From: a bacterium
GTDB lineage: Bacteria; Patescibacteriota; Minisyncoccia; Phycocordibacterales; Phycocordibacteraceae
Reading direction: 5' to 3'
DNA: 32,741 bases
Assembly (NCBI GenBank): GCA_021782715.1
Contig: JAJXUR010000001.1
Location: forward strand, 1-32,741
The position numbers were made by a program, and so were the translations under genes. The notes beneath the pieces are model-generated. The model was given only the letters and a program-made list of their open reading frames with translations. It was not told where the DNA came from and did not search any database. How positions within the stretch are numbered: position 1 is the stretch's first letter; every line of letters starts with the position of its first letter. This document shows, piece by piece, positions 1 to 32,741 of this stretch.

Positions 1-14
1 GTATCATATAAATT

Positions 15-265
15 ATAGCGGGGTAGAGGAGAGCTGTGTCCCACAGGCGGGAGGGCAGTTGCAAAGCTTCCCGTAAGAAAAGTAGAATACATATAGCGGG
101 GTAGAGGAGAGTTGGTAATCCAAGCGGGAGGGCGAGTGCGAAGCTCTTCAGGTCATGATAGCTATAACATAGCGGGGTAGAGGAGAGCTGTGTCCCACAG
201 GCGGGAGGGCAGTTGCAAAGCTTCCCGTAAGAAAAGTAGAATACATATAGCGGGGTAGAGGAGAG
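15..265 (+). repeat. Tandem array of four copies of the 19-nt block ATAGCGGGGTAGAGGAGAG (2 leader nt plus tRNA-Met positions 1-17). Copies start at 15, 93, 169 and 247, giving a 76-78 nt period. The fourth copy is the real tRNA 5' end.
   Basis: Read directly. Units 15-92 and 169-246 are identical. Unit 93-168 differs after the 19-mer but keeps GCGGGAGGG, which resembles the anticodon-stem 5' strand. Each pseudo-unit replaces the D-arm 3' side with a small hairpin: CTGTG-TCC-CACAG or TTGG-TAAT-CCAA. Confidence 0.9.
213..242 (+). promoter_or_regulatory. Sigma70-like promoter TTGCAA-N18-TAGAAT, ending about 7 nt before tRNA position 1. An identical copy at 59-88 faces pseudo-unit 2.
   Basis: Hexamers and spacing read from the sequence. 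There is no experimental support. Confidence 0.45.
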
Positions 266-319
266 GTACCTCGGGAGGCTCATAACCTCCAGACGCCGGT
301 TCGATTCCGGCCCCCGCAA
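249..319 (+). tRNA. tRNA-Met, anticodon CAT, initiator-like; CCA is not encoded
   Basis: A manual cloverleaf fits. Acceptor is AGCGGGG/CCCCGCA with a 1:72 A.A mismatch. D stem is GAGG/CCTC with A11:T24. Anticodon arm is GGAGG-CTCATAA-CCTCC. Variable loop is 4 nt. T arm is GCCGG-TTCGATT-CCGGC. The 3' end CCGGCCCCCGCAAC matches my memory of E. coli tRNA-fMet. Only 2 of the 3 canonical G:C pairs are present at the base of the anticodon stem. Confidence 0.85.
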
Positions 320-390
320 CACGGTTGTGAGTCAGTGTCAAGTACCGTCCCCCATCAGAAATCTCTGAAATCGGGTACAGTACCGCTAGG
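320..390 (+). repeat. Partial copy (M1) of the module core, directly abutting the tRNA 3' end
   Basis: CACGGTTGTGA ... AGTACCG ... GGGTACAGTACCGCTAGG aligns with the cores at 2289, 3914 and 6018. Confidence 0.6.
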
Positions 391-430
391 CATGAAGCTC
401 CGAAAAATAAAAAAGCGCATGCAACACCAG

Positions 431-757
431 ATGAAATTATCGACAGAGCCTTTCAATCAGATTGCTTCTGGTGCGAAGGTCATTGAGTCGCGTCTCTTTG
501 ATGAGAAGCGCCAACAAATCGCGCTCGGTGATGAGATAGAGTTCAGTGAGAACGATCACCCAGAAAACAAGGTGCGTACGAAGGTTATCGGGCTTCTTCG
601 CTATCAATCGTTTAAAGACCTTTTCGCGGACCATGAGCCGGCGCTCTTTGGCGGCGAGAGCAGGGAGTTTCTCTTCAGTCAGATTAAACAATTCTATTCG
701 GACGAAGACGAGCAGAAGTATGGTGTCGTGGGCGTGCGAATCGAAAAACTTGACTAA
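431..757 (+). CDS. ASCH domain protein. ATG 431 is preferred, with ATG 419 as an alternative. The track start at 335 lies inside the repeat/tRNA trailer.
   Basis: MKLSTEPFNQIASGAKVIESRLFDEKRQ..GDEIEF resembles the ASCH (ASC-1 homology) N-terminus. The protein would be about 108 aa. Confidence 0.7.
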   Translation: MKLSTEPFNQIASGAKVIESRLFDEKRQQIALGDEIEFSENDHPENKVRTKVIGLLRYQSFKDLFADHEPALFGGESREFLFSQIKQFYSDEDEQKYGVVGVRIEKLD

Positions 758-778
758 GTGAGCATATTTCCGAAAAGA

Positions 779-817
779 ACACAGAAGCCGCGACGCACGT
801 CGCGGCTTCTGTGTTTG
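779..817 (+). terminator. Hairpin with a 16-bp perfect stem, ACACAGAAGCCGCGAC-GCAC-GTCGCGGCTTCTGTGT, followed by TTT
   Basis: Read directly. It lies 3' of the ASCH gene. The same stem recurs at 17454-17493. Confidence 0.6.
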
Positions 818-835
818 TCCAGTATCATTGCGTGT

Positions 836-1075
836 ATGAAGATCTACGCCGAAGTTGGGATTGGGAATGGCACGTTCTTCTCAACTGAATACGAAGATGG
901 TGATCGGGAATATCGAGTCTCAAGATTCGTGAGACCACCACGTGTAATGGAATATTATGTTCGTATTTGGATACGAAAGACGGTGTATATATTCTCGACT
1001 AACGAGGGTTTCAAGAAAGTCCCAAAAGATAAAACCAGATTCAAGCTCCTGTTTGGAGTGGGCGGCGTGCGTTAG
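836..1075 (+). CDS. Hypothetical small protein, 79 aa
   Basis: This is an ORF only. The track start at 758 would read through the terminator hairpin, so ATG 836 is preferred. Confidence 0.45.
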   Translation: MKIYAEVGIGNGTFFSTEYEDGDREYRVSRFVRPPRVMEYYVRIWIRKTVYIFSTNEGFKKVPKDKTRFKLLFGVGGVR

Positions 1076-1084
1076 TATAACAAT

Positions 1085-1720
1085 ATGATCAAGAGTATCT
1101 TCCTCCTCAGCATGATGAGCCCGCTCGATGAGAGTCTGCGCGAAGCGCTCGCCAGAGAGATTCTCAAGCGCGGCACGAAGGTGGCATATATATCTTCAAG
1201 TCCGCAGACTGGCGACCAACCATATTACCAATCCACCATTGCCGACTATACTGCCATTAGTCCCGACATCCGCATCGACTATTTCGACCTCTCAGATGCC
1301 TTTACGGATGAAATGCTTGCAGGACTTTCTTCCTATGCCGCCATCTATCTCTCGGGAGGGAATACGTTCACGTTCATGGATAGTGCACGGAAGCGCGGAC
1401 TCCAGACACTGCTTGAACAGCATCTAGCAAACGGTGGCGTCCTTGTCGGTGCGAGCGCAGGGAGCATTATGTGCACACCATCGATCGAGCTCGCGAAATT
1501 TGGTGACGAGAATGAGGTTGGCATGATCGACTTCTCGGGCTTCGGTTTTGTCGATTTCGAGTTTCATCCGCACTTCACGGGCGATCAGTACGAGCACATG
1601 CATCTTACAGAATACCAACGCACGCACGGGCGGGAGATTTATACATGCAAGGACGGAGCGGGGCTGCATGTTTCTGATTTAGGAGTAGAAGCATTTGGAA
1701 GTGTATCGAAGTATACTTAA
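1085..1720 (+). CDS. S51 family peptidase (peptidase E / cyanophycinase-like)
   Basis: LSGGNTF and VGASAGS motifs are typical of the S51 serine peptidase fold. Confidence 0.7.
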   Translation: MIKSIFLLSMMSPLDESLREALAREILKRGTKVAYISSSPQTGDQPYYQSTIADYTAISPDIRIDYFDLSDAFTDEMLAGLSSYAAIYLSGGNTFTFMDSARKRGLQTLLEQHLANGGVLVGASAGSIMCTPSIELAKFGDENEVGMIDFSGFGFVDFEFHPHFTGDQYEHMHLTEYQRTHGREIYTCKDGAGLHVSDLGVEAFGSVSKYT

Positions 1721-1724
1721 CAAT

Positions 1725-2099
1725 ATGGAAAAACAACCGACCAGCAATATGGAAAACAAAATAACCAACTCTGCCGAATATCTCGGTAAGACGGTTGCGA
1801 TAAAAATCGATCGACAGCTCGGGTCGAAGCACCCGAAGCACGGATTTGTGTATGAGCTCAACTATGGCTTCGTGCCAGATACTATCTCACCCGATGGAGA
1901 AGAACTCGATGCGTATTTGCTTGGCGTCGATACCCCTGTCGAGACATTTACGGGCGAGTGCATTGCGATTATTCACCGCACCAACGATGATGATGACAAA
2001 CTGATTGTCGTGCCAGAAGGGAATGTTTTTTCAGACGAAGAAATCCGCACGATGACGAATTTCCAAGAGCAATTCTTCAAATCAGAGATTGTGAGATAA
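1725..2099 (+). CDS. Inorganic diphosphatase-like protein (short family I PPase fold)
   Basis: NYGFVPDT..DGEELDAYLL...DDDDKLIVVP resembles the PPase core NYGFIPxT..DGDPLDxLVL..D.KIIAVP. ATG 1725 avoids overlap with the upstream gene. Confidence 0.5.
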   Translation: MEKQPTSNMENKITNSAEYLGKTVAIKIDRQLGSKHPKHGFVYELNYGFVPDTISPDGEELDAYLLGVDTPVETFTGECIAIIHRTNDDDDKLIVVPEGNVFSDEEIRTMTNFQEQFFKSEIVR

Positions 2100-2135
2100 A
2101 CATACATGATCTGATGTATAAGAATATCTGAGCAT

Positions 2136-2565
2136 GGGCGCGGGAATCGAACTATAGCGAGTAAGGTAAAAAATGGGGATAGGAATCGAACTCTAGCAAA
2201 TACGGGACGAAATCGTCGATTCGATTCGCGCCCCCGCAACAAACGAGCGAAGGCGAGTGCAGTGCCCAGCGCCAGCAGGCGGCGGGTGCACGGTTGTGAC
2301 GCCAGGAACCAGTACCGACAGGCATCAAAATTGGTACTGTACCGCTCAGGGTGTTCACCAGAAAAAGCTCGCAAATACAATGCGAGCTTTTTCTGTTATG
2401 TAGCATTTCCAACATATTTCCAGTTCGATTCCGGCTCTCGTATTCGGTGCAGTTTCGTGTCGCAATCACATCAAAATTGATCTGGTTTTGAGCAGGGGCA
2501 CAGGAATCGAACTGGCGAAAGAAAGTGAATACGCCGGTTCCTGACTTCCCGTCCTCCCGAGGGGT
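2136..2565 (+). repeat. Intergenic repeat module M2: tRNA-fragment head, tRNA 3'-end-like site, 117-nt core, and tail hairpin
   Basis: GGAATCGAAC (reverse complement of a T-loop) occurs at 2143, 2182 and 2503. TCGATTCGATTCGCGCCCCCGCAAC at 2215-2240 resembles the tRNA 3' end. The core at 2289-2405 is 115/117 identical to 3914-4030. Confidence 0.8.
2362..2392 (+). terminator. Intrinsic terminator AAAAAGCTCGCA-loop-TGCGAGCTTTTT
   Basis: 8-bp stem flanked by an A-run and a T-run. It closes the 117-nt core. Confidence 0.8.
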
Positions 2566-2597
2566 CAGTACAGTTTTAGGGTTGCCGGCAATGACCA

Positions 2598-2626
2598 TTG
2601 ACGATATGCATAATCCATGTTATCTT
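2598..2626 (+). promoter_or_regulatory. Promoter-like TTGACG-N17-(TGt)TATCTT upstream of the 2798 gene
   Basis: Hexamers and an extended -10 TG were read from the sequence. About 170 nt of structured leader follows. Confidence 0.45.
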
Positions 2627-2797
2627 AACGGCAGCTCTCAGGCTCTTTCCATCCCAAGAATCACTCCCCATGAAGCGAGCTTTGTGCGACCTATCTTTTA
2701 CAATTGTTATCGCAAGATAGCTAACTAGGTCGTACGCAGCTCGCCTCATGGGAGGACAGAGTCGCTCACCCGACGGTTCGGGACAAGGGATAACGTC

Positions 2798-3694
2798 ATG
2801 ACGACGATTACTCAAGCTGCACAAGCAACAGCCGGTCAAATCAAGCAGATCAACCGGTTTGGCTCCGACGCCATCGAGAAAGTCCTCGGTGAATTCGGCC
2901 TCGACAACCCTGGCGCTCAACGCGTCATCGAACACGGCGACGAATTCTCCGAAGCTATCCGTATCGCAGTGCTCGCCTCGCTCAAAGACCTGTCGGTCTT
3001 CGACAAGTACAAGAACGAAGAAGTATCCTCGACGTACGGCTACCTCTCTGGCTACAAGAAGCCGAAGAGTATCACCGAGCAGACCAACATCCTCCGTCAG
3101 ATGTTCCCTGGTATTGGCTTTGCCGACGAGAAGCTTGCCGAACGTGAAGTGCCGAAGAATGCCGACAACGGATGGTTCGCCATCCCGAAGTGGCAGTCGC
3201 TCGCACCAACCTATGGTGAAGCCGTCCAACTGGTGCTGAACAAACTCAATGAATCCCGTAACGGTGCGTTCTACAACTACCGCGAAGGTGAACTGGGTCC
3301 TGATCAGCTCCGCCAATCAGCGAAGACGGTAAGTATGTTCCAGAAGCTTGCTGAAGAGCAGAGCAAGTACGACATCCTTGTGGTCGCAGCCCAATTCGGC
3401 ATACGCCACCGTGGTCGCTCCGTTCGTCGTGTGCGTGAGATCCTGCTCGGCAACGAGTTTGGCCTCGGCGCATTTGCCGTCGGCATCATGCTCCTCACGC
3501 ATCCGGAACGTTTTCAGCACGACAATGACCTCTACATCGACTGCGCCGGCGACGAGTTCAAGCCGAGTGACGAGCACGAGTTCTCGCGCGCCCCGATCTG
3601 GAACTTCGACGACGACGAGCTCAAGTTCGACGCGTGCGGGGTCGGCAATGCGGACTTCAACTACGGCTCGGCTTCCGGCTTCCTTCCGCAGTGA
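2798..3694 (+). CDS. Hypothetical protein, 298 aa, no family recognised
   Basis: Long ORF with no predicted TM segments by eye. It is preceded by the M2 promoter and leader. Confidence 0.7.
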   Translation: MTTITQAAQATAGQIKQINRFGSDAIEKVLGEFGLDNPGAQRVIEHGDEFSEAIRIAVLASLKDLSVFDKYKNEEVSSTYGYLSGYKKPKSITEQTNILRQMFPGIGFADEKLAEREVPKNADNGWFAIPKWQSLAPTYGEAVQLVLNKLNESRNGAFYNYREGELGPDQLRQSAKTVSMFQKLAEEQSKYDILVVAAQFGIRHRGRSVRRVREILLGNEFGLGAFAVGIMLLTHPERFQHDNDLYIDCAGDEFKPSDEHEFSRAPIWNFDDDELKFDACGVGNADFNYGSASGFLPQ

Positions 3695-3766
3695 TTCTTG
3701 CTGCTTGAGTTCTTGGGTCTTTTGCAATTTAATTCTTTTGCTTGATCCTTGGGCTCGAAAATTTTC

Positions 3767-3805
3767 GGGGTTATTCACTTGCTGGATAACCCCGATTTCT
3801 TTTTA
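3767..3805 (+). terminator. Intrinsic terminator GGGGTTAT-loop-ATAACCCC followed by a T-rich tract
   Basis: Read directly, 3' of the 2798-3694 gene. Confidence 0.7.
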
Positions 3806-3808
3806 TAA

Positions 3809-4190
3809 TGGGCGTCGGAATCGAACCGCAGCGAGCAAAGTAAAAAATGGGGGCAGGAATCGAACTTGAGTATCTAGGCCGTAGAAAGTCCAGTTCGATT
3901 ATGGACCCGGCAACACGGTTGTGACGCCAGGAACCAGTACCGACAGGCATCAAAACTGGTACTGTACCGCTCAGGGTGTTCACCAGAAAAAGCTCGCAAA
4001 TACCATGCGAGCTTTTTCTGTTATGTAGCAAATACAACAGATATTCAGTTCGATTCCGATTCTCGTATTGAACGACGTTTCGTGTTGCAATCACATCCAA
4101 GTCGGCCTGATTTTAAGCGGGGGGCGCGGGAATCGAACTGGCGAAACTCAGTGTCTACAGCGGTTCCCGATCCCCGTCCTTCCGTGGGTG
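3809..4190 (+). repeat. Intergenic repeat module M3, same architecture as M2
   Basis: GGAATCGAAC occurs at 3817, 3856 and 4129. CAGTTCGATTATGGACCCGGCAAC at 3891-3914 resembles the tRNA 3' end. The core spans 3914-4030 and the tail hairpin spans 4127-4169. Confidence 0.8.
3987..4017 (+). terminator. Intrinsic terminator, copy of 2362-2392 with one change in the loop
   Basis: Read directly. Confidence 0.8.
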
Positions 4191-4217
4191 GCGAGAATAT
4201 TCACCGTTCAACTTATG

Positions 4218-4226
4218 TGGTATACT
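4218..4226 (+). promoter_or_regulatory. Extended -10 element TGgTATACT upstream of the ABC-F gene
   Basis: Same position and form as the TGtTATCTT element in M2. No good -35 is present. Confidence 0.4.
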
Positions 4227-4296
4227 AAACTCACTCCAATGAAGTATTACGCATAAGCTTTTATCAGCTAATCACGGGGCCGACACACGCCCCGGT

Positions 4297-5904
4297 ATGC
4301 GTATGCAAATACTTCTCTCTACAAAAGACATAGGGTTCGAACTTCCGGATAAAACGCTATTTAAAGCGCTTACGTTTCCCCTTTCCAAAGGCGATCGCAT
4401 AGGACTCATTGGAAAGAACGGCGAAGGGAAAACGACGATTCTTAAGATCCTGGCTAAGGTGGCAGAACCAAGCTCTGGGCACGTGAATGTCATCGGGAAA
4501 GTCCATTATGTCCCGCAACTGGATTTCGCGCTTTTCGAGCAGGCTGACACGGTGGTTGTTTTTCTCAAAAGCAAAGGTATCTCATGGCCCCTCGTACAGG
4601 CGTCACTCGGTCGACTCTTTGGTGTGCCGAGTATTACTAAGGATAAAGAAATGCGAGCACTATCTGGAGGCGAGCTTGCCAAGCTGTTGATTGCCATAGC
4701 CGATACGGATAGGCCAGATATCCTCTTGCTCGATGAGCCGACTAACCATCTCGATGTCGAAGGTCTGGAAGTCTTGAAGAACTACCTACTTACGTTTAAG
4801 GGCGCGTTCGTTGTGGTATCTCATGACCCTTTGTTCTTGGATCATGTCGTATCTGCCATTTGGGAGATCGACATGGGAAGCCTGTCCCGCTTTGGTGGCA
4901 ACTACTCGGAGTACCAGGAACAGAAGCGACTAGCCGATGAAGCCCGTGAACGCGATCTTGAAGCAGCAAAGAAAGACGTGAAGAAAGCACGCAGAGCAAT
5001 TGAAGCTCGCGAGACTCGGGTCGTTCGTGCCGCACGTACCGGGAGGCTTGCTAAACTTGAGCCAAGTCGGGACAAAATGGCCGAGGCGCACCGCACCAAC
5101 ATGGCCGAACGGGAGGCGGGGAAACTGAAACGCCGACAAGACCGCATGATGGAAGAGCGACAGCAACACGTCTCGCAATTGGAAAGACCGAAACGAAAGA
5201 CGGCACATCTTGATCTTGCTGTCGGCGCGGAGCGTTCTAAGCGGATGCTCGTTAGCGTGTCTGACGGCCTGCTTGGAGTGGGAAATACGAATCTAATTCA
5301 GGATATCAGTCTGCGTATAGAATTTGGCGACCGCATCGTCTTCACTGGTAAGAATGGCTCGGGGAAGAGCCTCCTCGTTAAGGCACTCATGGGTATGCCA
5401 GGCCCGTTCTCGTTCGAAGGGACAATCAGGCGTGGAGAAAATCTCGATGCGGTGTATATGGATCAGAAATATCAATCTGTTGATCCCGAACTCTCCATTC
5501 TCGAGAATCTTCTGCAGGCGAATCCACACTTAGATGAAAATGCCGCTCGAGGTCAGCTCGGCAAGTTTCTTTTTGGCGTGGATGTGAGCATCAAGAAAAA
5601 GTCTGGGACACTTTCGGGCGGAGAAATCGCTCGTCTTGTCCTTGCGCAGGTTACGTCTAAACCGATTGATCTGCTCGTTCTTGATGAACCTACGAACAAT
5701 CTTGATATTGAAACGCTAGATATTATCGCTGACGCCCTCCGGGATTTTTCAGGTGCGCTAGTAGTTGTATCGCACAACGTTCACTTTCTGTCGCGACTCG
5801 GGATTAATCGTGCATACGTTATTAGTGAAGAGCGATTGAAGGAGATGAAGTTCTTGCCTGAGAACGAAGTTGAATTTTATTCTGAGCTTGTTGCTGCGGA
5901 ATAA
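4297..5904 (+). CDS. ABC-F family ATPase: two ABC domains joined by a charged linker, no TM domain
   Basis: Walker A motifs are GKNGEGKT and GKNGSGKS. LSGGE occurs twice. Walker B motifs are LLLDEPTNHLD and LVLDEPTNNLD. The interdomain linker is rich in K/R/E. Confidence 0.85.
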   Translation: MRMQILLSTKDIGFELPDKTLFKALTFPLSKGDRIGLIGKNGEGKTTILKILAKVAEPSSGHVNVIGKVHYVPQLDFALFEQADTVVVFLKSKGISWPLVQASLGRLFGVPSITKDKEMRALSGGELAKLLIAIADTDRPDILLLDEPTNHLDVEGLEVLKNYLLTFKGAFVVVSHDPLFLDHVVSAIWEIDMGSLSRFGGNYSEYQEQKRLADEARERDLEAAKKDVKKARRAIEARETRVVRAARTGRLAKLEPSRDKMAEAHRTNMAEREAGKLKRRQDRMMEERQQHVSQLERPKRKTAHLDLAVGAERSKRMLVSVSDGLLGVGNTNLIQDISLRIEFGDRIVFTGKNGSGKSLLVKALMGMPGPFSFEGTIRRGENLDAVYMDQKYQSVDPELSILENLLQANPHLDENAARGQLGKFLFGVDVSIKKKSGTLSGGEIARLVLAQVTSKPIDLLVLDEPTNNLDIETLDIIADALRDFSGALVVVSHNVHFLSRLGINRAYVISEERLKEMKFLPENEVEFYSELVAAE

Positions 5905-5907
5905 AGA

Positions 5908-6047
5908 AAAAATGGGGGCAGGAATCGAACTGTAGCGAGCAAAGCAAAAAATGGGAGCAGGGATCGAACTCTAGCAAATACGGGGCGAAATCGTCGATTC
6001 GATTATGGACCCAGCAACACGGTTGTGACGCCAGGAACCAGTACCGG
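5908..6047 (+). repeat. Intergenic repeat module M4: head plus the first 30 nt of the core
   Basis: GGAATCGAAC occurs at 5921 and the variant GGGATCGAAC at 5960. The head is near-identical to the M2 head (CTCTAGCAAATACGGGrCGAAATCGTCGATTCGATT). The site and core start are near-identical to M3. Confidence 0.75.
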
Positions 6048-6088
6048 CTCGCCTAAAGGTCAGTACGGTATCGGCAGGCATCACGTAT

Positions 6089-6125
6089 GCAAAGATCGCG
6101 ACAATTGTCGCGATCTTTGCATTTT
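6089..6125 (+). terminator. Perfect 14-bp hairpin GCAAAGATCGCGAC-AATT-GTCGCGATCTTTGC followed by ATTTT
   Basis: Read directly. It ends 18 nt before the ATG at 6143. Confidence 0.75.
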
Positions 6126-6142
6126 AGAGATAAAGTTGGAGT

Positions 6143-7264
6143 ATGGATCACGAACAAACTATAGATTCGACCCTGATCACAAAGGACGAGCTGAAGGGGA
6201 AATTAATTGAGTTTTTCCAGATTGCAAAAGCATCTGGAGATTTGAGTGCTGGTATTCGAAGGTATCTAGAGTTTGTGAAAGACAACTATCACAGCCTCGA
6301 TGCGGAGGCGAAACTCGTGGGAGACAAGGCATTTGATGCTATAGGAGAAGCGACTGCGGAGGCTCTAAATAAAATGCCCGATAGTGTCGAGAAAAGACGT
6401 CTTGCTAGACTGCACGCAAAATCTCAAGGTCGACATTGGGACATAAAGGAGCTGTCAAAATCTCTCGAGGCGGGAACGCATCTCAAAGAGAAAATCTTGC
6501 AGGAGACCGATGATTTCTTCTTTGAGCATGTCCAACTGATTGCAGATTTTATACATGATGTAATCAGCGGTTCGGTTCACGGTCCAGATCTGGCGCTCCT
6601 GAGTCTGTATTGCTCAGCTCTTGATGAGTTGATTGTTTCCAGGCATTTGACTCAGCACGGCTATACACCGCAAGCCTTAGCACATCAGCGCACAGTTCAC
6701 GAAATCTTAGATCAAATAGAACTTTTTAGCAAAAAGCCGGAATACTTGGATTTGTGGGCGAGCGAGACCTCAGAGGACAGAAAGAAGGCACGTTGGGGAT
6801 TACGCCCGAAAGGGGTTCGTGAAAAACTCGGTAGGGAGGGTTATGACCCAATCTTCAGCTTCTTATCTGAAATGGGTTCACACTCCACAATGAAATACAT
6901 TCAGTCGAAAGTTTTTATGCAAAGACCGCATAAGGATGGCGACGTCAAAGGCGAAGCAAAGATTTTCGTCGGCGGAAGTCCGCGAACCGATACGCTCATG
7001 GTTGCCAGTACAGGGTTAGTACAATCAGTCATGGGCACCCTCACCTCCTTCAGTGTCACCTATCAAGATTTTCTCTTGGCTGAAGAAGGGATTCAGGTAT
7101 TGCAAAGCGCATTTGAAAAATATAAAGGATATATGCTCAGGAACTTTGTCGATTGGATGAGGGCGGAAGGGGCGAATGTGTCTTCTCTGGAGACTTACAT
7201 TAAAAGCCTGGACCAGGAGACATTAATGCGAATGTCAGAGGAAAAGTCTTCCGGATCTATTTAG
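6143..7264 (+). CDS. Hypothetical protein, 373 aa, with a vague resemblance to DUF5677-type helical proteins
   Basis: Long ORF with a GGAG 8 nt upstream. The family guess comes from memory only. Confidence 0.7.
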   Translation: MDHEQTIDSTLITKDELKGKLIEFFQIAKASGDLSAGIRRYLEFVKDNYHSLDAEAKLVGDKAFDAIGEATAEALNKMPDSVEKRRLARLHAKSQGRHWDIKELSKSLEAGTHLKEKILQETDDFFFEHVQLIADFIHDVISGSVHGPDLALLSLYCSALDELIVSRHLTQHGYTPQALAHQRTVHEILDQIELFSKKPEYLDLWASETSEDRKKARWGLRPKGVREKLGREGYDPIFSFLSEMGSHSTMKYIQSKVFMQRPHKDGDVKGEAKIFVGGSPRTDTLMVASTGLVQSVMGTLTSFSVTYQDFLLAEEGIQVLQSAFEKYKGYMLRNFVDWMRAEGANVSSLETYIKSLDQETLMRMSEEKSSGSI

Positions 7265-7413
7265 TCTGCAGCAAGTGATACGTTTTTTCCTTTAAGAACA
7301 AGTTTCCCGCGCAACTGCTCGAGCAGTTGTCGCTTCTCCTCGATCGTGCCTGCTTCAAGTAGATACTTCGCGTAGCGCTTGATATCCACGCCCTTCGGCG
7401 AGACTATTTTCGT
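7261..7413 (-). pseudogene. C-terminal gene remnant of about 50 codons with no start codon
   Basis: The minus frame reads TKIVSPKGVDIKRYAKYLLEAGTIEEKRQLLEQLRGKLVLKGKNVSLAAD*. It is bounded upstream by TGA. Its stop overlaps the stop of the 6143 gene. Confidence 0.35.
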
Positions 7414-7500
7414 TCACGAGATTTTCTTGAAGTCCAGACTCCAGTTTTGTGCAAACAATATAACGGAGGCAGATCATATGTCGTAACGACCGAGTATTTT

Positions 7501-7704
7501 GGTGGAACGTTAGGCTTCAACAGTGGGACTATGGAAGAAAGAATGCAGGCACTCGTCGGTTCGGGGTTTGAGCGCATATTTCAGATAGGTAGCGTGTTCA
7601 GAAGCTCAGAGGAGCTGACTTTCGTAGAGGGGTACGCGGCGCATATGGATTGGGAAACAGGCCAATCTATGATTCGGAATATGTGTCGCTACGTAGCAAA
7701 AAAA
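7501..7704 (+). pseudogene. Fragment of a class II aminoacyl-tRNA synthetase (Lys/Asn/Asp-type, motif 2 region)
   Basis: GFERIFQIGSVFRSSEE..TFVEGYAAHMDW resembles GFERVFEIGRNFRNEG...EFTMLEFYQAY. The fragment is truncated on both sides and lacks the catalytic loop. Confidence 0.45.
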
Positions 7705-8135
7705 ATGGTTGAAGACGAATATTCTTCCGTGCACGGCGTGCATGCGTTCTGTTTTGTGGGTGATCAACTTGTCATCGTGTATTCTGACAAGAAAGGGTAT
7801 TGGACGCCGCCAGGTGGCGGGGTAGAGCCGGGCGAGACAGTTGAGGAAGCGATTGTGCGCGAAGTGTTCGAAGAAACAAATATGCGCGTGCTCAAGCAAC
7901 GTGTCATCGGCTACCAAGAAGTCTCTGAACCGCATCGGCTCACCGTGCAGGTACGCGCGGTCTGTATCGTCGAGCGCCAATCGGACCCTTTGTCGCAGAT
8001 GCCGACTCCAGCGATGGCGAAGGCGTCACCGAGATAAGACTTATCGATCCGAAGGATATAAAACAGTACTTTGATTGGGGCGAAGTCGGTGAGCATGTGC
8101 TTGTTCGCGCACTGGAATTAAAAAGTCTACTCTGA
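7705..8135 (+). pseudogene. NUDIX hydrolase with a frameshift near 7975-7990, or an assembly indel
   Basis: The Nudix box is GGGVEPGETVEEAIVREVFEETN. After ..AVCIVER the protein-like sequence continues in another frame as GPFVADADSSDGEGVTEIRLIDPKDIKQYFDWGEVGEHVLVRALELKSLL*, with its stop at 8133-8135. Confidence 0.6.
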
Positions 8136-8160
8136 TTCTTCATTGCTTAATGAGAGGTAA

Positions 8161-8199
8161 AATGAACCACGGCCGGCTTTTAGCCGGCCGTGGTTCATT
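8161..8199. terminator. Perfect 17-bp hairpin AATGAACCACGGCCGGC-loop-GCCGGCCGTGGTTCATT
   Basis: Read directly. The track start at 8190 lies inside it. Confidence 0.75.
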
Positions 8200-8219
8200 G
8201 TTGGTGTACTATACGAAAT

Positions 8220-8858
8220 ATGAACAAATCAGAGGTGAGCCTCTCTTTTATTTACAGCAAAGAAAGGGAAGTGGCGCGAGTTTTGGAAACCATTCAGTGG
8301 CTGCCGTGGTATCGCGATCATAAGTATCCAGATAATTTTGCAAAGCTGCCGCAAGAAATAACGGAGATGAGTTCTGTGGAAGAGATAGAGAAGGCTGTTT
8401 CCATCGAATATATGGAACAAGATTTTCGTGATATCGAAGAATATGTTCTAAGTCAGTGGGGAGGTTTCCAGGATGGATTCGAAAAGATGCGAGCGATAAA
8501 AGACCTTCGGTTAAGTGATTCTTATGAAGTTAGTTTAACGAGATATGGAAGTGGCGGGAGTTACAATGCCGCTAGAAATTCGCTCATCGTTAATATAAGA
8601 AATTCCTCTCAAAGAGAGCGGATTGCCGGGACGATAGTTCATGAAATCGTCCATATGACCATTCAGTATCTTATTGATGCTCATTCTGTTTCTCATTGGA
8701 GAAAGGAAGCGTTAGTCGACCATTTGTTTGCGTATTTCTTCCCGACGCTACATATGAGACAGTCGATTCCCGAGGACGTGACCATTGTCGATGATTCATT
8801 TAAGACTATGTTTCCTGATCTTGAGGAAATAGTTAAGACAATCAGCAATGCCCCATAA
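8220..8858 (+). CDS. Hypothetical protein with an HExxH (HEIVH) zinc-metalloprotease-like motif
   Basis: ORF from ATG 8220 with a TIVHEIVHMT motif. No family was recognised. Confidence 0.65.
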   Translation: MNKSEVSLSFIYSKEREVARVLETIQWLPWYRDHKYPDNFAKLPQEITEMSSVEEIEKAVSIEYMEQDFRDIEEYVLSQWGGFQDGFEKMRAIKDLRLSDSYEVSLTRYGSGGSYNAARNSLIVNIRNSSQRERIAGTIVHEIVHMTIQYLIDAHSVSHWRKEALVDHLFAYFFPTLHMRQSIPEDVTIVDDSFKTMFPDLEEIVKTISNAP

Positions 8859-8882
8859 AAATATTATTGCCTAATCTACAGG

Positions 8883-8916
8883 TATGGGTACGGGTACGGT
8901 ACCGGCCTGGGCAACA
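8883..8916 (+). repeat. Left 34-nt direct repeat flanking the copper operon
   Basis: TATGGGTACGGGTACGGTACCGGCCTGGGCAACA matches 13000-13033 at 30/34 positions. It is followed by CAGTCCGATTCCGAT..ATTGAATG, which is homologous to the M3 tail at 4046-4072. Confidence 0.7.
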
Positions 8917-8970
8917 ACATACTATCCAGTCCGATTCCGATATTGAATGTTCACTCAACAGTACTTGCTC

Positions 8971-8989
8971 TATACCCCTGGGGGGTATA
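8971..8989 (+). promoter_or_regulatory. Candidate CsoR operator, palindrome TATACCCC-TG-GGGGGTATA
   Basis: A GC-core inverted repeat of the TACCC..GGGTA type lies 11 nt upstream of the csoR ATG. Confidence 0.6.
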
Positions 8990-8999
8990 TGCTGCAGGG

Positions 9000-9275
9000 A
9001 TGAAGTACTTGCACGACGAAGGGAAGCAGAAGGTCATACGACGACTCAAGATCATCGAGGGCCAGATCCGAGGCCTGCAAGAGATGGTTGGGCAGGACAC
9101 CTACTGCATCGACATCATCACCCAGAGCTCCGCCGTGAAGCAGGCGCTTTCCGGTGTTGAGGACACGCTCATGGAAAATCACTTGAACCATTGCGTGCAC
9201 AAACAGATGACATCGGGCCAGACAGGGAAGGCAGTAGAAGAGGTCCTGAAGGTCTACAAACTTAAGAGAAAATAA
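9000..9275 (+). CDS. csoR: CsoR/RcnR family metal-sensing repressor
   Basis: The protein is 91 aa. [27 protein letters not shown] and the H..C ligand pattern are typical of the DUF156/CsoR family. Confidence 0.8.
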
Positions 9276-9276
9276 T

Positions 9277-11574
9277 ATGGAGTCACGCACCTACCGAGTC
9301 CAAGGAATGCATTGCGCCTCCTGCGCACACATCATCGAGAAAACGCTCAAGAAAGTCGAGGGCGTCCATTCCGTAGAAGTGAACTACGCTACAGAAGCGG
9401 CGAAAGTCTCCCATGATTCTGCAGTCACGAGTGCACAGGACCTTTCGAAGAAGATAGAGCCGCTCGGGTACTCGCTCGTCACCAATGCGCCATCAGCACA
9501 CGACATGGGAATGTCCGAAAGCGAACATGCAGCGCATCTCGGCCTTAATCAATCAAAAGCCGAGAAACTCGCAGAGCTTGCCACTATGAAGACCAAGGTA
9601 GTCACCGTTATGCCTATGGCAGCAGTTGCGATTGTCATTATGGCGTGGAATATCCTTGCAGAGTTTGACGCCGTCGCGCCACTTTCTCGATCCCTAAATG
9701 ACTCTCTCAATATATTACTCGCGCTTATGGCAACCTACGCGCTTTTTGTCGTCGGGAAGCCGTACCTCATGGGGTTCTACCGGTTTCTGCGTTACGGTGT
9801 CGCAAACATGGACACGCTCATCGGCATCGGTACGTCAGCGGCATTTCTCTATAGTATTATCATCACGGTCTTTCGTGAGGCGGTACGCCCTTACGTAAAC
9901 GTCAGTGTCACGTATTTCGATGTGGCTATTGTTGTGATTGCGTTTATTACGTTCGGGAAGTACCTTGAGGCGCGCGCGAAGATAAAGACAGGCGACGCCA
10001 TAGAGAAACTCCTCATGCTCCAAGCAAAAACAGCACTTGTCATTCGAGACGGTATTGAGGTGGAGATACCTGTCGAGCAGGTTGTGCATGGCGACCTCAT
10101 CATCGTAAAGCCAGCTGGAAAGATCCCTGTCGATGGTGTCCTCACTGGAGGATCGTCTTATGTGGACGAGTCGATGGTGTCGGGAGAGCCGGTGCCAGTC
10201 GAGAAACGTGTGGGTGATACGGTGGTCGCAGGGACATTGAACACCACCGGTTCGTTTACTTTCAGGGCAACGAAGGTCGGCTCGGAGACACTTCTGGCGC
10301 ACATCATACATATGGTGGAAGAGGCGCAAGGAAGTAAGGCGCCAATCCAAGCTTTGGCTGATAAAATTTCCGGCGTCTTTGTCCCTGCGGTACTTGCTAT
10401 AGCATTTCTTTCGCTCGGTGCATGGCTTTTCTTCGGTATTCCGTCGCTCGGGTTTGCACAGGCGTTGTCATTCGGTCTCGTGTCATTCGTTGGCGTCCTC
10501 GTGATTGCTTGTCCGTGCGCGCTTGGGCTTGCCACGCCGACAGCGATTATCGTGGGTGTTGGCAAGGGGGCAAAAGAAGGAATTCTCATCAAGGACGCTG
10601 CGACTCTAGAGAAGCTTCACCAGGTAGACGTGGTTGTCGTTGATAAAACAGGAACCATTACGAAAGGTAAGCCAGAACTTGTCTCGATACAAAACCAAAG
10701 TGACAAAAGCGAAGAAGAGCTCGTTGCCATCCTTGCCTCTCTTGAAAGTAAGTCAGAGCATCCGATTGCAAGCGCGATTGTCTCGTATGCAAAGACAGGT
10801 TCTGTCGCCCTTCGGCAAGTCGAGAACTTTAGCGTGCTCAAAGGAAGAGGGGTACGTGGCAATATCGATGGTGTGGAATATTACGCGGGTAATCCGCGTC
10901 TTATCCTCGAATTGTCGCTTGCGCTCGATATGAGTGCGATAGAACGCGAAACCCATGAAGGAAAAACTCCGGTAATTCTTACCACTACTACAAAAGTACT
11001 CGGCATCGTGCTGGTGGCTGATGCGATAAAGCCAGAAGCGGAAGAGGCGGTTACGAGTCTCCATAAGCTCGGTATACGCGTCGTGATGCTCACCGGCGAT
11101 AATGCGCAAACTGCCGACTTCATTGCAAAGCAGGTAGGTATAGACGAAATCGTCGCCGAAGTTATGCCCGAGGACAAGCTGAACAAGATTAAAGAACTGC
11201 AGGCGCAGGGTTGTGTGGTCGCCATGGCGGGAGACGGCATCAACGATGCGCCAGCGCTCGCACAAGCGGACGTGGGCATCGCGATGGCGACGGGAACCGA
11301 TGTTGCCATAGAGAGCGCCGGCATGACGCTTCTTCATGGTGATATCTCGAAGATCGTCAAAGCGATACGCCTCTCGAAGTTAACGATGCATGGTATCAAG
11401 CAGAATCTCTTTTTTGCCTTCGCGTACAATATCATCGGCATTCCGCTTGCAAGCGGACTCTTCTATCCGGTGTTCGGGTGGCTTTTGTCGCCAGTGTTTG
11501 CTGGATTTGCGATGGCCATGTCGAGCGTATCGGTTGTCGGGAATTCGCTACGTCTTAAAACTAAACAACTATGA
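9277..11574 (+). CDS. copA: Cu(I)-translocating P1B-type ATPase
   Basis: It has an N-terminal HMA domain (GMHCASC), the TM motif [10 protein letters not shown], and the DKTGTIT, SEHP and GDGINDAP motifs. Confidence 0.95.
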
Positions 11575-12593
11575 ACACCACCACACACGTATTTCACGTT
11601 AAGGGAATGCACTGCAAAGCGTGCACCGTCCTCATTGAGGAAATGTTTAACGAACTTCCAAATGTAGAGAGCGCGCACGTGTCACTTTCAGGACAGCAGG
11701 TGACGGTAGCGGGGGAGTTTACCAATACGCCGGAGAAAATAGCCGACGAACTCACGAAACTCGTACAGAGCCATGGGTACAGTATCGCGGTTGAGAAAAG
11801 CGCCCATAACGCAGGGTGGGGAGACTTCGTCTATGCGCTTCCTGTGGCGCTCGTTCTCATTGCTGGATTCATTCTGCTACAAAAGGCAGGACTGACTTCG
11901 CTTATTACTAGCTCGAAGGTGAGCTACGGCACAGCGTTCCTCATAGGGCTTATAGCGTCAGTTTCCTCGTGTCTCGCCATAGTCGGAGGTTTGGTGCTGT
12001 CTCTCTCGGCTAGTTCGGCGAAAGAGGGCGGGACCTGGCGCACGCCAGTACTCTTTCATGTGGGGCGCCTCGGGGGATTCTTTATTCTGGGTGGATTGGT
12101 TGGCGTAATTGGAAACTCGCTTCACCTCGGGCTCATGGCTAACGTGATATTGAGTAGTATCGTTGCACTCGTCATGCTTATTCTCGGCATTAACCTGCTC
12201 GACGTCTCCCATTTCACTCAAAGACTGCAAGTCACGCTCCCTACGCGCTTCTCGAAGCACATTGTCGCGGGGAGCAAGAAGGATCACTACCTCGCGCCGC
12301 TTTTAATCGGTGTCGGCACGTTCTTTCTGCCGTGCGGATTCACGCAGTCGATGCAGCTTTATGCACTTTCAACCGGTAGTTTCTCGCAAGGAGCCCTAAC
12401 GATGCTCGTCTTTGCACTCGGCACTTTCCCGGTGCTTGCGTTCCTTTCCTTCGGATCGCTCAATATTGTGCACAAACCATGGAAAGGGATTTTCTTCAAG
12501 ACGGCTGGCATAATTGTCATAGCGCTTGCAGTTCTGAACCTCAGTAGTGCGCTTGCTACGGCTGGAATTATTAACCCACTTTTCAACTTCTAG
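11571..12593 (+). CDS. HMA-domain membrane protein (DsbD_2 / TauE-SafE-like permease fold)
   Basis: It has an N-terminal GMHCKAC metal-binding domain and about 6 TM segments with SSC and FLPCG motifs. Its start overlaps the copA stop in an ATGA. Confidence 0.7.
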
Positions 12594-12594
12594 T

Positions 12595-12990
12595 ATGAAC
12601 GTACGAATAATCATTGCTCTTGCTGCCAGTGCGGTACTTATCGGATGGGCGTTCTGGTTCGTTTCAGCAAAACCTCAAGAGAATGGCGCGGGCGTGACGG
12701 CGCCGACGGCTACCATAGTTGATGGTAAACAGTTCGTTGATATCACCGCGAAGGGCGGTTACTCTCCGCGAGTGGTGGTAGCAAAAGCCGGAATACCAAC
12801 GATCTTGCGCGTTACCACGAACGGCACCTTCGACTGCTCGGCTAGCGTGGTAATCCCGAAGCTCTCATACCAGAAATTCCTGCAGCCGTCTGGCACGGAA
12901 GACATTGCTATCTCTGCTGAACAAGCCCAAGGAACCCTGCAGGGGCTGTGCGCGATGGGGATGTATAACTTCCAAATCAAATTCGAATGA
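12595..12990 (+). CDS. Membrane-anchored cupredoxin-like protein
   Basis: It has an N-terminal TM segment, a beta-rich C-terminus and a C..CAMGM motif. This type of protein commonly neighbours copper operons. ATG 12595 immediately follows the upstream stop. Confidence 0.55.
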   Translation: MNVRIIIALAASAVLIGWAFWFVSAKPQENGAGVTAPTATIVDGKQFVDITAKGGYSPRVVVAKAGIPTILRVTTNGTFDCSASVVIPKLSYQKFLQPSGTEDIAISAEQAQGTLQGLCAMGMYNFQIKFE

Positions 12991-12999
12991 GTCTTGGAA

Positions 13000-13033
13000 T
13001 ATGGGTACGGGTACCGTACCGCCCCGAGCAACA
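13000..13033 (+). repeat. Right 34-nt direct repeat. It is also the most distal decayed copy of the tRNA 3' end.
   Basis: CCGCCCCGAGCAACACG compares with the tRNA sequence CCGGCCCCCGCAACACG. It sits at the GC-content jump. Confidence 0.7.
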
Positions 13034-13034
13034 C

Positions 13035-13074
13035 GCAAAGCGAAGCCCGGCGCAAGCCGGGTCTTCGCATTTGC
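13035..13074 (+). terminator. Long imperfect hairpin GCAAAGCGAAGCCCGGC-GCAA-GCCGGGTCTTCGCATTTGC
   Basis: Read directly. It has one bulge and no strong T tract. Confidence 0.6.
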
Positions 13075-13126
13075 GCAGCGGTCGGGCGCGTGATATAGTT
13101 CGAATATCTAAGTAATATATACTCGC

Positions 13127-14398
13127 ATGCGTGAACAATCCACGACGGTTCTGACCTATCTCACGAAGCCTGTTGTCGTCATCGGCGGCGCGCTTATCAT
13201 CGCTGCCGTTGCCATCGGCTTTGCTCTTGCCGCGAGCCCTGTCGCGCCGACCGGGCAATACACGGCGGCCGTCATGGCTCCGATCACGGCGCAGGGCGGC
13301 GCGAGCTCGGAGCTCTCCTTCCAGGTGCCGGGGCAGATTGTCTCTACTCCCGTCGCTATCGGACAGAGGGTAAATGACGGGGAGACGCTCGTCGTGCTCG
13401 ATCAATCATCGCTTCTCGCTACGCGCGCCGGAGCTGTAGCGAATCTCGAAGCGGCACAAGCGCGCCTCGCGGCGCTCAAGGCCGGCACGCGCCCCGAGCA
13501 GCTTGCGATAGATCAGACCGCTGTCACGCAGGCAGCGAATACACTCACGAATGCTCTCGCCGCAGCCTATACGAATGCCGATGATGCGGTGCATGCGAAA
13601 GCCGATCAGCTCTTCACCAATCCGCGCAATGCCTCGGCGCAGCTCACACTCCTCGTGGCGGACGCGATGTTGGTGAATCGCATTCAGGCCGAGCGCGTCA
13701 CGCTTGAGCCGGTGCTCGCGTCCTGGAACGCTACTCTTGCAGCAGCATCAGACGATCCCGAGAGTGCCGTGGCTTCTTCCGAAGCGAATGTGAAGACGGT
13801 TACCGCATTTCTCGATGACCTCACTACGGCCCTTGCCGAGTCATCGCCGAGCGGCGCTATCTCTGCGGCGACTATCGTCGGCTATCAGACGAGTGTGAAC
13901 GCCGGACGCTTGAATATGATTGCTGCGCTCTCCAGCATCGTCACGGCCGACACGGCGTACAAGGCGGCGACTGGCGCACTCACGCTCGCACAGGCGGGGG
14001 CGACGCAGAACGATATCGATGCGCAGCAGGCGGTCGTCGATGCCGCAGCAGCAGCGCTGCGCGGCGTCGACGTGGCGCTACGCGAATCAGTGCTCACGGC
14101 ACCTTTTGCCGGTACTATCACGGTGATGAACGCGCGTCTCGGGCAGACGGTCGTCCCGGGGCAGACCCTCGTCTCAATCGAATCGTCAGGCGGGAGCAAG
14201 GCGAGCGCGCTCGTCGTCCCCTCAAGCAGCGTCATCACCGATGGCAATCAGGCCTTCGTGTTTGTGAAGGACGGATCCGCGGCACCAGCGAAGACGTCGG
14301 TCACGACCGGCCTCGTGAGCGCCACCGGCATGACGGAAATCGTCTCGGGGCTCAGTGCGGGGCAGGAAGTGCTCACGTTCGGTACTGATAACAAATGA
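13127..14398 (+). CDS. Efflux periplasmic adaptor / HlyD-type membrane fusion protein
   Basis: It has an N-terminal TM segment, an Ala-rich coiled-coil middle region, and a C-terminal beta-barrel motif VLTAPFAGTI... Confidence 0.75.
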   Translation: MREQSTTVLTYLTKPVVVIGGALIIAAVAIGFALAASPVAPTGQYTAAVMAPITAQGGASSELSFQVPGQIVSTPVAIGQRVNDGETLVVLDQSSLLATRAGAVANLEAAQARLAALKAGTRPEQLAIDQTAVTQAANTLTNALAAAYTNADDAVHAKADQLFTNPRNASAQLTLLVADAMLVNRIQAERVTLEPVLASWNATLAAASDDPESAVASSEANVKTVTAFLDDLTTALAESSPSGAISAATIVGYQTSVNAGRLNMIAALSSIVTADTAYKAATGALTLAQAGATQNDIDAQQAVVDAAAAALRGVDVALRESVLTAPFAGTITVMNARLGQTVVPGQTLVSIESSGGSKASALVVPSSSVITDGNQAFVFVKDGSAAPAKTSVTTGLVSATGMTEIVSGLSAGQEVLTFGTDNK

Positions 14399-15018
14399 AT
14401 ATGACCTCATCCCGGAAAAGACTTTTCTCTATCGGCGGTATCGCGCTCCTTATCATCATCGTCGGCGCGGCGACGGCGTATCTCATCATCACGAGCGGCC
14501 GCGTGTCTATCGACACGGCAGGCATAGAGGCGCCGCTCATCAGTCTCACACCCGCCGCGCCCGGCCGCCTCGATGCGCTCTATGTGCAGGCGGGCGATAC
14601 GGTCGCTGCGAATCAGCCGGTGGCGTCAGTGGGCAGTCAGACTATCACGAGCAAAGTGGCAGGCCTCGTCGTCTCAGTCGATGATACGGTCGGCGCTCAG
14701 GTGAGTGCTGCGACACCGGTCGTCACGATGATCGACCCGTCGCAGCTGCGCGTCGTCGGCCGCATCGACGAGAACAAGGGTCTCGCGCAAGTGCATGTCG
14801 GCGACCCGATCACCTTCACGGTCGATGCGTTCGGCGGGAAGATCTTCTCTGGTATCGTCGACGAAATCGCTCCGACCTCGAATCAATCCGGTATTGTTTT
14901 CAATATCTCCGACCAGCGCCAGGTGCAGCAGTTCGACGTGAAAGCTCGCTTCGATACGAGCGCATACGCGCAGCTGCGTAACGGCATGTCGGCACGCATG
15001 ACGATCTACACGCGCTAA
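14395..15018 (+). CDS. Short HlyD-family secretion/adaptor protein
   Basis: It has an N-terminal TM segment and lipoyl/beta-barrel-like segments. Its start overlaps the upstream stop. Confidence 0.65.
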   Translation: MNMTSSRKRLFSIGGIALLIIIVGAATAYLIITSGRVSIDTAGIEAPLISLTPAAPGRLDALYVQAGDTVAANQPVASVGSQTITSKVAGLVVSVDDTVGAQVSAATPVVTMIDPSQLRVVGRIDENKGLAQVHVGDPITFTVDAFGGKIFSGIVDEIAPTSNQSGIVFNISDQRQVQQFDVKARFDTSAYAQLRNGMSARMTIYTR

Positions 15019-15024
15019 GACGCC

Positions 15025-16551
15025 ATGTCCGCCGCCCCCCTTCAGAAAGCGGCTCATCGGCTCACGGGGCATCCGTGGCTCGTGCTCACGACCGTGATGG
15101 TGGGGACGCTCCTCATAGGCCTCGATCGCACCGTGGTGAACCTCGCTATGCCGAAGATCATGGGGGATTTCGGCATCACCGTCGGTACGGCGGCGTGGAT
15201 CGCGACTGCCTACATCATCAGCAACGCCATCTTCGTGCCGGTCTTCGGCAAGCTCGGCGATCTCTTCGGCAATCGCGTCATCTATCTCTGGAGCTTCGTC
15301 GGCTTCATCGTCGTGTCGATGATGGCCGGCTTCGCCTGGGGCTTCACCTCGCTCGTCTTCTTCCGCGTCCTGCAGGGGCTCGTCGGCGCAGCCGTATACC
15401 CGACCGCCATGTCGCTCATCGCCAAGTCCTTCGCCGAACCGAAAGCGCGTGCGCAAGCGCTAGGCATATGGTCGTCCTCTTTCGCGATCTCTGCCGTCAT
15501 CGGCCCCCTCCTCGGCGGCTATCTCGTCGATAATTTCAATTGGCGCTGGGTCTTTTTTATAAATTTACCGATCGGCATACTGGGTCTCATCATGACGCTC
15601 CTCTTCTTGCCGCAGGACCGGCCGGGAGAACGGGGGACCTTCGACTGGTTCGGTGCCGTGCTCCTCTCGGGCGCTATCACGAGCTTGGTACTCGTGGTCG
15701 ACCGCGGGCAGGACTGGGGCTGGCTCTCGAGCGCGAGTATGATTTGCTACCTTGGCACTCTAGTGTTCGGCTACCTGGTCTATCGATGGGAGACGCGGCA
15801 CGCGCACCCGATCATCGATTTCAAATTCTTCAGCAATCCGATTATCGTCTCGGTGCTCGCGGTCTCGTTCATATCCTTTGGCGGCATGATGGGCGCGATG
15901 CTCCTCCTGCCGGTCTTCGCCCAGACCTTCCTCCACTACACCGCGACCGAGAGCGGGTACCTCTTCGTGCCGATGGCGCTCGCTCTGCCGGTCTTCGCCC
16001 CGCTCGGCGCGCGGCTCTCGAGCTCCTTCCATCCGCGCTATACGGTCGCCTTCGGTATGGGGCTCTCCGCCCTCGGCCTCTTCCTGCTCATGAACCTCGA
16101 CCCGGCGATGACCTTCTCCGACTTCGTCCTACCGCTCGTCCTCTTCGGTGCCGGCCTCGGGCTCGGCATGGCCCCGCTCACGAGCGCTGCGACGACCTCG
16201 GTCCCGCTGCATGAGGTGGGCATGTCCTCGGGCCTCTTGAACCTCACACGCAATATCGGCGGCGCCTTCGGCATCGCCATTTTCAGCACCATCCTCGCAA
16301 ACGCCACCAATGCGAATGTACTCATGGTGGCGCAGAACTCGCATATCCTCGGCTCGACGCCAATCATCCTCGGCGAAGCTACGCAGCTCATCATATTGAA
16401 GGCCCAGCTCCTCTCGTACGATACGGTCTTCGGTTATGCGGCCGCGGCGATGCTTATCGGCGGCATCGTCGCGCTCTTTTTGCGCACGACGACCGGCAGC
16501 GAGGAGGAGATTCCGCCCGAGCTGCTCGCTGAGGCGGCGGCCGGCGGATAA
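15025..16551 (+). CDS. MFS transporter, DHA2 (EmrB/QacA-like) family
   Basis: The protein is 508 aa and multi-TM. The LDRTVVNLAMPKI and GKLGDLFG motifs are typical of 14-TMS drug:H+ antiporters. Confidence 0.85.
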   Translation: MSAAPLQKAAHRLTGHPWLVLTTVMVGTLLIGLDRTVVNLAMPKIMGDFGITVGTAAWIATAYIISNAIFVPVFGKLGDLFGNRVIYLWSFVGFIVVSMMAGFAWGFTSLVFFRVLQGLVGAAVYPTAMSLIAKSFAEPKARAQALGIWSSSFAISAVIGPLLGGYLVDNFNWRWVFFINLPIGILGLIMTLLFLPQDRPGERGTFDWFGAVLLSGAITSLVLVVDRGQDWGWLSSASMICYLGTLVFGYLVYRWETRHAHPIIDFKFFSNPIIVSVLAVSFISFGGMMGAMLLLPVFAQTFLHYTATESGYLFVPMALALPVFAPLGARLSSSFHPRYTVAFGMGLSALGLFLLMNLDPAMTFSDFVLPLVLFGAGLGLGMAPLTSAATTSVPLHEVGMSSGLLNLTRNIGGAFGIAIFSTILANATNANVLMVAQNSHILGSTPIILGEATQLIILKAQLLSYDTVFGYAAAAMLIGGIVALFLRTTTGSEEEIPPELLAEAAAGG

Positions 16552-16556
16552 GAGCT

Positions 16557-17009
16557 ATGGCACGCACCACGAAGCATTCGCACGCGTCAAGCGACATCGC
16601 ACGAGCGATCTCGCTCTTCTTCGCGGTGCGCGGGATCATGCGCACCAAGCTCGCACAGGGCAAGAAGCTCGACCCCTCTACCTGGCTGCGCATCGAGACG
16701 ATGAAGTTCATCGCCGATCATGACGAGCCGAAGATGAAGGACGTCGCCGATTATCTCTCGATCACCGCGCCCTCGGCGACCACGCTCGTCGGCGGGCTCG
16801 TGAAGAGCGGCTTCGTGGCCTACGCCGCCGACACGAGCGACCGCCGCACCTCGCGCCTCACGCTCACCGCAGCAGGGAAGGTCGAGTTGAAGGGCGCCAT
16901 CGCGCGCGGCACCAAGCATCTGCGCAGCCTCTTCGCCGTTCTCTCCGACAAGGAACTCGCCGCCTTTTCCGCCGCCCTCGCCCGCATCAAGGGTTCATCC
17001 TTAGAATAG
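16557..17009 (+). CDS. MarR family transcriptional regulator
   Basis: The winged-helix segment is MKDVADYLSITAPSATTLVGGLVKSGFV...DRRTSRLTLTAAGK. Confidence 0.8.
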   Translation: MARTTKHSHASSDIARAISLFFAVRGIMRTKLAQGKKLDPSTWLRIETMKFIADHDEPKMKDVADYLSITAPSATTLVGGLVKSGFVAYAADTSDRRTSRLTLTAAGKVELKGAIARGTKHLRSLFAVLSDKELAAFSAALARIKGSSLE

Positions 17010-17040
17010 TCAGTCGGAAATCCTTGCTATAATAGGGGAC

Positions 17041-17439
17041 ATGAAAGGATACATCACCAACATCGAGGAACGGGCGCTGGGGAATGAATACTTCAGAGAG
17101 GTGCTCTACACTGACGAGCGGGTGCAGCTCGTCGTCATGAGCCTCAAGCCTCTCGAAGACATCGGGGAGGAGGTGCACCAGCTCGATCAGTTTATCCGCG
17201 TAGAGCGGGGTACGGGCAAGGCGGTGCTCGATGCCGTCGAGCACGAGATACAGGACGGCTTCGCCATCGTCGTGCCCAAGGGCACCTTGCACAACCTCAT
17301 CAACACCTCCTCGACCGAACTGATGAAGCTCTACACGGTCTACGCACCGCCCAATCACAAGGACGGCACGATCCACCAGACCAAGGCCGATGCCGAGGCC
17401 GACGAGGGAGAGCACTTCGACGGCACGACGAGCGAGTAG
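17041..17439 (+). CDS. Cupin domain protein
   Basis: The protein is 132 aa with a small beta-barrel pattern (..EEVH...FIRVERGTGKAVLD..E..I..G.AIVVPKGTLHN..N). Confidence 0.7.
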   Translation: MKGYITNIEERALGNEYFREVLYTDERVQLVVMSLKPLEDIGEEVHQLDQFIRVERGTGKAVLDAVEHEIQDGFAIVVPKGTLHNLINTSSTELMKLYTVYAPPNHKDGTIHQTKADAEADEGEHFDGTTSE

Positions 17440-17453
17440 CGCTCGCGCAGAAC

Positions 17454-17493
17454 GCACACAGAAGCCGCGACGGATGTCGCGGCTTCTGTGTGC
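17454..17493. terminator. 18-bp perfect hairpin between the convergent cupin and xfp genes. Its stem is identical to the one at 779-814.
   Basis: GCACACAGAAGCCGCGAC-GGAT-GTCGCGGCTTCTGTGTGC. No T tract is present on either side. Confidence 0.6.
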
Positions 17494-17505
17494 GTATCGG
17501 ATGGA

Positions 17506-17613
17506 TTATGCTGCCGCGCCCCACTTCCACTGCTCGATCTCGGGCATATCAGTGCCGTGTTCGTCGATATAGTGCTTATGCTCGATGAGCTTGTCACGCA
17601 TCATCTGCTTCAG
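17506..17613 (-). other. In-frame continuation of phosphoketolase beyond a TAA: 35 codons plus a stop
   Basis: The minus frame reads [35 protein letters not shown]. This resembles the conserved Xfp C-terminus (..H..YI.E.G.DMPEI..W.W). Confidence 0.7.
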
Positions 17614-19920
17614 TTAGGCGCCCTTCGCGCCGAGCTGCGGCAGGCGGTCGATTACGTCTTGCACCAAATTGAATCGGTCTATCTTATTCTGCACACGCAT
17701 GTCGAAGCGCGTGGTGATGGTGCCTTCCTCTACGTAGCCGCGGACGTGGATGTTGCGATTGGTGCGGGCATAGGCGAGACGGTGGACGAGCCACGGATAG
17801 CCATGGAAGTTGAAGACGATGGGCTTGTCCTTCGTGAAGAGTGAATCGTAGTCCTCGCTCGTGAGCCCGTGCGGGTGCTCAGAGTGCGGCTGCAGTTTCA
17901 TGAGATCGACGACATTGATGACGCGAATCTTCAGTTCTGGCAAGTGCTCGCGGAGTATCGAGACGGCAGCGAGACTCTCGAGCGTCGGTGTGTCGCCGCA
18001 GGAAGCCATGATGACGTCCGGTTCGCCGCCTTGATCGTTGCTTGCCCATTGCCAGATGCTGACGCCCTCGGTGCAGTGCACGATCGCTTCGTCCATAGTG
18101 AGCCACTGGGGCAGGGGATGCTTGCCTGCGACGATGACGTTTACGTAGTTCTTGCTGCGCAAGCAATGATCCGCGACCGAGAGGAGACAGTTGGCGTCCG
18201 GCGGGAGATAGGTCCGCACAATGTCGGCCTTCTTGTTGATGACGTGGTCGAGGAAGCCGGGGTCCTGGTGGGTGAAGCCGTTGTGGTCTTGCTGCCAGAC
18301 GTGGGAAGAGAGCAGGAAGTTGAGCGAGGAGATGGGGCGGCGCCACGGGAGTTCGCGCGTCACCTTCAGCCACTTGGCGTGCTGGCTGAACATCGAGTCG
18401 ATGATACGTATGAATGCTTCGTAGCTGTTGAAGATGCCATGCCGGCCGGTGAGCAGATAGCCCTCGAGCCACCCTTCGCACTGGTTCTCGCTCAGGACCG
18501 AATCAAGGACGCGTCCGTCCGGCGCAAGGAAGTCGTCCTGCTCGAGGATGGGCGCGTCCCATTGGCGATCGGTGACTTCGAATACGGAGCCGAGAAGATT
18601 CGAAACGGTTTCGTCGGGACCGAAGATGCGGAAATTGCGCTTGTATTGGTTCAGGGTGATGACGTCGCGCAGGAACTTGCCAAGCACCGGCATATCGCCG
18701 CACGCGACCGCGCCAGGGGAAGGCACCTCGACGGCGTGTTCGTGGAAGTCCGGCATCCGGAGGTCCTGGAGGAGCAGGCCGCCGTTGGTATGGGGGTTGG
18801 CGCCCATACGTCGGTCGCCCGTCGGTGCGAGCTCGGCGAGCTCGGGCAGGAGTCGGCCGTTTTCATCGAAAAGTTCTTCAGCTTTGTAGCTTTTCATCCA
18901 ATCCTCGAGCAGCTTCACGTGATCGGGGTGGTCGGCGTCGACGAGGATCGGCACTTGGTGCGAGCGCGACGTCCCCTCGATGTGCAGGCCGTCGACGACC
19001 TTCGGCCCGGTCCAGCCCTTGGGCGAGCGGAGGACAATCATCGGCCAGAGCGGGCGAGGAGCGTCTCGGTTCACTCGCGCGTTCTCCTGGATGCGTTTGA
19101 TACCTTCGATGGCCTCGTCGAGCTTCGCTGCCATGAGTTGGTGCATCTTCTCCGGATCATCGCCCTCGACGAAGAACGGGTCCCAGCCGCAACCGCGCAA
19201 GAACTGCTCCAGCTCGCTACCTTCGATGCGTGAGAGGACGGTCGGATTATTTATCTTATAGCCGTTCAAGTGGAGGATCGGCAGTACGGCGCCGTCGGTG
19301 GCGGGATTGAGGAATTTGTTCGAATGCCACGCGGTCGCGAGCGACGCGGTTTCCGCTTCACCGTCGCCGATGACACAGGCGACGACGAGATCAGGATTAT
19401 CGAATGCGGCGCCGAAAGCATGGCTCAGCGAATAACCCAATTCGCCGCCCTCATGCATAGAACCCGGCGTCGTCGGCGCGACGTGGCTCGAGATGCCGCC
19501 CGGGAATGAGAATTGCTTGAATAACTTTTTCAACCCGGCTTCGTCCTCGGTGACGTCGGGGTACACCTCGCTCCACACCCCCTCGAGGTAGACATTGCTG
19601 ACCAGTGCCGGGCCGCCGTGTCCGGGACCGGCGATGTAGAACATATTCAGATCGTATTTCTTGATGATGCGGTTCAGGTGCACGTAGATGAAGTTCTGTC
19701 CCGGCGTCGTGCCCCAGTGGCCGACGACGAGCGGCTTCACGTGCGCGAGCGCGAGCGGTTCCTTCAAGAGCGGATTATCATAGAGGTATATCTGTCCGAC
19801 GGAGAGGTAGTTCGCGGCGCGCCAGTAGGCATGCATCTTCTCGAGAATTTCCGGTGAAAGAGGGGTCGCTGACTTTTCCATATGTTTTTTTGTCATGTTG
19901 ATAGTATCGTTCATCACCAA
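17614..19920 (-). CDS. xfp: Xylulose-5-phosphate/fructose-6-phosphate phosphoketolase, as delimited by the internal TAA
   Basis: The 768-aa ORF has typical Xfp sequence throughout ([34 protein letters not shown]-like). Confidence 0.9.
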
Positions 19921-21098
19921 CCGAGCACTTCGCGTACAGATTGCGCGATCACCCGTGCCTCATCCGTATGCATGACGCGGATGGTCGCGCGACCGGACTC
20001 AGGGGAGATGACGGCAGCGTGCGCCGCATTCTGCTCCTCGTCGAGTTCAATACCGAGGAATTCTAGCCCGCTACAAATCCGGGAGCGCAGCAGGGATGAT
20101 TTCTCCCCGATGCCGCCGGCAAAAATAAGCGTATCAACACCACCAAGCGCTGCCGCGTATGCGCCAATCTCTTTCTTCACCTGATAGCAGAACAGCCTGA
20201 CCGCTTCGGCGGCGCGTACGTCTTCGTCCTCGAGAGTGATGAGGTCGTACATGTCGGAGGTAGTCTCGGAAATGCCGAGGAGGCCCGATTCGAGCGTGAC
20301 CATTTTGTCGAATGCTTCCACGGTCATCTTCTCGGTCTGCATGAAATACCGCGCGAGCCCGGGATCGATGTCTCCCGAACGGGTACTCATCACGATGCCG
20401 CCGGCGGGCGTGAAGCCCATGCTCGTGTCGACGGGCTTGCCCGCAGAAACCGCAGCAAGACTCGCGCCGCTGCCGAGATGGGCGAGGATGATGCGTCCGT
20501 GCGCCGCGCTCTCGCCGCCAACGCGCTTCAATTCTTCCATAAGGTATGTGTAGGAGAGCCCGTGGAAACCGTAGCGCCGCAGTCCTTGTGCCTCATAGCG
20601 GCGCGGTATCGAGAGCAGTTGTGCCGTGCGTGGCATGTCGTGATGGAATGCGGTATCGAAACAGGCCACTTGTGGTAGATGGGGGAAGTGTCGCTGGAAT
20701 GCTTCGGCGAGCCGGATCTCCCCTGGCGCGTGCTCAGGGTCGAGCGCCATGAGTGAGCGCAGCTCATCGAGGACGTCCGGCGTTATCTGTACCGGGGCGT
20801 TGTAGACTGGGCCGCCGTGTACGATGCGATGCCCAACGGCGACGAGGGAAGTATGGAGGCCTTGCTCCTCGATGAAATCCATAAGCAGCACCGCGGCTGC
20901 CGCGTGTGTGGCTGCGGCGATCGGTTGCGAAAGGTCGCCGGCGAGAACCGAGCCAGCCGCGCAGAGCGTCGTGCCCGAGAGCCCTATCCTCTCGATACTA
21001 CCGTCGAGCACCTGGGCGAGCGAGCCAGCACGGAACAAAGCGAATTTAATGCTTGAGGAGCCGGCATTGATAGTCAGCAGATATGGGTCGGGCTTCAT
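19914..21098 (-). CDS. ackA: Acetate kinase
   Basis: The protein is 394 aa with [15 protein letters not shown] at the N-terminus, the HRIVHGG motif and an ASKHA fold. It lies immediately downstream of xfp and overlaps it by 7 nt. Confidence 0.9.
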
Positions 21099-21208
21099 GG
21101 AGTCGGTACGAATATCATAGCACCCGGCCTAGGCTCGTCTCGAGCTGATTGCCACAGAAGTGGAAGGAGAATCTTTTTATGTGCCGCGCGTATATTATAG
21201 TAGTACCT

Positions 21209-22999
21209 ATGAAATATATTCTTACATCGGTGCTCGGCGTGGTGCTTCTCGGTTCGTTTGTTTCCGCGATGCCTGCATTCGCGACCGTGCCGCCTACGCT
21301 TGTGCTCTCGGCGACCGGGACTGGCGATAACGTTTTGATAACCGTTACCGGCGACCCGAAGGTGAGCGTCATTCTCTCGTACAACGAAGTCGGCTTCGGC
21401 CCGCAGATTACTTCGCTCGGCACGACCGATGCGAGCGGGTCCTTTTCTACGACGGTGTCGAGCGCGGCTTATGGCCTTACTTCTGGCACGCCGGTGAACG
21501 CTATCTTAAACGGCACGAGTGGACCGAAGTCGCCGACCGTCGCGTGGCCGGCCGTCACTTCGTCGAATGCTCTCGCACTGAGCCAGAATGCCGTCATAGT
21601 GAATGCTGGTTCTTCTGCGACGCTTGCCACGACGAATGGCGGTGGAACGGCGCTCTATGTCTCGAACAATTCGAATTCCTCGATCGCGAATGTCAGCATC
21701 AGCGGGACGCAGATTACTATCTCGGGGAATATCGCCGGCTCGACGACGGTTACTCTCTGTCAGGTGGGGAATACGACGGATTGCCCGAGCGTGTACGTGA
21801 CCGTCAAACCGGCGGGGACAGGACAACTTTCCTTGAGCCAGACGAATGCGACGGTCGTGAGCGGACAGAATCTCCCGATCACCGTGACCGGCGGTACCGG
21901 TGCATATCAGATTCTCAATAACTCGAATCCGAGCGTGATACAGGCGAGCGTCAACGGTTCGATACTTACGCTTACCACCGGCGTGGCGACCGGTTCTTCC
22001 TCAATTACGGTCTGTTCTTCCGATAATGCACTGTGCGGAGTGGTGGTGGCGACCGCAGGGAGTGCAAGCTCGGTCGCGATAACGTTCAGTACGACCGCTC
22101 CGGTTGTAGCCGTCAATCAAAATACCGCCGTGAATGTCTATGGCCCGTCCGGTGTGCAGTTTTACGTCTCTTCAAATTCGAACCCGAGCATCGTGCAAGC
22201 GAACCTCTCCGGGACAGTCCTCACGCTGACCGGCATTGCGGCTGGCTCCTCCTCGGTCACGGTGTGCGCGTCGACGGGCACGTGTGCACCGCTCACGGTG
22301 TCCGTTCAGAGCGCCGTAACGAGCGCAAGCATTGCACTCAGTCAGAACTTGCTTTCTCTGCTTTCGGGGCAGAACAGCACGGTAACCATCACCGGCGGCG
22401 AGCAGCCCTATTTCATGACCGGCGGGACGAGTTCAGTGTCGCAAGAGACGGCGAATGGCGGCACGCTCACGGTTTATGGCGTGGCAACCGGCACGTCGGA
22501 TGTGAACGTATGTTCCGCAGGCGGTGGTTGCGTCATGCTTGCCGTAACGGTGAACGGCGGTGGTACCGTGGCCGCGCCCGCGCCGGCTGCTGTGCCTGCT
22601 TTGGTGCCAATCGCTCCTGCACCGGCGACGGCGCCCGTCGTACCCGCTTACGTTTTCACCGCAGATCTGAAGCAGGGTTCGTCAGGTGCTGAAGTGATGG
22701 CGCTGCAGAGATTCCTCGCAGGGCAAGGCATACTCACGGCGACGCCGAATGGTTACTACGGCCCGCAGACGAAAGCCGCCGTCATAAAATTCCAAGCCGC
22801 GCACGGCGTGAGTCAGCTCGGCATCATCGGTCCCGCGACGCGTACGGCGCTTAATCAGATTGAGAATGCGAATGTCGCGAGCGGTGCTAATACGACCATA
22901 GCGACTATGACGCTTACCGAGCTCAGATCGGAGGTGCAATCACTTCAAGCCGAACTCACGCAGGCGCTCAGTCGTATCGCGCAACTGACCGGGCAATAG
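21209..22999 (+). CDS. Secreted protein with tandem Ig-like repeats and a C-terminal peptidoglycan-binding domain
   Basis: The signal peptide is MKYILTSVLGVVLLGSFVSAMPAFA. There are 4-5 repeats of about 80 aa ending in ..VTVC....C..V.V. The C-terminus LKQGSSGAEVMALQRFLA...YYGPQTKAAVIKFQ is PG_binding_1-like. Confidence 0.7.
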   Translation: MKYILTSVLGVVLLGSFVSAMPAFATVPPTLVLSATGTGDNVLITVTGDPKVSVILSYNEVGFGPQITSLGTTDASGSFSTTVSSAAYGLTSGTPVNAILNGTSGPKSPTVAWPAVTSSNALALSQNAVIVNAGSSATLATTNGGGTALYVSNNSNSSIANVSISGTQITISGNIAGSTTVTLCQVGNTTDCPSVYVTVKPAGTGQLSLSQTNATVVSGQNLPITVTGGTGAYQILNNSNPSVIQASVNGSILTLTTGVATGSSSITVCSSDNALCGVVVATAGSASSVAITFSTTAPVVAVNQNTAVNVYGPSGVQFYVSSNSNPSIVQANLSGTVLTLTGIAAGSSSVTVCASTGTCAPLTVSVQSAVTSASIALSQNLLSLLSGQNSTVTITGGEQPYFMTGGTSSVSQETANGGTLTVYGVATGTSDVNVCSAGGGCVMLAVTVNGGGTVAAPAPAAVPALVPIAPAPATAPVVPAYVFTADLKQGSSGAEVMALQRFLAGQGILTATPNGYYGPQTKAAVIKFQAAHGVSQLGIIGPATRTALNQIENANVASGANTTIATMTLTELRSEVQSLQAELTQALSRIAQLTGQ

Positions 23000-23003
23000 G
23001 AGA

Positions 23004-24008
23004 TTACGCCCGGTGCTCTTCGAGGCCGTACCCGTGAACGACGGAGAGGAATACGGACAGCACGAGCGGTCCGAGTATGAAGCCGAGCGGCCCGAAGAAG
23101 AGGATACCGCCCAGGATAGAGAAGAGGACGAATATCGGCGAGACCGAACTGCCTTTCCCGAAGAAATATGAAGTGAGGATGTTGTCGACGAGGATGATAA
23201 TGAGGACGCCGGCGAGCGCCATGCCGAGAGCGCCAAGAGTGTCTCCACCGAGATAGAGGTAGAGGACAGCAGGGACGAATGCGAAGGGCGTCCCGAGACC
23301 AGGGATCGCTCCGACCACGCCGCCGATGCTGCTCCAGAGGATGGCATTCGGGATACCAAAGAGAGAGAACGCGATCCAGATGAGCGCCCAGCGGATAAGC
23401 GCGTTGAAGAAGGTTCCTTTTATGACTGATTGCACGGTCTGGTACATCTTGTCCATGATCTCTGTCGTCGCTTTCTTTCCGAAGGGGCTCACTTTGACGA
23501 GGTAGGCGAGCATGTCCTTTCCGTCACGGAGGAAGAAGAAGAGCGTGAGAAGCATCAGGAAGATCTCGAGGATGATGTAGAGCGTCTGATAGACGAGCGA
23601 GCCGAGGTTGTCCGAGATCATGACGAGCGCATTTCCCACAAATGAGTTTATATCGAACGTGAACGCCGGGAATATTTGTCGCAACGGGTTCTCGATCGCC
23701 GTCTGGATACTGCTTATGAATTGTGAACCGGCGGAAAGCCCCTGTGCTTCTTTGTAGATCTGCACCCCGAGGAAAAAGAGGGGAACGATGCAGAACGCGA
23801 GCGTCAGGGCGACCGTGAGCAGCGCGGCAAGATTTTTCCATCCGCCGAATATGTTCGTGAGGCGTTCATACGGCCGACGGAGAAATATCGTGAAGACGAT
23901 AGCGAGCGAGAGGAGAGGGAAGAATGGCGCGAAGACGAAGAGAAGAAGCAGAGAAACGGCTACGAAGAGCCCGGCAAGCGAGACGAGTTCCAGTCGGTCT
24001 TTCGGCAT
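23004..24008 (-). CDS. AI-2E family transporter (PerM/UPF0118)
   Basis: The protein is 334 aa with about 8 TM segments. Its topology and sequence are typical of the family. Confidence 0.8.
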   Translation of the reverse strand: MPKDRLELVSLAGLFVAVSLLLLFVFAPFFPLLSLAIVFTIFLRRPYERLTNIFGGWKNLAALLTVALTLAFCIVPLFFLGVQIYKEAQGLSAGSQFISSIQTAIENPLRQIFPAFTFDINSFVGNALVMISDNLGSLVYQTLYIILEIFLMLLTLFFFLRDGKDMLAYLVKVSPFGKKATTEIMDKMYQTVQSVIKGTFFNALIRWALIWIAFSLFGIPNAILWSSIGGVVGAIPGLGTPFAFVPAVLYLYLGGDTLGALGMALAGVLIIILVDNILTSYFFGKGSSVSPIFVLFSILGGILFFGPLGFILGPLVLSVFLSVVHGYGLEEHRA

Positions 24009-24070
24009 ACCCGTAGCCTAGCACAGAGGTGCTATCATAGAGGGCAGTTACCAGAGTAATAGTATTGCCT

Positions 24071-24349
24071 ATGTGGGGAAATCAGTATGGGTATCAACAG
24101 ATGATGGACTACGGGAACGGGTACGGCGCCGGTAGCGAGGTGTTGCATGTACTCTTCGCTCTCTTCTGGATCGTCGTCCTTATCGCGATTATCGCAGCGG
24201 CCGTCCGCGCGTTGCGTGGGAAGCCGGTGTGGCACTGCCACGGCTGTCTCCACGGAGATGCGGCGATGAATCTCCTCCGCGAGCGCTACGTGAACGGAGA
24301 AATAGATCATAAGGAGTTCGAGGAGAAGAAAAAGGCACTCGCTGAATAA
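24071..24349 (+). CDS. SHOCT-domain small membrane protein
   Basis: It has one TM segment. The C-terminal LLRERYVNGEIDHKEFEEKKKAL matches the SHOCT motif. Confidence 0.65.
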   Translation: MWGNQYGYQQMMDYGNGYGAGSEVLHVLFALFWIVVLIAIIAAAVRALRGKPVWHCHGCLHGDAAMNLLRERYVNGEIDHKEFEEKKKALAE

Positions 24350-24367
24350 GCGAAGGCGGGTGATATG

Positions 24368-24394
24368 AAAGAGCCGGCGGTGAGCCGGCTCTTT
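24368..24394. terminator. Hairpin AAAGAGCCGGC-loop-GCCGGCTCTTT between convergent genes
   Basis: Read directly. Confidence 0.65.
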
Positions 24395-24425
24395 CGTTAT
24401 CCTGCATCCTGTCCTTGCGTGCTTC

Positions 24426-25940
24426 TCAGGCGAAACCGGGGAAATAGTCCGTCTTGATGTGGAGACGCGATACGCCCATGTCTTGCAGTGTCGCTGTAAA
24501 CGCTTCCACCATGCCGTGCGGGCCTGAGATATAGAAGATGCGGTCTTCGTAGTCGGGGATCTCCTTCTTGATGAGTTCGGCGTTTATGGGCCCGCGGTAC
24601 GTACCGGGCATTGGCGCGGGCTCATTGGTGAGCGCATAGACGGTCTTCATGCCGATTACGGTCGCAGCGTTGTCGAAGACGTCTTTGTAGGCTATTTCCG
24701 AAGCGAGCTTGTTCGAATAAAGGAGTACGACGGAGCGCGGGTCTTTTGTATCGACCAAGTGCTGCACCATACTGCGGAACGGCGTGACGCCGATACCGCC
24801 GGCCATGAAGGCGAGTTTCTTCTTCGTATTTCTCGGTAGGACGAAGTCGCCGGCGACGTGCGACACGGAGATCTGGTCGCGCTCTTTCATCGCCCAGAGC
24901 GCCCGTTTGAAGCTGCTGGCCGGTTTGTAGAATTTCACGCCGAGACGCACCGTGTCTTCGGTCGGTGCGGAGGCGATGGTGAAGAAACGCCGGTTGCCGC
25001 GATCGTCATGGAACCGATGAGGAAGCGTCCATTCCACGTATTGCCCCGGATGGAAGGCAAGCGAACGATCCGGTGCGAATTTGAATTCGAACGTACCGTC
25101 GGCGAGCTCTTTCTTTTCGAGCAAGGTCAGCATGAAGCGGCCTTTCGGACTGACGACATAGACGAAAATGTTGCCGATGAGGAGAGCGAGCTCCGGTGTG
25201 AAGTAGAGCGAGCCGATGTGGACGTTCGGTGCGAAAAGGAAGCCGACGATGGCGCCGTAGAGTACCCGGAGCCAGCGGGAGGGCGGCATCGTCAGCGGTT
25301 CGGTGAGCATCACGAAAGCGAGGAAGAATATTGCCGAGTGGAGGATGGTCTGCTTGATGGGCGTCGTGTAGTCGATACTCGTGGTCGTGAGGGCGATGGT
25401 GATGAATGCGGTGATGAGGAAAGCGATGACGAGGTCGAAGCGATGGATCTTGCGTACGATGAGCAGGCCGCCGAGGAAGACGAACGGAAGAAGCGGCAGG
25501 TTGCCGCCGACCCACCAGCTCGCTGCTTGGCCGATGACGAGCGCGGAGAGCGCGACGCCGAAGGCGGCCGGATTGAAGATATGCTTCTTGCCGATAGCGA
25601 AGATGAACTTGGATGCCATCGCCCATGCTGCCGCGAAGATGAGGAAGCCGACACCAGCGTAGTCGGTCGGCGCGACCGGCGTGATGAGGAGGGCGAGGAT
25701 AAGGCCGGTGATATAGAGCGACTCAATGTTCGGTAGCGCGCCGAACCCTTTCACGAACGCCATGTTCACGACCCAGCAGGTCGCGAGGATAAGCAGTGTC
25801 GAGAAGGCGAGATCGCCCGGGCTATAGGGGAGGATATTGAAAAAGCCGAAGACAGCCGCCGCGACCAGCAGCGTGATGAGGTAGTAGAGCACGAGTCGAT
25901 ACATCGTGATCTTGTTGAGGAAGTCGTCGATGAATTTCAT
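24426..25940 (-). CDS. Fusion of an RnfD/NqrB-like polytopic membrane domain with a ferredoxin-NAD(P) reductase-like FAD/NAD-binding domain
   Basis: The N-terminal ~260 aa are multi-TM with FNPAAFG. The C-terminal domain has RRFFTIAS (an RxYS-type FAD motif) and MAGGIGVTP (NAD binding). Confidence 0.7.
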   Translation of the reverse strand: MKFIDDFLNKITMYRLVLYYLITLLVAAAVFGFFNILPYSPGDLAFSTLLILATCWVVNMAFVKGFGALPNIESLYITGLILALLITPVAPTDYAGVGFLIFAAAWAMASKFIFAIGKKHIFNPAAFGVALSALVIGQAASWWVGGNLPLLPFVFLGGLLIVRKIHRFDLVIAFLITAFITIALTTTSIDYTTPIKQTILHSAIFFLAFVMLTEPLTMPPSRWLRVLYGAIVGFLFAPNVHIGSLYFTPELALLIGNIFVYVVSPKGRFMLTLLEKKELADGTFEFKFAPDRSLAFHPGQYVEWTLPHRFHDDRGNRRFFTIASAPTEDTVRLGVKFYKPASSFKRALWAMKERDQISVSHVAGDFVLPRNTKKKLAFMAGGIGVTPFRSMVQHLVDTKDPRSVVLLYSNKLASEIAYKDVFDNAATVIGMKTVYALTNEPAPMPGTYRGPINAELIKKEIPDYEDRIFYISGPHGMVEAFTATLQDMGVSRLHIKTDYFPGFA

Positions 25941-25943
25941 GAA

Positions 25944-26699
25944 TTAGTTTTTCGCGAGTGCGAGCGCCGAAACGAGCGATTGCTGGAATGCCTGACTGGT
26001 GAAGGTCGCTCCCGAGACGCCGTCTATCTGCGCGCTCTGGGCCTGGATAGCTTCTTGCGTGAGGAGCGGCATCGCCTGGCTATTGATGTACACTGAATTG
26101 GAATGCGTGTTCGGGTACTGTAAGAATTGTACATCAGCGAGCTGGCCATTTTTCACTACCGCCTTCACCTGGACCGTGCCGTAGTAGGCATCAGCGGGGC
26201 TGCCGGTGTAAGAGCCGTCCGCATATATGCCGGCGGGTTTTTGTGGCGCCGGCGTCGCGGCGGGAAGGGTCGGTTTCGACGGTGTCTGCGCCGGCGCCGT
26301 CTGTGATTGTGCCGCCGCCGGTGCCGAGCTTGAGCCGGTTATCTGCGCGAGCGTCTGGAGGAGTGCGTCGTTGGCGGCCTGGTAGGACTGCCCGGGAGAT
26401 GTCTCGCCCGCGGGGACCCACCCGTGCGAACCGGGAATGGTTCTCGCGACTGAACCAGTGCCGCCTGAGTGCTGCCACAATGCGTAGACGATCGAGACGA
26501 CGATGAGCCCGAACGACAGGGAGAATTTTTTGCCGGCAAACGGATGTGCCGCGACGGCAGCCGTCGCGGCATCCGTGAAGGCATCATTCACCTCGGGCTC
26601 GCTCCAGCCATTCTTCCGGAGTGATTGCCGTATCCCGTCACGGGAGATACCGGCGGAGAGCTGGGTGCGAACGAAAGCGGCCAATTTCTGATTTTGCAT
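25944..26699 (-). CDS. FMN-binding domain protein, a probable flavinylation substrate
   Basis: It has one TM segment, a low-complexity linker and a C-terminal FMN_bind-like domain containing DGVSGATFTS. Confidence 0.7.
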   Translation of the reverse strand: MQNQKLAAFVRTQLSAGISRDGIRQSLRKNGWSEPEVNDAFTDAATAAVAAHPFAGKKFSLSFGLIVVSIVYALWQHSGGTGSVARTIPGSHGWVPAGETSPGQSYQAANDALLQTLAQITGSSSAPAAAQSQTAPAQTPSKPTLPAATPAPQKPAGIYADGSYTGSPADAYYGTVQVKAVVKNGQLADVQFLQYPNTHSNSVYINSQAMPLLTQEAIQAQSAQIDGVSGATFTSQAFQQSLVSALALAKN

Positions 26700-26738
26700 G
26701 GTTATATCTATAGATACACAGGGCGGGCGGTATTTATT

Positions 26739-27446
26739 TCACTTACGGTCGGTCACCAGGCGGACGCCGTAGGCATATACGATGTTGTTCTTGATCTGCC
26801 CGGCGACGTAGACTTTCTCACCGATTGTGAGTGTGCTCGTGCTGAACCCGAGAGGCGGCACGATGGACCAGGTACCCTCGTCGGAATCGCGATCAGTGTC
26901 GTTATGCGAAATGACGAAGTATGTCGCTGTGATGGCGGTGATGTCGCCGCGGTAGACGCCTTGTTCCACATGCGAGTCATGAACCTGCTCGTACCACGAC
27001 CCGAGGATCGGAAGCTCGTCCTTGTCGGCAGCGGAGAGGAGCGAGGCGTGGAGCGGGGTGAAGCCGATAATCGTACTGCCGACGATGCCAAGTATGAGTA
27101 GCCACAAGAAGATGCGAAGGAGCGGGAATCGGTAGGAAAAATCGAACCGGCGCACGAGCATCTCGAGGACGACGACACAGGCGATGAAGATCAAAAGCGA
27201 CGTCCACGGGAAGAGTGCGACGAAGGCGCCGATGCCGTGCTCGCCGAATTCAAGCAGGTACCCGACGCCGCTCTCATGGACGCTGAAGAAAAGGAAACTG
27301 AGCGCGAAGAGCGCGCCGGCGAGCATGATGAGAGCCGCCGCCCCGACAAGAGCGGCGCGGGATAGGAAATACGCTCGCGAGTGCATGGGGACACCGTCGT
27401 GTATCTTCTCGAGTATCTTTTCTTGGATGTTAGGTTCCTTCAACAT
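26739..27446 (-). CDS. Membrane protein, candidate anti-sigma factor
   Basis: The call rests on position: it overlaps the end of the ECF sigma gene by 17 nt. It has about 4 TM segments and no recognised motif. Confidence 0.5.
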   Translation of the reverse strand: MLKEPNIQEKILEKIHDGVPMHSRAYFLSRAALVGAAALIMLAGALFALSFLFFSVHESGVGYLLEFGEHGIGAFVALFPWTSLLIFIACVVVLEMLVRRFDFSYRFPLLRIFLWLLILGIVGSTIIGFTPLHASLLSAADKDELPILGSWYEQVHDSHVEQGVYRGDITAITATYFVISHNDTDRDSDEGTWSIVPPLGFSTSTLTIGEKVYVAGQIKNNIVYAYGVRLVTDRK

Positions 27447-27987
27447 ATTTTTTCAGTGCTTCACGTGCGCGGTGGAGGCGGATGCCGACGGTCCCGATAG
27501 GCACGTGGAGCACTTCGGCGATCTCCTGGTAGCTCAAGTGCTCGAGGTAATAGAGGATGATGACTTCGCGGTAGGCTGAGGTGAGTGCGTCGAGTCCGCG
27601 GTCGACCAAGCGCTTCGCCTCTTCGCGTTCTTCGCTCTCGGCCGGGTCGATCTCATAGGCAGTGTGCGCCGAGAGCGTGTCGAGGTCGACGGTGATGAAC
27701 GGCCGACGGCTGTCGTACCGGAGTGCGTTCGCGAACAGGTTGTGCGCGATACGGTAGATCCAGGGCGAGAACGGGCGTGTCGTGTCGAAACTCTTGATGT
27801 TCTGATACACCCGGATGAACACCTCTTGGACGACGTCCTCGATGGGGGCGTCCGCTGCGAGGAACTTCCTGCCATAGCGAAGGAGCTTCGGCAAGTACCT
27901 ATTCATAAGTACACCGAAAGCCTGCTCATTCTTTCCCTGCACCAGGACGGCAAGCTCTGCATCGGTCTTCTGGCTCAGGGCCTCCAT
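27430..27987 (-). CDS. ECF-type RNA polymerase sigma-70 family factor
   Basis: Region 2 reads DVVQEVFIRVY...FSPWIYRIAHN. Region 4 reads LSYQEIAEVLHVPIGTVGIRLHRAREAL. Confidence 0.85.
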   Translation of the reverse strand: MEALSQKTDAELAVLVQGKNEQAFGVLMNRYLPKLLRYGRKFLAADAPIEDVVQEVFIRVYQNIKSFDTTRPFSPWIYRIAHNLFANALRYDSRRPFITVDLDTLSAHTAYEIDPAESEEREEAKRLVDRGLDALTSAYREVIILYYLEHLSYQEIAEVLHVPIGTVGIRLHRAREALKKYVEGT

Positions 27988-28066
27988 ACGTTTAGTATAA
28001 CGCGGCGACTGAAATATACTTCTCGTTTCGGTGTATCACTAGTAGTACGTCAACGAAGGAGGACCT

Positions 28067-28474
28067 ATGGATACACCCAATCACCATGAACATCCTGAAT
28101 TATGGTTTCGGCCGAGTCCGGCCCTTCCTTTCGATGTTCTTTCGAAGTTCCTTGGTCAAGAAGCCTTGACCGTGACGCATCGGCTCGGAAAACGCGACGG
28201 AACCCATCCGAAAGGATATGTTCCCGGTACCGTGGCGACCCTGCGTCTGTTCGATGATGTTCGTCGAGAGCATATGTGTAAACGAGTGCGCATTACCGGA
28301 ATCACCAGCAAGCCGCTTTGCGAGTTCGACGGTTCTGAACTGGGAAACGGTGCGTGCCACTCTATGGACTGGCAGTCGCTGCAGCGCGATCTCACCTTCT
28401 TCGAAGGAAGACCGGTTGCGCCAGAGGAACTGGTCAGTAGTGTCGAATTCACCTACCTCAACCATGAAGGATGA
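28067..28474 (+). CDS. Hypothetical protein, 135 aa
   Basis: ORF with a strong SD (AAGGAGG) 6 nt upstream. Confidence 0.55.
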   Translation: MDTPNHHEHPELWFRPSPALPFDVLSKFLGQEALTVTHRLGKRDGTHPKGYVPGTVATLRLFDDVRREHMCKRVRITGITSKPLCEFDGSELGNGACHSMDWQSLQRDLTFFEGRPVAPEELVSSVEFTYLNHEG

Positions 28475-28478
28475 ACCT

Positions 28479-29492
28479 ATGAATCTCTCAACACTCGTAC
28501 GCGAAGGAGTCGCGCATATCGCGCAGCTGCCTCCCCGTAACTGGCGGGACATCGCGACAACGCGGTTCCTCTCGGTACCGCTCATCGCCGAAGATTACCC
28601 GGCGAAAACGGCGGCGATGTGGAATGCTGCTTATGCGGCTCTCGATATGCCGGATCGGAATATGATGCTCGTCGCTGACCCGAAAGATCTCGATCAGATC
28701 ATGTCCGCATTACGGGCGGATCCGAGGTATCAGGGCGGGGGCGCCGGTATCGGCTTCAAAGAGGCAGTGCTCCCGTATCTCGACGACATGACCCCTCTCG
28801 CGAGAGCGATGGGCGCCGTCAACATCATCAAGAAGGATAGTCACGGTCGGCTCGTTGGCGACAATACCGATGGTGCCGGGTACGCGCAGAGTCTCGAGGA
28901 AGCGCTCGTCGGGAATGGCATCGCCATGAAAGATGCGCGCATCCTCATGCTCGGTGCGGGGGGAAGCGGGCGAGCGATCGCCTTCGCGCTCGCCGACAGG
29001 GGAGCGCGCCTGGTTATCCTTAATCGGACCGAAGCAAAAGCACGGGAACTGTCTGAAACGCTGAACCGCTATTTCGGCAGGACGGTCGCATCAGGCGGTG
29101 CTCGAGAGCTCCTTCCTTCGGTACTCGTCGAGACAGATGCAATAGTGTCGGTCATCGACGATGCGGTATCACCGCTCGATGCCTATTCGACGATTGGTGT
29201 CATGGAGTTGCCGGTTACGCGAGAGTCGATTGAACGGAATCGTATCGACACGGAGCATCTTCTCGAGAAGCTCAGCCGCACCGTCATCATTTCGGATATT
29301 CGTATCCGTAAAGGGCCGACGGCGATGCTCTCTCAAGCAAAGGAGCTCGGATTCCGGACGCTCGACGGGATACCGATGGTCGTGAATCAAGGTATCGAAG
29401 CTTTTCGGTGGCTCTATAGCGCGATATCGTTGCCCCGCGGCGCGGGGCAGGCAGATATGGCACGGGTTATGCACGCGGCTGCGGCAGCATAG
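28479..29492 (+). CDS. Shikimate/quinate dehydrogenase family protein
   Basis: It has NTDGAGY and GAGGSGRAIAFAL (Rossmann) motifs. ATG 28479 is preferred over the track start at 28218, which overlaps the upstream ORF. Confidence 0.65.
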   Translation: MNLSTLVREGVAHIAQLPPRNWRDIATTRFLSVPLIAEDYPAKTAAMWNAAYAALDMPDRNMMLVADPKDLDQIMSALRADPRYQGGGAGIGFKEAVLPYLDDMTPLARAMGAVNIIKKDSHGRLVGDNTDGAGYAQSLEEALVGNGIAMKDARILMLGAGGSGRAIAFALADRGARLVILNRTEAKARELSETLNRYFGRTVASGGARELLPSVLVETDAIVSVIDDAVSPLDAYSTIGVMELPVTRESIERNRIDTEHLLEKLSRTVIISDIRIRKGPTAMLSQAKELGFRTLDGIPMVVNQGIEAFRWLYSAISLPRGAGQADMARVMHAAAAA

Positions 29493-29506
29493 GAACGCGT
29501 CGTTTG

Positions 29507-29536
29507 CGGCCGGCTCTCATGAGTCGGCCGTTTTTT
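29507..29536 (+). terminator. Intrinsic terminator CGGCCGGCTC-TCAT-GAGTCGGCCG followed by TTTTTT
   Basis: Read directly. Confidence 0.7.
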
Positions 29537-29541
29537 ATTGG

Positions 29542-30546
29542 CTACAGCGCGAGCACATTGGTGGGGGAACCATTCACGAAGCTCTGGATATTCCCGATGG
29601 TGGTGTCGAGGATGCGCGTGATGGCCTCAGTCGTATTGAAGGCCGCATGCGGCGTTATGATGACGCGCGGGTGGTCGATGAGGTAGTGGTTCGCAAGCGT
29701 AATCTTGAGCTCGGTTTCGTTCGGGTGTGGCGCAGTGAGCAGCGCCACCTCGTCGGAAAGGTCGCCCTCCTCTTCGAGCACATCAAGCCCCGCGCCGGCG
29801 AGCGTGCCGTTCTCGAGCGCCATGACGAGCGCTTCGGTCTCGACGACCGCGCCGCGGGCGGTGTTGATGAGGTACGCGCCCTTCTTGATGATGCCGACAT
29901 TCTCTTTATTGATGAGATGGTGCGTGTGCGGGTTGTAGGGGACGTGGATTGAGATGATGTCAGACTGCGCAAAGAGCTCGTCGAGCGATACATAGGTGAA
30001 GTTGTAGGCACGCGAGACGGCATCGTCCGGGCGCGTCTCGAAACCGATGACCTTCATGCCGAAACCGTTACCCATGCGGATCATGTGCTGGCCGATATGC
30101 CCGCAACCGATGACGCCGAGCGTTTTGCCTTCGAGGTCGAAGCCGCGGAGGCCGGCGGGCGAGAAGGCGCCACTCTTTACGCGCCCGCTCGCTTCAGGGA
30201 TGCGGCGCGAGAGCGAGAGCAGGAGAGCAAAGGCGAATTCGGCGACGGTGTTCTCGCCGTACGAGGGGACGGTTACGACCGTGATACCGCGCGCCTTCGT
30301 CGTGGCGAGGTCGATGTGGTCGAAGCCGGTCGAGCGGGTCGCGATGAGCGAAAGCGCGGGGAAGCGGTTAAGCTCCGCTTCGCCTATTTTCGAATCGATA
30401 AAGATACAGAGCGCGTCTGCCGTGGAATCGGAGAGATCGGGGTTCTCCGCGAGCGTGCCTTTATGGAAGGTGATGGTCTCACCCGGCAGCTTCGTGCGCA
30501 CATATCCCTCCTCCCAGTCTTCGCCCGAAAAATAATGAATGTCCAT
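29542..30546 (-). CDS. D-isomer-specific 2-hydroxyacid dehydrogenase family protein
   Basis: It has GVIGCGHIGQ (NAD binding), INTARG, and the H of ITPHAAF. Confidence 0.85.
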   Translation of the reverse strand: MDIHYFSGEDWEEGYVRTKLPGETITFHKGTLAENPDLSDSTADALCIFIDSKIGEAELNRFPALSLIATRSTGFDHIDLATTKARGITVVTVPSYGENTVAEFAFALLLSLSRRIPEASGRVKSGAFSPAGLRGFDLEGKTLGVIGCGHIGQHMIRMGNGFGMKVIGFETRPDDAVSRAYNFTYVSLDELFAQSDIISIHVPYNPHTHHLINKENVGIIKKGAYLINTARGAVVETEALVMALENGTLAGAGLDVLEEEGDLSDEVALLTAPHPNETELKITLANHYLIDHPRVIITPHAAFNTTEAITRILDTTIGNIQSFVNGSPTNVLAL

Positions 30547-30594
30547 AGAGGCAGTATACGATACTCGATCGGGGGTACCGGCGGCTTGTGGATA

Positions 30595-31584
30595 CTATCC
30601 GGCTTCGGGCAAGGAATACTCTCTTGCCGCCGGGACGTAGGCGGACGGTATCGCGGCTTCCTCTTGACGAGGTGACAGGTACGCTCTGGAGACCTGGCGA
30701 GTCCGAGGGAGGCTTATCTTCTTTCGCCGCGCATGGACCCGGTGAAGGAGGACGTTGCCGTCCATGCCGATGCTGACAAGTCCGGATTCGTACATGTCGA
30801 ATCCGCCTGCGTTCACGTATCGGATGCCGTCCAGGGAGAACTCCAGTGGTTCGTGCGTGTGTCCGGCGAATACGTACTCGGCATTGTGCTGCTTGGCGAG
30901 CGTGATCGCGCCGGCCGCGACCTGACGGGGTATCTTCGTCAACGACTTCACTCGGCGTTTCGTGAAGTTGGCGATCGTGTGCTTCTCACGGTCTATCCGT
31001 TTCAGTATGTCCCAGAAGAATCCGCCGAGCTTAGCGATGGCCCGCGCGACGCGTTTCCCCCGCACGATATGGTCCCATTGGTCGCCGTGGATATGTATGA
31101 ACTTCACCCCTCGGTACTCGTGCGACAGCAATTCCTCGCGCTCCCAATTCCCGATCAACGAGAGGGCCTCGAGGACGTCGAGCTTGTTCGCGTCATGGGC
31201 GAATCGCCCTTCCTTTCGGAGCGCGGTCACTTGTTTGAGGAGCACGTGCACGTCCTTATCGTGGTTGCCGCGGGTGTACACCACGCGCATGCCGGCGCGA
31301 CGCTTCCGGTCGATGAGGCGCAGGAGATCCCGTTCGCGCCGGTCGAGCCGTTTCAATAAATGACTGAGGGAACTCGTTTCCAGGAAATCGCCGTTCAGGA
31401 CGAGCATCCGGCACTCGGTCTTCAGCAGTATTTCCGTAAGAGCATCGCAGCGGTTGTTCGCTGCGAGGTGGACGTCTCCCGGACTGATCAGGTACGCTTG
31501 TCGCGGCAATTCGGGAACGATCTCTTCGACGTACGTTTCCGATGCTGCTGGCAGCGCGGTATTTTTTCTTGCAAGAGGAACCAT
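30595..31584 (-). CDS. Calcineurin-like metallophosphoesterase
   Basis: The motifs GDVHL, GDFLE, GNHD, HGDQWD and GHTH occur in order. Confidence 0.75.
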   Translation of the reverse strand: MVPLARKNTALPAASETYVEEIVPELPRQAYLISPGDVHLAANNRCDALTEILLKTECRMLVLNGDFLETSSLSHLLKRLDRRERDLLRLIDRKRRAGMRVVYTRGNHDKDVHVLLKQVTALRKEGRFAHDANKLDVLEALSLIGNWEREELLSHEYRGVKFIHIHGDQWDHIVRGKRVARAIAKLGGFFWDILKRIDREKHTIANFTKRRVKSLTKIPRQVAAGAITLAKQHNAEYVFAGHTHEPLEFSLDGIRYVNAGGFDMYESGLVSIGMDGNVLLHRVHARRKKISLPRTRQVSRAYLSPRQEEAAIPSAYVPAAREYSLPEAG

Positions 31585-31665
31585 AAGCGATTGCGGTATC
31601 AGAGGGAGGAGTCTGCGAGGATTAATAGCCGTCGGGCATGCGTCACCGGGGGATGATGAGTGCGG

Positions 31666-32223
31666 TTACGCGGTGGGAGCGTTCTTACGGGGACGGGCTG
31701 CGCCGCAGAGCTTTTTGAAATAGGGCCGCGCGTAGCGGTCGAGGCCCCAGTATCCAGCGACGCGACGGGCGGTCATGATGCCGAGGCCGAGCACGAACAT
31801 GAGCGGGTTCGTGCTCACGGTCCCGGCAAAAAGATAGTTGAGGTTCATGAACGAACCGAAGAATGCCGCGACGCCCGTGCAGAGCCCGACGATGAGACCG
31901 AGCCCGACGAGCACTTCGCCGACGGCGACGGCATTCGACCAGAGAGCGAGGTGGGATAGGACGGCGCTCTGGAGGAATGCGGCATACCACAAGGAGACGT
32001 CCGGGTGCGCGCCGCCAGTCTTGCCGAGCGCGCCCTGCACGAATCCGCCGAGTGCGGCACCCGCGCTACTGCCGAACCAGGCCGGATTGATGAGCTTTTC
32101 ATAACCGGCTATGAGCCATTGCCAGCCGAGGTAGAGGCGGACGATGAGCCAGAAGGGAGCGCTTGCGGAGCTGACGGTGAAGAAATGGGCGAATGCGGAC
32201 TGCCGAACCGTGTAGTCATTCAT
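31666..32223 (-). CDS. DoxX/DoxD-like membrane protein
   Basis: The protein is 185 aa with about 4 TM segments. RLYLGWQWLIAGYEKL is typical of DoxX-like proteins. The assignment is from memory. Confidence 0.5.
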   Translation of the reverse strand: MNDYTVRQSAFAHFFTVSSASAPFWLIVRLYLGWQWLIAGYEKLINPAWFGSSAGAALGGFVQGALGKTGGAHPDVSLWYAAFLQSAVLSHLALWSNAVAVGEVLVGLGLIVGLCTGVAAFFGSFMNLNYLFAGTVSTNPLMFVLGLGIMTARRVAGYWGLDRYARPYFKKLCGAARPRKNAPTA

Positions 32224-32288
32224 GTGCCCCTATTCTAAACCAGACGGCGCAAAATGAAAGTGCCGCTCGTGGAGTACAATAAGCCGGT

Positions 32289-32741
32289 ATGAAGGAAACA
32301 CGGCTCAGCATGGGCATGCCTATCGAGATAGAGATTGTGGATAACGGCGGCCGCGCGACACTCGAAGCAGCCTTCGCCTACCTCGTATCGGTCGATGAGC
32401 GCTTCAGTACGTACAAGGAGACGAGCGAGATATCGCGCATCAATCGTGGCGAAATAGAGCCAGGGAAAGAAAGCGAAGAGATGCGCGAAGTCTTCGCGCT
32501 CGCCGAGAAGACTAGGCAGGAGACGGGCGGGTATTTCAATATCCATCGCTCTGATGGTCTTATCGACCCTTCGGGCATCGTAAAGGGATGGGCGATACTG
32601 AATACGGCGAAGCTTATTCGTGATGCGGGGTACGAGGATTTTATGGTGAATGCCGGCGGCGACATCGCGATGAGCGGGAAGAATGCGAAGGGTGAGGAGT
32701 GGAGCGTCGGCATCCGCAATCCGTTCAACGTGAACGAAGTC
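32289..32741 (+). CDS. apbE: ApbE family FAD:protein FMN transferase, 3'-partial (runs off the window)
   Basis: This ORF is not in the track because it has no stop. My manual translation of 151 codons has no stop. DPSGIVKGWA, NAGGDIA and WSVGIRNP match ApbE signatures. Confidence 0.85.
   Translation, partial: MKETRLSMGMPIEIEIVDNGGRATLEAAFAYLVSVDERFSTYKETSEISRINRGEIEPGKESEEMREVFALAEKTRQETGGYFNIHRSDGLIDPSGIVKGWAILNTAKLIRDAGYEDFMVNAGGDIAMSGKNAKGEEWSVGIRNPFNVNEV

Follow-up and report, generated by a model that had tools for sequence, protein, structure and literature searches.

Organization of the array upstream of the tRNA gene

The window, that is, the whole stretch of 32,741 nucleotides that was analysed, opens with a tandem array that leads into a single tRNA gene. 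The 19-mer ATAGCGGGGTAGAGGAGAG occurs in exact copies at 15-33, 93-111, 169-187 and 247-265, and a fifth match, with three mismatches, lies at 23899; five matches were reached in none of 100 shuffled sequences. Tandem Repeats Finder returned a period of 77-78 with 3.2-3.3 copies. Both results agree with an earlier note on this DNA, which had described four copies of the 19-mer, three of them in units stacked upstream of the real tRNA and the fourth at the 5' end of the tRNA itself. Because positions 15-111 and 169-265 are identical (100% across 97 nt), the array has the order A-B-A-tRNA, in which units 1 and 3 are of type A and unit 2 is a diverged type B. The features of the locus are the following.

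2-7, + strand: TATCAT, candidate -10 box of a putative outermost promoter P1, before unit 1
15-92, + strand: unit 1, type A, 78 nt, with 2 leader nt and a copy of tRNA nt 1-17 (17-33)
34-46 and 48-54, + strand: unit 1, hairpin CTGTG/TCC/CACAG and CGGGAGG (copy of tRNA nt 25-31)
59-64 and 83-88, + strand: unit 1, -35-like TTGCAA and -10-like TAGAAT
93-168, + strand: unit 2, type B, 76 nt, with a copy of tRNA nt 1-17 at 95-111
112-123 and 125-131, + strand: unit 2, hairpin TTGG/TAAT/CCAA and CGGGAGG
136-141 and 156-164, + strand: unit 2, -35-like GTGCGA, 17-nt spacer and TG-n-TAGCTA, next +1 at 171
169-246, + strand: unit 3, type A, identical to unit 1, with the nt 1-17 copy at 171-187 and the hairpin at 188-200
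202-208, 213-218 and 237-242, + strand: unit 3, CGGGAGG, TTGCAA and TAGAAT
249-319, + strand: initiator-type tRNA-Met (CAT), 71 nt (ARAGORN; Rfam tRNA, 58.9 bits)
320-13033, unstranded: context outside the element, with about 12.7 kb of inserted cassettes of lower GC that separate the 3' end of the tRNA from its original terminator

The two hairpins that the earlier note had read in the units are present at these positions, and so is the segment resembling the anticodon stem that follows them, for which comparative data show that GCGGGAGG is a true copy of tRNA nt 25-31. The units carry neither a T arm nor an acceptor 3' strand, as described. The box pair TTGCAA-N18-TAGAAT is found at 59-88 and 213-242, but its distance to the next 19-mer is 4 nt and not the 7 nt that had been given; the proposed start at the tRNA-like +1 still holds in silico, with the box ending 6 nt before +1, as TAGAAT of unit 3 does ahead of the tRNA. 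The pair of unit 2 (GTGCGA-N17-TGaTAGCTA) is weaker than that of type A. With the covariance model described below, unit 1 scores 72-78 bits and unit 2 52-64 bits, and the hairpin type of unit 2 is shared with six other loci (L005, L008, L028, L036, L039 and L054).

Upstream of unit 1, TATCAT ends 9 nt ahead of A17, while in relatives TATAnT ends 7-10 nt ahead of the first +1; the window starts too late to include a -35 box for P1. A reading of nt 1-14 as the end of one more unit is not supported, given that they agree with either unit tail at only about 5 of 14 positions.

The tRNA at 249-319 has an A1xA72 mismatch and A11:U24, does not encode CCA and, by reading of its anticodon stem, has G30:C40 and G31:C39, with A:U at 29:41. 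In E. coli it matches four places per genome, the best being metY, adjoining rimP-nusA, with 78% identity over 99% of the length. Judged by these sequence features and by alignment to the E. coli fMet and elongator Met tRNAs, it is a bacterial initiator (fMet) tRNA. ARAGORN and Rfam call a tRNA only at 249-319, and not in the units.

Distribution in relatives and classes of units

The earlier note had proposed a search of related genomes, and the same architecture was indeed found: a scan for the tandem pattern gave matches in 14 Patescibacteria (CPR) genomes and 27 metagenome contigs, in a collection biased to units with intact 5' copies by the strict pattern used (two exact 14-mers). The last copy is the true tRNA-Met 5' end at every locus of the scan, and together the loci contain 51 units, 40 of them distinct. 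A contig labelled as a 'Stenotrophomonas' MAG (L011), also returned by the genome scan, was set aside as an unrelated repeat. When relatives were sampled without bias, through the upstream gene, units were present in 2 of 11 lineages; their absence from the other nine means that they are dispensable.

Most units belong to class I and share one plan: tRNA nt -2 to 17, a short hairpin in place of the D-arm 3' half, a copy of nt 25-30, and -35/-10-like boxes set at a distance that would give a start at the +1 of the next copy. Class II units (L015, L022, L033 and L034) retain nt 1-21 and CTCATAACCTCC(AGAC), and the units of L007 retain the D arm, so that there are at least three classes with differing breakpoints. 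Arrays of 2-4 units occur in independent assemblies (L003, L007, L008=L052/L053, L034 and L036), one of which (L036) has the order A then B of the window, and identical adjacent or alternating units are found in the window, L007, L034 and L003.

Rfam, at gathering and at permissive thresholds, has no family for the units; only the tRNA at 249-319 passes, and the best non-tRNA match within 1-420 has E = 1. In the literature searched on initiator tRNA and on pseudo-tRNAs or leaders in CPR/Patescibacteria, and on transcription start sites in Saccharibacteria, nothing comparable was found. Since the same undescribed module recurs in dozens of related CPR genomes, it is real and under selection, and it probably influences the making of the initiator tRNA. 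To the description of the array in the earlier note, the present analysis adds the initiator identity of the tRNA, the conserved CPR family, a proposed origin by truncated duplication and the integration hotspot on the 3' side.

Conservation of the first hairpin and of the cognate tRNA copy

The pairing of the first hairpin is kept through sequence change, which answers positively the covariation check that had been suggested for it. In a structure-aware alignment, which is itself fitted to the hairpin, 99.2% of hairpin cells are paired, versus 27-51% with slid partners and 79% in shuffles, and none of 500 shuffles reached the observed value; in the register of a plain MAFFT alignment the figure is 87.5%, versus 38-49%. 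Three of the five pairs have changed on both sides, and the G·T pairs in L004/L037, L010 and L014 fit the + strand only. For single units, shuffling of the hairpin is weak (p = 0.01-0.4), and the argument is drawn from the comparative counts only. The second hairpin of the earlier note can be drawn in both unit types of the window but gains no support across relatives: RNAalifold on the MAFFT alignment of whole units gave a consensus energy of about 0, because hairpins of differing length fall out of register, and supported neither this hairpin nor any longer-range structure.

Conservation is uneven along the unit. Within hairpin types the segment from the hairpin to the -35 box is 86% identical, compared with 60% for the rest of the unit, and the 3' half is near saturation while the 5' half is conserved. 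By inspection we rejected four further readings of the hairpin (transcription-factor palindrome, intrinsic terminator, RNase III site and G-quadruplex), because its sequence is too variable, its G·U pairs are strand-specific, it has no U tract and its stem is only 4-6 bp.

The units also follow the tRNA beside which they stand. Nucleotides 25-29 equal those of the cognate tRNA in 29-30 of the 30 lineages, T27 and G29 are found in units only where the cognate tRNA carries them (Fisher p = 0.002 each), and C1 appears only in units beside C1 tRNAs. When precursors of unit plus tRNA were folded, the acceptor 3' strand was predicted to pair with the leader copy in 27 of 28, with a mean pairing probability of 0.84 against 0.07, in an equilibrium calculation that says nothing on co-transcriptional kinetics. 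The leader copy is thereby predicted to compete for the 3' strand of the tRNA.

Promoter-like boxes and predicted transcription of the units

A TAnnnT motif ending 6-10 nt before the next +1 is present in 22 of the 33 class I units (shuffles: mean 2.3, maximum 7), and in 19 of the 33 this box is preceded, at a distance of 16-18 nt, by nTGCnn or TTGnnn (shuffles: mean 0.18, maximum 3). In hexamers, spacing, start distance and conservation the units conform, in silico, to sigma-70 promoters. The promoter before the first copy, TTGC[CT]C-16/17-TATACT-7-+1, is the same in relatives without units, and the outermost putative promoter always places the 5' copy at the very 5' end of the transcript. 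About one third of class I units have no clean box pair and class II units apparently have none of their own; therefore, an 'extra promoter' is not the whole story. A promoter-only model also leaves the covarying hairpin and the cognate-tracking nt 25-30 unexplained.

No terminator-like site was found on the + strand within 1-330. The hairpin is followed by GCGGGAGGG, without a U tract, and does not form an intrinsic terminator or attenuator. The lack of a terminator after any unit suggests that the units would be read through into the tRNA. A reading of NTGCGAAGC as a mini-ORF was set aside in favor of a -35 box, given its fixed spacing to the -10-like box; likewise, a leader-peptide attenuator is not apparent, for although NTG is found in 31 of 33 units, the ORFs of 1-22 codons are not conserved and no terminator follows.

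Integration on the 3' side of the tRNA

The cassettes downstream of the tRNA have a GC content of 0.44-0.54, versus 0.56-0.65 afterwards, and their junctions end in GCAAC at 2240, 3914, 6018, 8915 and 13032. A terminator resembling the tRNA trailer of a relative (L013) stands after 13033, and in another locus (L044) an integrase gene adjoins the tRNA. The integration signatures all involve copies of the T arm and of the acceptor 3' strand and are confined to the 3' side, which is the integration hotspot of this tRNA. The T-arm-like fragments downstream are not preceded by an anticodon 3' strand. In the relatives, the first unit is preceded by an ordinary host neighbourhood, with gatA and a gene for a 193-aa protein.

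Interpretation of the array

The explanation that fits best, to which we give a probability of about one half, is that the single initiator tRNA gene of a CPR bacterium is preceded here by stacked promoter-leader modules that serve it. The units derive from the tRNA gene and its promoter, as the longer tRNA parts retained in class II and in L007 and the promoter shared with relatives without units indicate. They probably arose by partial tandem duplication, which would have taken the promoter and the 5' part of the tRNA, without the T arm or acceptor 3' strand. RNA polymerase would start at, or 1-2 nt before, the +1 of the next copy. The proximal promoter would give an essentially leaderless tRNA transcript, one to three upstream promoters would also transcribe the tRNA, and every primary transcript would open with the same acceptor/D 5' strand, whichever promoter was used. 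Transcripts from upstream promoters would carry one or more 77-nt leaders, to be cut by RNase P at the true +1, and before this cut the leader copy could pair with the acceptor 3' strand in place of the tRNA's own 5' strand. The copy number is proposed to shift through recombination or slippage involving the 19-bp direct repeats, which would account for the identity of units 1 and 3 and for scarless loss of units. Firing of the promoters, a higher or tunable output of initiator tRNA and delayed or modulated maturation are what we infer from the sequence arrangement. Of the options in the earlier note, promoter amplification fits best, and the option of a small RNA may survive in the form of a leader RNA.

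It is less probable, although a serious contender, that the leader RNA is the point of the array and the promoters are secondary, with the 5'-terminal copy of the acceptor, D and anticodon-stem 5' strands acting in cis as a conformational competitor (a 'pro-tRNA' switch) that would occupy the 3' strands of the tRNA and so gate RNase P or yield a long form. The most conserved part of the unit is the transcribed 5' 50 nt and not the box pair, the hairpin covaries as + strand RNA, nt 25-30 follow changes of the cognate tRNA, class II units retain the 5' copy without convincing promoters of their own, the outermost promoter would always put the copy at the very 5' end of the transcript, and the copy is predicted to win the acceptor 3' strand in 27 of 28 precursors. 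However, the folding prediction would be the same for any duplicated 5' strand, a signal to flip the switch is not evident, the copy of nt 27-31 in the unit has no free partner once the anticodon stem of the tRNA forms, the element is absent from most relatives, and acceptor positions 2-7, which would pair with nt 66-71, are invariant in the data set. Slightly more tentative still is the proposal that the modules form a new class of cis-acting 'self-mimic' leader, in which the precursor starts with an exact copy of the 5' strands of the initiator tRNA that it contains, and which would gate maturation by RNase P or give a long variant. The precursor would then form its tRNA-like acceptor/T-arm end with the leader copy and not with the true 5' strand, either as a conformational switch of a pro-tRNA that sets the supply of initiator tRNA, or as a long tRNA whose D loop would hold 77 extra nt in its variable pocket and whose 5' end would be made without need for RNase P.

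That the array is a neutral by-product, in which the slippage-prone, polypurine and palindromic 5' region of a highly transcribed gene gives rise to duplications that decay and get lost, appears unlikely. The patchy distribution (2 of 11 lineages), the differing breakpoints of the classes, the identical recent copies and the 19-bp direct repeats, which ease gain as well as scarless loss, are all compatible with it. Under decay, however, one would not expect hairpin pairing to survive changes on both sides, the 5' half to be conserved beside a 3' half near saturation (86% vs 60%), or box-pair spacing to be kept far above the shuffled expectation, and nt 25-30 track the cognate tRNA despite the heterologous sequence that separates them from the 19-mer.

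Far less probable is that the units act as free-standing small RNAs or decoys, for example for a nuclease directed to tRNA-fMet, or encode a leader peptide (GGGAGG-4 nt-NTG CGA AGC). Copy number is variable, the purine-rich single strands look like Shine-Dalgarno sequences, and in 31 of 33 class I units an NTG (N = A, T or G) stands downstream of GGGAGG; nonetheless, no unit ends in a terminator, the units have no anticodon loop, which is the cut site of the known tRNA-fMet nucleases, NTGCGA stays 16-18 nt from the -10-like box as a -35 box does, and the putative ORFs share no conserved peptide or frame, NTG being missing in two units.

That integrative elements recombining in the 5' part of the tRNA gene left the units behind as scars or attachment sites, which is one sense of the leftovers of recombination listed in the earlier note, is largely refuted: the tRNA is a hotspot, as the cassettes and the integrase gene of L044 attest, and partial tRNA copies are the usual signature, but every such signature is on the 3' side, the 57-59 nt between the 5' copies are tRNA- and promoter-derived and bracket no mobile element, the flanks upstream in relatives are ordinary host genes with the ancestral promoter, and the tandem pattern was without match in viral contigs. 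An assembly artefact that inflated one unit to three is hardly credible, for although the window begins inside or beside the array and units 1 and 3 show no difference over 97 nt, assemblies made independently from other samples have 2-4 units, L036 shares the A-then-B order, and unit 2 is a distinct type and not a collapsed or expanded copy.

Relation to known systems

In E. coli rrn P1-P2, serial sigma-70-type promoters drive one stable-RNA gene and processing removes the leader. The units resemble such rrn and tRNA tandem promoters in having putative promoters in series and a leader on the transcripts from the upstream ones, but differ in what follows each promoter, namely an exact copy of nt 1-17 of the mature RNA and a covarying hairpin, in the head-to-tail repetition of about 77 bp in variable number, and in a proximal promoter that apparently starts at the mature 5' end.

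The E. coli tyrT locus, in literature of the late 1970s to early 1980s, reportedly has 178-bp repeats downstream of tRNA-Tyr, each with the last 19 nt of the tRNA; these repeats are attributed to unequal recombination. Here too tandem units adjoin a tRNA gene and each carries about 19 nt of it, but tyrT is the mirror image, with 3' ends, a downstream position, terminator-like sequence and occurrence in one species only. We know of no covarying structure or tracking of the cognate tRNA in the tyrT repeats, and the locus examined in one E. coli strain was not of the K-12 type.

In the attL/attR sites of tyrosine-integrase elements, short exact partial copies of a tRNA also adjoin the intact gene, and copies of this kind occur on the 3' side of the present tRNA. 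They are, however, 3' parts set apart by kilobases of mobile DNA, whereas the units are 5' parts separated by 57-59 nt.

Nanoarchaeum equitans has leaderless and split tRNA genes, with the promoter placed for a start at the tRNA +1. The predicted start at +1 and the free-standing 5' tRNA parts are shared features, but the present units are bacterial, lack both a matching 3' half and a complementary sequence for joining, end inside the D loop and the anticodon stem (at nt 17 and 31, without the D 3' strand), and would be read through into an intact tRNA. The complement of the 17-mer was not found in the window.

The 3'ETS-leuZ sponge, the thrS operator and the T-box are spacers or leaders of tRNA precursors and tRNA mimics with regulatory use, and the likeness, proposed for the units, is that parts of a transcript outside the tRNA exploit tRNA-like sequence or structure for regulation. 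To our knowledge, in none of these does a precursor start with a copy of the 5' strands of the very tRNA that it contains. The repeats do not form a CRISPR array: what would be the spacers show mutual homology, unit 1 is identical to unit 3, and no cas domains were found among the ORFs scanned.

Significance of the module

The supply of initiator tRNA, which CPR bacteria encode in a single gene copy, sets the capacity and fidelity of translation initiation. What the data suggest is a conserved promoter-leader module that can be amplified and is made from the 5' end of the tRNA itself; in genomes so poor in regulatory machinery, such a module would be a way, not recognised before, of tuning or controlling a stable-RNA gene. 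At about 150 nt, it offers a compact system for the effect of competing identical strands on tRNA folding and RNase P processing, and it also lets one study the birth of promoters by partial gene duplication and reversible copy number through direct repeats.

The repeats probably break short-read assemblies at this locus. One contig (L001) carries the gene neighbouring the locus of the window, without the tRNA. In the covariance model, class I units score 38-79 bits and the tRNA itself about 25 bits, a separation of more than 13 bits that makes the model usable for annotation.

Tandem copies of the initiator tRNA 5' end

Four exact copies of the 19-mer ATAGCGGGGTAGAGGAGAG start at 15, 93, 169 and 247, a match count equalled by none of 100 shuffled sets, and Tandem Repeats Finder gives a period of 77-78 nt. 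Given that 15-111 and 169-265 are identical across 97 nt, the array is ordered A-B-A and then the gene. Within array and gene, only the fourth copy is part of a tRNA.

Features of the array
2-7, TATCAT, at the position of the outer -10 box in relatives
15-92, unit 1, type A
93-168, unit 2, type B, with a weaker box pair found by reading (GTGCGA-N17-TGaTAGCTA)
169-246, unit 3, type A
249-320, tRNA-Met CAT (ARAGORN); Rfam tRNA, 58.9 bits at 249-319

The earlier note had described pseudo 5' halves of tRNA-Met with promoter-like boxes, and reading of the sequence bears out its positions for the hairpins and the CGGGAGG blocks; the TTGCAA-N18-TAGAAT pairs are likewise found where it had put them. 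It had also suggested that the array continues upstream of the window, which begins at the array itself. The placement of TATCAT means that such an extension is not needed.

The tRNA has an A1xA72 mismatch, A11:U24 and the acceptor stem GCGGGG/CCCCGC, which are traits of bacterial initiator tRNAs. Each complete E. coli genome matches it best with a tRNA-Met, which has a median of four locations per genome; the K-12 counterpart lies between argG and rimP-nusA, indicating that this match is metY, an initiator gene. Alignment with the fMet and the elongator Met tRNA of E. coli agrees with the initiator type. At L007, one of the loci on relatives' genomes or metagenome contigs (L001-L062), a second, elongator-like tRNA-Met is found close by. 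Encoded CCA is absent from the tRNA in most loci, both in the window (249-321) and in relatives (GCAACACGG or GCAACAAG). With or without units, the -10-like boxes of the gene end 6-8 nt before +1 (the first nucleotide of the tRNA or of a tRNA 5' copy), and the gene layout suggests that transcription of the initiator tRNA in this group adds hardly any 5' leader.

Distribution and anatomy of the units

Genomes were scanned for two exact GCGGGGTAGAGGAG copies 50-80 nt apart, a pattern that biases the collection to units with intact 5' copies. Among one-genome-per-species bacteria and archaea 15 stretches matched, 14 of them in Patescibacteria/CPR MAGs (labels from the MAG records) and the fifteenth an unrelated repeat. 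The pattern was also matched by 27 metagenome contigs and by none of the viral contigs scanned. At each CPR locus the final copy forms the 5' end of one and the same tRNA, which hardly varies, and between one and at least three units stand in front of it; across loci this gives 51 units (40 distinct). The units are a family across CPR and not a one-off of the window; searches of Rfam and of the literature returned no family and nothing comparable.

Class I units (73-84 nt) consist of two leader nt with tRNA nt 1-17, a hairpin (stem 4-6 bp, loop 3-4 nt), (G)CGGGAGG corresponding to tRNA nt 25-31, [T/A/G]TGC[G/A]A, a 16-18 nt spacer, TAnnnT, and 6-8 nt to the next +1. Class II units (L015, L022, L033, L034; 88-92 nt) retain nt 1-21 of the tRNA as well as the anticodon loop and its 3' strand, CTCATAACCTCC(AGAC), with nt 22-31 substituted, and the L007 units preserve the whole D arm. 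These retained parts indicate that each unit is a copy of the tRNA gene truncated at one of at least two or three different breakpoints. The promoter before the first copy (TTGC[CT]C-16/17-TATACT, about 7 nt, +1) matches that of relatives without units, so that the ancestral promoter would now read into the first unit. The 84-nt unit of L018 carries TAAAGT three times in tandem inside its promoter spacer, and in L030 a decayed ATAGCGGG remnant, possibly a worn-out further unit, lies between the outer -10 box and the unit.

An unbiased sample of 11 lineages was drawn through the conserved upstream gene (order gatC-gatA-193-aa protein-tRNA) and not through the repeat. Units are present in two (L052, L054) and absent from L044, L048, L050, L055, L056, L057, L060, L061 and L062, which shows that the module is dispensable and patchy. 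Such patchiness is expected from 19-bp direct repeats, because recombination deletes a unit and leaves the gene intact. The upstream gene encodes a conserved protein of about 192 aa without a Pfam domain, named 'AC78 family protein' by one source. In many Patescibacteria (L002, 4911-5492; L013, 6884-7471; 875 homologues) this gene separates gatA from the initiator tRNA, and the tRNA promoter directly follows its stop codon. In many relatives the initiator tRNA is interrupted in the anticodon loop by a group I intron, identified by Rfam Intron_gpI (56-65 bits) in L044, L056 and L061 and by reading in L012, L041, L048, L050 and L055, at two sites (GGCT|TGAG... and CTCAT|GTGA...). It occurs in six of the nine unit-less lineages of the sample, and together with a unit in L012 and L041.

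Proposed function and rival explanations

From its sequence, the array would best be read as a set of amplifiable promoter-leader modules that arose when part of the initiator tRNA gene was duplicated, with a probability of roughly 0.5. The outermost and internal candidate promoters appear set to start at or 1-2 nt before the AGCGGGG... copy, so that all primary transcripts would open with the acceptor 5' strand. A tRNA with essentially no leader would arise from the proximal promoter, and precursors with 77-nt leader(s) from the upstream ones; no terminator was found between units and tRNA. At about 77 bp a unit roughly matches one RNA polymerase footprint, and neighbouring promoters could therefore be occupied simultaneously. 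In their proposed mode of working the units resemble tandem stable-RNA promoters, but every repeat also contains a covarying hairpin and reproduces the mature 5' end exactly. The 3' repeats of E. coli tyrT are their mirror image.

In equilibrium folding, the acceptor 3' strand pairs with the leader copy over its own 5' strand in 27 of 28 precursors (mean pairing probability 0.84 versus 0.07), which predicts that RNase P would mature the transcripts from upstream promoters more slowly or in a gated way. The stronger claim that the leader mimic itself is a functional regulatory device is doubtful; in these models the competition for the 3' strand is the structural outcome of any duplicated 5' strand and no proof of regulation.

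A purely neutral slippage relic would fit the patchy distribution, yet it is improbable because it fits neither the covariation of the hairpin nor the conservation of one half of the unit, the kept promoter geometry and an internal copy that follows the cognate tRNA. In a structure-aware alignment of 28 class I units, fitted to the hairpin structure itself, 99.2% of cells are paired, compared with 27-51% for slid partners and 79% for column shuffles (0 of 500 reach 99.2%); on the plain MAFFT register the pairing is 87.5% versus 38-49%. Both sides change in three of five pairs, and the covariation score is 0.53 versus 0.21. Stems include CTGTG/CACAG, TTGG/CCAA, CCGTG/TACGG, TTGCG/CGCAA, TCGCG/CGCGA, GCCGC/GCGGC, GCTGCG/CGCAGC and GCTGT/ACAGC. 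Read on the opposite strand, the G·T pairs of L004/L037, L010 and L014 would turn into A·C mismatches, indicating that the structure belongs to the + strand RNA. Within hairpin types, the segment from hairpin to -35 is 86% identical versus 60%, near saturation, for the remainder of the unit; a relic does not account for a conserved 5' half beside an unconserved 3' half. TAnnnT ends 6-10 nt before the next +1 in 22 of 33 units (shuffles: mean 2.3, maximum 7), and in 19 of the 33 it is accompanied by a -35-like hexamer at 16-18 nt (mean 0.18, maximum 3).

The internal copy matches its own tRNA at nt 25-29 in 29-30 of 30 lineages, and at nt 31 in only 20 of 30. T27 units (L003, L038) and G29 units (L003, L019) occur only where the tRNA has the same base (Fisher p = 0.002 for each), and C1 units solely beside C1 tRNAs. 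Homogenisation through recombination between repeats is enough to explain the match at nt 1-17; conversion is harder to invoke for nt 25-30, because heterologous sequence parts this segment from the 19-mer, and its tracking of the cognate tRNA remains the least explained observation.

That the units are free small RNAs, decoys or a leader peptide is very improbable given the lack of terminators and conserved ORFs. Membership tests for a split tRNA half, a CRISPR array and a terminator were negative, with no terminator in the array. Duplicated att sites were rejected and integration scars are scarcely credible, since copies lie 57-59 nt apart and ordinary host genes flank them upstream in relatives, and an assembly artefact is equally far-fetched because independent assemblies hold 2-4 units and L036 repeats the A-then-B order.

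Cassettes on the 3' side of the tRNA

The 3' side of this tRNA is a classic integration hotspot. About 12.7 kb of lower GC (320-13033) separate the tRNA 3' end from its apparent original terminator, in five cassettes that all finish in a degenerate version of that 3' end (...GCAAC).

Features of the cassette region
2240, 3914, 6018, 8915 and 13032, cassette ends
320-400, 2289-2545, 3914-4170 and 6019-6100, conserved opening module
2143-2153(-), 2182-2192(-), 2422-2432(+) and 2503-2513(-), T-loop-like motifs
3817-3827(-), 3856-3866(-), 4047-4057(+), 4129-4139(-) and 5921-5931(-), further T-loop-like motifs
3888-3915 and 5992-6019, arms that look recombined inside TTCGATT
13034-13075, apparent original tRNA terminator

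Among the cargo are ASCH, DUF3977, peptidase S51, pyrophosphatase, ABC-F ATPase and NUDIX, as well as a copper ATPase with CsoR and DsbD_2; the domain searches detected no integrase. The arrangement resembles either stepwise tandem insertion at a tRNA att site or a cassette array of the integron type.

The opening module of each cassette consists of ACGGTTGTGACGCCAGGAACCAGTACCG, a variable loop, GGTACTGTACCG, a terminator-like hairpin and T-arm-like fragments, and it directly follows the tRNA-fMet gene in L003, L006, L021, L054 and L060. Its long hairpin varies in sequence between loci with pairing kept. The module had no Rfam match and may be either an att arm or a small RNA that has escaped recognition. 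Ten T-loop-like fragments lie at cassette borders. The nine motifs listed above ([AG]GTTCGATTCC, at most one mismatch) are found there on both strands, several running on into acceptor-3'-like ends such as TGGGCGCGGGAATCGAAC; none is called as a tRNA.

In the metagenome contig L001 (3445-3800 versus window 1-360) the same first cassette, ASCH with the following genes, has ...GGGTACGGGTACCGTACCGCCGCGGGCAAC with a ParB-N6 methyltransferase gene as its left neighbour instead of the tRNA, indicating that the order or context of the cassettes varies. A sequence of 41 nt able to form a hairpin (AACACAGAAGCCGCGACG.ATGTCGCGGCTTCTGTGT) is present twice with 90% identity, at 774-814 in the inserted cassette region and at 17451-17491 in the higher-GC part.

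Follow-up and report, generated by a model that had tools for sequence, protein, structure and literature searches.

A tRNA-anchored accretion island in a Patescibacteria genome, probably built by serial insertions involving a large serine recombinase family

How a row of unrelated genes comes to stand behind a single tRNA gene, and which enzyme placed it there, is the question raised by the stretch of DNA analyzed here (the window, 32,741 nucleotides). A sequence-only reading had described a low-GC island of about 12.8 kb anchored at a tRNA-Met gene and partitioned by five decayed copies of the tRNA 3' end. The tRNA call and the GC profile bear out the island. ARAGORN and Rfam alike identify one tRNA-Met(CAT) at 249-320 on the plus strand (58.9 bits), initiator-like and without an encoded CCA, which ends in GCAAC (316-320), the left half of the insertion site (an attB-like B arm). 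In 1-kb windows the GC content is 0.44-0.54 over 1-13000, 0.57 at 12501-13500 and 0.55-0.65 after that, overall about 0.49 before 13.0 kb and about 0.60 past it. The predicted jump in GC is therefore present, with the boundary at 13.03 kb.

The window begins 248 nt upstream of the tRNA, which limits the view of the island's left edge. This short upstream part holds three tandem units of 77 nt (15-245, plus strand; repeat families D4 and D7), which are outside the island proper. Each unit repeats the tRNA's first 19 nt and adds a short hairpin, GCGGGAGGGC and a sequence resembling a promoter, TTGCAA-N18-TAGAAT; similar units precede tRNA-fMet in the related loci L008, L159, L285 and L111. The same tRNA sequence serves as anchor for the arrays of L008 and of many further CPR loci, and the conserved upstream neighbours in related loci are LigA, GatC, GatA and a 190-aa membrane protein. 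The last was considered as a hidden recombinase and rejected, as it is a membrane protein, carries an Rx4H motif and matches no Pfam family.

Seven junctions in direct orientation divide the island (320|321, 2240|2241, 2289|2290, 3914|3915, 6018|6019, 8915|8916 and 13032|13033). The core common to the sites is only GCAAC|A, and C|A is the sole invariant pair over all junction types. The similarity of the sites is above background: TTCGATTNNGGNCCCNGCAACACGGTTGTGA occurs without mismatch at 300, 3894 and 5998, and GGGTACNGTACCGNCNNNGGCAAC at 8892 and 13009, with 0.00 matches expected in shuffled sequence for either (100 shuffles for TTCGATTNNGGNCCCNGCAACACGGTTGTGA), and the copy at 2214-2250 shows 73% identity over 37 nt. 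The five copies first noted were right in orientation and, within a few bases, in coordinates; they are not, however, decayed tRNA ends. The internal sites are conserved modules, 85-92% identical between genomes, and at 108-400 nt (2134-2563, 3808-4183 and 5912-6123) far longer than first described. Within the array the long repeats are 85-90% alike, and assemblies break at them.

Three unrelated classes of left arm can be told apart, with GCAAC alone in common. Class i resembles a tRNA 3' half, with a T-stem held by compensatory changes and an inverted repeat GTCCA/TGGAC kept around TTCGATT. Class ii is GTAC-rich, and both class ii and class iii are without a T-loop. At 8901 and 13017 the copies have nothing but GCAAC in common with the tRNA and belong to a separate 34-nt repeat class (family D13). 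Hybrid forms occur as well, such as GTCCAG-TTCGATT-CCGACCCCCGCAAC in L163 at 5298.

The right arm, ACGGTTGTGACGCCAGGAACCAGTACCG, keeps the same 28 nt throughout 25 diverse copies, with 0 compensatory pairs, and because of this it looks like a protein-binding DNA site rather than an RNA fold. Its consensus folds at -4.6 kcal/mol, with no covariation according to RNAalifold. Reading the trailer behind it as a structured RNA or leader was rejected, as the Rfam Thr_leader matches are sub-threshold and really terminators and RNAalifold finds no covariation. In the genome collection a 25-mer of the right arm is found in 44 stretches, which all come from Patescibacteria, and it is absent from all viral contigs searched; a 15-mer scan of the same collection returned mostly chance matches, the 25-mer being specific. 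The segment 2289-2563 matches the sequence after tRNA-fMet at 75-89% identity in more than 20 CPR loci, and the same right arms stand before different genes in different genomes. Where one element meets the next, a class ii left arm joined to a right arm gives an attP-like junction, seen in at least 10 distinct cases; a dyad-symmetry scan around these junctions finds weak symmetry (10.5 of 25).

Delimited in this way, the array is a set of five or six leftover mobile elements. The element next to the tRNA, E1 (321-2240), has a variant right arm (321-391) and a T-arm-mimic left arm closing on GCAAC (2134-2240, family D2), and carries on the plus strand genes for an ASCH protein (392-757), DUF3977 (758-1075), a peptidase S51 (1085-1720) and a pyrophosphatase-like protein (1695-2099). 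A minus-strand ORF of 148 aa called by the gene finder at 2152-2598 was set aside as probably spurious, as it runs across a variable junction and matches no family. At this first internal site a plus-strand mini-segment of 49 nt (2241-2289) lies between GCAAC and ACGGTTGTGA; it ends in GCAGGCGGCGGGTGC, a class iii left arm also present in L196. E2 (2290-3914) consists of a right arm and conserved trailer with terminator (2290-2563), a plus-strand gene of 298 aa with no assigned function (2798-3694) and a class i left arm (3808-3914). E3 (3915-6018) is built alike, with right arm and trailer at 3915-4183, a class i left arm at 5912-6018 and, between them on the plus strand, a gene for a ribosomal-protection-like ABC-F ATPase (4297-5904; NCBIfam NF000355, 392.5 bits against a cut-off of 380).

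E4 (6019-8915) starts with a right arm and terminator (6019-6130), ends in a class ii left arm (8883-8915, family D13) and holds plus-strand genes for a 373-aa protein (6143-7264), a NUDIX protein (7447-8037) and a 222-aa protein (8190-8858), with the recombinase remnant described below between them. E5 (8916-13032; families D11 and D13) is a copper-resistance element with plus-strand genes for CsoR (8943-9275), the P-type ATPase CopA (9277-11574), an HMA plus DsbD_2 protein (11571-12593) and a cupredoxin (12547-12990), with a class ii left arm at its end (13000-13032). At 8916-8950 the element opens on a truncated trailer, not on a canonical right arm; this stretch matches 4036-4070 inside the long trailer. 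The following 13033-13075 (plus strand) is the probable native tRNA trailer, or B' arm, pushed out by the insertions; it contains the hairpin expected after the last site, GC-rich and placed at 13046-13061. Homology to the relative L009 picks up again at 13065, and past 13075 the GC content is host-type and an HlyD/YknX gene follows (13127-14398).

Comparison with relatives reveals how the array varies. A metagenome contig from a sister strain, L001, matches the window at 99.94% identity along the 11,405 nt that run rightwards from 316, with 7 mismatches in 11.4 kb. On the left side of GCAAC, in place of the window's tRNA, L001 has unrelated low-GC DNA with a ParB-methylase and a TerS-like HTH gene. 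The sister strain therefore has an extra element exactly at GCAAC|A, and this is the site-bounded presence/absence polymorphism that the sequence-only reading had set as a test. In L008, L011 and L013 the tRNA-fMet is followed by a low-GC array of 8-10 kb and then by HlyD, with other cassettes at the same sites. The L001 breakpoint and these site-separated cassette differences support serial site-specific insertion at the tRNA 3' end, as had been proposed. No truly empty site, with the tRNA leading directly to the 13033 hairpin and HlyD, was found among the relatives with the HlyD flank, which are arrays or too-short contigs.

The absence of a recombinase is only partly confirmed. Credible genes between the sites are all on the tRNA strand, as first stated; on the minus strand, convergent with the tRNA, tblastn reveals a truncated large serine recombinase (LSR) pseudogene at 7270-7389. 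Only its last 40 codons survive, 80% identical to residues 405-444 of the LSR in L175 (E 1.3e-13), with a stop codon upstream and none of the three Pfam domains of intact relatives covered. Its DNA is 75-85% identical to LSR 3' ends in all 14 matching loci, which represent about ten distinct contigs. E4 is the remnant of a recombinase-bearing element, and its 373-aa gene shows no homology to LSR neighbours. An intact LSR is absent from the window, from 3.4 kb to the left (in the sister strain) and from 8 kb to the right, and among the genes tested against Pfam no recombinase appears elsewhere in the window or its extensions. In roughly 55 related array loci, too, phmmer seeds and motif scans of limited sensitivity found no tyrosine recombinase, small resolvase, Y1 transposase or reverse transcriptase. 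For the window, the earlier statement that no recombinase is in sight holds for intact genes and needs correcting for the LSR remnant.

Intact members of this LSR family, about 445 aa long, are found in related arrays (Pfam Resolvase 2.9e-21, Recombinase 5.1e-14, Zn_ribbon_recom 1.6e-08). Their genes stand behind tRNA-fMet and the right arm, within the low-GC island and convergent with the tRNA, in 13 loci (L163, L166, L171, L175, L176, L178, L197, L199, L200, L201, L283, L284 and L285), which with the same-contig pairs L163/L201, L166/L199 and L171/L200 amount to about ten separate genomes or assemblies. The closest LSRs (72-94% identity) all take this position behind tRNA-fMet, and more distant ones pair with tRNAs for Ser, Gly, Leu, His, Arg, Gln or Asp. 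A convergent tRNA stands within 6 kb downstream in 45 of 74 LSR loci, whereas any tRNA within 6 kb upstream occurs in 4; nine LSR loci are 108-136 nt from the tRNA end. The wider family comprises at least 7,974 clusters at 90% identity and is found at tRNA 3' ends in many classes of CPR. About 34 of the 88 LSR loci with enough flank contain a co-oriented methylase-TerS(-TerL)-LSR module, and such modules with TerL, about 5 kb long, occur in related loci and in IMG/VR contigs. Of this module, the methylase and TerS alone remain in the sister strain; in L001 and L188, a class ii left arm precedes the start of the ParB-methylase gene by 430-650 nt. In the window no remnants of methylase, TerS or TerL are found. 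The best named relatives of the LSRs are the SCCmec recombinase CcrB (2.9e-31), XisF and SPbeta SprA.

We therefore favour, with a probability of roughly two in three, an accretion island of serial insertions at the tRNA end, made probably by this CPR LSR family, whose array in the window is now non-autonomous. Circular elements would insert in turn by site-specific recombination at the initiator tRNA end, ...GCAA-C|A-CGG..., with C|A as the likely crossover dinucleotide; each newcomer would enter beside the tRNA, and older elements would shift outward. The 28-nt right arm and the class ii left arm would be the recombinase half-sites, and as the right arm of each newcomer is equivalent to the one that it displaces, the tRNA end would stay a usable target and arrays could grow. 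The most likely source of the enzyme is this Patescibacteria-wide family, whose genes are normally convergent with the tRNA inside the islands, and their frequent position behind co-oriented ParB-methylase, small terminase and large terminase genes hints at phage-derived or satellite-like elements. Serine recombinases need only 2 bp of identity at the crossover, and a common core of 5-6 bases fits them better for that reason. In the window the mobility genes would have been lost, leaving copper resistance, ABC-F, NUDIX, peptidase and other cargo. With only 40 codons of one LSR surviving, the array is non-autonomous and would be movable only by an LSR supplied in trans, for example from an element like the extra one of the sister strain. 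Several observations count against this explanation: use of three unrelated left-arm classes by one recombinase is not obvious, and insertion by a serine recombinase should not duplicate tRNA sequence, which leaves the origin of class i arms unaccounted for. The weak dyad symmetry, the non-canonical start of E5 and the lack of an empty site point the same way, as do the missing intact LSR in the window and flanks examined and the far-side junction (attR), which was not recognised within 10 kb beyond the intact LSRs of L199, L200, L201, L283 and L285.

The left arms invite a different explanation, a classical island whose tyrosine integrases crossed over in the T-loop and were all lost, with the T-arm-like left arms as attP/attR cores. 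The inverted repeat in class i resembles the cores of T-loop-targeting integrases, and the hybrid arm in L163 would fit as well. Yet the strain breakpoint is at GCAAC and not in the T-loop, class ii and iii arms have no T-loop, the remnant inside the array is an LSR, and no tyrosine recombinase appeared in the array loci scanned or the genes tested against Pfam, so we regard this origin as highly improbable. Homologous recombination or natural transformation between the conserved trailers of about 275 nt would need no dedicated site-specific enzyme, and the length and likeness of the repeats, together with the assembly breaks at them, speak for it. It does not account for differing left and right arms always being joined at ..CAAC|A, even where the partners (tRNA and the first cassette of L008, class ii and the 8916 start, class ii and the native hairpin) share only 5-6 bases, which makes it very unlikely. 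Transposition of the IS200/IS605 single-strand type was rejected despite a suggestive hairpin spacing, as no TnpA-like ORF was found (best E 0.86) and the right-arm hairpin lacks covariation.

A further alternative keeps the LSR and sees an active, integron-like capture platform in current use, in which the tRNA end and right arm form a self-regenerating attB and recombinase-less circular cassettes (left arm-CA-right arm) are inserted and excised by an LSR whose gene lies at another place in the genome or in the community. The few mismatches around the sister-strain difference, which mark it as very recent, argue for this, as do the identical right arms before different genes and the recurrent attP-like junctions; integration and excision would both be of the attB x attP type, so that no directionality factor would be needed. 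Against it stand the ASCH-S51 block of L191, which lacks bounding sites, and signs of decay such as the LSR stump and the truncated trailer at 8916. Circular cassette forms or alternative junctions were not seen in the assembled sequences, and no LSR is known from this genome, for which the window and flanks were examined. We consider the platform unlikely. The accretion model instead takes the array of the window as a degraded and probably immobile copy.

Among known systems, the array may be called SCCmec-like or tycheposon-like. With the SCCmec/SCC islands of staphylococci (CcrAB/CcrC; rlmH/orfX 3' end) it shares an LSR as the likely enzyme, the 3' end of one conserved housekeeping gene as target, tandem arrays split by short direct repeats, resistance cargo and, in the pseudo-SCC, recombinase-less members that rely on a recombinase in trans. 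In contrast to SCCmec, the target is a tRNA gene end and not a protein gene, the hosts are Patescibacteria, the right arm is an invariant block of 28 nt, and there is a single LSR gene, often with ParB-methylase and terminase genes beside it. The CPR LSR is also of another lineage: CcrB, CcrC and CcrA are its closest named NCBIfam models, and it scores far under their cut-offs (108.7 against 900 bits). ICESt1/ICESt3 of Streptococcus thermophilus offer a second comparison. There, CIMEs at tRNA or fda sites are att-bounded, non-autonomous elements in tandem with an integrase-bearing element; they can be mobilised in cis or trans, and the systems use tyrosine integrases and conjugative elements. 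The CPR array is likewise a tandem of att-bounded non-autonomous elements, but no conjugation genes are seen.

Integrons and CALINs (attC clusters without integrase) also consist of ordered, same-strand small cassettes split by recombination sites and grow at one fixed site, and CALINs resemble the window's array in lacking an integrase. Here, however, there is no IntI, the sites are kept in sequence and not as hairpins, the anchor is a tRNA end and not attI, and several cassettes are multi-gene with mobility-gene remains; an integron proper was rejected on the missing IntI, the lack of fit to the R''/R' attC consensus and the absence of hairpin covariation. Tycheposons, from Prochlorococcus, likewise have streamlined host genomes and show degenerate remnants, partial tRNA-like repeats, cargo that mirrors the environment and some satellite-like members with terS; of 937 elements of the tycheposon type, 910 rely on a tyrosine recombinase and leave a partial tRNA behind (bioRxiv 10.1101/2020.12.28.424599). 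The tRNA anchor, tandem growth and partial tRNA repeats are all present here, the repeats as class i arms only. The differences are the linked LSR, an identity with the tRNA that in two of the three arm classes covers only about 5-6 bases, and the lack of a visible replication module. A phage satellite (PICI-like) would combine an integrase with packaging genes (terS/terL) and lack capsid and tail genes; the methylase-TerS-TerL-LSR modules of related loci may be of this kind, and none of these genes survives in the window.

How ultra-small, host-dependent Patescibacteria gain accessory genes is poorly understood. In the literature searched, genomic islands of CPR are described only via generic predictors, without mention of tRNAs, integrases or cassettes, and nothing relevant was found on integrons, serine recombinases or tRNA islands in Patescibacteria. 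The present comparison indicates one conserved hotspot, in which a variable array stands behind LigA-GatCA-tRNA-fMet. As LSRs with defined short targets are sought for genome engineering, the tRNA-end targets and the 28-nt half-site also provide predicted att sites. A broader and more speculative view, which we hold to be doubtful, is a phylum-wide gene capture by serine recombinases in which satellites targeting tRNA ends allow attI-like serial capture and release of recombinase-less cassettes without a directionality factor, their right arm regenerating a competent target. If true, the minimal methylase-TerS-TerL-LSR elements would be a new phage-satellite family aimed at specific tRNA gene ends, and such capture could be one of the principal ways in which these ultra-small genomes acquire genes.

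The single tRNA gene in the window, tRNA-Met(CAT) at 249-320 (ARAGORN and Rfam), has the initiator-type 3' end ...CCCCCGCAAC, with CCA not encoded. GC content in 1-kb windows is 0.44-0.54 up to 13.0 kb, 0.57 over the boundary and 0.55-0.65 past it. The tRNA 3' end plus trailer, TTCGATTNNGGNCCCNGCAACACGGTTGTGA, occurs with 0 mismatches at 300, 3894 and 5998 and in none of the shuffles, a weaker copy lies at 2214-2250, and a second pattern, GGGTACNGTACCGNCNNNGGCAAC, expected nowhere by chance, is present at 8892 and 13009. Seven ...C/A... junctions were read from the sequence (320/321, 2240/2241, 2289/2290, 3914/3915, 6018/6019, 8915/8916 and 13032/13033); a 49-nt insert splits the first internal site. 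A GC-rich hairpin follows the last junction, and its region, 13033-13075, is probably the original tRNA trailer. Since the site matches are absent from shuffles, all junctions read C/A and the hairpin follows the last of them, these data, together with the GC profile, confirm the tRNA-anchored low-GC repeat array that a sequence-only reading had proposed. The positions given there for the recurring sites stand, with repeated units of 108-400 nt that are far longer than had been noticed; the copies placed at 8901 and 13017 are not tRNA ends but a distinct repeat that has only GCAAC in common with the tRNA.

A search of the genome collection for the right arm of the sites, ACGGTTGTGACGCCAGGAACCAGTA, gave 44 stretches, every one from Patescibacteria (CPR) and most with the arm directly 3' of tRNA-fMet; no viral contig has it. 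The first 28 nt do not vary among 25 diverse copies, and a variable stretch and an invariant GTAC-N-GTACCG come next. RNAalifold revealed no compensatory pairs in these copies. Such a pattern is that of DNA bound by a protein and not of an RNA fold. On the left of the junctions, three classes of arm can be distinguished: class i is a ~110-nt module, 85-92% identical between genomes, in which two inverted GGGGCAGGAATCGAAC motifs precede a T-arm/acceptor look-alike, class ii is TATGGGTACGGGTACCGTACCGCCnnGGGCAAC and class iii is ...GCAGGCGGCGGGTGC. Because differing left and right arms always meet at C/A, the internal sites are conserved element ends and not, as had been suggested, decaying copies of the end of the window's own tRNA. 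The site module is also overlapped by a 148-aa ORF at 2152-2598 (minus strand), which is annotated in the ENA contig but is probably no real gene: it has no family match and clusters with similar ORFs in eight loci through DNA conservation alone.

The contig ERZ27236847:k141_723044 of a sister strain (fetched as L001, L002 and L281) matches the window at 99.94% identity, starting at 316 and running over 11.4 kb and on to 24.4 kb. Left of GCAAC, where the window has the tRNA, it continues into unrelated DNA of GC 0.42-0.46 that encodes a ParB_N+N6_N4 methylase, a 164-aa HTH protein matching small terminase subunits and a trypsin-like protein, and whose final bases are TTATGGGTACGGGTACCGTACCGCCGCGGGCAAC. 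As the identity breaks off at GCAAC/A, one strain carries an extra element, E0, between the tRNA and the first tandem element, E1, joined exactly at this point. The site-bounded presence/absence between relatives that the earlier reading had set as a test is thus observed. Independent assemblies also break exactly at the E3/E4 junction (L003 starts at window position 6019) and in the recombinase remnant described below (L282 starts at 7292). Repeats present in several copies, or differing between members of the population, would be expected to cause such breaks.

Comparison of 22 fetched loci, which span several CPR classes, showed a conserved region 5' of tRNA-fMet, with genes for DNA ligase, GatC, GatA and a membrane protein of 190 aa, and DNA 3' of the tRNA that varies between genomes. 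Within the window's lineage, L008, L011 and L013 share the window's tRNA and HlyD-MFS flank, here around 8-10 kb of low-GC DNA; their cassettes differ from those of the window (NUDIX, YibE/F-ZIP-Fur, other P-type ATPases and isochorismatase) and are separated by the same sites. An empty site was sought among the relatives and none was found. The distal flank gene encodes a 423-aa HlyD/YknX-like protein with relatives in Patescibacteria (Paceibacterota, Kaiserbacteria, Parcubacteria). The host flank also encodes phosphoketolase (XFP) and acetate kinase (17614-21098), and the host GC of ~0.60 is high for Patescibacteria. The cargo gene of E3, at 4297-5904, scores as a ribosomal-protection-like ABC-F (392.5 bits against an NCBIfam cut-off of 380), a gene of the antibiotic-resistance type within a CPR island.

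The surroundings of the initiator tRNA hold further features. The ~190-aa membrane protein immediately 5' of it (cluster c1; L008 1048-1623 and 21 other loci) belongs to no Pfam family and has a C-terminal WEAHKVRNQIAHEGS motif (Rx4H, HEPN-like). Tandem 77-nt units also lie 5' of tRNA-fMet (window 15-245; L008 1661-1737; L159 ~108-187; L285; L111), each consisting of the first 19 nt of the tRNA, a short hairpin, GCGGGAGGGC and a promoter-like TTGCAA-N18-TAGAAT. Their hairpin arms vary by copy with complementarity kept (CTGTG/CACAG, TTGG/CCAA, TCGCG/CGCGA, CCGTG/TACGG), and the units have no match in Rfam. A group I intron in the anticodon loop splits the initiator tRNA gene itself in many Patescibacteria, as at L158 6671-6885 and L179 1027-1280 (both minus strand) and, by sequence, in L162, L166, L168, L173, L176, L181, L183, L184, L189, L194 and L197. 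There are two insertion points, before or after CAT, and ARAGORN misses the split genes.

Seed searches of ~55 array loci returned no tyrosine recombinases, small resolvases or Y1 transposases. A scan of the array loci for the motif YxRxSTxxQ identified one protein cluster, a large serine recombinase (LSR) with Resolvase, Recombinase and Zn_ribbon_recom domains (Pfam). In 13 fetched loci, amounting to ~10 distinct genomes or assemblies (L163/L201, L166/L199 and L171/L200 are same-contig pairs), its gene is found 3' of tRNA-fMet and of the right arm in an orientation convergent with that tRNA, and it lies within the low-GC island, away from its edge. In the window, tblastn with the LSR gave a sole match at 7389-7270 (minus strand), covering 40 C-terminal residues at 80% identity (E 1.3e-13). 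A stop codon immediately precedes this remnant, and its DNA is 75-85% identical to LSR gene 3' ends in 14 fetched loci. Match and DNA identity together indicate that the island holds the stump of its recombinase gene, in canonical orientation, within E4 (6019-8915), which has a class ii arm end. The earlier statement that no recombinase is in sight holds for Pfam recombinase domains, of which neither the window nor its extensions have any, and misses the 3' stump.

The LSR family is large: the species-level genome collection contains at least 468 relatives, spread over many CPR classes, the protein collection at least 7,974 clusters at E<=1e-80, and IMG/VR contigs 33 members. Its nearest named relatives are CcrB, XisF, CcrC and CcrA, all scoring far under the cut-offs; among solved structures, SPbeta SprA and TP901-1 integrase come closest. 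Downstream sequence was long enough in 74 LSR loci. In 45 of these a convergent tRNA lies no more than 6 kb past the LSR stop, nine of them at 108-136 nt; any tRNA within 6 kb upstream was seen in only 4 loci. The closest relatives (72-94% identity) pair with tRNA-fMet, and remoter ones with tRNA-Ser, Gly, Leu, His, Arg, Gln or Asp, each having a conserved trailer of its own. In ~34 of 88 loci a ParB-methylase and a TerS-like gene, often with a large terminase, precede the LSR in the same orientation. L001 and L188 have a class ii arm 430-650 nt upstream of the methylase start. The methylase family alone comprises at least 5,177 clusters.

These features suggest a mechanism, whose steps, including LSR catalysis, crossover position and excision, we infer from anatomy and association. 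Circular elements with (left arm)-CA-(right arm) would be integrated at the tRNA end by the LSR. As the incoming right arm would be equivalent to the displaced one, the tRNA end would remain a target and elements would pile up, newest nearest the tRNA, with E0 in the sister strain as an example. The tiny common core suits serine recombinases, whose crossover spans 2 bp. The genes for methylase, terminase and LSR would later be deleted and cargo left behind, a loss that would make the window array a non-autonomous, degraded example.

Several observations fit this scheme poorly. Three unrelated left-arm classes are odd for one enzyme, and class i mimics the tRNA 3' half, which insertion by a serine recombinase would not produce. 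The start of E5 (8916-13032) is a piece from inside the long trailer, and a search past the intact LSRs of fetched loci turned up no far-side site. A second recombinase family, or attL regions captured through imprecise excision, are possible explanations. The architecture has counterparts in known systems: SCCmec composite islands are likewise LSR-based, have a housekeeping gene's 3' end as their target and comprise some members that lack a recombinase, and the tycheposon islands of Prochlorococcus (bioRxiv 10.1101/2020.12.28.424599) likewise accrete at tRNA genes in streamlined genomes. An integron was rejected, since its defining features were tested and are lacking here.

We found no description of LSR-linked tRNA islands in Patescibacteria in open-access text. 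Whole methylase-terminase-LSR units go down to ~5 kb (e.g. L288), and compact co-oriented modules of about that size, made up of ParB_N+N6_N4 methylase, the small and large terminases and the LSR, occur beside tRNA genes in L201 (7952-11329), L287, L288, L296 and others, with no capsid or tail genes noticed in them. The LSR family is more interesting than the degraded array in the window, and its modules with methylase and terminase may constitute a family of satellite-like elements.

Follow-up and report, generated by a model that had tools for sequence, protein, structure and literature searches.

A tRNA-Met gene and the island at its 3' end

The 32,741-nt stretch of DNA that we analysed (the window) comes from an ultra-small bacterium of the candidate phyla radiation (CPR), and in it a 12.7-kb island (321-13033, 49% GC) is inserted between a tRNA-Met gene (249-320) and the native terminator of that gene (13033-13075). 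The whole array of intergenic modules in the island hangs on this genuine tRNA-Met. The features are as follows, with LSR standing for large serine recombinase:

15-248, plus strand: three tandem 77-nt units 5' of tRNA-Met (repeat comparison, promoter-like sites)
249-320, plus strand: tRNA-Met(CAT) without intron (ARAGORN; Rfam 58.9 bits)
321-391, plus strand: R* arm, an element-borne right-arm variant; left end of cassette 1
392-2099, plus strand: cassette 1, with ASCH, DUF3977, peptidase S51 and pyrophosphatase (Pfam)
2134-2240, plus strand: M2 head, b1-type left arm; right end of cassette 1
2241-2288, plus strand: M2 micro-insert of 48 nt between b1 arm and 28-mer
2289-2565, plus strand: M2 right arm; left end of cassette 2
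2798-3694, plus strand: cassette 2, a 298-aa protein, then a terminator (3765-3795)
3808-3914, plus strand: M3 head, b2-type left arm; right end of cassette 2
3915-4190, plus strand: M3 right arm (28-mer 3915-3942, core, tail); left end of cassette 3
4297-5904, plus strand: cassette 3, ABC-F type ATPase (Pfam)
5908-6018, plus strand: M4 head, mosaic left arm; right end of cassette 3
6019-6142, plus strand: M4 right arm, recombinase-adjacent class
7270-7425, minus strand: LSR gene remnant, last ~50 codons, convergent with the tRNA (tblastn)
7447-8140, plus strand: decayed gene pieces, one from a class II aminoacyl-tRNA synthetase and one a NUDIX gene with a frameshift (Pfam)
8883-8950, plus strand: c-type left arm (8883-8915) fused to a tail fragment, without 28-mer or core
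8943-12990: copper-resistance block (CsoR, CopA, HMA-DsbD, cupredoxin), preceded by the c-type arm junction at 8883-8950
13000-13075, plus strand: island right end (attR), c-type left arm (13000-13032) and native tRNA-Met terminator hairpin (13033-13075)

On the chromosome, the left half-site of the attachment site ('B') is formed by the 3' part of the tRNA-Met (294-320), and the 3' end seen in the window is identical in ~120 species. Each 77-nt unit upstream opens with the initial 17-19 nt of tRNA-Met and closes with a promoter-like site (TTGCAA-18-TAGAAT), and homologues of these units also lie 5' of tRNA-Met in loci L003, L007, L039, L175 and L177. At the right end of the island (13000-13075) GC content jumps from ~49% to ~60%, and the terminator hairpin located there is found directly 3' of an unoccupied tRNA-Met in L207. 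The first-pass annotation had overlooked the real tRNA-Met at the base of the array, whose attachment half-site is copied by what it called a "tRNA-3'-end-like site", as well as the serine recombinase remnant inside the array and the island end at 13033.

Cassettes are shuffled among loci. The cassette 1 block occurs again in L037 and L222 with different neighbours; the cassette 2 protein, which has no Pfam match, has homologues that form a cassette in L021 and lie beside a b2 head in L216; and aminoacyl-tRNA synthetase genes are carried intact as cargo in L016, L019 and L035. The cargo of the arrays is very diverse, with 132 ORFs and 111 Pfam families.

Composite structure of the modules

The three full modules previously described (M2, M3 and M4) are present where they had been placed: over 210 nt, 2289-2498 agrees with 3914-4123 at 88% identity, and the heads (2134-2241, 3808-3915 and 5912-6019) share 70-85% identity with one another. 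Their mosaic relations also hold, in that CTCTAGCAAATACGGGRCGAAATCGTCGATTCGATT (subtype b1) is common to the M2 and M4 heads while M3 belongs to subtype b2, M3 and M4 share ATGGACCCRGCAAC while M2 has its 48-nt insert, and M2 and M3 share core and tail. The tRNA-Met 3' end followed by ACGGTTGTGA is repeated at 294, 2214, 3888 and 5992, and GTTCGATTCC-like motifs number 23 against 13.6 +/- 3.7 expected, 12 of them grouped in 298-5970 on both strands. There are three reverse tRNA-like blocks per module, the tail is strongly conserved, and internal inverted repeats such as CCAGTTCGATTCC/GGAATCGAACTGG occur.

A module is a composite junction rather than a self-contained element: it consists of the right end of the upstream block (a mimic of the tRNA-Met 3' end), the breakpoint CAAC/ACGG (the slash marks the point of the switch, here and below), and the left end of the downstream block, in which an invariant 28-mer is followed by a terminator and a tail that bears a promoter. 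The M2 head contains reverse tRNA-T-arm-like blocks (2136-2153 and 2175-2192) and a pseudo-tRNA 3' end closing in CAAC. The end of its micro-insert (...GCAGGCGGCGGGTGC/ACGG) is found again in L042, and 42-nt units resembling this insert and closing in GCAAC occur in L139, L141, L155 and L157. The M2 right arm comprises the 28-mer (2289-2316), a GTAC-motif hairpin, a terminator (2363-2396) and the conserved tail (2401-2565), and 3' of it lies a promoter-like site, TTGACG-17-TATCTT with an upstream TG (2598-2626). The M3 head is ~90% identical in L007, L011, L018, L019 and L039, and 3' of M3 direct reading of the sequence reveals an extended -10-like site, TGgTATACT (4218-4226). In the M4 head the proximal part is b1-like and the final 14 nt are those of M3; the M4 right arm, of a class that adjoins the LSR stop codon in L022, L023 and L025, contains the 28-mer (6019-6046), a GTAC hairpin, ...CAGGCATCACGTA and a perfect 18-bp palindromic terminator (6087-6122).

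These data bear out the core terminator and the earlier description of a recombining, mobility-associated family that marks the boundaries of independently acquired blocks. Each module does bring a terminator, together with a promoter-like sequence. The view of the module as a portable unit must be given up, as its left part comes from one neighbouring cassette and its right part from another, the two meeting at CAAC/ACGG, and the supposed abbreviated versions are different att components: 321-392 is the R* right-arm variant, and 8883-8915 and 13000-13032 are c-type left arms. The R* arm, ACGGTTGTGAGTCAGTGTCAAGTACCG... and then a second GTAC motif, lies directly 3' of the genuine tRNA-Met here and also follows tRNA-Met in L011/L050, L017, L144, L216 and L222. 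The c-type sequences 8883-8916 and 13000-13033 have 88% identity, and the tail at 4042-4060 has a match at 8923-8941.

Junctions and a serine recombinase family across Patescibacteria

Searches in relatives detected the 28-mer in more than 40 Patescibacteria species, once per genome locus (the 993-kb chromosome OY969413.1, with a single match, is an example of one locus per genome), either directly 3' of tRNA-Met or in arrays spaced 0.75-3.2 kb around unrelated genes. In 57/57 copies the right side is invariant and the left side variable, each left side closing in (G/C/A)(C/A)AAC. The modules match no described RNA family (Rfam), and no plasmid or phage homologue was found. Four junctions were observed (tRNA/R, c/R, c/terminator and tRNA/terminator), whose halves reassort. 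Most tRNA-Met loci of other species are in the unoccupied state, ...CAAC followed by A(A/C)G and the terminator. Junctions of a c-type arm with the terminator end the islands in the window, L015, L041 and L085, and L085 is a complete element, with tRNA/28-mer, then an LSR, then c/terminator, and with restriction-modification, RT-protease and ParB-methylase cargo.

Strains differ by insertion or excision at the exact breakpoint. Two metagenome contigs that are 99.2-99.9% identical to the island carry an additional LSR-type element exactly at CAAC/ACGG. The loci with this identity are L227, L228 and L231, compared over sequence short of their far-left tRNA junction; in them a c-type arm stands where the window has the tRNA, with the switch exactly at GCAAC/ACGG; on the c-arm side lies ParB-methylase/DpnII cargo like that of L085, and in L227 and L231 the arm precedes R*. 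L049 has one additional tRNA-proximal cassette compared with L039, and in L216 an R*-to-b2 block lies between the tRNA and the arm of another recombinase.

The window contains no intact recombinase, only the C-terminal LSR remnant at 7270-7425, which is 70-80% identical to LSRs of L011, L018, L022, L023 and L025 (tblastn, E 1e-14 to 1e-15). In relatives the genes are intact, and a recombinase with resolvase, recombinase and zinc-ribbon domains adjoins one junction, at the far end of the array and convergent to the tRNA; the L022 gene, with these Pfam domains, has PDB matches to SPbeta SprA and TP901-1 integrase. The LSR family comprises 257 loci, and in a 71-locus set the nearest downstream tRNA is convergent in 53 and co-oriented in none, with 11 downstream tRNAs lying 75-135 nt from the LSR stop codon. 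An LSR 75% identical to the reference, beside tRNA-Arg(CCT), has a right arm (AGCGCTGTGGCGCAGGGAACCGATACCG) whose kinship with the 28-mer is clear, and LSRs ~64% identical, beside tRNA-Gly, have different clade-specific arms that start AGCGGTCAGCAC directly at the tRNA 3' end. The right arm follows the recombinase rather than the tRNA.

The modules are probably attachment-site junctions that remained after small elements had been inserted serially and site-specifically at the tRNA-Met 3' end, and the inserting agent is most likely a CPR-wide family of serine recombinases with tRNA genes as targets. The Patescibacteria LSR would recombine an element site, composed of a left arm and a right arm starting ACGGTTGTGACGCCAGGAACCAGTACCG, with a chromosomal site composed of the tRNA-Met 3' end and its terminator, and strand exchange would fall within CAAC/A. 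Newcomers would enter at the tRNA-proximal junction and displace older elements outward, and recombinase genes would decay over time, leaving gene blocks with hybrid joints between them. In such a joint the "head" would be the right end of the upstream block, mimicking the tRNA half-site, and the 28-mer, core and tail would be the left end of the downstream block, serving as recombinase-binding arm, insulating terminator and promoter; the modules would look mosaic because the two sides of a joint assort independently. The role of the LSR as catalyst and the precise dinucleotide of the crossover are both inferred, and cassettes with tRNA-mimic arms but no recombinase may have been moved in trans.

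Where a c-type arm meets the 28-mer there are symmetric pairs (CAAC-ACG-GTTG, CCTGG/CCAGG, GGTAC/GTACC), with unequal spacing and a partial dyad (15/29 positions). The b-type arms do not fit the ~50-bp quasi-palindrome expected around a central dinucleotide, and in the three full modules they mimic the tRNA half-site, not the quasi-palindromic c-type partner of the 28-mer. Because of this mimicry b/28-mer joints look like attL, and canonical LSRs do not integrate via attL. Moreover, some mosaic breakpoints lie inside the left arm, ~15 nt from the junction, and a single fixed crossover does not explain them. Such breakpoints and attL-like joints would suit arrays built chiefly by homologous recombination instead of by a serine recombinase, whether through Campbell-type circle insertion, recombination after DNA uptake or gene conversion, with the conserved arms (27-nt tRNA mimic, 28-mer, ~270-nt core and tail) as homology. 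These arms are long and 75-98% identical between species, and in L021 a one-gene cassette is flanked by apparently identical copies of a ~58-nt direct repeat, in which 27 nt from the tRNA 3' end are followed by ~31 nt from the start of the right arm. Left arms of unrelated sequence (tRNA, b, c and others), however, switch to the right arm at the identical nucleotide, the c/terminator and tRNA/terminator junctions have only CAAC(A) in common with the other sites, the switch in the strain polymorphism at CAAC/ACGG is confined to 5 nt, and the association with the recombinase is very strong, which together make homologous recombination an unlikely main route.

Duplication with genes of what are mainly RNA elements, such as a tRNA-Met trailer sRNA or a leader, is considerably less plausible still. 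The core folds with z = -5.9, RNAalifold pairs the 28-mer with a tail segment with 13/13 one-sided changes compatible, and the terminator shows compensatory changes; yet double compensatory changes are absent outside the terminator, the terminator sits inside the proposed long-range helix, no Rfam family matches, arm classes with no tail or no pairing partner keep the 28-mer just as invariant, and RNA function leaves the assortment of left and right sides unexplained. We regard as highly improbable that the modules, short, repeated and intergenic with internal inverted repeats as they are, represent copies of a non-autonomous, MITE-like transposable element invading intergenic regions, given that all copies have one orientation and lie exclusively 3' of tRNA-Met at one locus per genome (none at 13-32.7 kb of the window), that module halves occur separately, and that terminal inverted repeats, target duplications and a transposase are lacking. 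An integron-type platform, with attC-like folded sites and a tyrosine integrase, would accommodate co-oriented one- to four-gene cassettes between structured repeats and the fold of the head hairpin (z = -3.6), but it has next to no probability: the main ORFs of the window include no tyrosine recombinase and none recurs in the 132 array ORFs, the enzyme found is a serine recombinase, the CAAC/ACGG junction and arm architecture are unlike attC, and the cassettes have promoter-like sites and terminators of their own.

Related systems and significance

Composite SCCmec arrays and tycheposon-type tRNA-proximal islands are the closest analogues of the proposed serial LSR-mediated insertion at tRNA-Met. 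SCC/SCCmec composites use Ccr large serine recombinases, target the 3' end of rlmH, a conserved housekeeping gene, and form tandem arrays that include recombinase-less elements, each bounded by att repeats resembling the chromosomal site (see PMC11470126). The array described here seems to share the recombinase type, the conserved-gene 3'-end target and the tandem recombinase-less elements with att repeats; it differs in that the target is clearly tRNA-Met, the host phylum is another, and the arms bear a terminator, a promoter and extra tRNA-like blocks. In the tycheposons of Prochlorococcus, each integrase clade is bound to one tRNA, tRNA-adjacent entry displaces older elements distally, and islands of these genome-streamlined hosts contain degenerate integrases, partial tRNA copies and cargo-only remnants, with tyrosine recombinases in 910/937 elements (bioRxiv 10.1101/2020.12.28.424599). 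Our arrays resemble them in tRNA-specific integrase clades, tRNA-proximal serial integration with decay and streamlined host genomes, but have an LSR in place of the characteristic tyrosine recombinase, neither replication nor packaging modules seen, very small cassettes (0.75-3.2 kb), and a 105-nt head and ~270-nt core and tail common to several species. Accretion of CIMEs and IMEs likewise places integrase-less, att-flanked elements in tandem with an integrase-bearing element that could mobilise them, relying on tyrosine integrases and conjugative helpers (PMC5704250); here mobilisation by the integrase-bearing element is a potential parallel, whereas no conjugation genes were seen.

The resemblance to integrons and MITEs that the first-pass annotation drew stands as functional analogy and fails as membership, with no IntI, attC, terminal inverted repeats, target duplications or genome dispersal. 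Like integrons, the arrays hold ordered, co-oriented, small and mostly one-gene cassettes between recombination sites, the newest nearest the platform. Unlike them, they have no attI/attC architecture, cassettes that appear to carry promoters of their own, and no sign of single-strand folded substrates; their junctions read CAAC/ACGGTTGTGA... and have left arms derived from tRNA, and attC core/inverse-core palindromes were not encountered.

Horizontal-transfer surveys of the group (e.g. PMC12455944) report islands and leave tRNA, integrase and recombinase unmentioned. Serial insertion at tRNA-Met offers a concrete, sequence-level mechanism for the gain and swap of accessory genes (metal resistance, defence systems, aminoacyl-tRNA synthetases) in ultra-small, streamlined CPR bacteria. 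It is also a caution for annotation: in these genomes, tRNA-like fragments and conserved "intergenic repeats" beside tRNA genes are recombination scars. With attB and attP sites inferred for many tRNAs, the natural serine recombinases are candidate additions to the integrase toolbox and candidate tools where organisms lack genetic tools. More tentatively, and with considerable doubt on our part, Patescibacteria may possess their own serine-recombinase cassette-capture system, in which promoter-bearing cassettes of one to a few genes would be captured and shuffled in trans at tRNA genes, with a mimic of the tRNA 3' end, attached to the 28-mer cognate to the recombinase, as the recombination site of each cassette. 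If so, the landing pad would be regenerated at every cassette boundary, and integrons would have a functional analogue that uses another enzyme and a tRNA platform.

Module anatomy and a shared breakpoint

Three intergenic modules, M2 (about 2134-2565), M3 (3808-4190) and M4 (5908-6142), had been read in the first-pass annotation as one repeat family with mosaic relations, and both points hold: M2 and M3 agree at 88% identity over 210 nt in their right arms (core plus tail), identity among the three left arms (heads) is 70-85%, and left-arm and junction alignments reproduce the mosaic relations as described. The 3' end of tRNA-Met plus ACGGTTGTGA is repeated at 2214, 3888 and 5992, and GTTCGATTCC-like motifs are in excess, concentrated in 298-5970 on both strands. 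Between the segments 8883-8916 and 13000-13033, identity is 88%. Under the mechanism we propose, each module would be the point where the right end of one block meets the left end of its successor; heads and tails assort independently, which accounts for the mosaic look.

The core opens with a 28-mer, ACGGTTGTGACGCCAGGAACCAGTACCG, that has 42 exact matches in the species-representative genome set, all of them in Patescibacteria MAGs (Kaiserbacteria, Paceibacterota, Parcubacteria and others) and at one locus per genome. It lies directly 3' of tRNA-Met in most of its loci, and the full core and tail (window 2289-2563) follow it in about a dozen, at 75-98% identity. When all 57 copies of the 28-mer were aligned, the right side was invariant and the left side variable, always ending in (G/C/A)(C/A)AAC, usually GCAAC; several left-side classes were found besides the three listed here.

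Half-sites on either side of the breakpoint
Left class B: true tRNA 3' half
Left class b: pseudo-tRNA head of ~105 nt (subtypes b1 and b2), with some 90% conservation across nine species
Left class c: GTAC-rich arm, GGGTACGGGTACAGTACCGnCnnGGGCAAC
Right arm, part 1: 28-mer and another GTAC motif, where the recombinase presumably binds
Right arm, part 2: strong terminator, predicted to shield the cassette from read-through from the tRNA or upstream
Right arm, part 3: conserved tail, then promoter-like sites TTGACG-17-TATCTT (2598-2626) and TGgTATACT (4218-4226)

The c arm partly repeats the 28-mer in inverted orientation, with the symmetric pairs CAAC-ACG-GTTG, CCTGG/CCAGG and GGTAC/GTACC, and where it lacks the 28-mer, in the window (13032) and in three related loci of other genomes or contigs (L015, L041, L085), a terminator hairpin follows directly. 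A scan for the tRNA-Met 3' end returned ~120 species, most of which pass from CAAC through A(A/C)G directly to a terminator hairpin; this arrangement is the unoccupied state. Roughly one quarter to one third of the scanned ends continue into the 28-mer or variants of it. A ~200-nt unit after the tRNA-Met terminator was seen in L004, L007 (about 300-466), L129, L145, L156, L181, L199, L200 and L225. It starts with GTTGCGGGGG, continues with a hairpin that covaries between species and then TCCGGAATCGAA, ends in GGTCCGGCCCCCGCAAC, and is followed by the 28-mer or a second terminator; Rfam gave no match for it, and it may be a long form of the b-type head.

Two smaller features sit at the breakpoint. 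Micro-inserts of 42-48 nt occur in the window (2241-2288) and in L042 (~844), L139, L141, L155 and L157, those of L141 being in tandem with GCAAC at the end of each; they may be cargo-less remnants of two half-sites alone. A weak minus-strand promoter-like match, GTCACA-16-CATAAT (6002-6029 and 3898-3925), spans the junction of b arm and 28-mer, is directed into the head, and is present only where these two are joined.

The island and its surroundings

Features of the window
249-320: genuine tRNA-Met(CAT) (ARAGORN; Rfam 58.9 bits)
321-13032: island, with attL (tRNA joined to the variant right arm) at 320/321 and attR (c arm joined to terminator) at 13032/13033
7270-7425, minus strand: remnant of a large serine recombinase (LSR), last ~50 codons, 70-80% identity, E about 1e-15

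The island bounds follow from the ends formed by c arm and terminator, together with the identity between window 13033-13075 and the terminator hairpin after tRNA-Met in L207. GC content is ~49% across 321-13032 and ~60% in the remaining window.

Upstream of tRNA-Met, three 77-nt units lie in tandem (15-248), each opened by the first 17-19 nt of the tRNA and ending in a promoter-like TTGCAA-18-TAGAAT site, with hairpins inside (units 1 and 3 fold, z = -2.1). Similar units precede tRNA-Met in L003, L007, L039, L175 and L177, and 5'-side scars or promoter duplications are possible origins. Many related species have tRNA-Met split at the anticodon by a group I intron of 210-290 nt (L013 4988-5204, 48.6 bits, and L027 3316-3513, 37.5 bits, in Rfam, with ~15 other loci); tRNA-Met adjoining the 28-mer often carries one, and the window copy is intron-less. 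Downstream, homologues of 24426-25940 and 29542-30546 adjoin tRNA-Met in other species and lie 11 kb past the island end here, so the HlyD-HlyD-MFS-MarR-cupin-phosphoketolase-acetate kinase stretch between (13076-24400, host-like GC) also appears lineage-specific. A search of L164 for an attR directly 5' of the HlyD genes found none.

A serine recombinase and strain-level variation

Clustering of ORFs from the related loci revealed conserved housekeeping synteny 5' of the tRNA (LigA, GatC, GatA and a 190-aa protein) and variable genes 3' of it, where the sole recurrent mobile gene encodes an LSR that combines resolvase, recombinase and zinc-ribbon domains and has SPbeta SprA and the TP901-1 integrase among its relatives. 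In these loci it is always tRNA-distal and convergent with the tRNA, and its stop codon lies about 350 nt (L022) or 100 nt (L025) from the 28-mer. The window's remnant is just past M4, whose right arm belongs to the recombinase-adjacent class; beside it, 7447-8140 holds gene debris, namely a frameshifted NUDIX gene and a fragment of a class II aminoacyl-tRNA synthetase, which L016, L019 and L035 carry as intact cargo.

The LSR family comprises 257 loci in the genome collection. For the 71 that have 1 kb of flank or more, the first tRNA met 3' of the LSR stop is convergent 53 times and never co-oriented; 11 are only 75-135 nt away, and tRNAs are rare on the upstream side. LSRs that share 69% identity or more with the reference are all at tRNA-Met except that of L048 (75%), which lies beside tRNA-Arg(CCT); its right arm is a clear relative of the 28-mer, indicating that the right arm travels with the enzyme and not with the tRNA. 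Clades further removed are found at tRNA-Gly, His, Arg, Ser, Lys and Leu; in every case the element arm begins right at the tRNA 3' end. L085 holds a complete 11.8-kb element running from the tRNA/28-mer junction through LSR, DpnII restriction-modification, reverse transcriptase-protease and ParB-methylase genes to c arm and terminator. A second serine recombinase lineage, 26% identical and with its own right arm (AAGGTCGGACTGTCCAGCACGGAAGTCC), is convergent to the same tRNA-Met in L136, L178, L189 and L216, so at least two lineages use the same breakpoint. Its arm abuts the tRNA directly in L136, L178 and L189; in L216 a block running from the variant right arm to a b2 head lies between.

The arrays' cargo spans 111 Pfam families in 132 ORFs, among which no recurrent tyrosine integrase or transposase was found; across all arrays cargo is co-oriented with the tRNA by 97 to 57, a modest bias from crude ORF calls that is given no weight here. 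The ASCH-DUF3977-S51 block reappears in L037 and L222 with other neighbours, the gene for a 298-aa protein is a single-gene cassette in L021 and adjoins a b2 head in L216, and CopA blocks are present in several arrays. Such recurrence beside differing genes is, in cross-genome comparison, a sign of mobility. L049 has one additional tRNA-proximal cassette relative to L039.

Exact-protein look-ups identified a pair of metagenome assemblies, each from its own sample, that match the island at 99.2-99.9% identity. Left of window 316, both have a c arm instead of tRNA-Met; before it come ParB-methylase, trypsin-like, helicase, DpnII and GmrSD genes, in the same architecture as in L085. The switch falls exactly between GCAAC and ACGGTTGTGAG, indicating that near-identical genomes differ in whether an LSR-type element occupies the tRNA-proximal junction. 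Chimeric assembly is unlikely, since the join shares only 15 nt, far under the assembler k of 141, and the junction of tRNA with the variant right arm also occurs in five other species. This strain-level polymorphism is the most direct evidence of mobility. An independent assembly of the same island (L229, contig k141_1780645) starts at window 7292, exactly at the LSR remnant, which suggests a population repeat or variant there.

Alternative readings and known systems

The b arms imitate the tRNA half-site, and their junction with the 28-mer resembles attL rather than attP, a kind of site that canonical large serine integrases are not known to use for integration. For the b-type cassettes, movement may come from relaxed (Ccr-like) recombination, from b serving as a secondary landing pad, or from homologous recombination between the long arms, and mosaic breakpoints within the head favour some homologous exchange. 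Another idea considered was that the core is a mini-element that divided a formerly continuous head and tail. In other loci the core precedes every tail found; the window's 8883-8950 junction, a tail without a core, is the only one that fits, and the idea is kept as a side remark. The TGGGGnnAGGAATCGAAC blocks are the T-arm and acceptor 3' end of a tRNA in reverse complement, with no tRNA predicted at them, and reverse GGAATCGAAC blocks occur three per module, strongly conserved. Their derivation from a real convergent tRNA was discarded, as ARAGORN gives none 3' of tRNA-Met in 105 loci. RNAalifold predicts long-range pairing of 28-mer and tail, with one-sided pairing-compatible changes as its only backing. 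As the cause of 28-mer invariance such pairing was dismissed, because other arm classes have a variable partner or none; classes that lack a tail keep the 28-mer just as invariant, and we favour its acting as a DNA site.

The likeness to integrons or MITEs raised at first reading was not upheld: there is no IntI and no attC, and the MITE reading was rejected. Rfam searches of the window and five related loci, at gathering and E-value thresholds, returned only tRNA, terminator-driven Thr_leader noise and, in other species' tRNA-Met, group I introns. Module M3 had no blastn matches in plasmid and phage collections, nor had the exact 28-mer in viral contigs. The composite arrays appear comparable to those built by Ccr serine recombinases, and the tycheposon model of tRNA-proximal island growth fits the process (10.1101/2020.12.28.424599). 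Full-text literature searches found no account of arrays in CPR bacteria that involve tRNA-targeting serine recombinases, and the principal survey of Patescibacteria horizontal transfer makes no mention of tRNA, integrase or recombinase. These arrays matter mainly for the plasticity of CPR genomes and for the recombinase/att-site pairs that they supply.

Follow-up and report, generated by a model that had tools for sequence, protein, structure and literature searches.

Introduction

In translational attenuation of the ermC and cat/cmlA type, a leader open reading frame (ORF) overlaps the helix strand that hides the initiation region, a drug-stalled ribosome frees this region, and no terminator is involved. 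In the ermC and cat leaders the hidden element is the Shine–Dalgarno (SD) sequence, and the leader ORFs, which have an SD of their own, comprise 9–19 codons (erm) or nine codons (cat). The leader of an ABC-F ATPase gene described here differs from these in that the masked element consists of the seven nucleotides before an SD-less AUG, and in that the leader ORF has five codons.

Two other leaders precede ABC-F genes of the ARE type. In Bacillus subtilis, vmlR lies behind a uORF of three codons, uORF(MIN), the sequence of which varies by species (MIN, MDN, MDK, MRK). This uORF is embedded in the leader helix, and when lincosamides or pleuromutilins arrest ribosomes on it, the leader is remodelled (PMC9226507). 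The leader studied here resembles that of vmlR in having a tiny uORF inside a leader helix before an ABC-F gene of the ARE type or, here, an ARE-like one. However, in vmlR the uORF is preceded by an SD, and regulation is by transcription attenuation at an intrinsic terminator with NusG pausing. The present leader lacks both an SD and a terminator; its uORF occupies the 5′ end, and its helix directly masks the start codon. The two sequences are unrelated. In msrDL–msrD, a six-codon leader peptide (MYLIFM) precedes an ARE ABC-F gene, the ribosome stalls when UAA occupies the A site, and UAA is the predominant stop among the variants (PMC10314930). The short ORF ending in UAA is common to both, the present one having five codons and UAA in all 11 leaders compared. 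Unlike it, msrDL is terminator-based and has a strong RBS and a hydrophobic, macrolide-sensing peptide, to which MKxxA is unrelated. Our literature searches turned up no publication that deals with ABC-F leaders in Patescibacteria or, in this group, with the RNA motif in the leader of the second gene treated below.

Layout of the locus

The window, i.e. the whole stretch of 32,741 nt that was analyzed, belongs to a Kaiserbacteria-type Patescibacterium with a tiny genome. The gene of a 298-aa protein and the ABC-F gene are cargo of a tRNA-Met-anchored island, flanked by its repeat modules (Table 1), and the ABC-F gene lies inside a low-GC island. Module M2 forms a direct repeat with M3 and with positions 5912–6075, and a module of the M2 type was also found 3′ of tRNA-Met in another genome (G015) and on contig C31. 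The length shared by the modules is approximately 430 nt, and the homology between M2 and M3 (local score 345) ends before the promoters. When the window sequence was re-read, the coordinates that the initial annotation had given for the promoters, both mini-ORFs and the M3 hairpin all proved correct. It had also taken the promoters for the ends of the modules, but elsewhere homologues of each gene are preceded by its promoter and leader although no module is present. Thus, the promoters and leaders belong to the cargo genes.

Table 1. Features of the two cargo genes, their leaders and the flanking modules (window coordinates).
Feature	Position	Strand	Remarks
Module M2	2134..2565	+	Repeat with tRNA-3′-end-like pieces and terminator hairpin; context, outside both leaders
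Promoter of the 298-aa gene unit	2598..2626	+	TTGACG 2598–2603, 17 nt, then TGtTATCTT 2618–2626
P1 of the 5′-UTR element	2671..2748	+	2671–2693 with 2726–2748; variable apical part 2694–2725
3′ part of the element	2749..2797	+	GGGAGG..GUCGC linker; hairpin CCCGA 2769–2773/UCGGG 2778–2782; SD-like AAGGGA 2785–2790
298-aa protein	2798..3694	+	Large unannotated Patescibacteria family; own terminator 3765–3795
Module M3	3808..4190	+	Context only
Extended -10 of the ABC-F unit	4218..4226	+	TGgTATACT; predicted transcription start near 4233
uORF MKYYA + TAA	4239..4256	+	Five codons; five codons ending Ala-TAA in 11/11 orthologous leaders
Outer helix P1a	4241..4315	+	GAAGUA 4241–4246 with UACUUC 4310–4315; closer orthologues only
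Core helix P1b	4249..4302	+	ACGCAUA 4249–4255 (codons 4–5 and UA of the stop) with UAUGCGU 4296–4302
ABC-F ATPase, ARE-like	4303..5904	+	Probable true start ATG 4303; ATG 4297 in frame, two codons upstream

The leader of the ABC-F gene

The leaders of 11 ABC-F orthologues (56–100% protein identity, varied contexts) were compared; these sequences are mutually related, and some of them, such as the window and L182, are near-identical. The 5′ neighbours of the leaders are a module, a membrane protein, CYTH, DUF2268, APH and a ParE/YafQ-type toxin gene. The closest named orthologue (L022, Ca. Kaiserbacteria, 78%) lacks its 5′ end, and its leader was left out. The motif TGnTAnnnT was found 11–12 nt 5′ of the uORF ATG in nine of the 11 leaders; in L269 and L270 the placement of the -10 is ambiguous. 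Since the -10 lies at this distance and not at 6–8 nt, the uORF would have a 5′ UTR of approximately 5–6 nt with no SD. No SD was seen 5′ of the uORF, and the ABC-F start also lacks one. A second -10 that would make the uORF truly leaderless, 7 nt before its ATG (TAAACT in the window, TACATT in L182), was dropped because the other leaders do not share it.

The peptides encoded by the 11 uORFs are MKYYA, MKYRA and MKYCA (two leaders each), MKHNA, MKHCA, MKTYA, MKNSA and MNNNA; the consensus is MK[YHTN]xA, with MNNNA as the single exception. Codons 2 and 5 show almost only synonymous change (AAG/AAA and GCA/GCG; one AAC exception). All indels of the leader fall outside the uORF, that of L188 immediately 3′ of the stop. 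The initial annotation had proposed leader-peptide attenuation and had named poor conservation of the mini-ORF in homologous leaders as evidence against it; on the ABC-F side, the uORF is kept in 11 of 11. Since GCR-UAA and a part of AUGAAG are constrained by pairing as well, this conservation is not a clean proof of coding.

The leader spans 4233–4302, and the region 4233–4315 folds with -28.2 kcal/mol, far better than shuffles (z -4.4). The 3′ strand of the core helix P1b consists of the seven nucleotides directly before the conserved ABC-F ATG at 4303. Across the 11 leaders, 98.7% of the cells of P1b are paired, and two of its pairs covary (AU:5 GC:4 GU:2 and AU:7 GC:3). P1b encloses a short AGC/GCU helix (4256–4258 with 4267–4269) and the hairpin P3 (4275–4280 with 4289–4294), which has the form CGGGGC-N8-GCCCCG, covaries at four pairs and ends 2 nt 5′ of the ATG at 4297. 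The covariation score of the structure in 11 sequences was 0.319 as compared with 0.197 in shuffles, none of 500 of which reached it. In nine sequences, the structure comprised 22 pairs, 93.9% paired, with six compensatory pairs vs 1.2 in shuffles (0/500 reaching this number). The outer helix P1a is lost in L190, L269 and L270. The region 4190–4340 had no match in Rfam 15, even in a permissive scan. When a ribosome was placed on the uORF, the modelled accessibility of the start region rose from 0.37 to 0.60, a modest gain.

A terminator scan revealed no terminator-like site in this leader or in that of the 298-aa gene. Transcription attenuation was thus rejected for both, and for the ABC-F leader the lack of a terminator points to attenuation of the translational type. 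Taken as a whole, this leader looks like a translational attenuator of the ermC/cat type for an ARE-like ABC-F gene. Transcription from the extended -10 would give an mRNA that opens, after approximately 6 nt, with the MKYYA-UAA ORF. In the free mRNA, the last codons and the stop of the uORF would be paired to the seven nucleotides before 4303, burying the SD-less ABC-F start, and in close relatives the first uORF codons would also be paired to codons 3–5 of ABC-F. A ribosome on the mini-ORF would open the helix and expose the ABC-F start. A large-subunit drug that held the ribosome at uORF initiation or at the UAA stop would then keep the start open and ABC-F synthesis on.

This scheme presumes that the uORF is translated. 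Several features suggest so: the A and the U of its AUG are unpaired yet invariant in all 11 leaders, the ORF is fixed at five codons despite the indels right after the stop and elsewhere, Lys2 and Ala5 vary synonymously, and very short uORFs are established sensors for ABC-F resistance genes (PMC10314930, PMC9226507). If the leader were instead a gate made of structure only, with an untranslated uORF and a helix opened by temperature, by a trans-acting RNA or protein or by RNA processing, it would be as expected that most of the conserved uORF nucleotides are also base-paired, that there is no SD, and that a predicted 5′ UTR of about 6 nt does not make the mRNA strictly leaderless. In view of the features listed first, we consider such a gate unlikely, though it is the most serious of the alternatives.

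The ABC-F protein

The ABC-F protein scored 392.5 bits against NF000355 (NCBIfam, ribosomal protection-like ABC-F) in one stretch covering residues 7–503, which exceeds the cut-off of 380 by a small margin. The models of the housekeeping proteins EttA and Uup matched it piecewise and far under their cut-offs. None of the models of the named resistance subfamilies (Vga, Msr, Lsa, Sal, OptrA, CplR and others) was reached either, the scores being 286 vs 725 for Vga and 272 vs 680 for Msr. Pfam showed two ABC_tran domains, ABC_tran_Xtn at 189–255 and no membrane domain. The protein has a length of 533–535 aa, and its linker, as read off the translation, extends from approximately residue 190 to 300. 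The full-length matches in the PDB were VgaA-LC, VmlR/ExpZ and PoxtA, with bit scores that do not discriminate. These results are in line with the protein class on which the initial annotation had made its model depend, and they suggest that the protein is an ARE-like candidate of the ribosomal-protection type, assigned by a family-model score just over the cut-off and placed outside the named subfamilies.

The distribution of the gene is patchy (4 out of 222 genomes in the genus, 3 out of 401 in the order), and its orthologues adjoin APH and GNAT genes. With regard to the start codon, the first ATG (4297) is ACG in L020 and absent in L019, L190, L269 and L270, whereas the ATG at 4303 is conserved, suggesting that the latter is the probable start.

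The leader of the 298-aa protein gene

Structured operators and stabilizers in 5′ UTRs include ribosomal-protein leaders, the RNase III-processed rnc/pnp leaders and ompA-like 5′ stem-loops. The leader of the 298-aa gene shares with these a layout that is typical of leaders recognized by proteins or nucleases: a long and stable helix lies close to the promoter, its base is conserved in sequence, and an SD follows. Unlike the known operators, it matches no Rfam 15 family and serves several uncharacterized gene families of Patescibacteria. In the predicted structure of the 5′ UTR, which has approximately 165 nt, a 23-bp helix that is invariant at its base (UGAGRYGAGC/GCUCRYCUCA) and variable at its apex is followed by a linker, a small hairpin and a strong SD.

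The region 2633–2815 folds with -70.7 kcal/mol (z -5.3 vs shuffles). RNAalifold analysis of 20 leaders gave 23 pairs in P1, 14 of them with compensatory changes; 92.6% of the cells were paired, and the covariation score was 0.504 vs 0.207 in shuffles, with 0 of 500 reaching it. Many pairs of P1 are G-U pairs on the + strand only. In the relatives, a GAG(G)..GYCGY linker and the small hairpin are kept and AGGAG(G) precedes the ATG; TTGACN-17-TAnnnT also stands before homologous leaders of this type that have no module. In Rfam 15, tRNA was the sole match at gathering score in the window, and a permissive scan of 2560–2830 gave chance-level hits only (E ≥ 0.31). Judging from these comparisons, the leader (2662–2797) is a 5′ UTR of conserved structure for which Rfam 15 has no family. 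A covariance-model search placed the element immediately 5′ of the gene at 22 of the 48 homologue loci; of 151 genomes of the class, 16 contain it. It precedes the 298-aa family and other ORFs, so far several uncharacterized gene families in Patescibacteria only.

The initial annotation had described a mini-ORF here as well (2670–2720, encoding MKRALCDLSFTIVIAR and a stop), with a hairpin after it. This ORF falls inside P1, and its ATG sits within the stem. The supposed start codon occupies a paired position (UA:19, CG:1) and reads ACG, ATA, CTG or TTG in L202, L197, L213, L221 and L228, the ACG being accompanied by a compensating CGT. We rejected the ORF as a leader peptide, since its start is lost in 5 of 20 relatives, its length varies among them, and its ATG lies in a covarying 23-bp helix. 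The leader of the 298-aa gene is not a leader-peptide attenuator, and the apparent mini-ORF would be a by-product of CAUG in the stem.

When masking of the SD by the CCUC arm was modelled, the mean probability that the SD is unpaired was 0.56 with P1 and 0.42 with its 5′ arm blocked, the direction being inconsistent between sequences. As a tentative guess at its mode of action, the leader would most likely be a cis-acting operator or stability element that sets the expression of the family and is recognized by a protein or by an enzyme of the RNase III type. A small-molecule riboswitch is improbable, although it might be expected from a covarying 5′-UTR structure that stands before several gene families across the class, with an SD close by and a linker in which unpaired nucleotides are conserved. 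The element amounts to one long hairpin, the apex of which varies freely from 10 to >120 nt, and a second, tiny hairpin; neither a multi-helix junction nor a pseudoknot was found in it, and no metabolic role is known for the genes downstream.

The 298-aa protein has 2285 relatives at E ≤ 1e-5 and no match in Pfam, NCBIfam, PHROG or PADLOC, and a profile search of PDB sequences was also without a match. A first AlphaFold model was poor (pLDDT 48); a wider alignment gave a usable one (pLDDT 77, pTM 0.72), with which Foldseek found no match at E ≤ 0.001 in the PDB or BFVD. By eye, the C-termini of this family and of other ORFs behind the RNA element look alike (THPERF..YIDCAGDEF vs TGERLF..YARCSD). 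Since the hhalign probability is only 7.9%, no homology is claimed.

Initiation in the host genome and the relation between the two leaders

The lack of an SD before the mini-ORFs had been regarded in the initial annotation as a weakness of the attenuation model. In the host genome, an SD was present in 46 of 382 ORFs (approximately 12% of the genes), and TGNTANNNT accumulates 6–8 nt 5′ of ATGs, which indicates that start codons near the mRNA 5′ end are normal in this genome. The objection thus loses its ground, and a loading mode other than SD is plausible for the uORF, given an SD-poor genome with promoter-proximal starts. These features, together with the 5′-terminal position of the uORF and an ABC-F start without an SD, would also suit a mini-ORF that acts as a constitutive ribosome loader, unwinding the leader so that ribosomes re-initiate at the SD-less ABC-F ATG 46 nt downstream with no drug sensing. 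Some orthologues have no leader at all (L019/L268, L186, L192 and L021), which also weighs against the attenuator, and in L192 and L021 the ABC-F gene follows directly 3′ of the promoter. A loader is thus unnecessary, and a conserved start-masking helix with a stable hairpin would be costly for constitutive expression. We regard the loader as quite improbable.

The view of the initial annotation that both leaders are homologous leader-peptide attenuators derived from the modules, through which the 298-aa and ABC-F genes answer the same ribosome-stalling signal, is highly improbable: the leaders have an extended -10, a TCACTCC..ATGAAG string, a short ORF and stable hairpins in common, but the string is at chance level (the best local alignment 3′ of the modules, TCACT(C)CCnATGAAG, has a score of 18, which 315 of 2000 dinucleotide shuffles reach), the promoters and leaders move with the genes and not with the modules, and for M2 the loss of the start codon, the unconserved length and the covarying stem have already refuted this model by sequence comparison. 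Nothing ties the two genes to a common signal, and the leader of the 298-aa gene is a different structured RNA element. What stands of the attenuation model is its ABC-F part, which is favoured by the uORF, the covarying helix over the start and the protein class; the part concerning the 298-aa gene falls.

Our preferred reading, to which we assign a probability of roughly 60%, is that the two leaders are separate devices of two separate cargo genes: a mini-ORF switch before the ABC-F gene and a structured RNA operator or stability element before the 298-aa gene. Three layers that previously looked like one repeat, namely the integration modules, the promoters and leaders of the cargo, and the genes themselves, are now separated.

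Implications

A bolder reading, which we put forward tentatively and with some doubt, is that both are new devices of Patescibacteria. MKxxA would then be an SD-independent, 5′-loaded drug sensor that gates ABC-F translation, and the P1 leader would represent a new class of cis-regulatory RNA (riboswitch or autoregulatory operator) with a hidden regulon. If so, this regulon would span several large families without annotated function, so far only in Patescibacteria. The motif, which covaries strongly and is missing from Rfam, stands before a family of more than 2000 proteins that lack both annotation and structural matches, and it offers a handle on the role of this family.

The ABC-F locus draws attention to an ARE-like gene that environmental episymbionts carry as accessory cargo of an island. 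If the MKxxA peptide is a sensor, ultra-small episymbionts would sense ribosome-targeting drugs, and the leader-peptide control of ribosome-protection genes would extend to the Candidate Phyla Radiation. Such control would also reach SD-less mRNAs, by means of a minimal sensor of five codons and a start codon that is masked directly. The ABC-F leader would then provide a compact, testable model for translational switches in SD-poor, leaderless-prone bacteria.

Comparison of the two leaders

When the sequence was checked, both extended -10 boxes, both mini-ORFs and the G+C-rich hairpin listed in the initial annotation were located exactly where it had placed them (see table). The regions 2633-2815 and 4233-4315 folded much more stably than shuffled sequence, at -70.7 kcal/mol (z -5.3) and -28.2 kcal/mol (z -4.4), respectively.

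Coordinates of the features in the window
Feature	Position	Unit	Remark
tRNA-Met gene	249-320		
Repeat family	2134-2565; 3808-4190; part at 5912-6075		ends before the promoters
-35 TTGACG	2598-2603	298-aa	"good" -35, 17-nt spacer to -10; sequence and promoter scan
Extended -10 TGtTATCTT	2618-2626	298-aa	sequence
Short ORF MKRALCDLSFTIVIAR, then stop	2670-2720	298-aa leader	
298-aa gene (+)	2798-3694	298-aa	
Terminator	3765-3795	298-aa	own terminator
Extended -10 TGgTATACT	4218-4226	ABC-F	sequence
Short ORF MKYYA, then stop	4239-4256	ABC-F leader	
Second helix GAAGUA/UACUUC	4241-4246 with 4310-4315	ABC-F leader	extends P1b in the nine closer leaders
Helix P1b	4249-4255 with 4296-4302	ABC-F leader	
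Hairpin CGGGGC-N8-GCCCCG	4275-4294	ABC-F leader	

The annotation had treated the two leaders as homologous and had the repeat modules end in the promoters. In local alignments of the two loci, the module portions scored 345, and the portions from module end to start codon scored 18, which reflected TCACT(C)CCnATGAAG alone and was equalled by 315 of 2000 dinucleotide shuffles; the homology is thus not upheld. The repeat family also stops before both promoters. ABC-F orthologues located behind a membrane-protein, CYTH, DUF2268 or APH gene have this -10 and leader too, and 298-aa homologues without any module still have a TTGACN-17-TAnnnT promoter and the leader. Since homologues of both genes bear them in other contexts or without a module, promoters and leaders are, judged by their contexts, not part of the modules.

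The ABC-F leader

Upstream DNA was taken for ABC-F orthologues of 56-84% protein identity, and 11 leaders, counting that of the window, shared one plan. An extended -10 (TGnTAnnnT) stands 11-12 nt before the ATG of the mini-ORF (uORF) in nine of them, its placement being ambiguous at loci L269 and L270; this spacing implies a predicted 5' UTR of approximately 5-6 nt. Every one of the 11 leaders has a uORF of exactly five codons with Ala-TAA at its end (MKYYA in the window and L182, MKYRA in L008 and L187, MKYCA in L184 and L185, MKHNA in L188/L018, MKHCA in L020, MKTYA in L190, MKNSA in L269, and MNNNA in L270). It is followed by a small AGCU..AGCU hairpin, the G+C-rich hairpin and UAYGCGY-AUG. 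Of the two in-frame ATGs of the gene, the second (4303) is conserved, and the first (4297), which falls within the leader helix, is ACG in L020 and missing in L019, L190, L269, and L270, so the ABC-F start is probably 4303 and not 4297.

The RNAalifold results showed that RCGCRUA, comprising part of codon 4, codon 5 and the UA of the stop codon, pairs with the 7 nt before the ABC-F ATG (helix P1b). In the 11 sequences 98.7% of the P1b cells were paired, and pair types varied at two positions (AU:5, GC:4, GU:2; AU:7, GC:3). The G+C-rich hairpin covaried at four pairs (CGGGGC/GCCCCG, GGGAC/GUCCC, GAGGCG/CGCCUC, AGGGAG/CUCUCU). The covariation score of the whole structure was 0.319 versus 0.197 in shuffles, none of 500 of which reached it, and sliding the partners lowered pairing from 94% to 20-66%. 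The nine closer leaders had 22 pairs (93.9% paired), six of them with a compensatory change versus 1.2 expected.

Three features count for translation of the uORF: (i) the A and U of its ATG are invariant though unpaired, (ii) its length is constant at five codons despite indels directly after the stop (L188) and elsewhere, and (iii) changes in the Lys2 and Ala5 codons are almost exclusively synonymous. A clean coding inference is hampered by base pairing, which constrains GCR-UAA and part of AUGAAG as well.

A terminator scan of the leader found no terminator-like site, which would place control at the level of translation. As no Shine-Dalgarno (SD) sequence precedes the ABC-F ATG, initiation should depend on access to the start region. 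P1b would have to be melted by a ribosome occupying the mini-ORF; when the uORF region was held single-stranded in modelled folds of nine leaders, the mean unpaired probability of the start region rose modestly, from 0.37 to 0.60.

No SD precedes the mini-ORF, a point that the annotation had considered a weakness. Only 46 of 382 long ORFs (approximately 12%) in the genome carry an SD-like motif, and TGNTANNNT, the extended -10, is concentrated 6-8 nt before the ATGs of 32 genes. Such placement of -10 boxes is the signature of leaderless mRNAs, suggesting that these are a major expression mode in this Kaiserbacteria-type genome. Because the genome is SD-poor and has this signature, the objection is not a strong one here, although the -10 of the mini-ORF itself stands 11-12 nt away from its ATG, not 6-8 nt. 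Extended -10 boxes close to an ATG are seen, for example, at 4218-4239 of the window and at 1832-1848 of L003.

That the leader simply loads ribosomes is unlikely. Several orthologues do without it: the ABC-F start lies 8 nt behind a NUDIX gene in L019/L268, the ATG lies 8-9 nt behind an extended -10 in L192 (55% identity) and L021 (46%), and L186 keeps the 3' half of the hairpin alone, behind a methyltransferase gene. The leader is thus an add-on that some lineages lost or never acquired, which is in keeping with a regulatory module and speaks against mere ribosome loading.

The leader of the 298-aa gene

Upstream DNA of 298-aa homologues was drawn from the genus and the class, and 20 leaders were aligned with MAFFT. 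All fit one plan, in which a long helix (P1), with a base conserved in sequence (5'-AUGAGRYGAGC ... GCUCRYCUCAU-3') and an apex of approximately 10 to more than 120 nt, precedes in turn the conserved linker GAG(G)..GYCGY, a small hairpin, and AGGAG(G) ahead of the ATG. RNAalifold gave 23 pairs, 14 with compensatory changes; 92.6% of cells were paired, against 35-49% with slid partners, and the covariation score was 0.504 versus 0.207, reached by none of 500 shuffles. The mRNA strand has many G-U pairs, and a covariance model scored 83 bits on the sense strand versus 37 on the opposite strand, indicating that the conserved structure is an RNA and not a DNA palindrome.

The mini-ORF begins within this stem, where the U of its ATG pairs with A (UA:19, CG:1). 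The ATG is replaced in five relatives (ACG in L202 with a compensating CGT, ATA in L197, CTG in L213, TTG in L221 and L228), and the length of the ORF differs case by case. As a leader peptide it was rejected; it is a by-product of CAUG in the helix.

In the window (2633-2665) and its relatives, many leaders of this type have GUUCUUUGA/CUCCUUUC-like and AUCACU(CC) strings between promoter and P1, which look anti-SD-like, similar to the 16S rRNA 3' end. CUCCCC in the window pairs with the GGGAGG after P1, making the helix longer.

R1, the covariance model built from these leaders, had one match in the genome of the window. Its matches lay immediately ahead of the gene at 22 of 48 homologue loci (three outside the training set), and 16 of the 151 class genomes in the sample had a match. 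In the class sample, six matches precede 298-family genes and eight precede other ORFs of 255-290 aa without a Pfam match (L248, L251, L252, L255, L256, L258, L260, L261), none of which was detected by the 298-family profile. Their C-termini resemble those of the 298 family by eye, but an hhalign profile-profile probability of 7.9% does not support homology to it.

The element matched no Rfam 15 family, and literature searches found no description of it; on this evidence it is an uncatalogued structured RNA motif unrelated to the ABC-F leader. A metabolite aptamer is a less likely role. The approximately 23-bp helix, with its sequence-conserved base and freely variable apex, and the strong SD in an SD-poor genome are more typical of a protein or RNase III target, so an operator or stability element recognised by a protein or RNase III is favoured, with low confidence. 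Results on masking of the SD by CCUC of the 3' arm with P1 open were inconsistent.

The 298-aa family is very large: 2285 proteins matched at E<=1e-5, as did 1695 cluster representatives when the threshold was E<=0.001, and identity is 65-77% across many Patescibacteria. The protein had no match in Pfam, NCBIfam, PHROGs, PADLOC or PDB sequences. An earlier structural model was poor; the AlphaFold model was usable (pLDDT 77, pTM 0.72) and had no Foldseek match at E<=0.001 in PDB or BFVD, and the protein may represent a new fold.

The ABC-F protein and the genome setting

The ABC-F protein has two ABC domains and an ABC_tran_Xtn linker, and matched NCBIfam NF000355, 'ribosomal protection-like ABC-F family protein', in a single full-length stretch (392.5 bits, cut-off 380). 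Vga and Msr models aligned end to end, yet far under their cut-offs, and EttA and Uup models matched only piecewise. Full-length matches among PDB sequences were VgaA-LC, VmlR/ExpZ, and PoxtA, with bit scores that do not separate them from Uup or EttA. We regard the protein as putatively ARE-like, resembling ABC-F proteins of the antibiotic-resistance class. The leader-plus-start DNA is present in 4 of 222 genomes of the genus, and close orthologues in 3 of 401 sampled from the order; by this distribution the gene is accessory.

A 461-kb genome (66% complete), whose relatives bear the names Candidatus Kaiserbacteria or Patescibacteria, contains the window as its contig 12. Approximately 12.6 kb after the tRNA-Met gene have 49% G+C, versus approximately 60% for the genome. 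The modules hold copies of the tRNA 3' end, and this tRNA-Met is followed by the same module also in a second species (G015) and on the assembly's contig C31. On C31 (L003 1366-1850 versus window 1-400) there is one upstream 77-nt repeat instead of three, and the module directly after the tRNA is followed by a peptidase S51 paralogue with its ATG 6 nt behind TGaTATCAT; the arrangement reflects strain variation of the island, or else C31 shows its true left flank.

On metagenome contigs, ABC-F orthologues have neighbours that encode APH-type phosphotransferases and GNAT acetyltransferases (L188 2339-3102; L190 1-688 and 2366-2770), and in L185 and L186 a peptidase S51 gene follows ABC-F, like that at 1085-1720 of the window. 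A common stock of cargo genes seems to have been shuffled among the loci. The closest named orthologue (L022 1-1500, Ca. Kaiserbacteria JACPGH010000003.1; 78% identity) is without approximately the first 60 codons and the leader; its upstream DNA is unrelated and may be an insertion.

Proposed leader-peptide attenuation

The initial observation is thus partly confirmed, and its interpretation, leader-peptide attenuation at both genes, partly supported: it holds up for the ABC-F leader, with its conserved uORF and covarying helix, and not for the structured RNA before the 298-aa gene. The ABC-F leader qualifies as a good candidate translational attenuator of the leader-peptide type, for which we infer the transcription start, uORF translation and drug response from sequence. 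Very short sensors have precedents in this gene class, with three and six codons versus five here. The three-codon vmlR uORF (MIN; natural variants MDN, MDK, MRK) is arrested by initiation-blocking lincosamides and pleuromutilins (PMC9226507), and the six-codon MsrDL stalls with UAA in the A site, a codon retained among its variants (PMC10314930). What would be new in the ABC-F leader is a five-codon, SD-less uORF at the 5' end and direct masking of the start codon.
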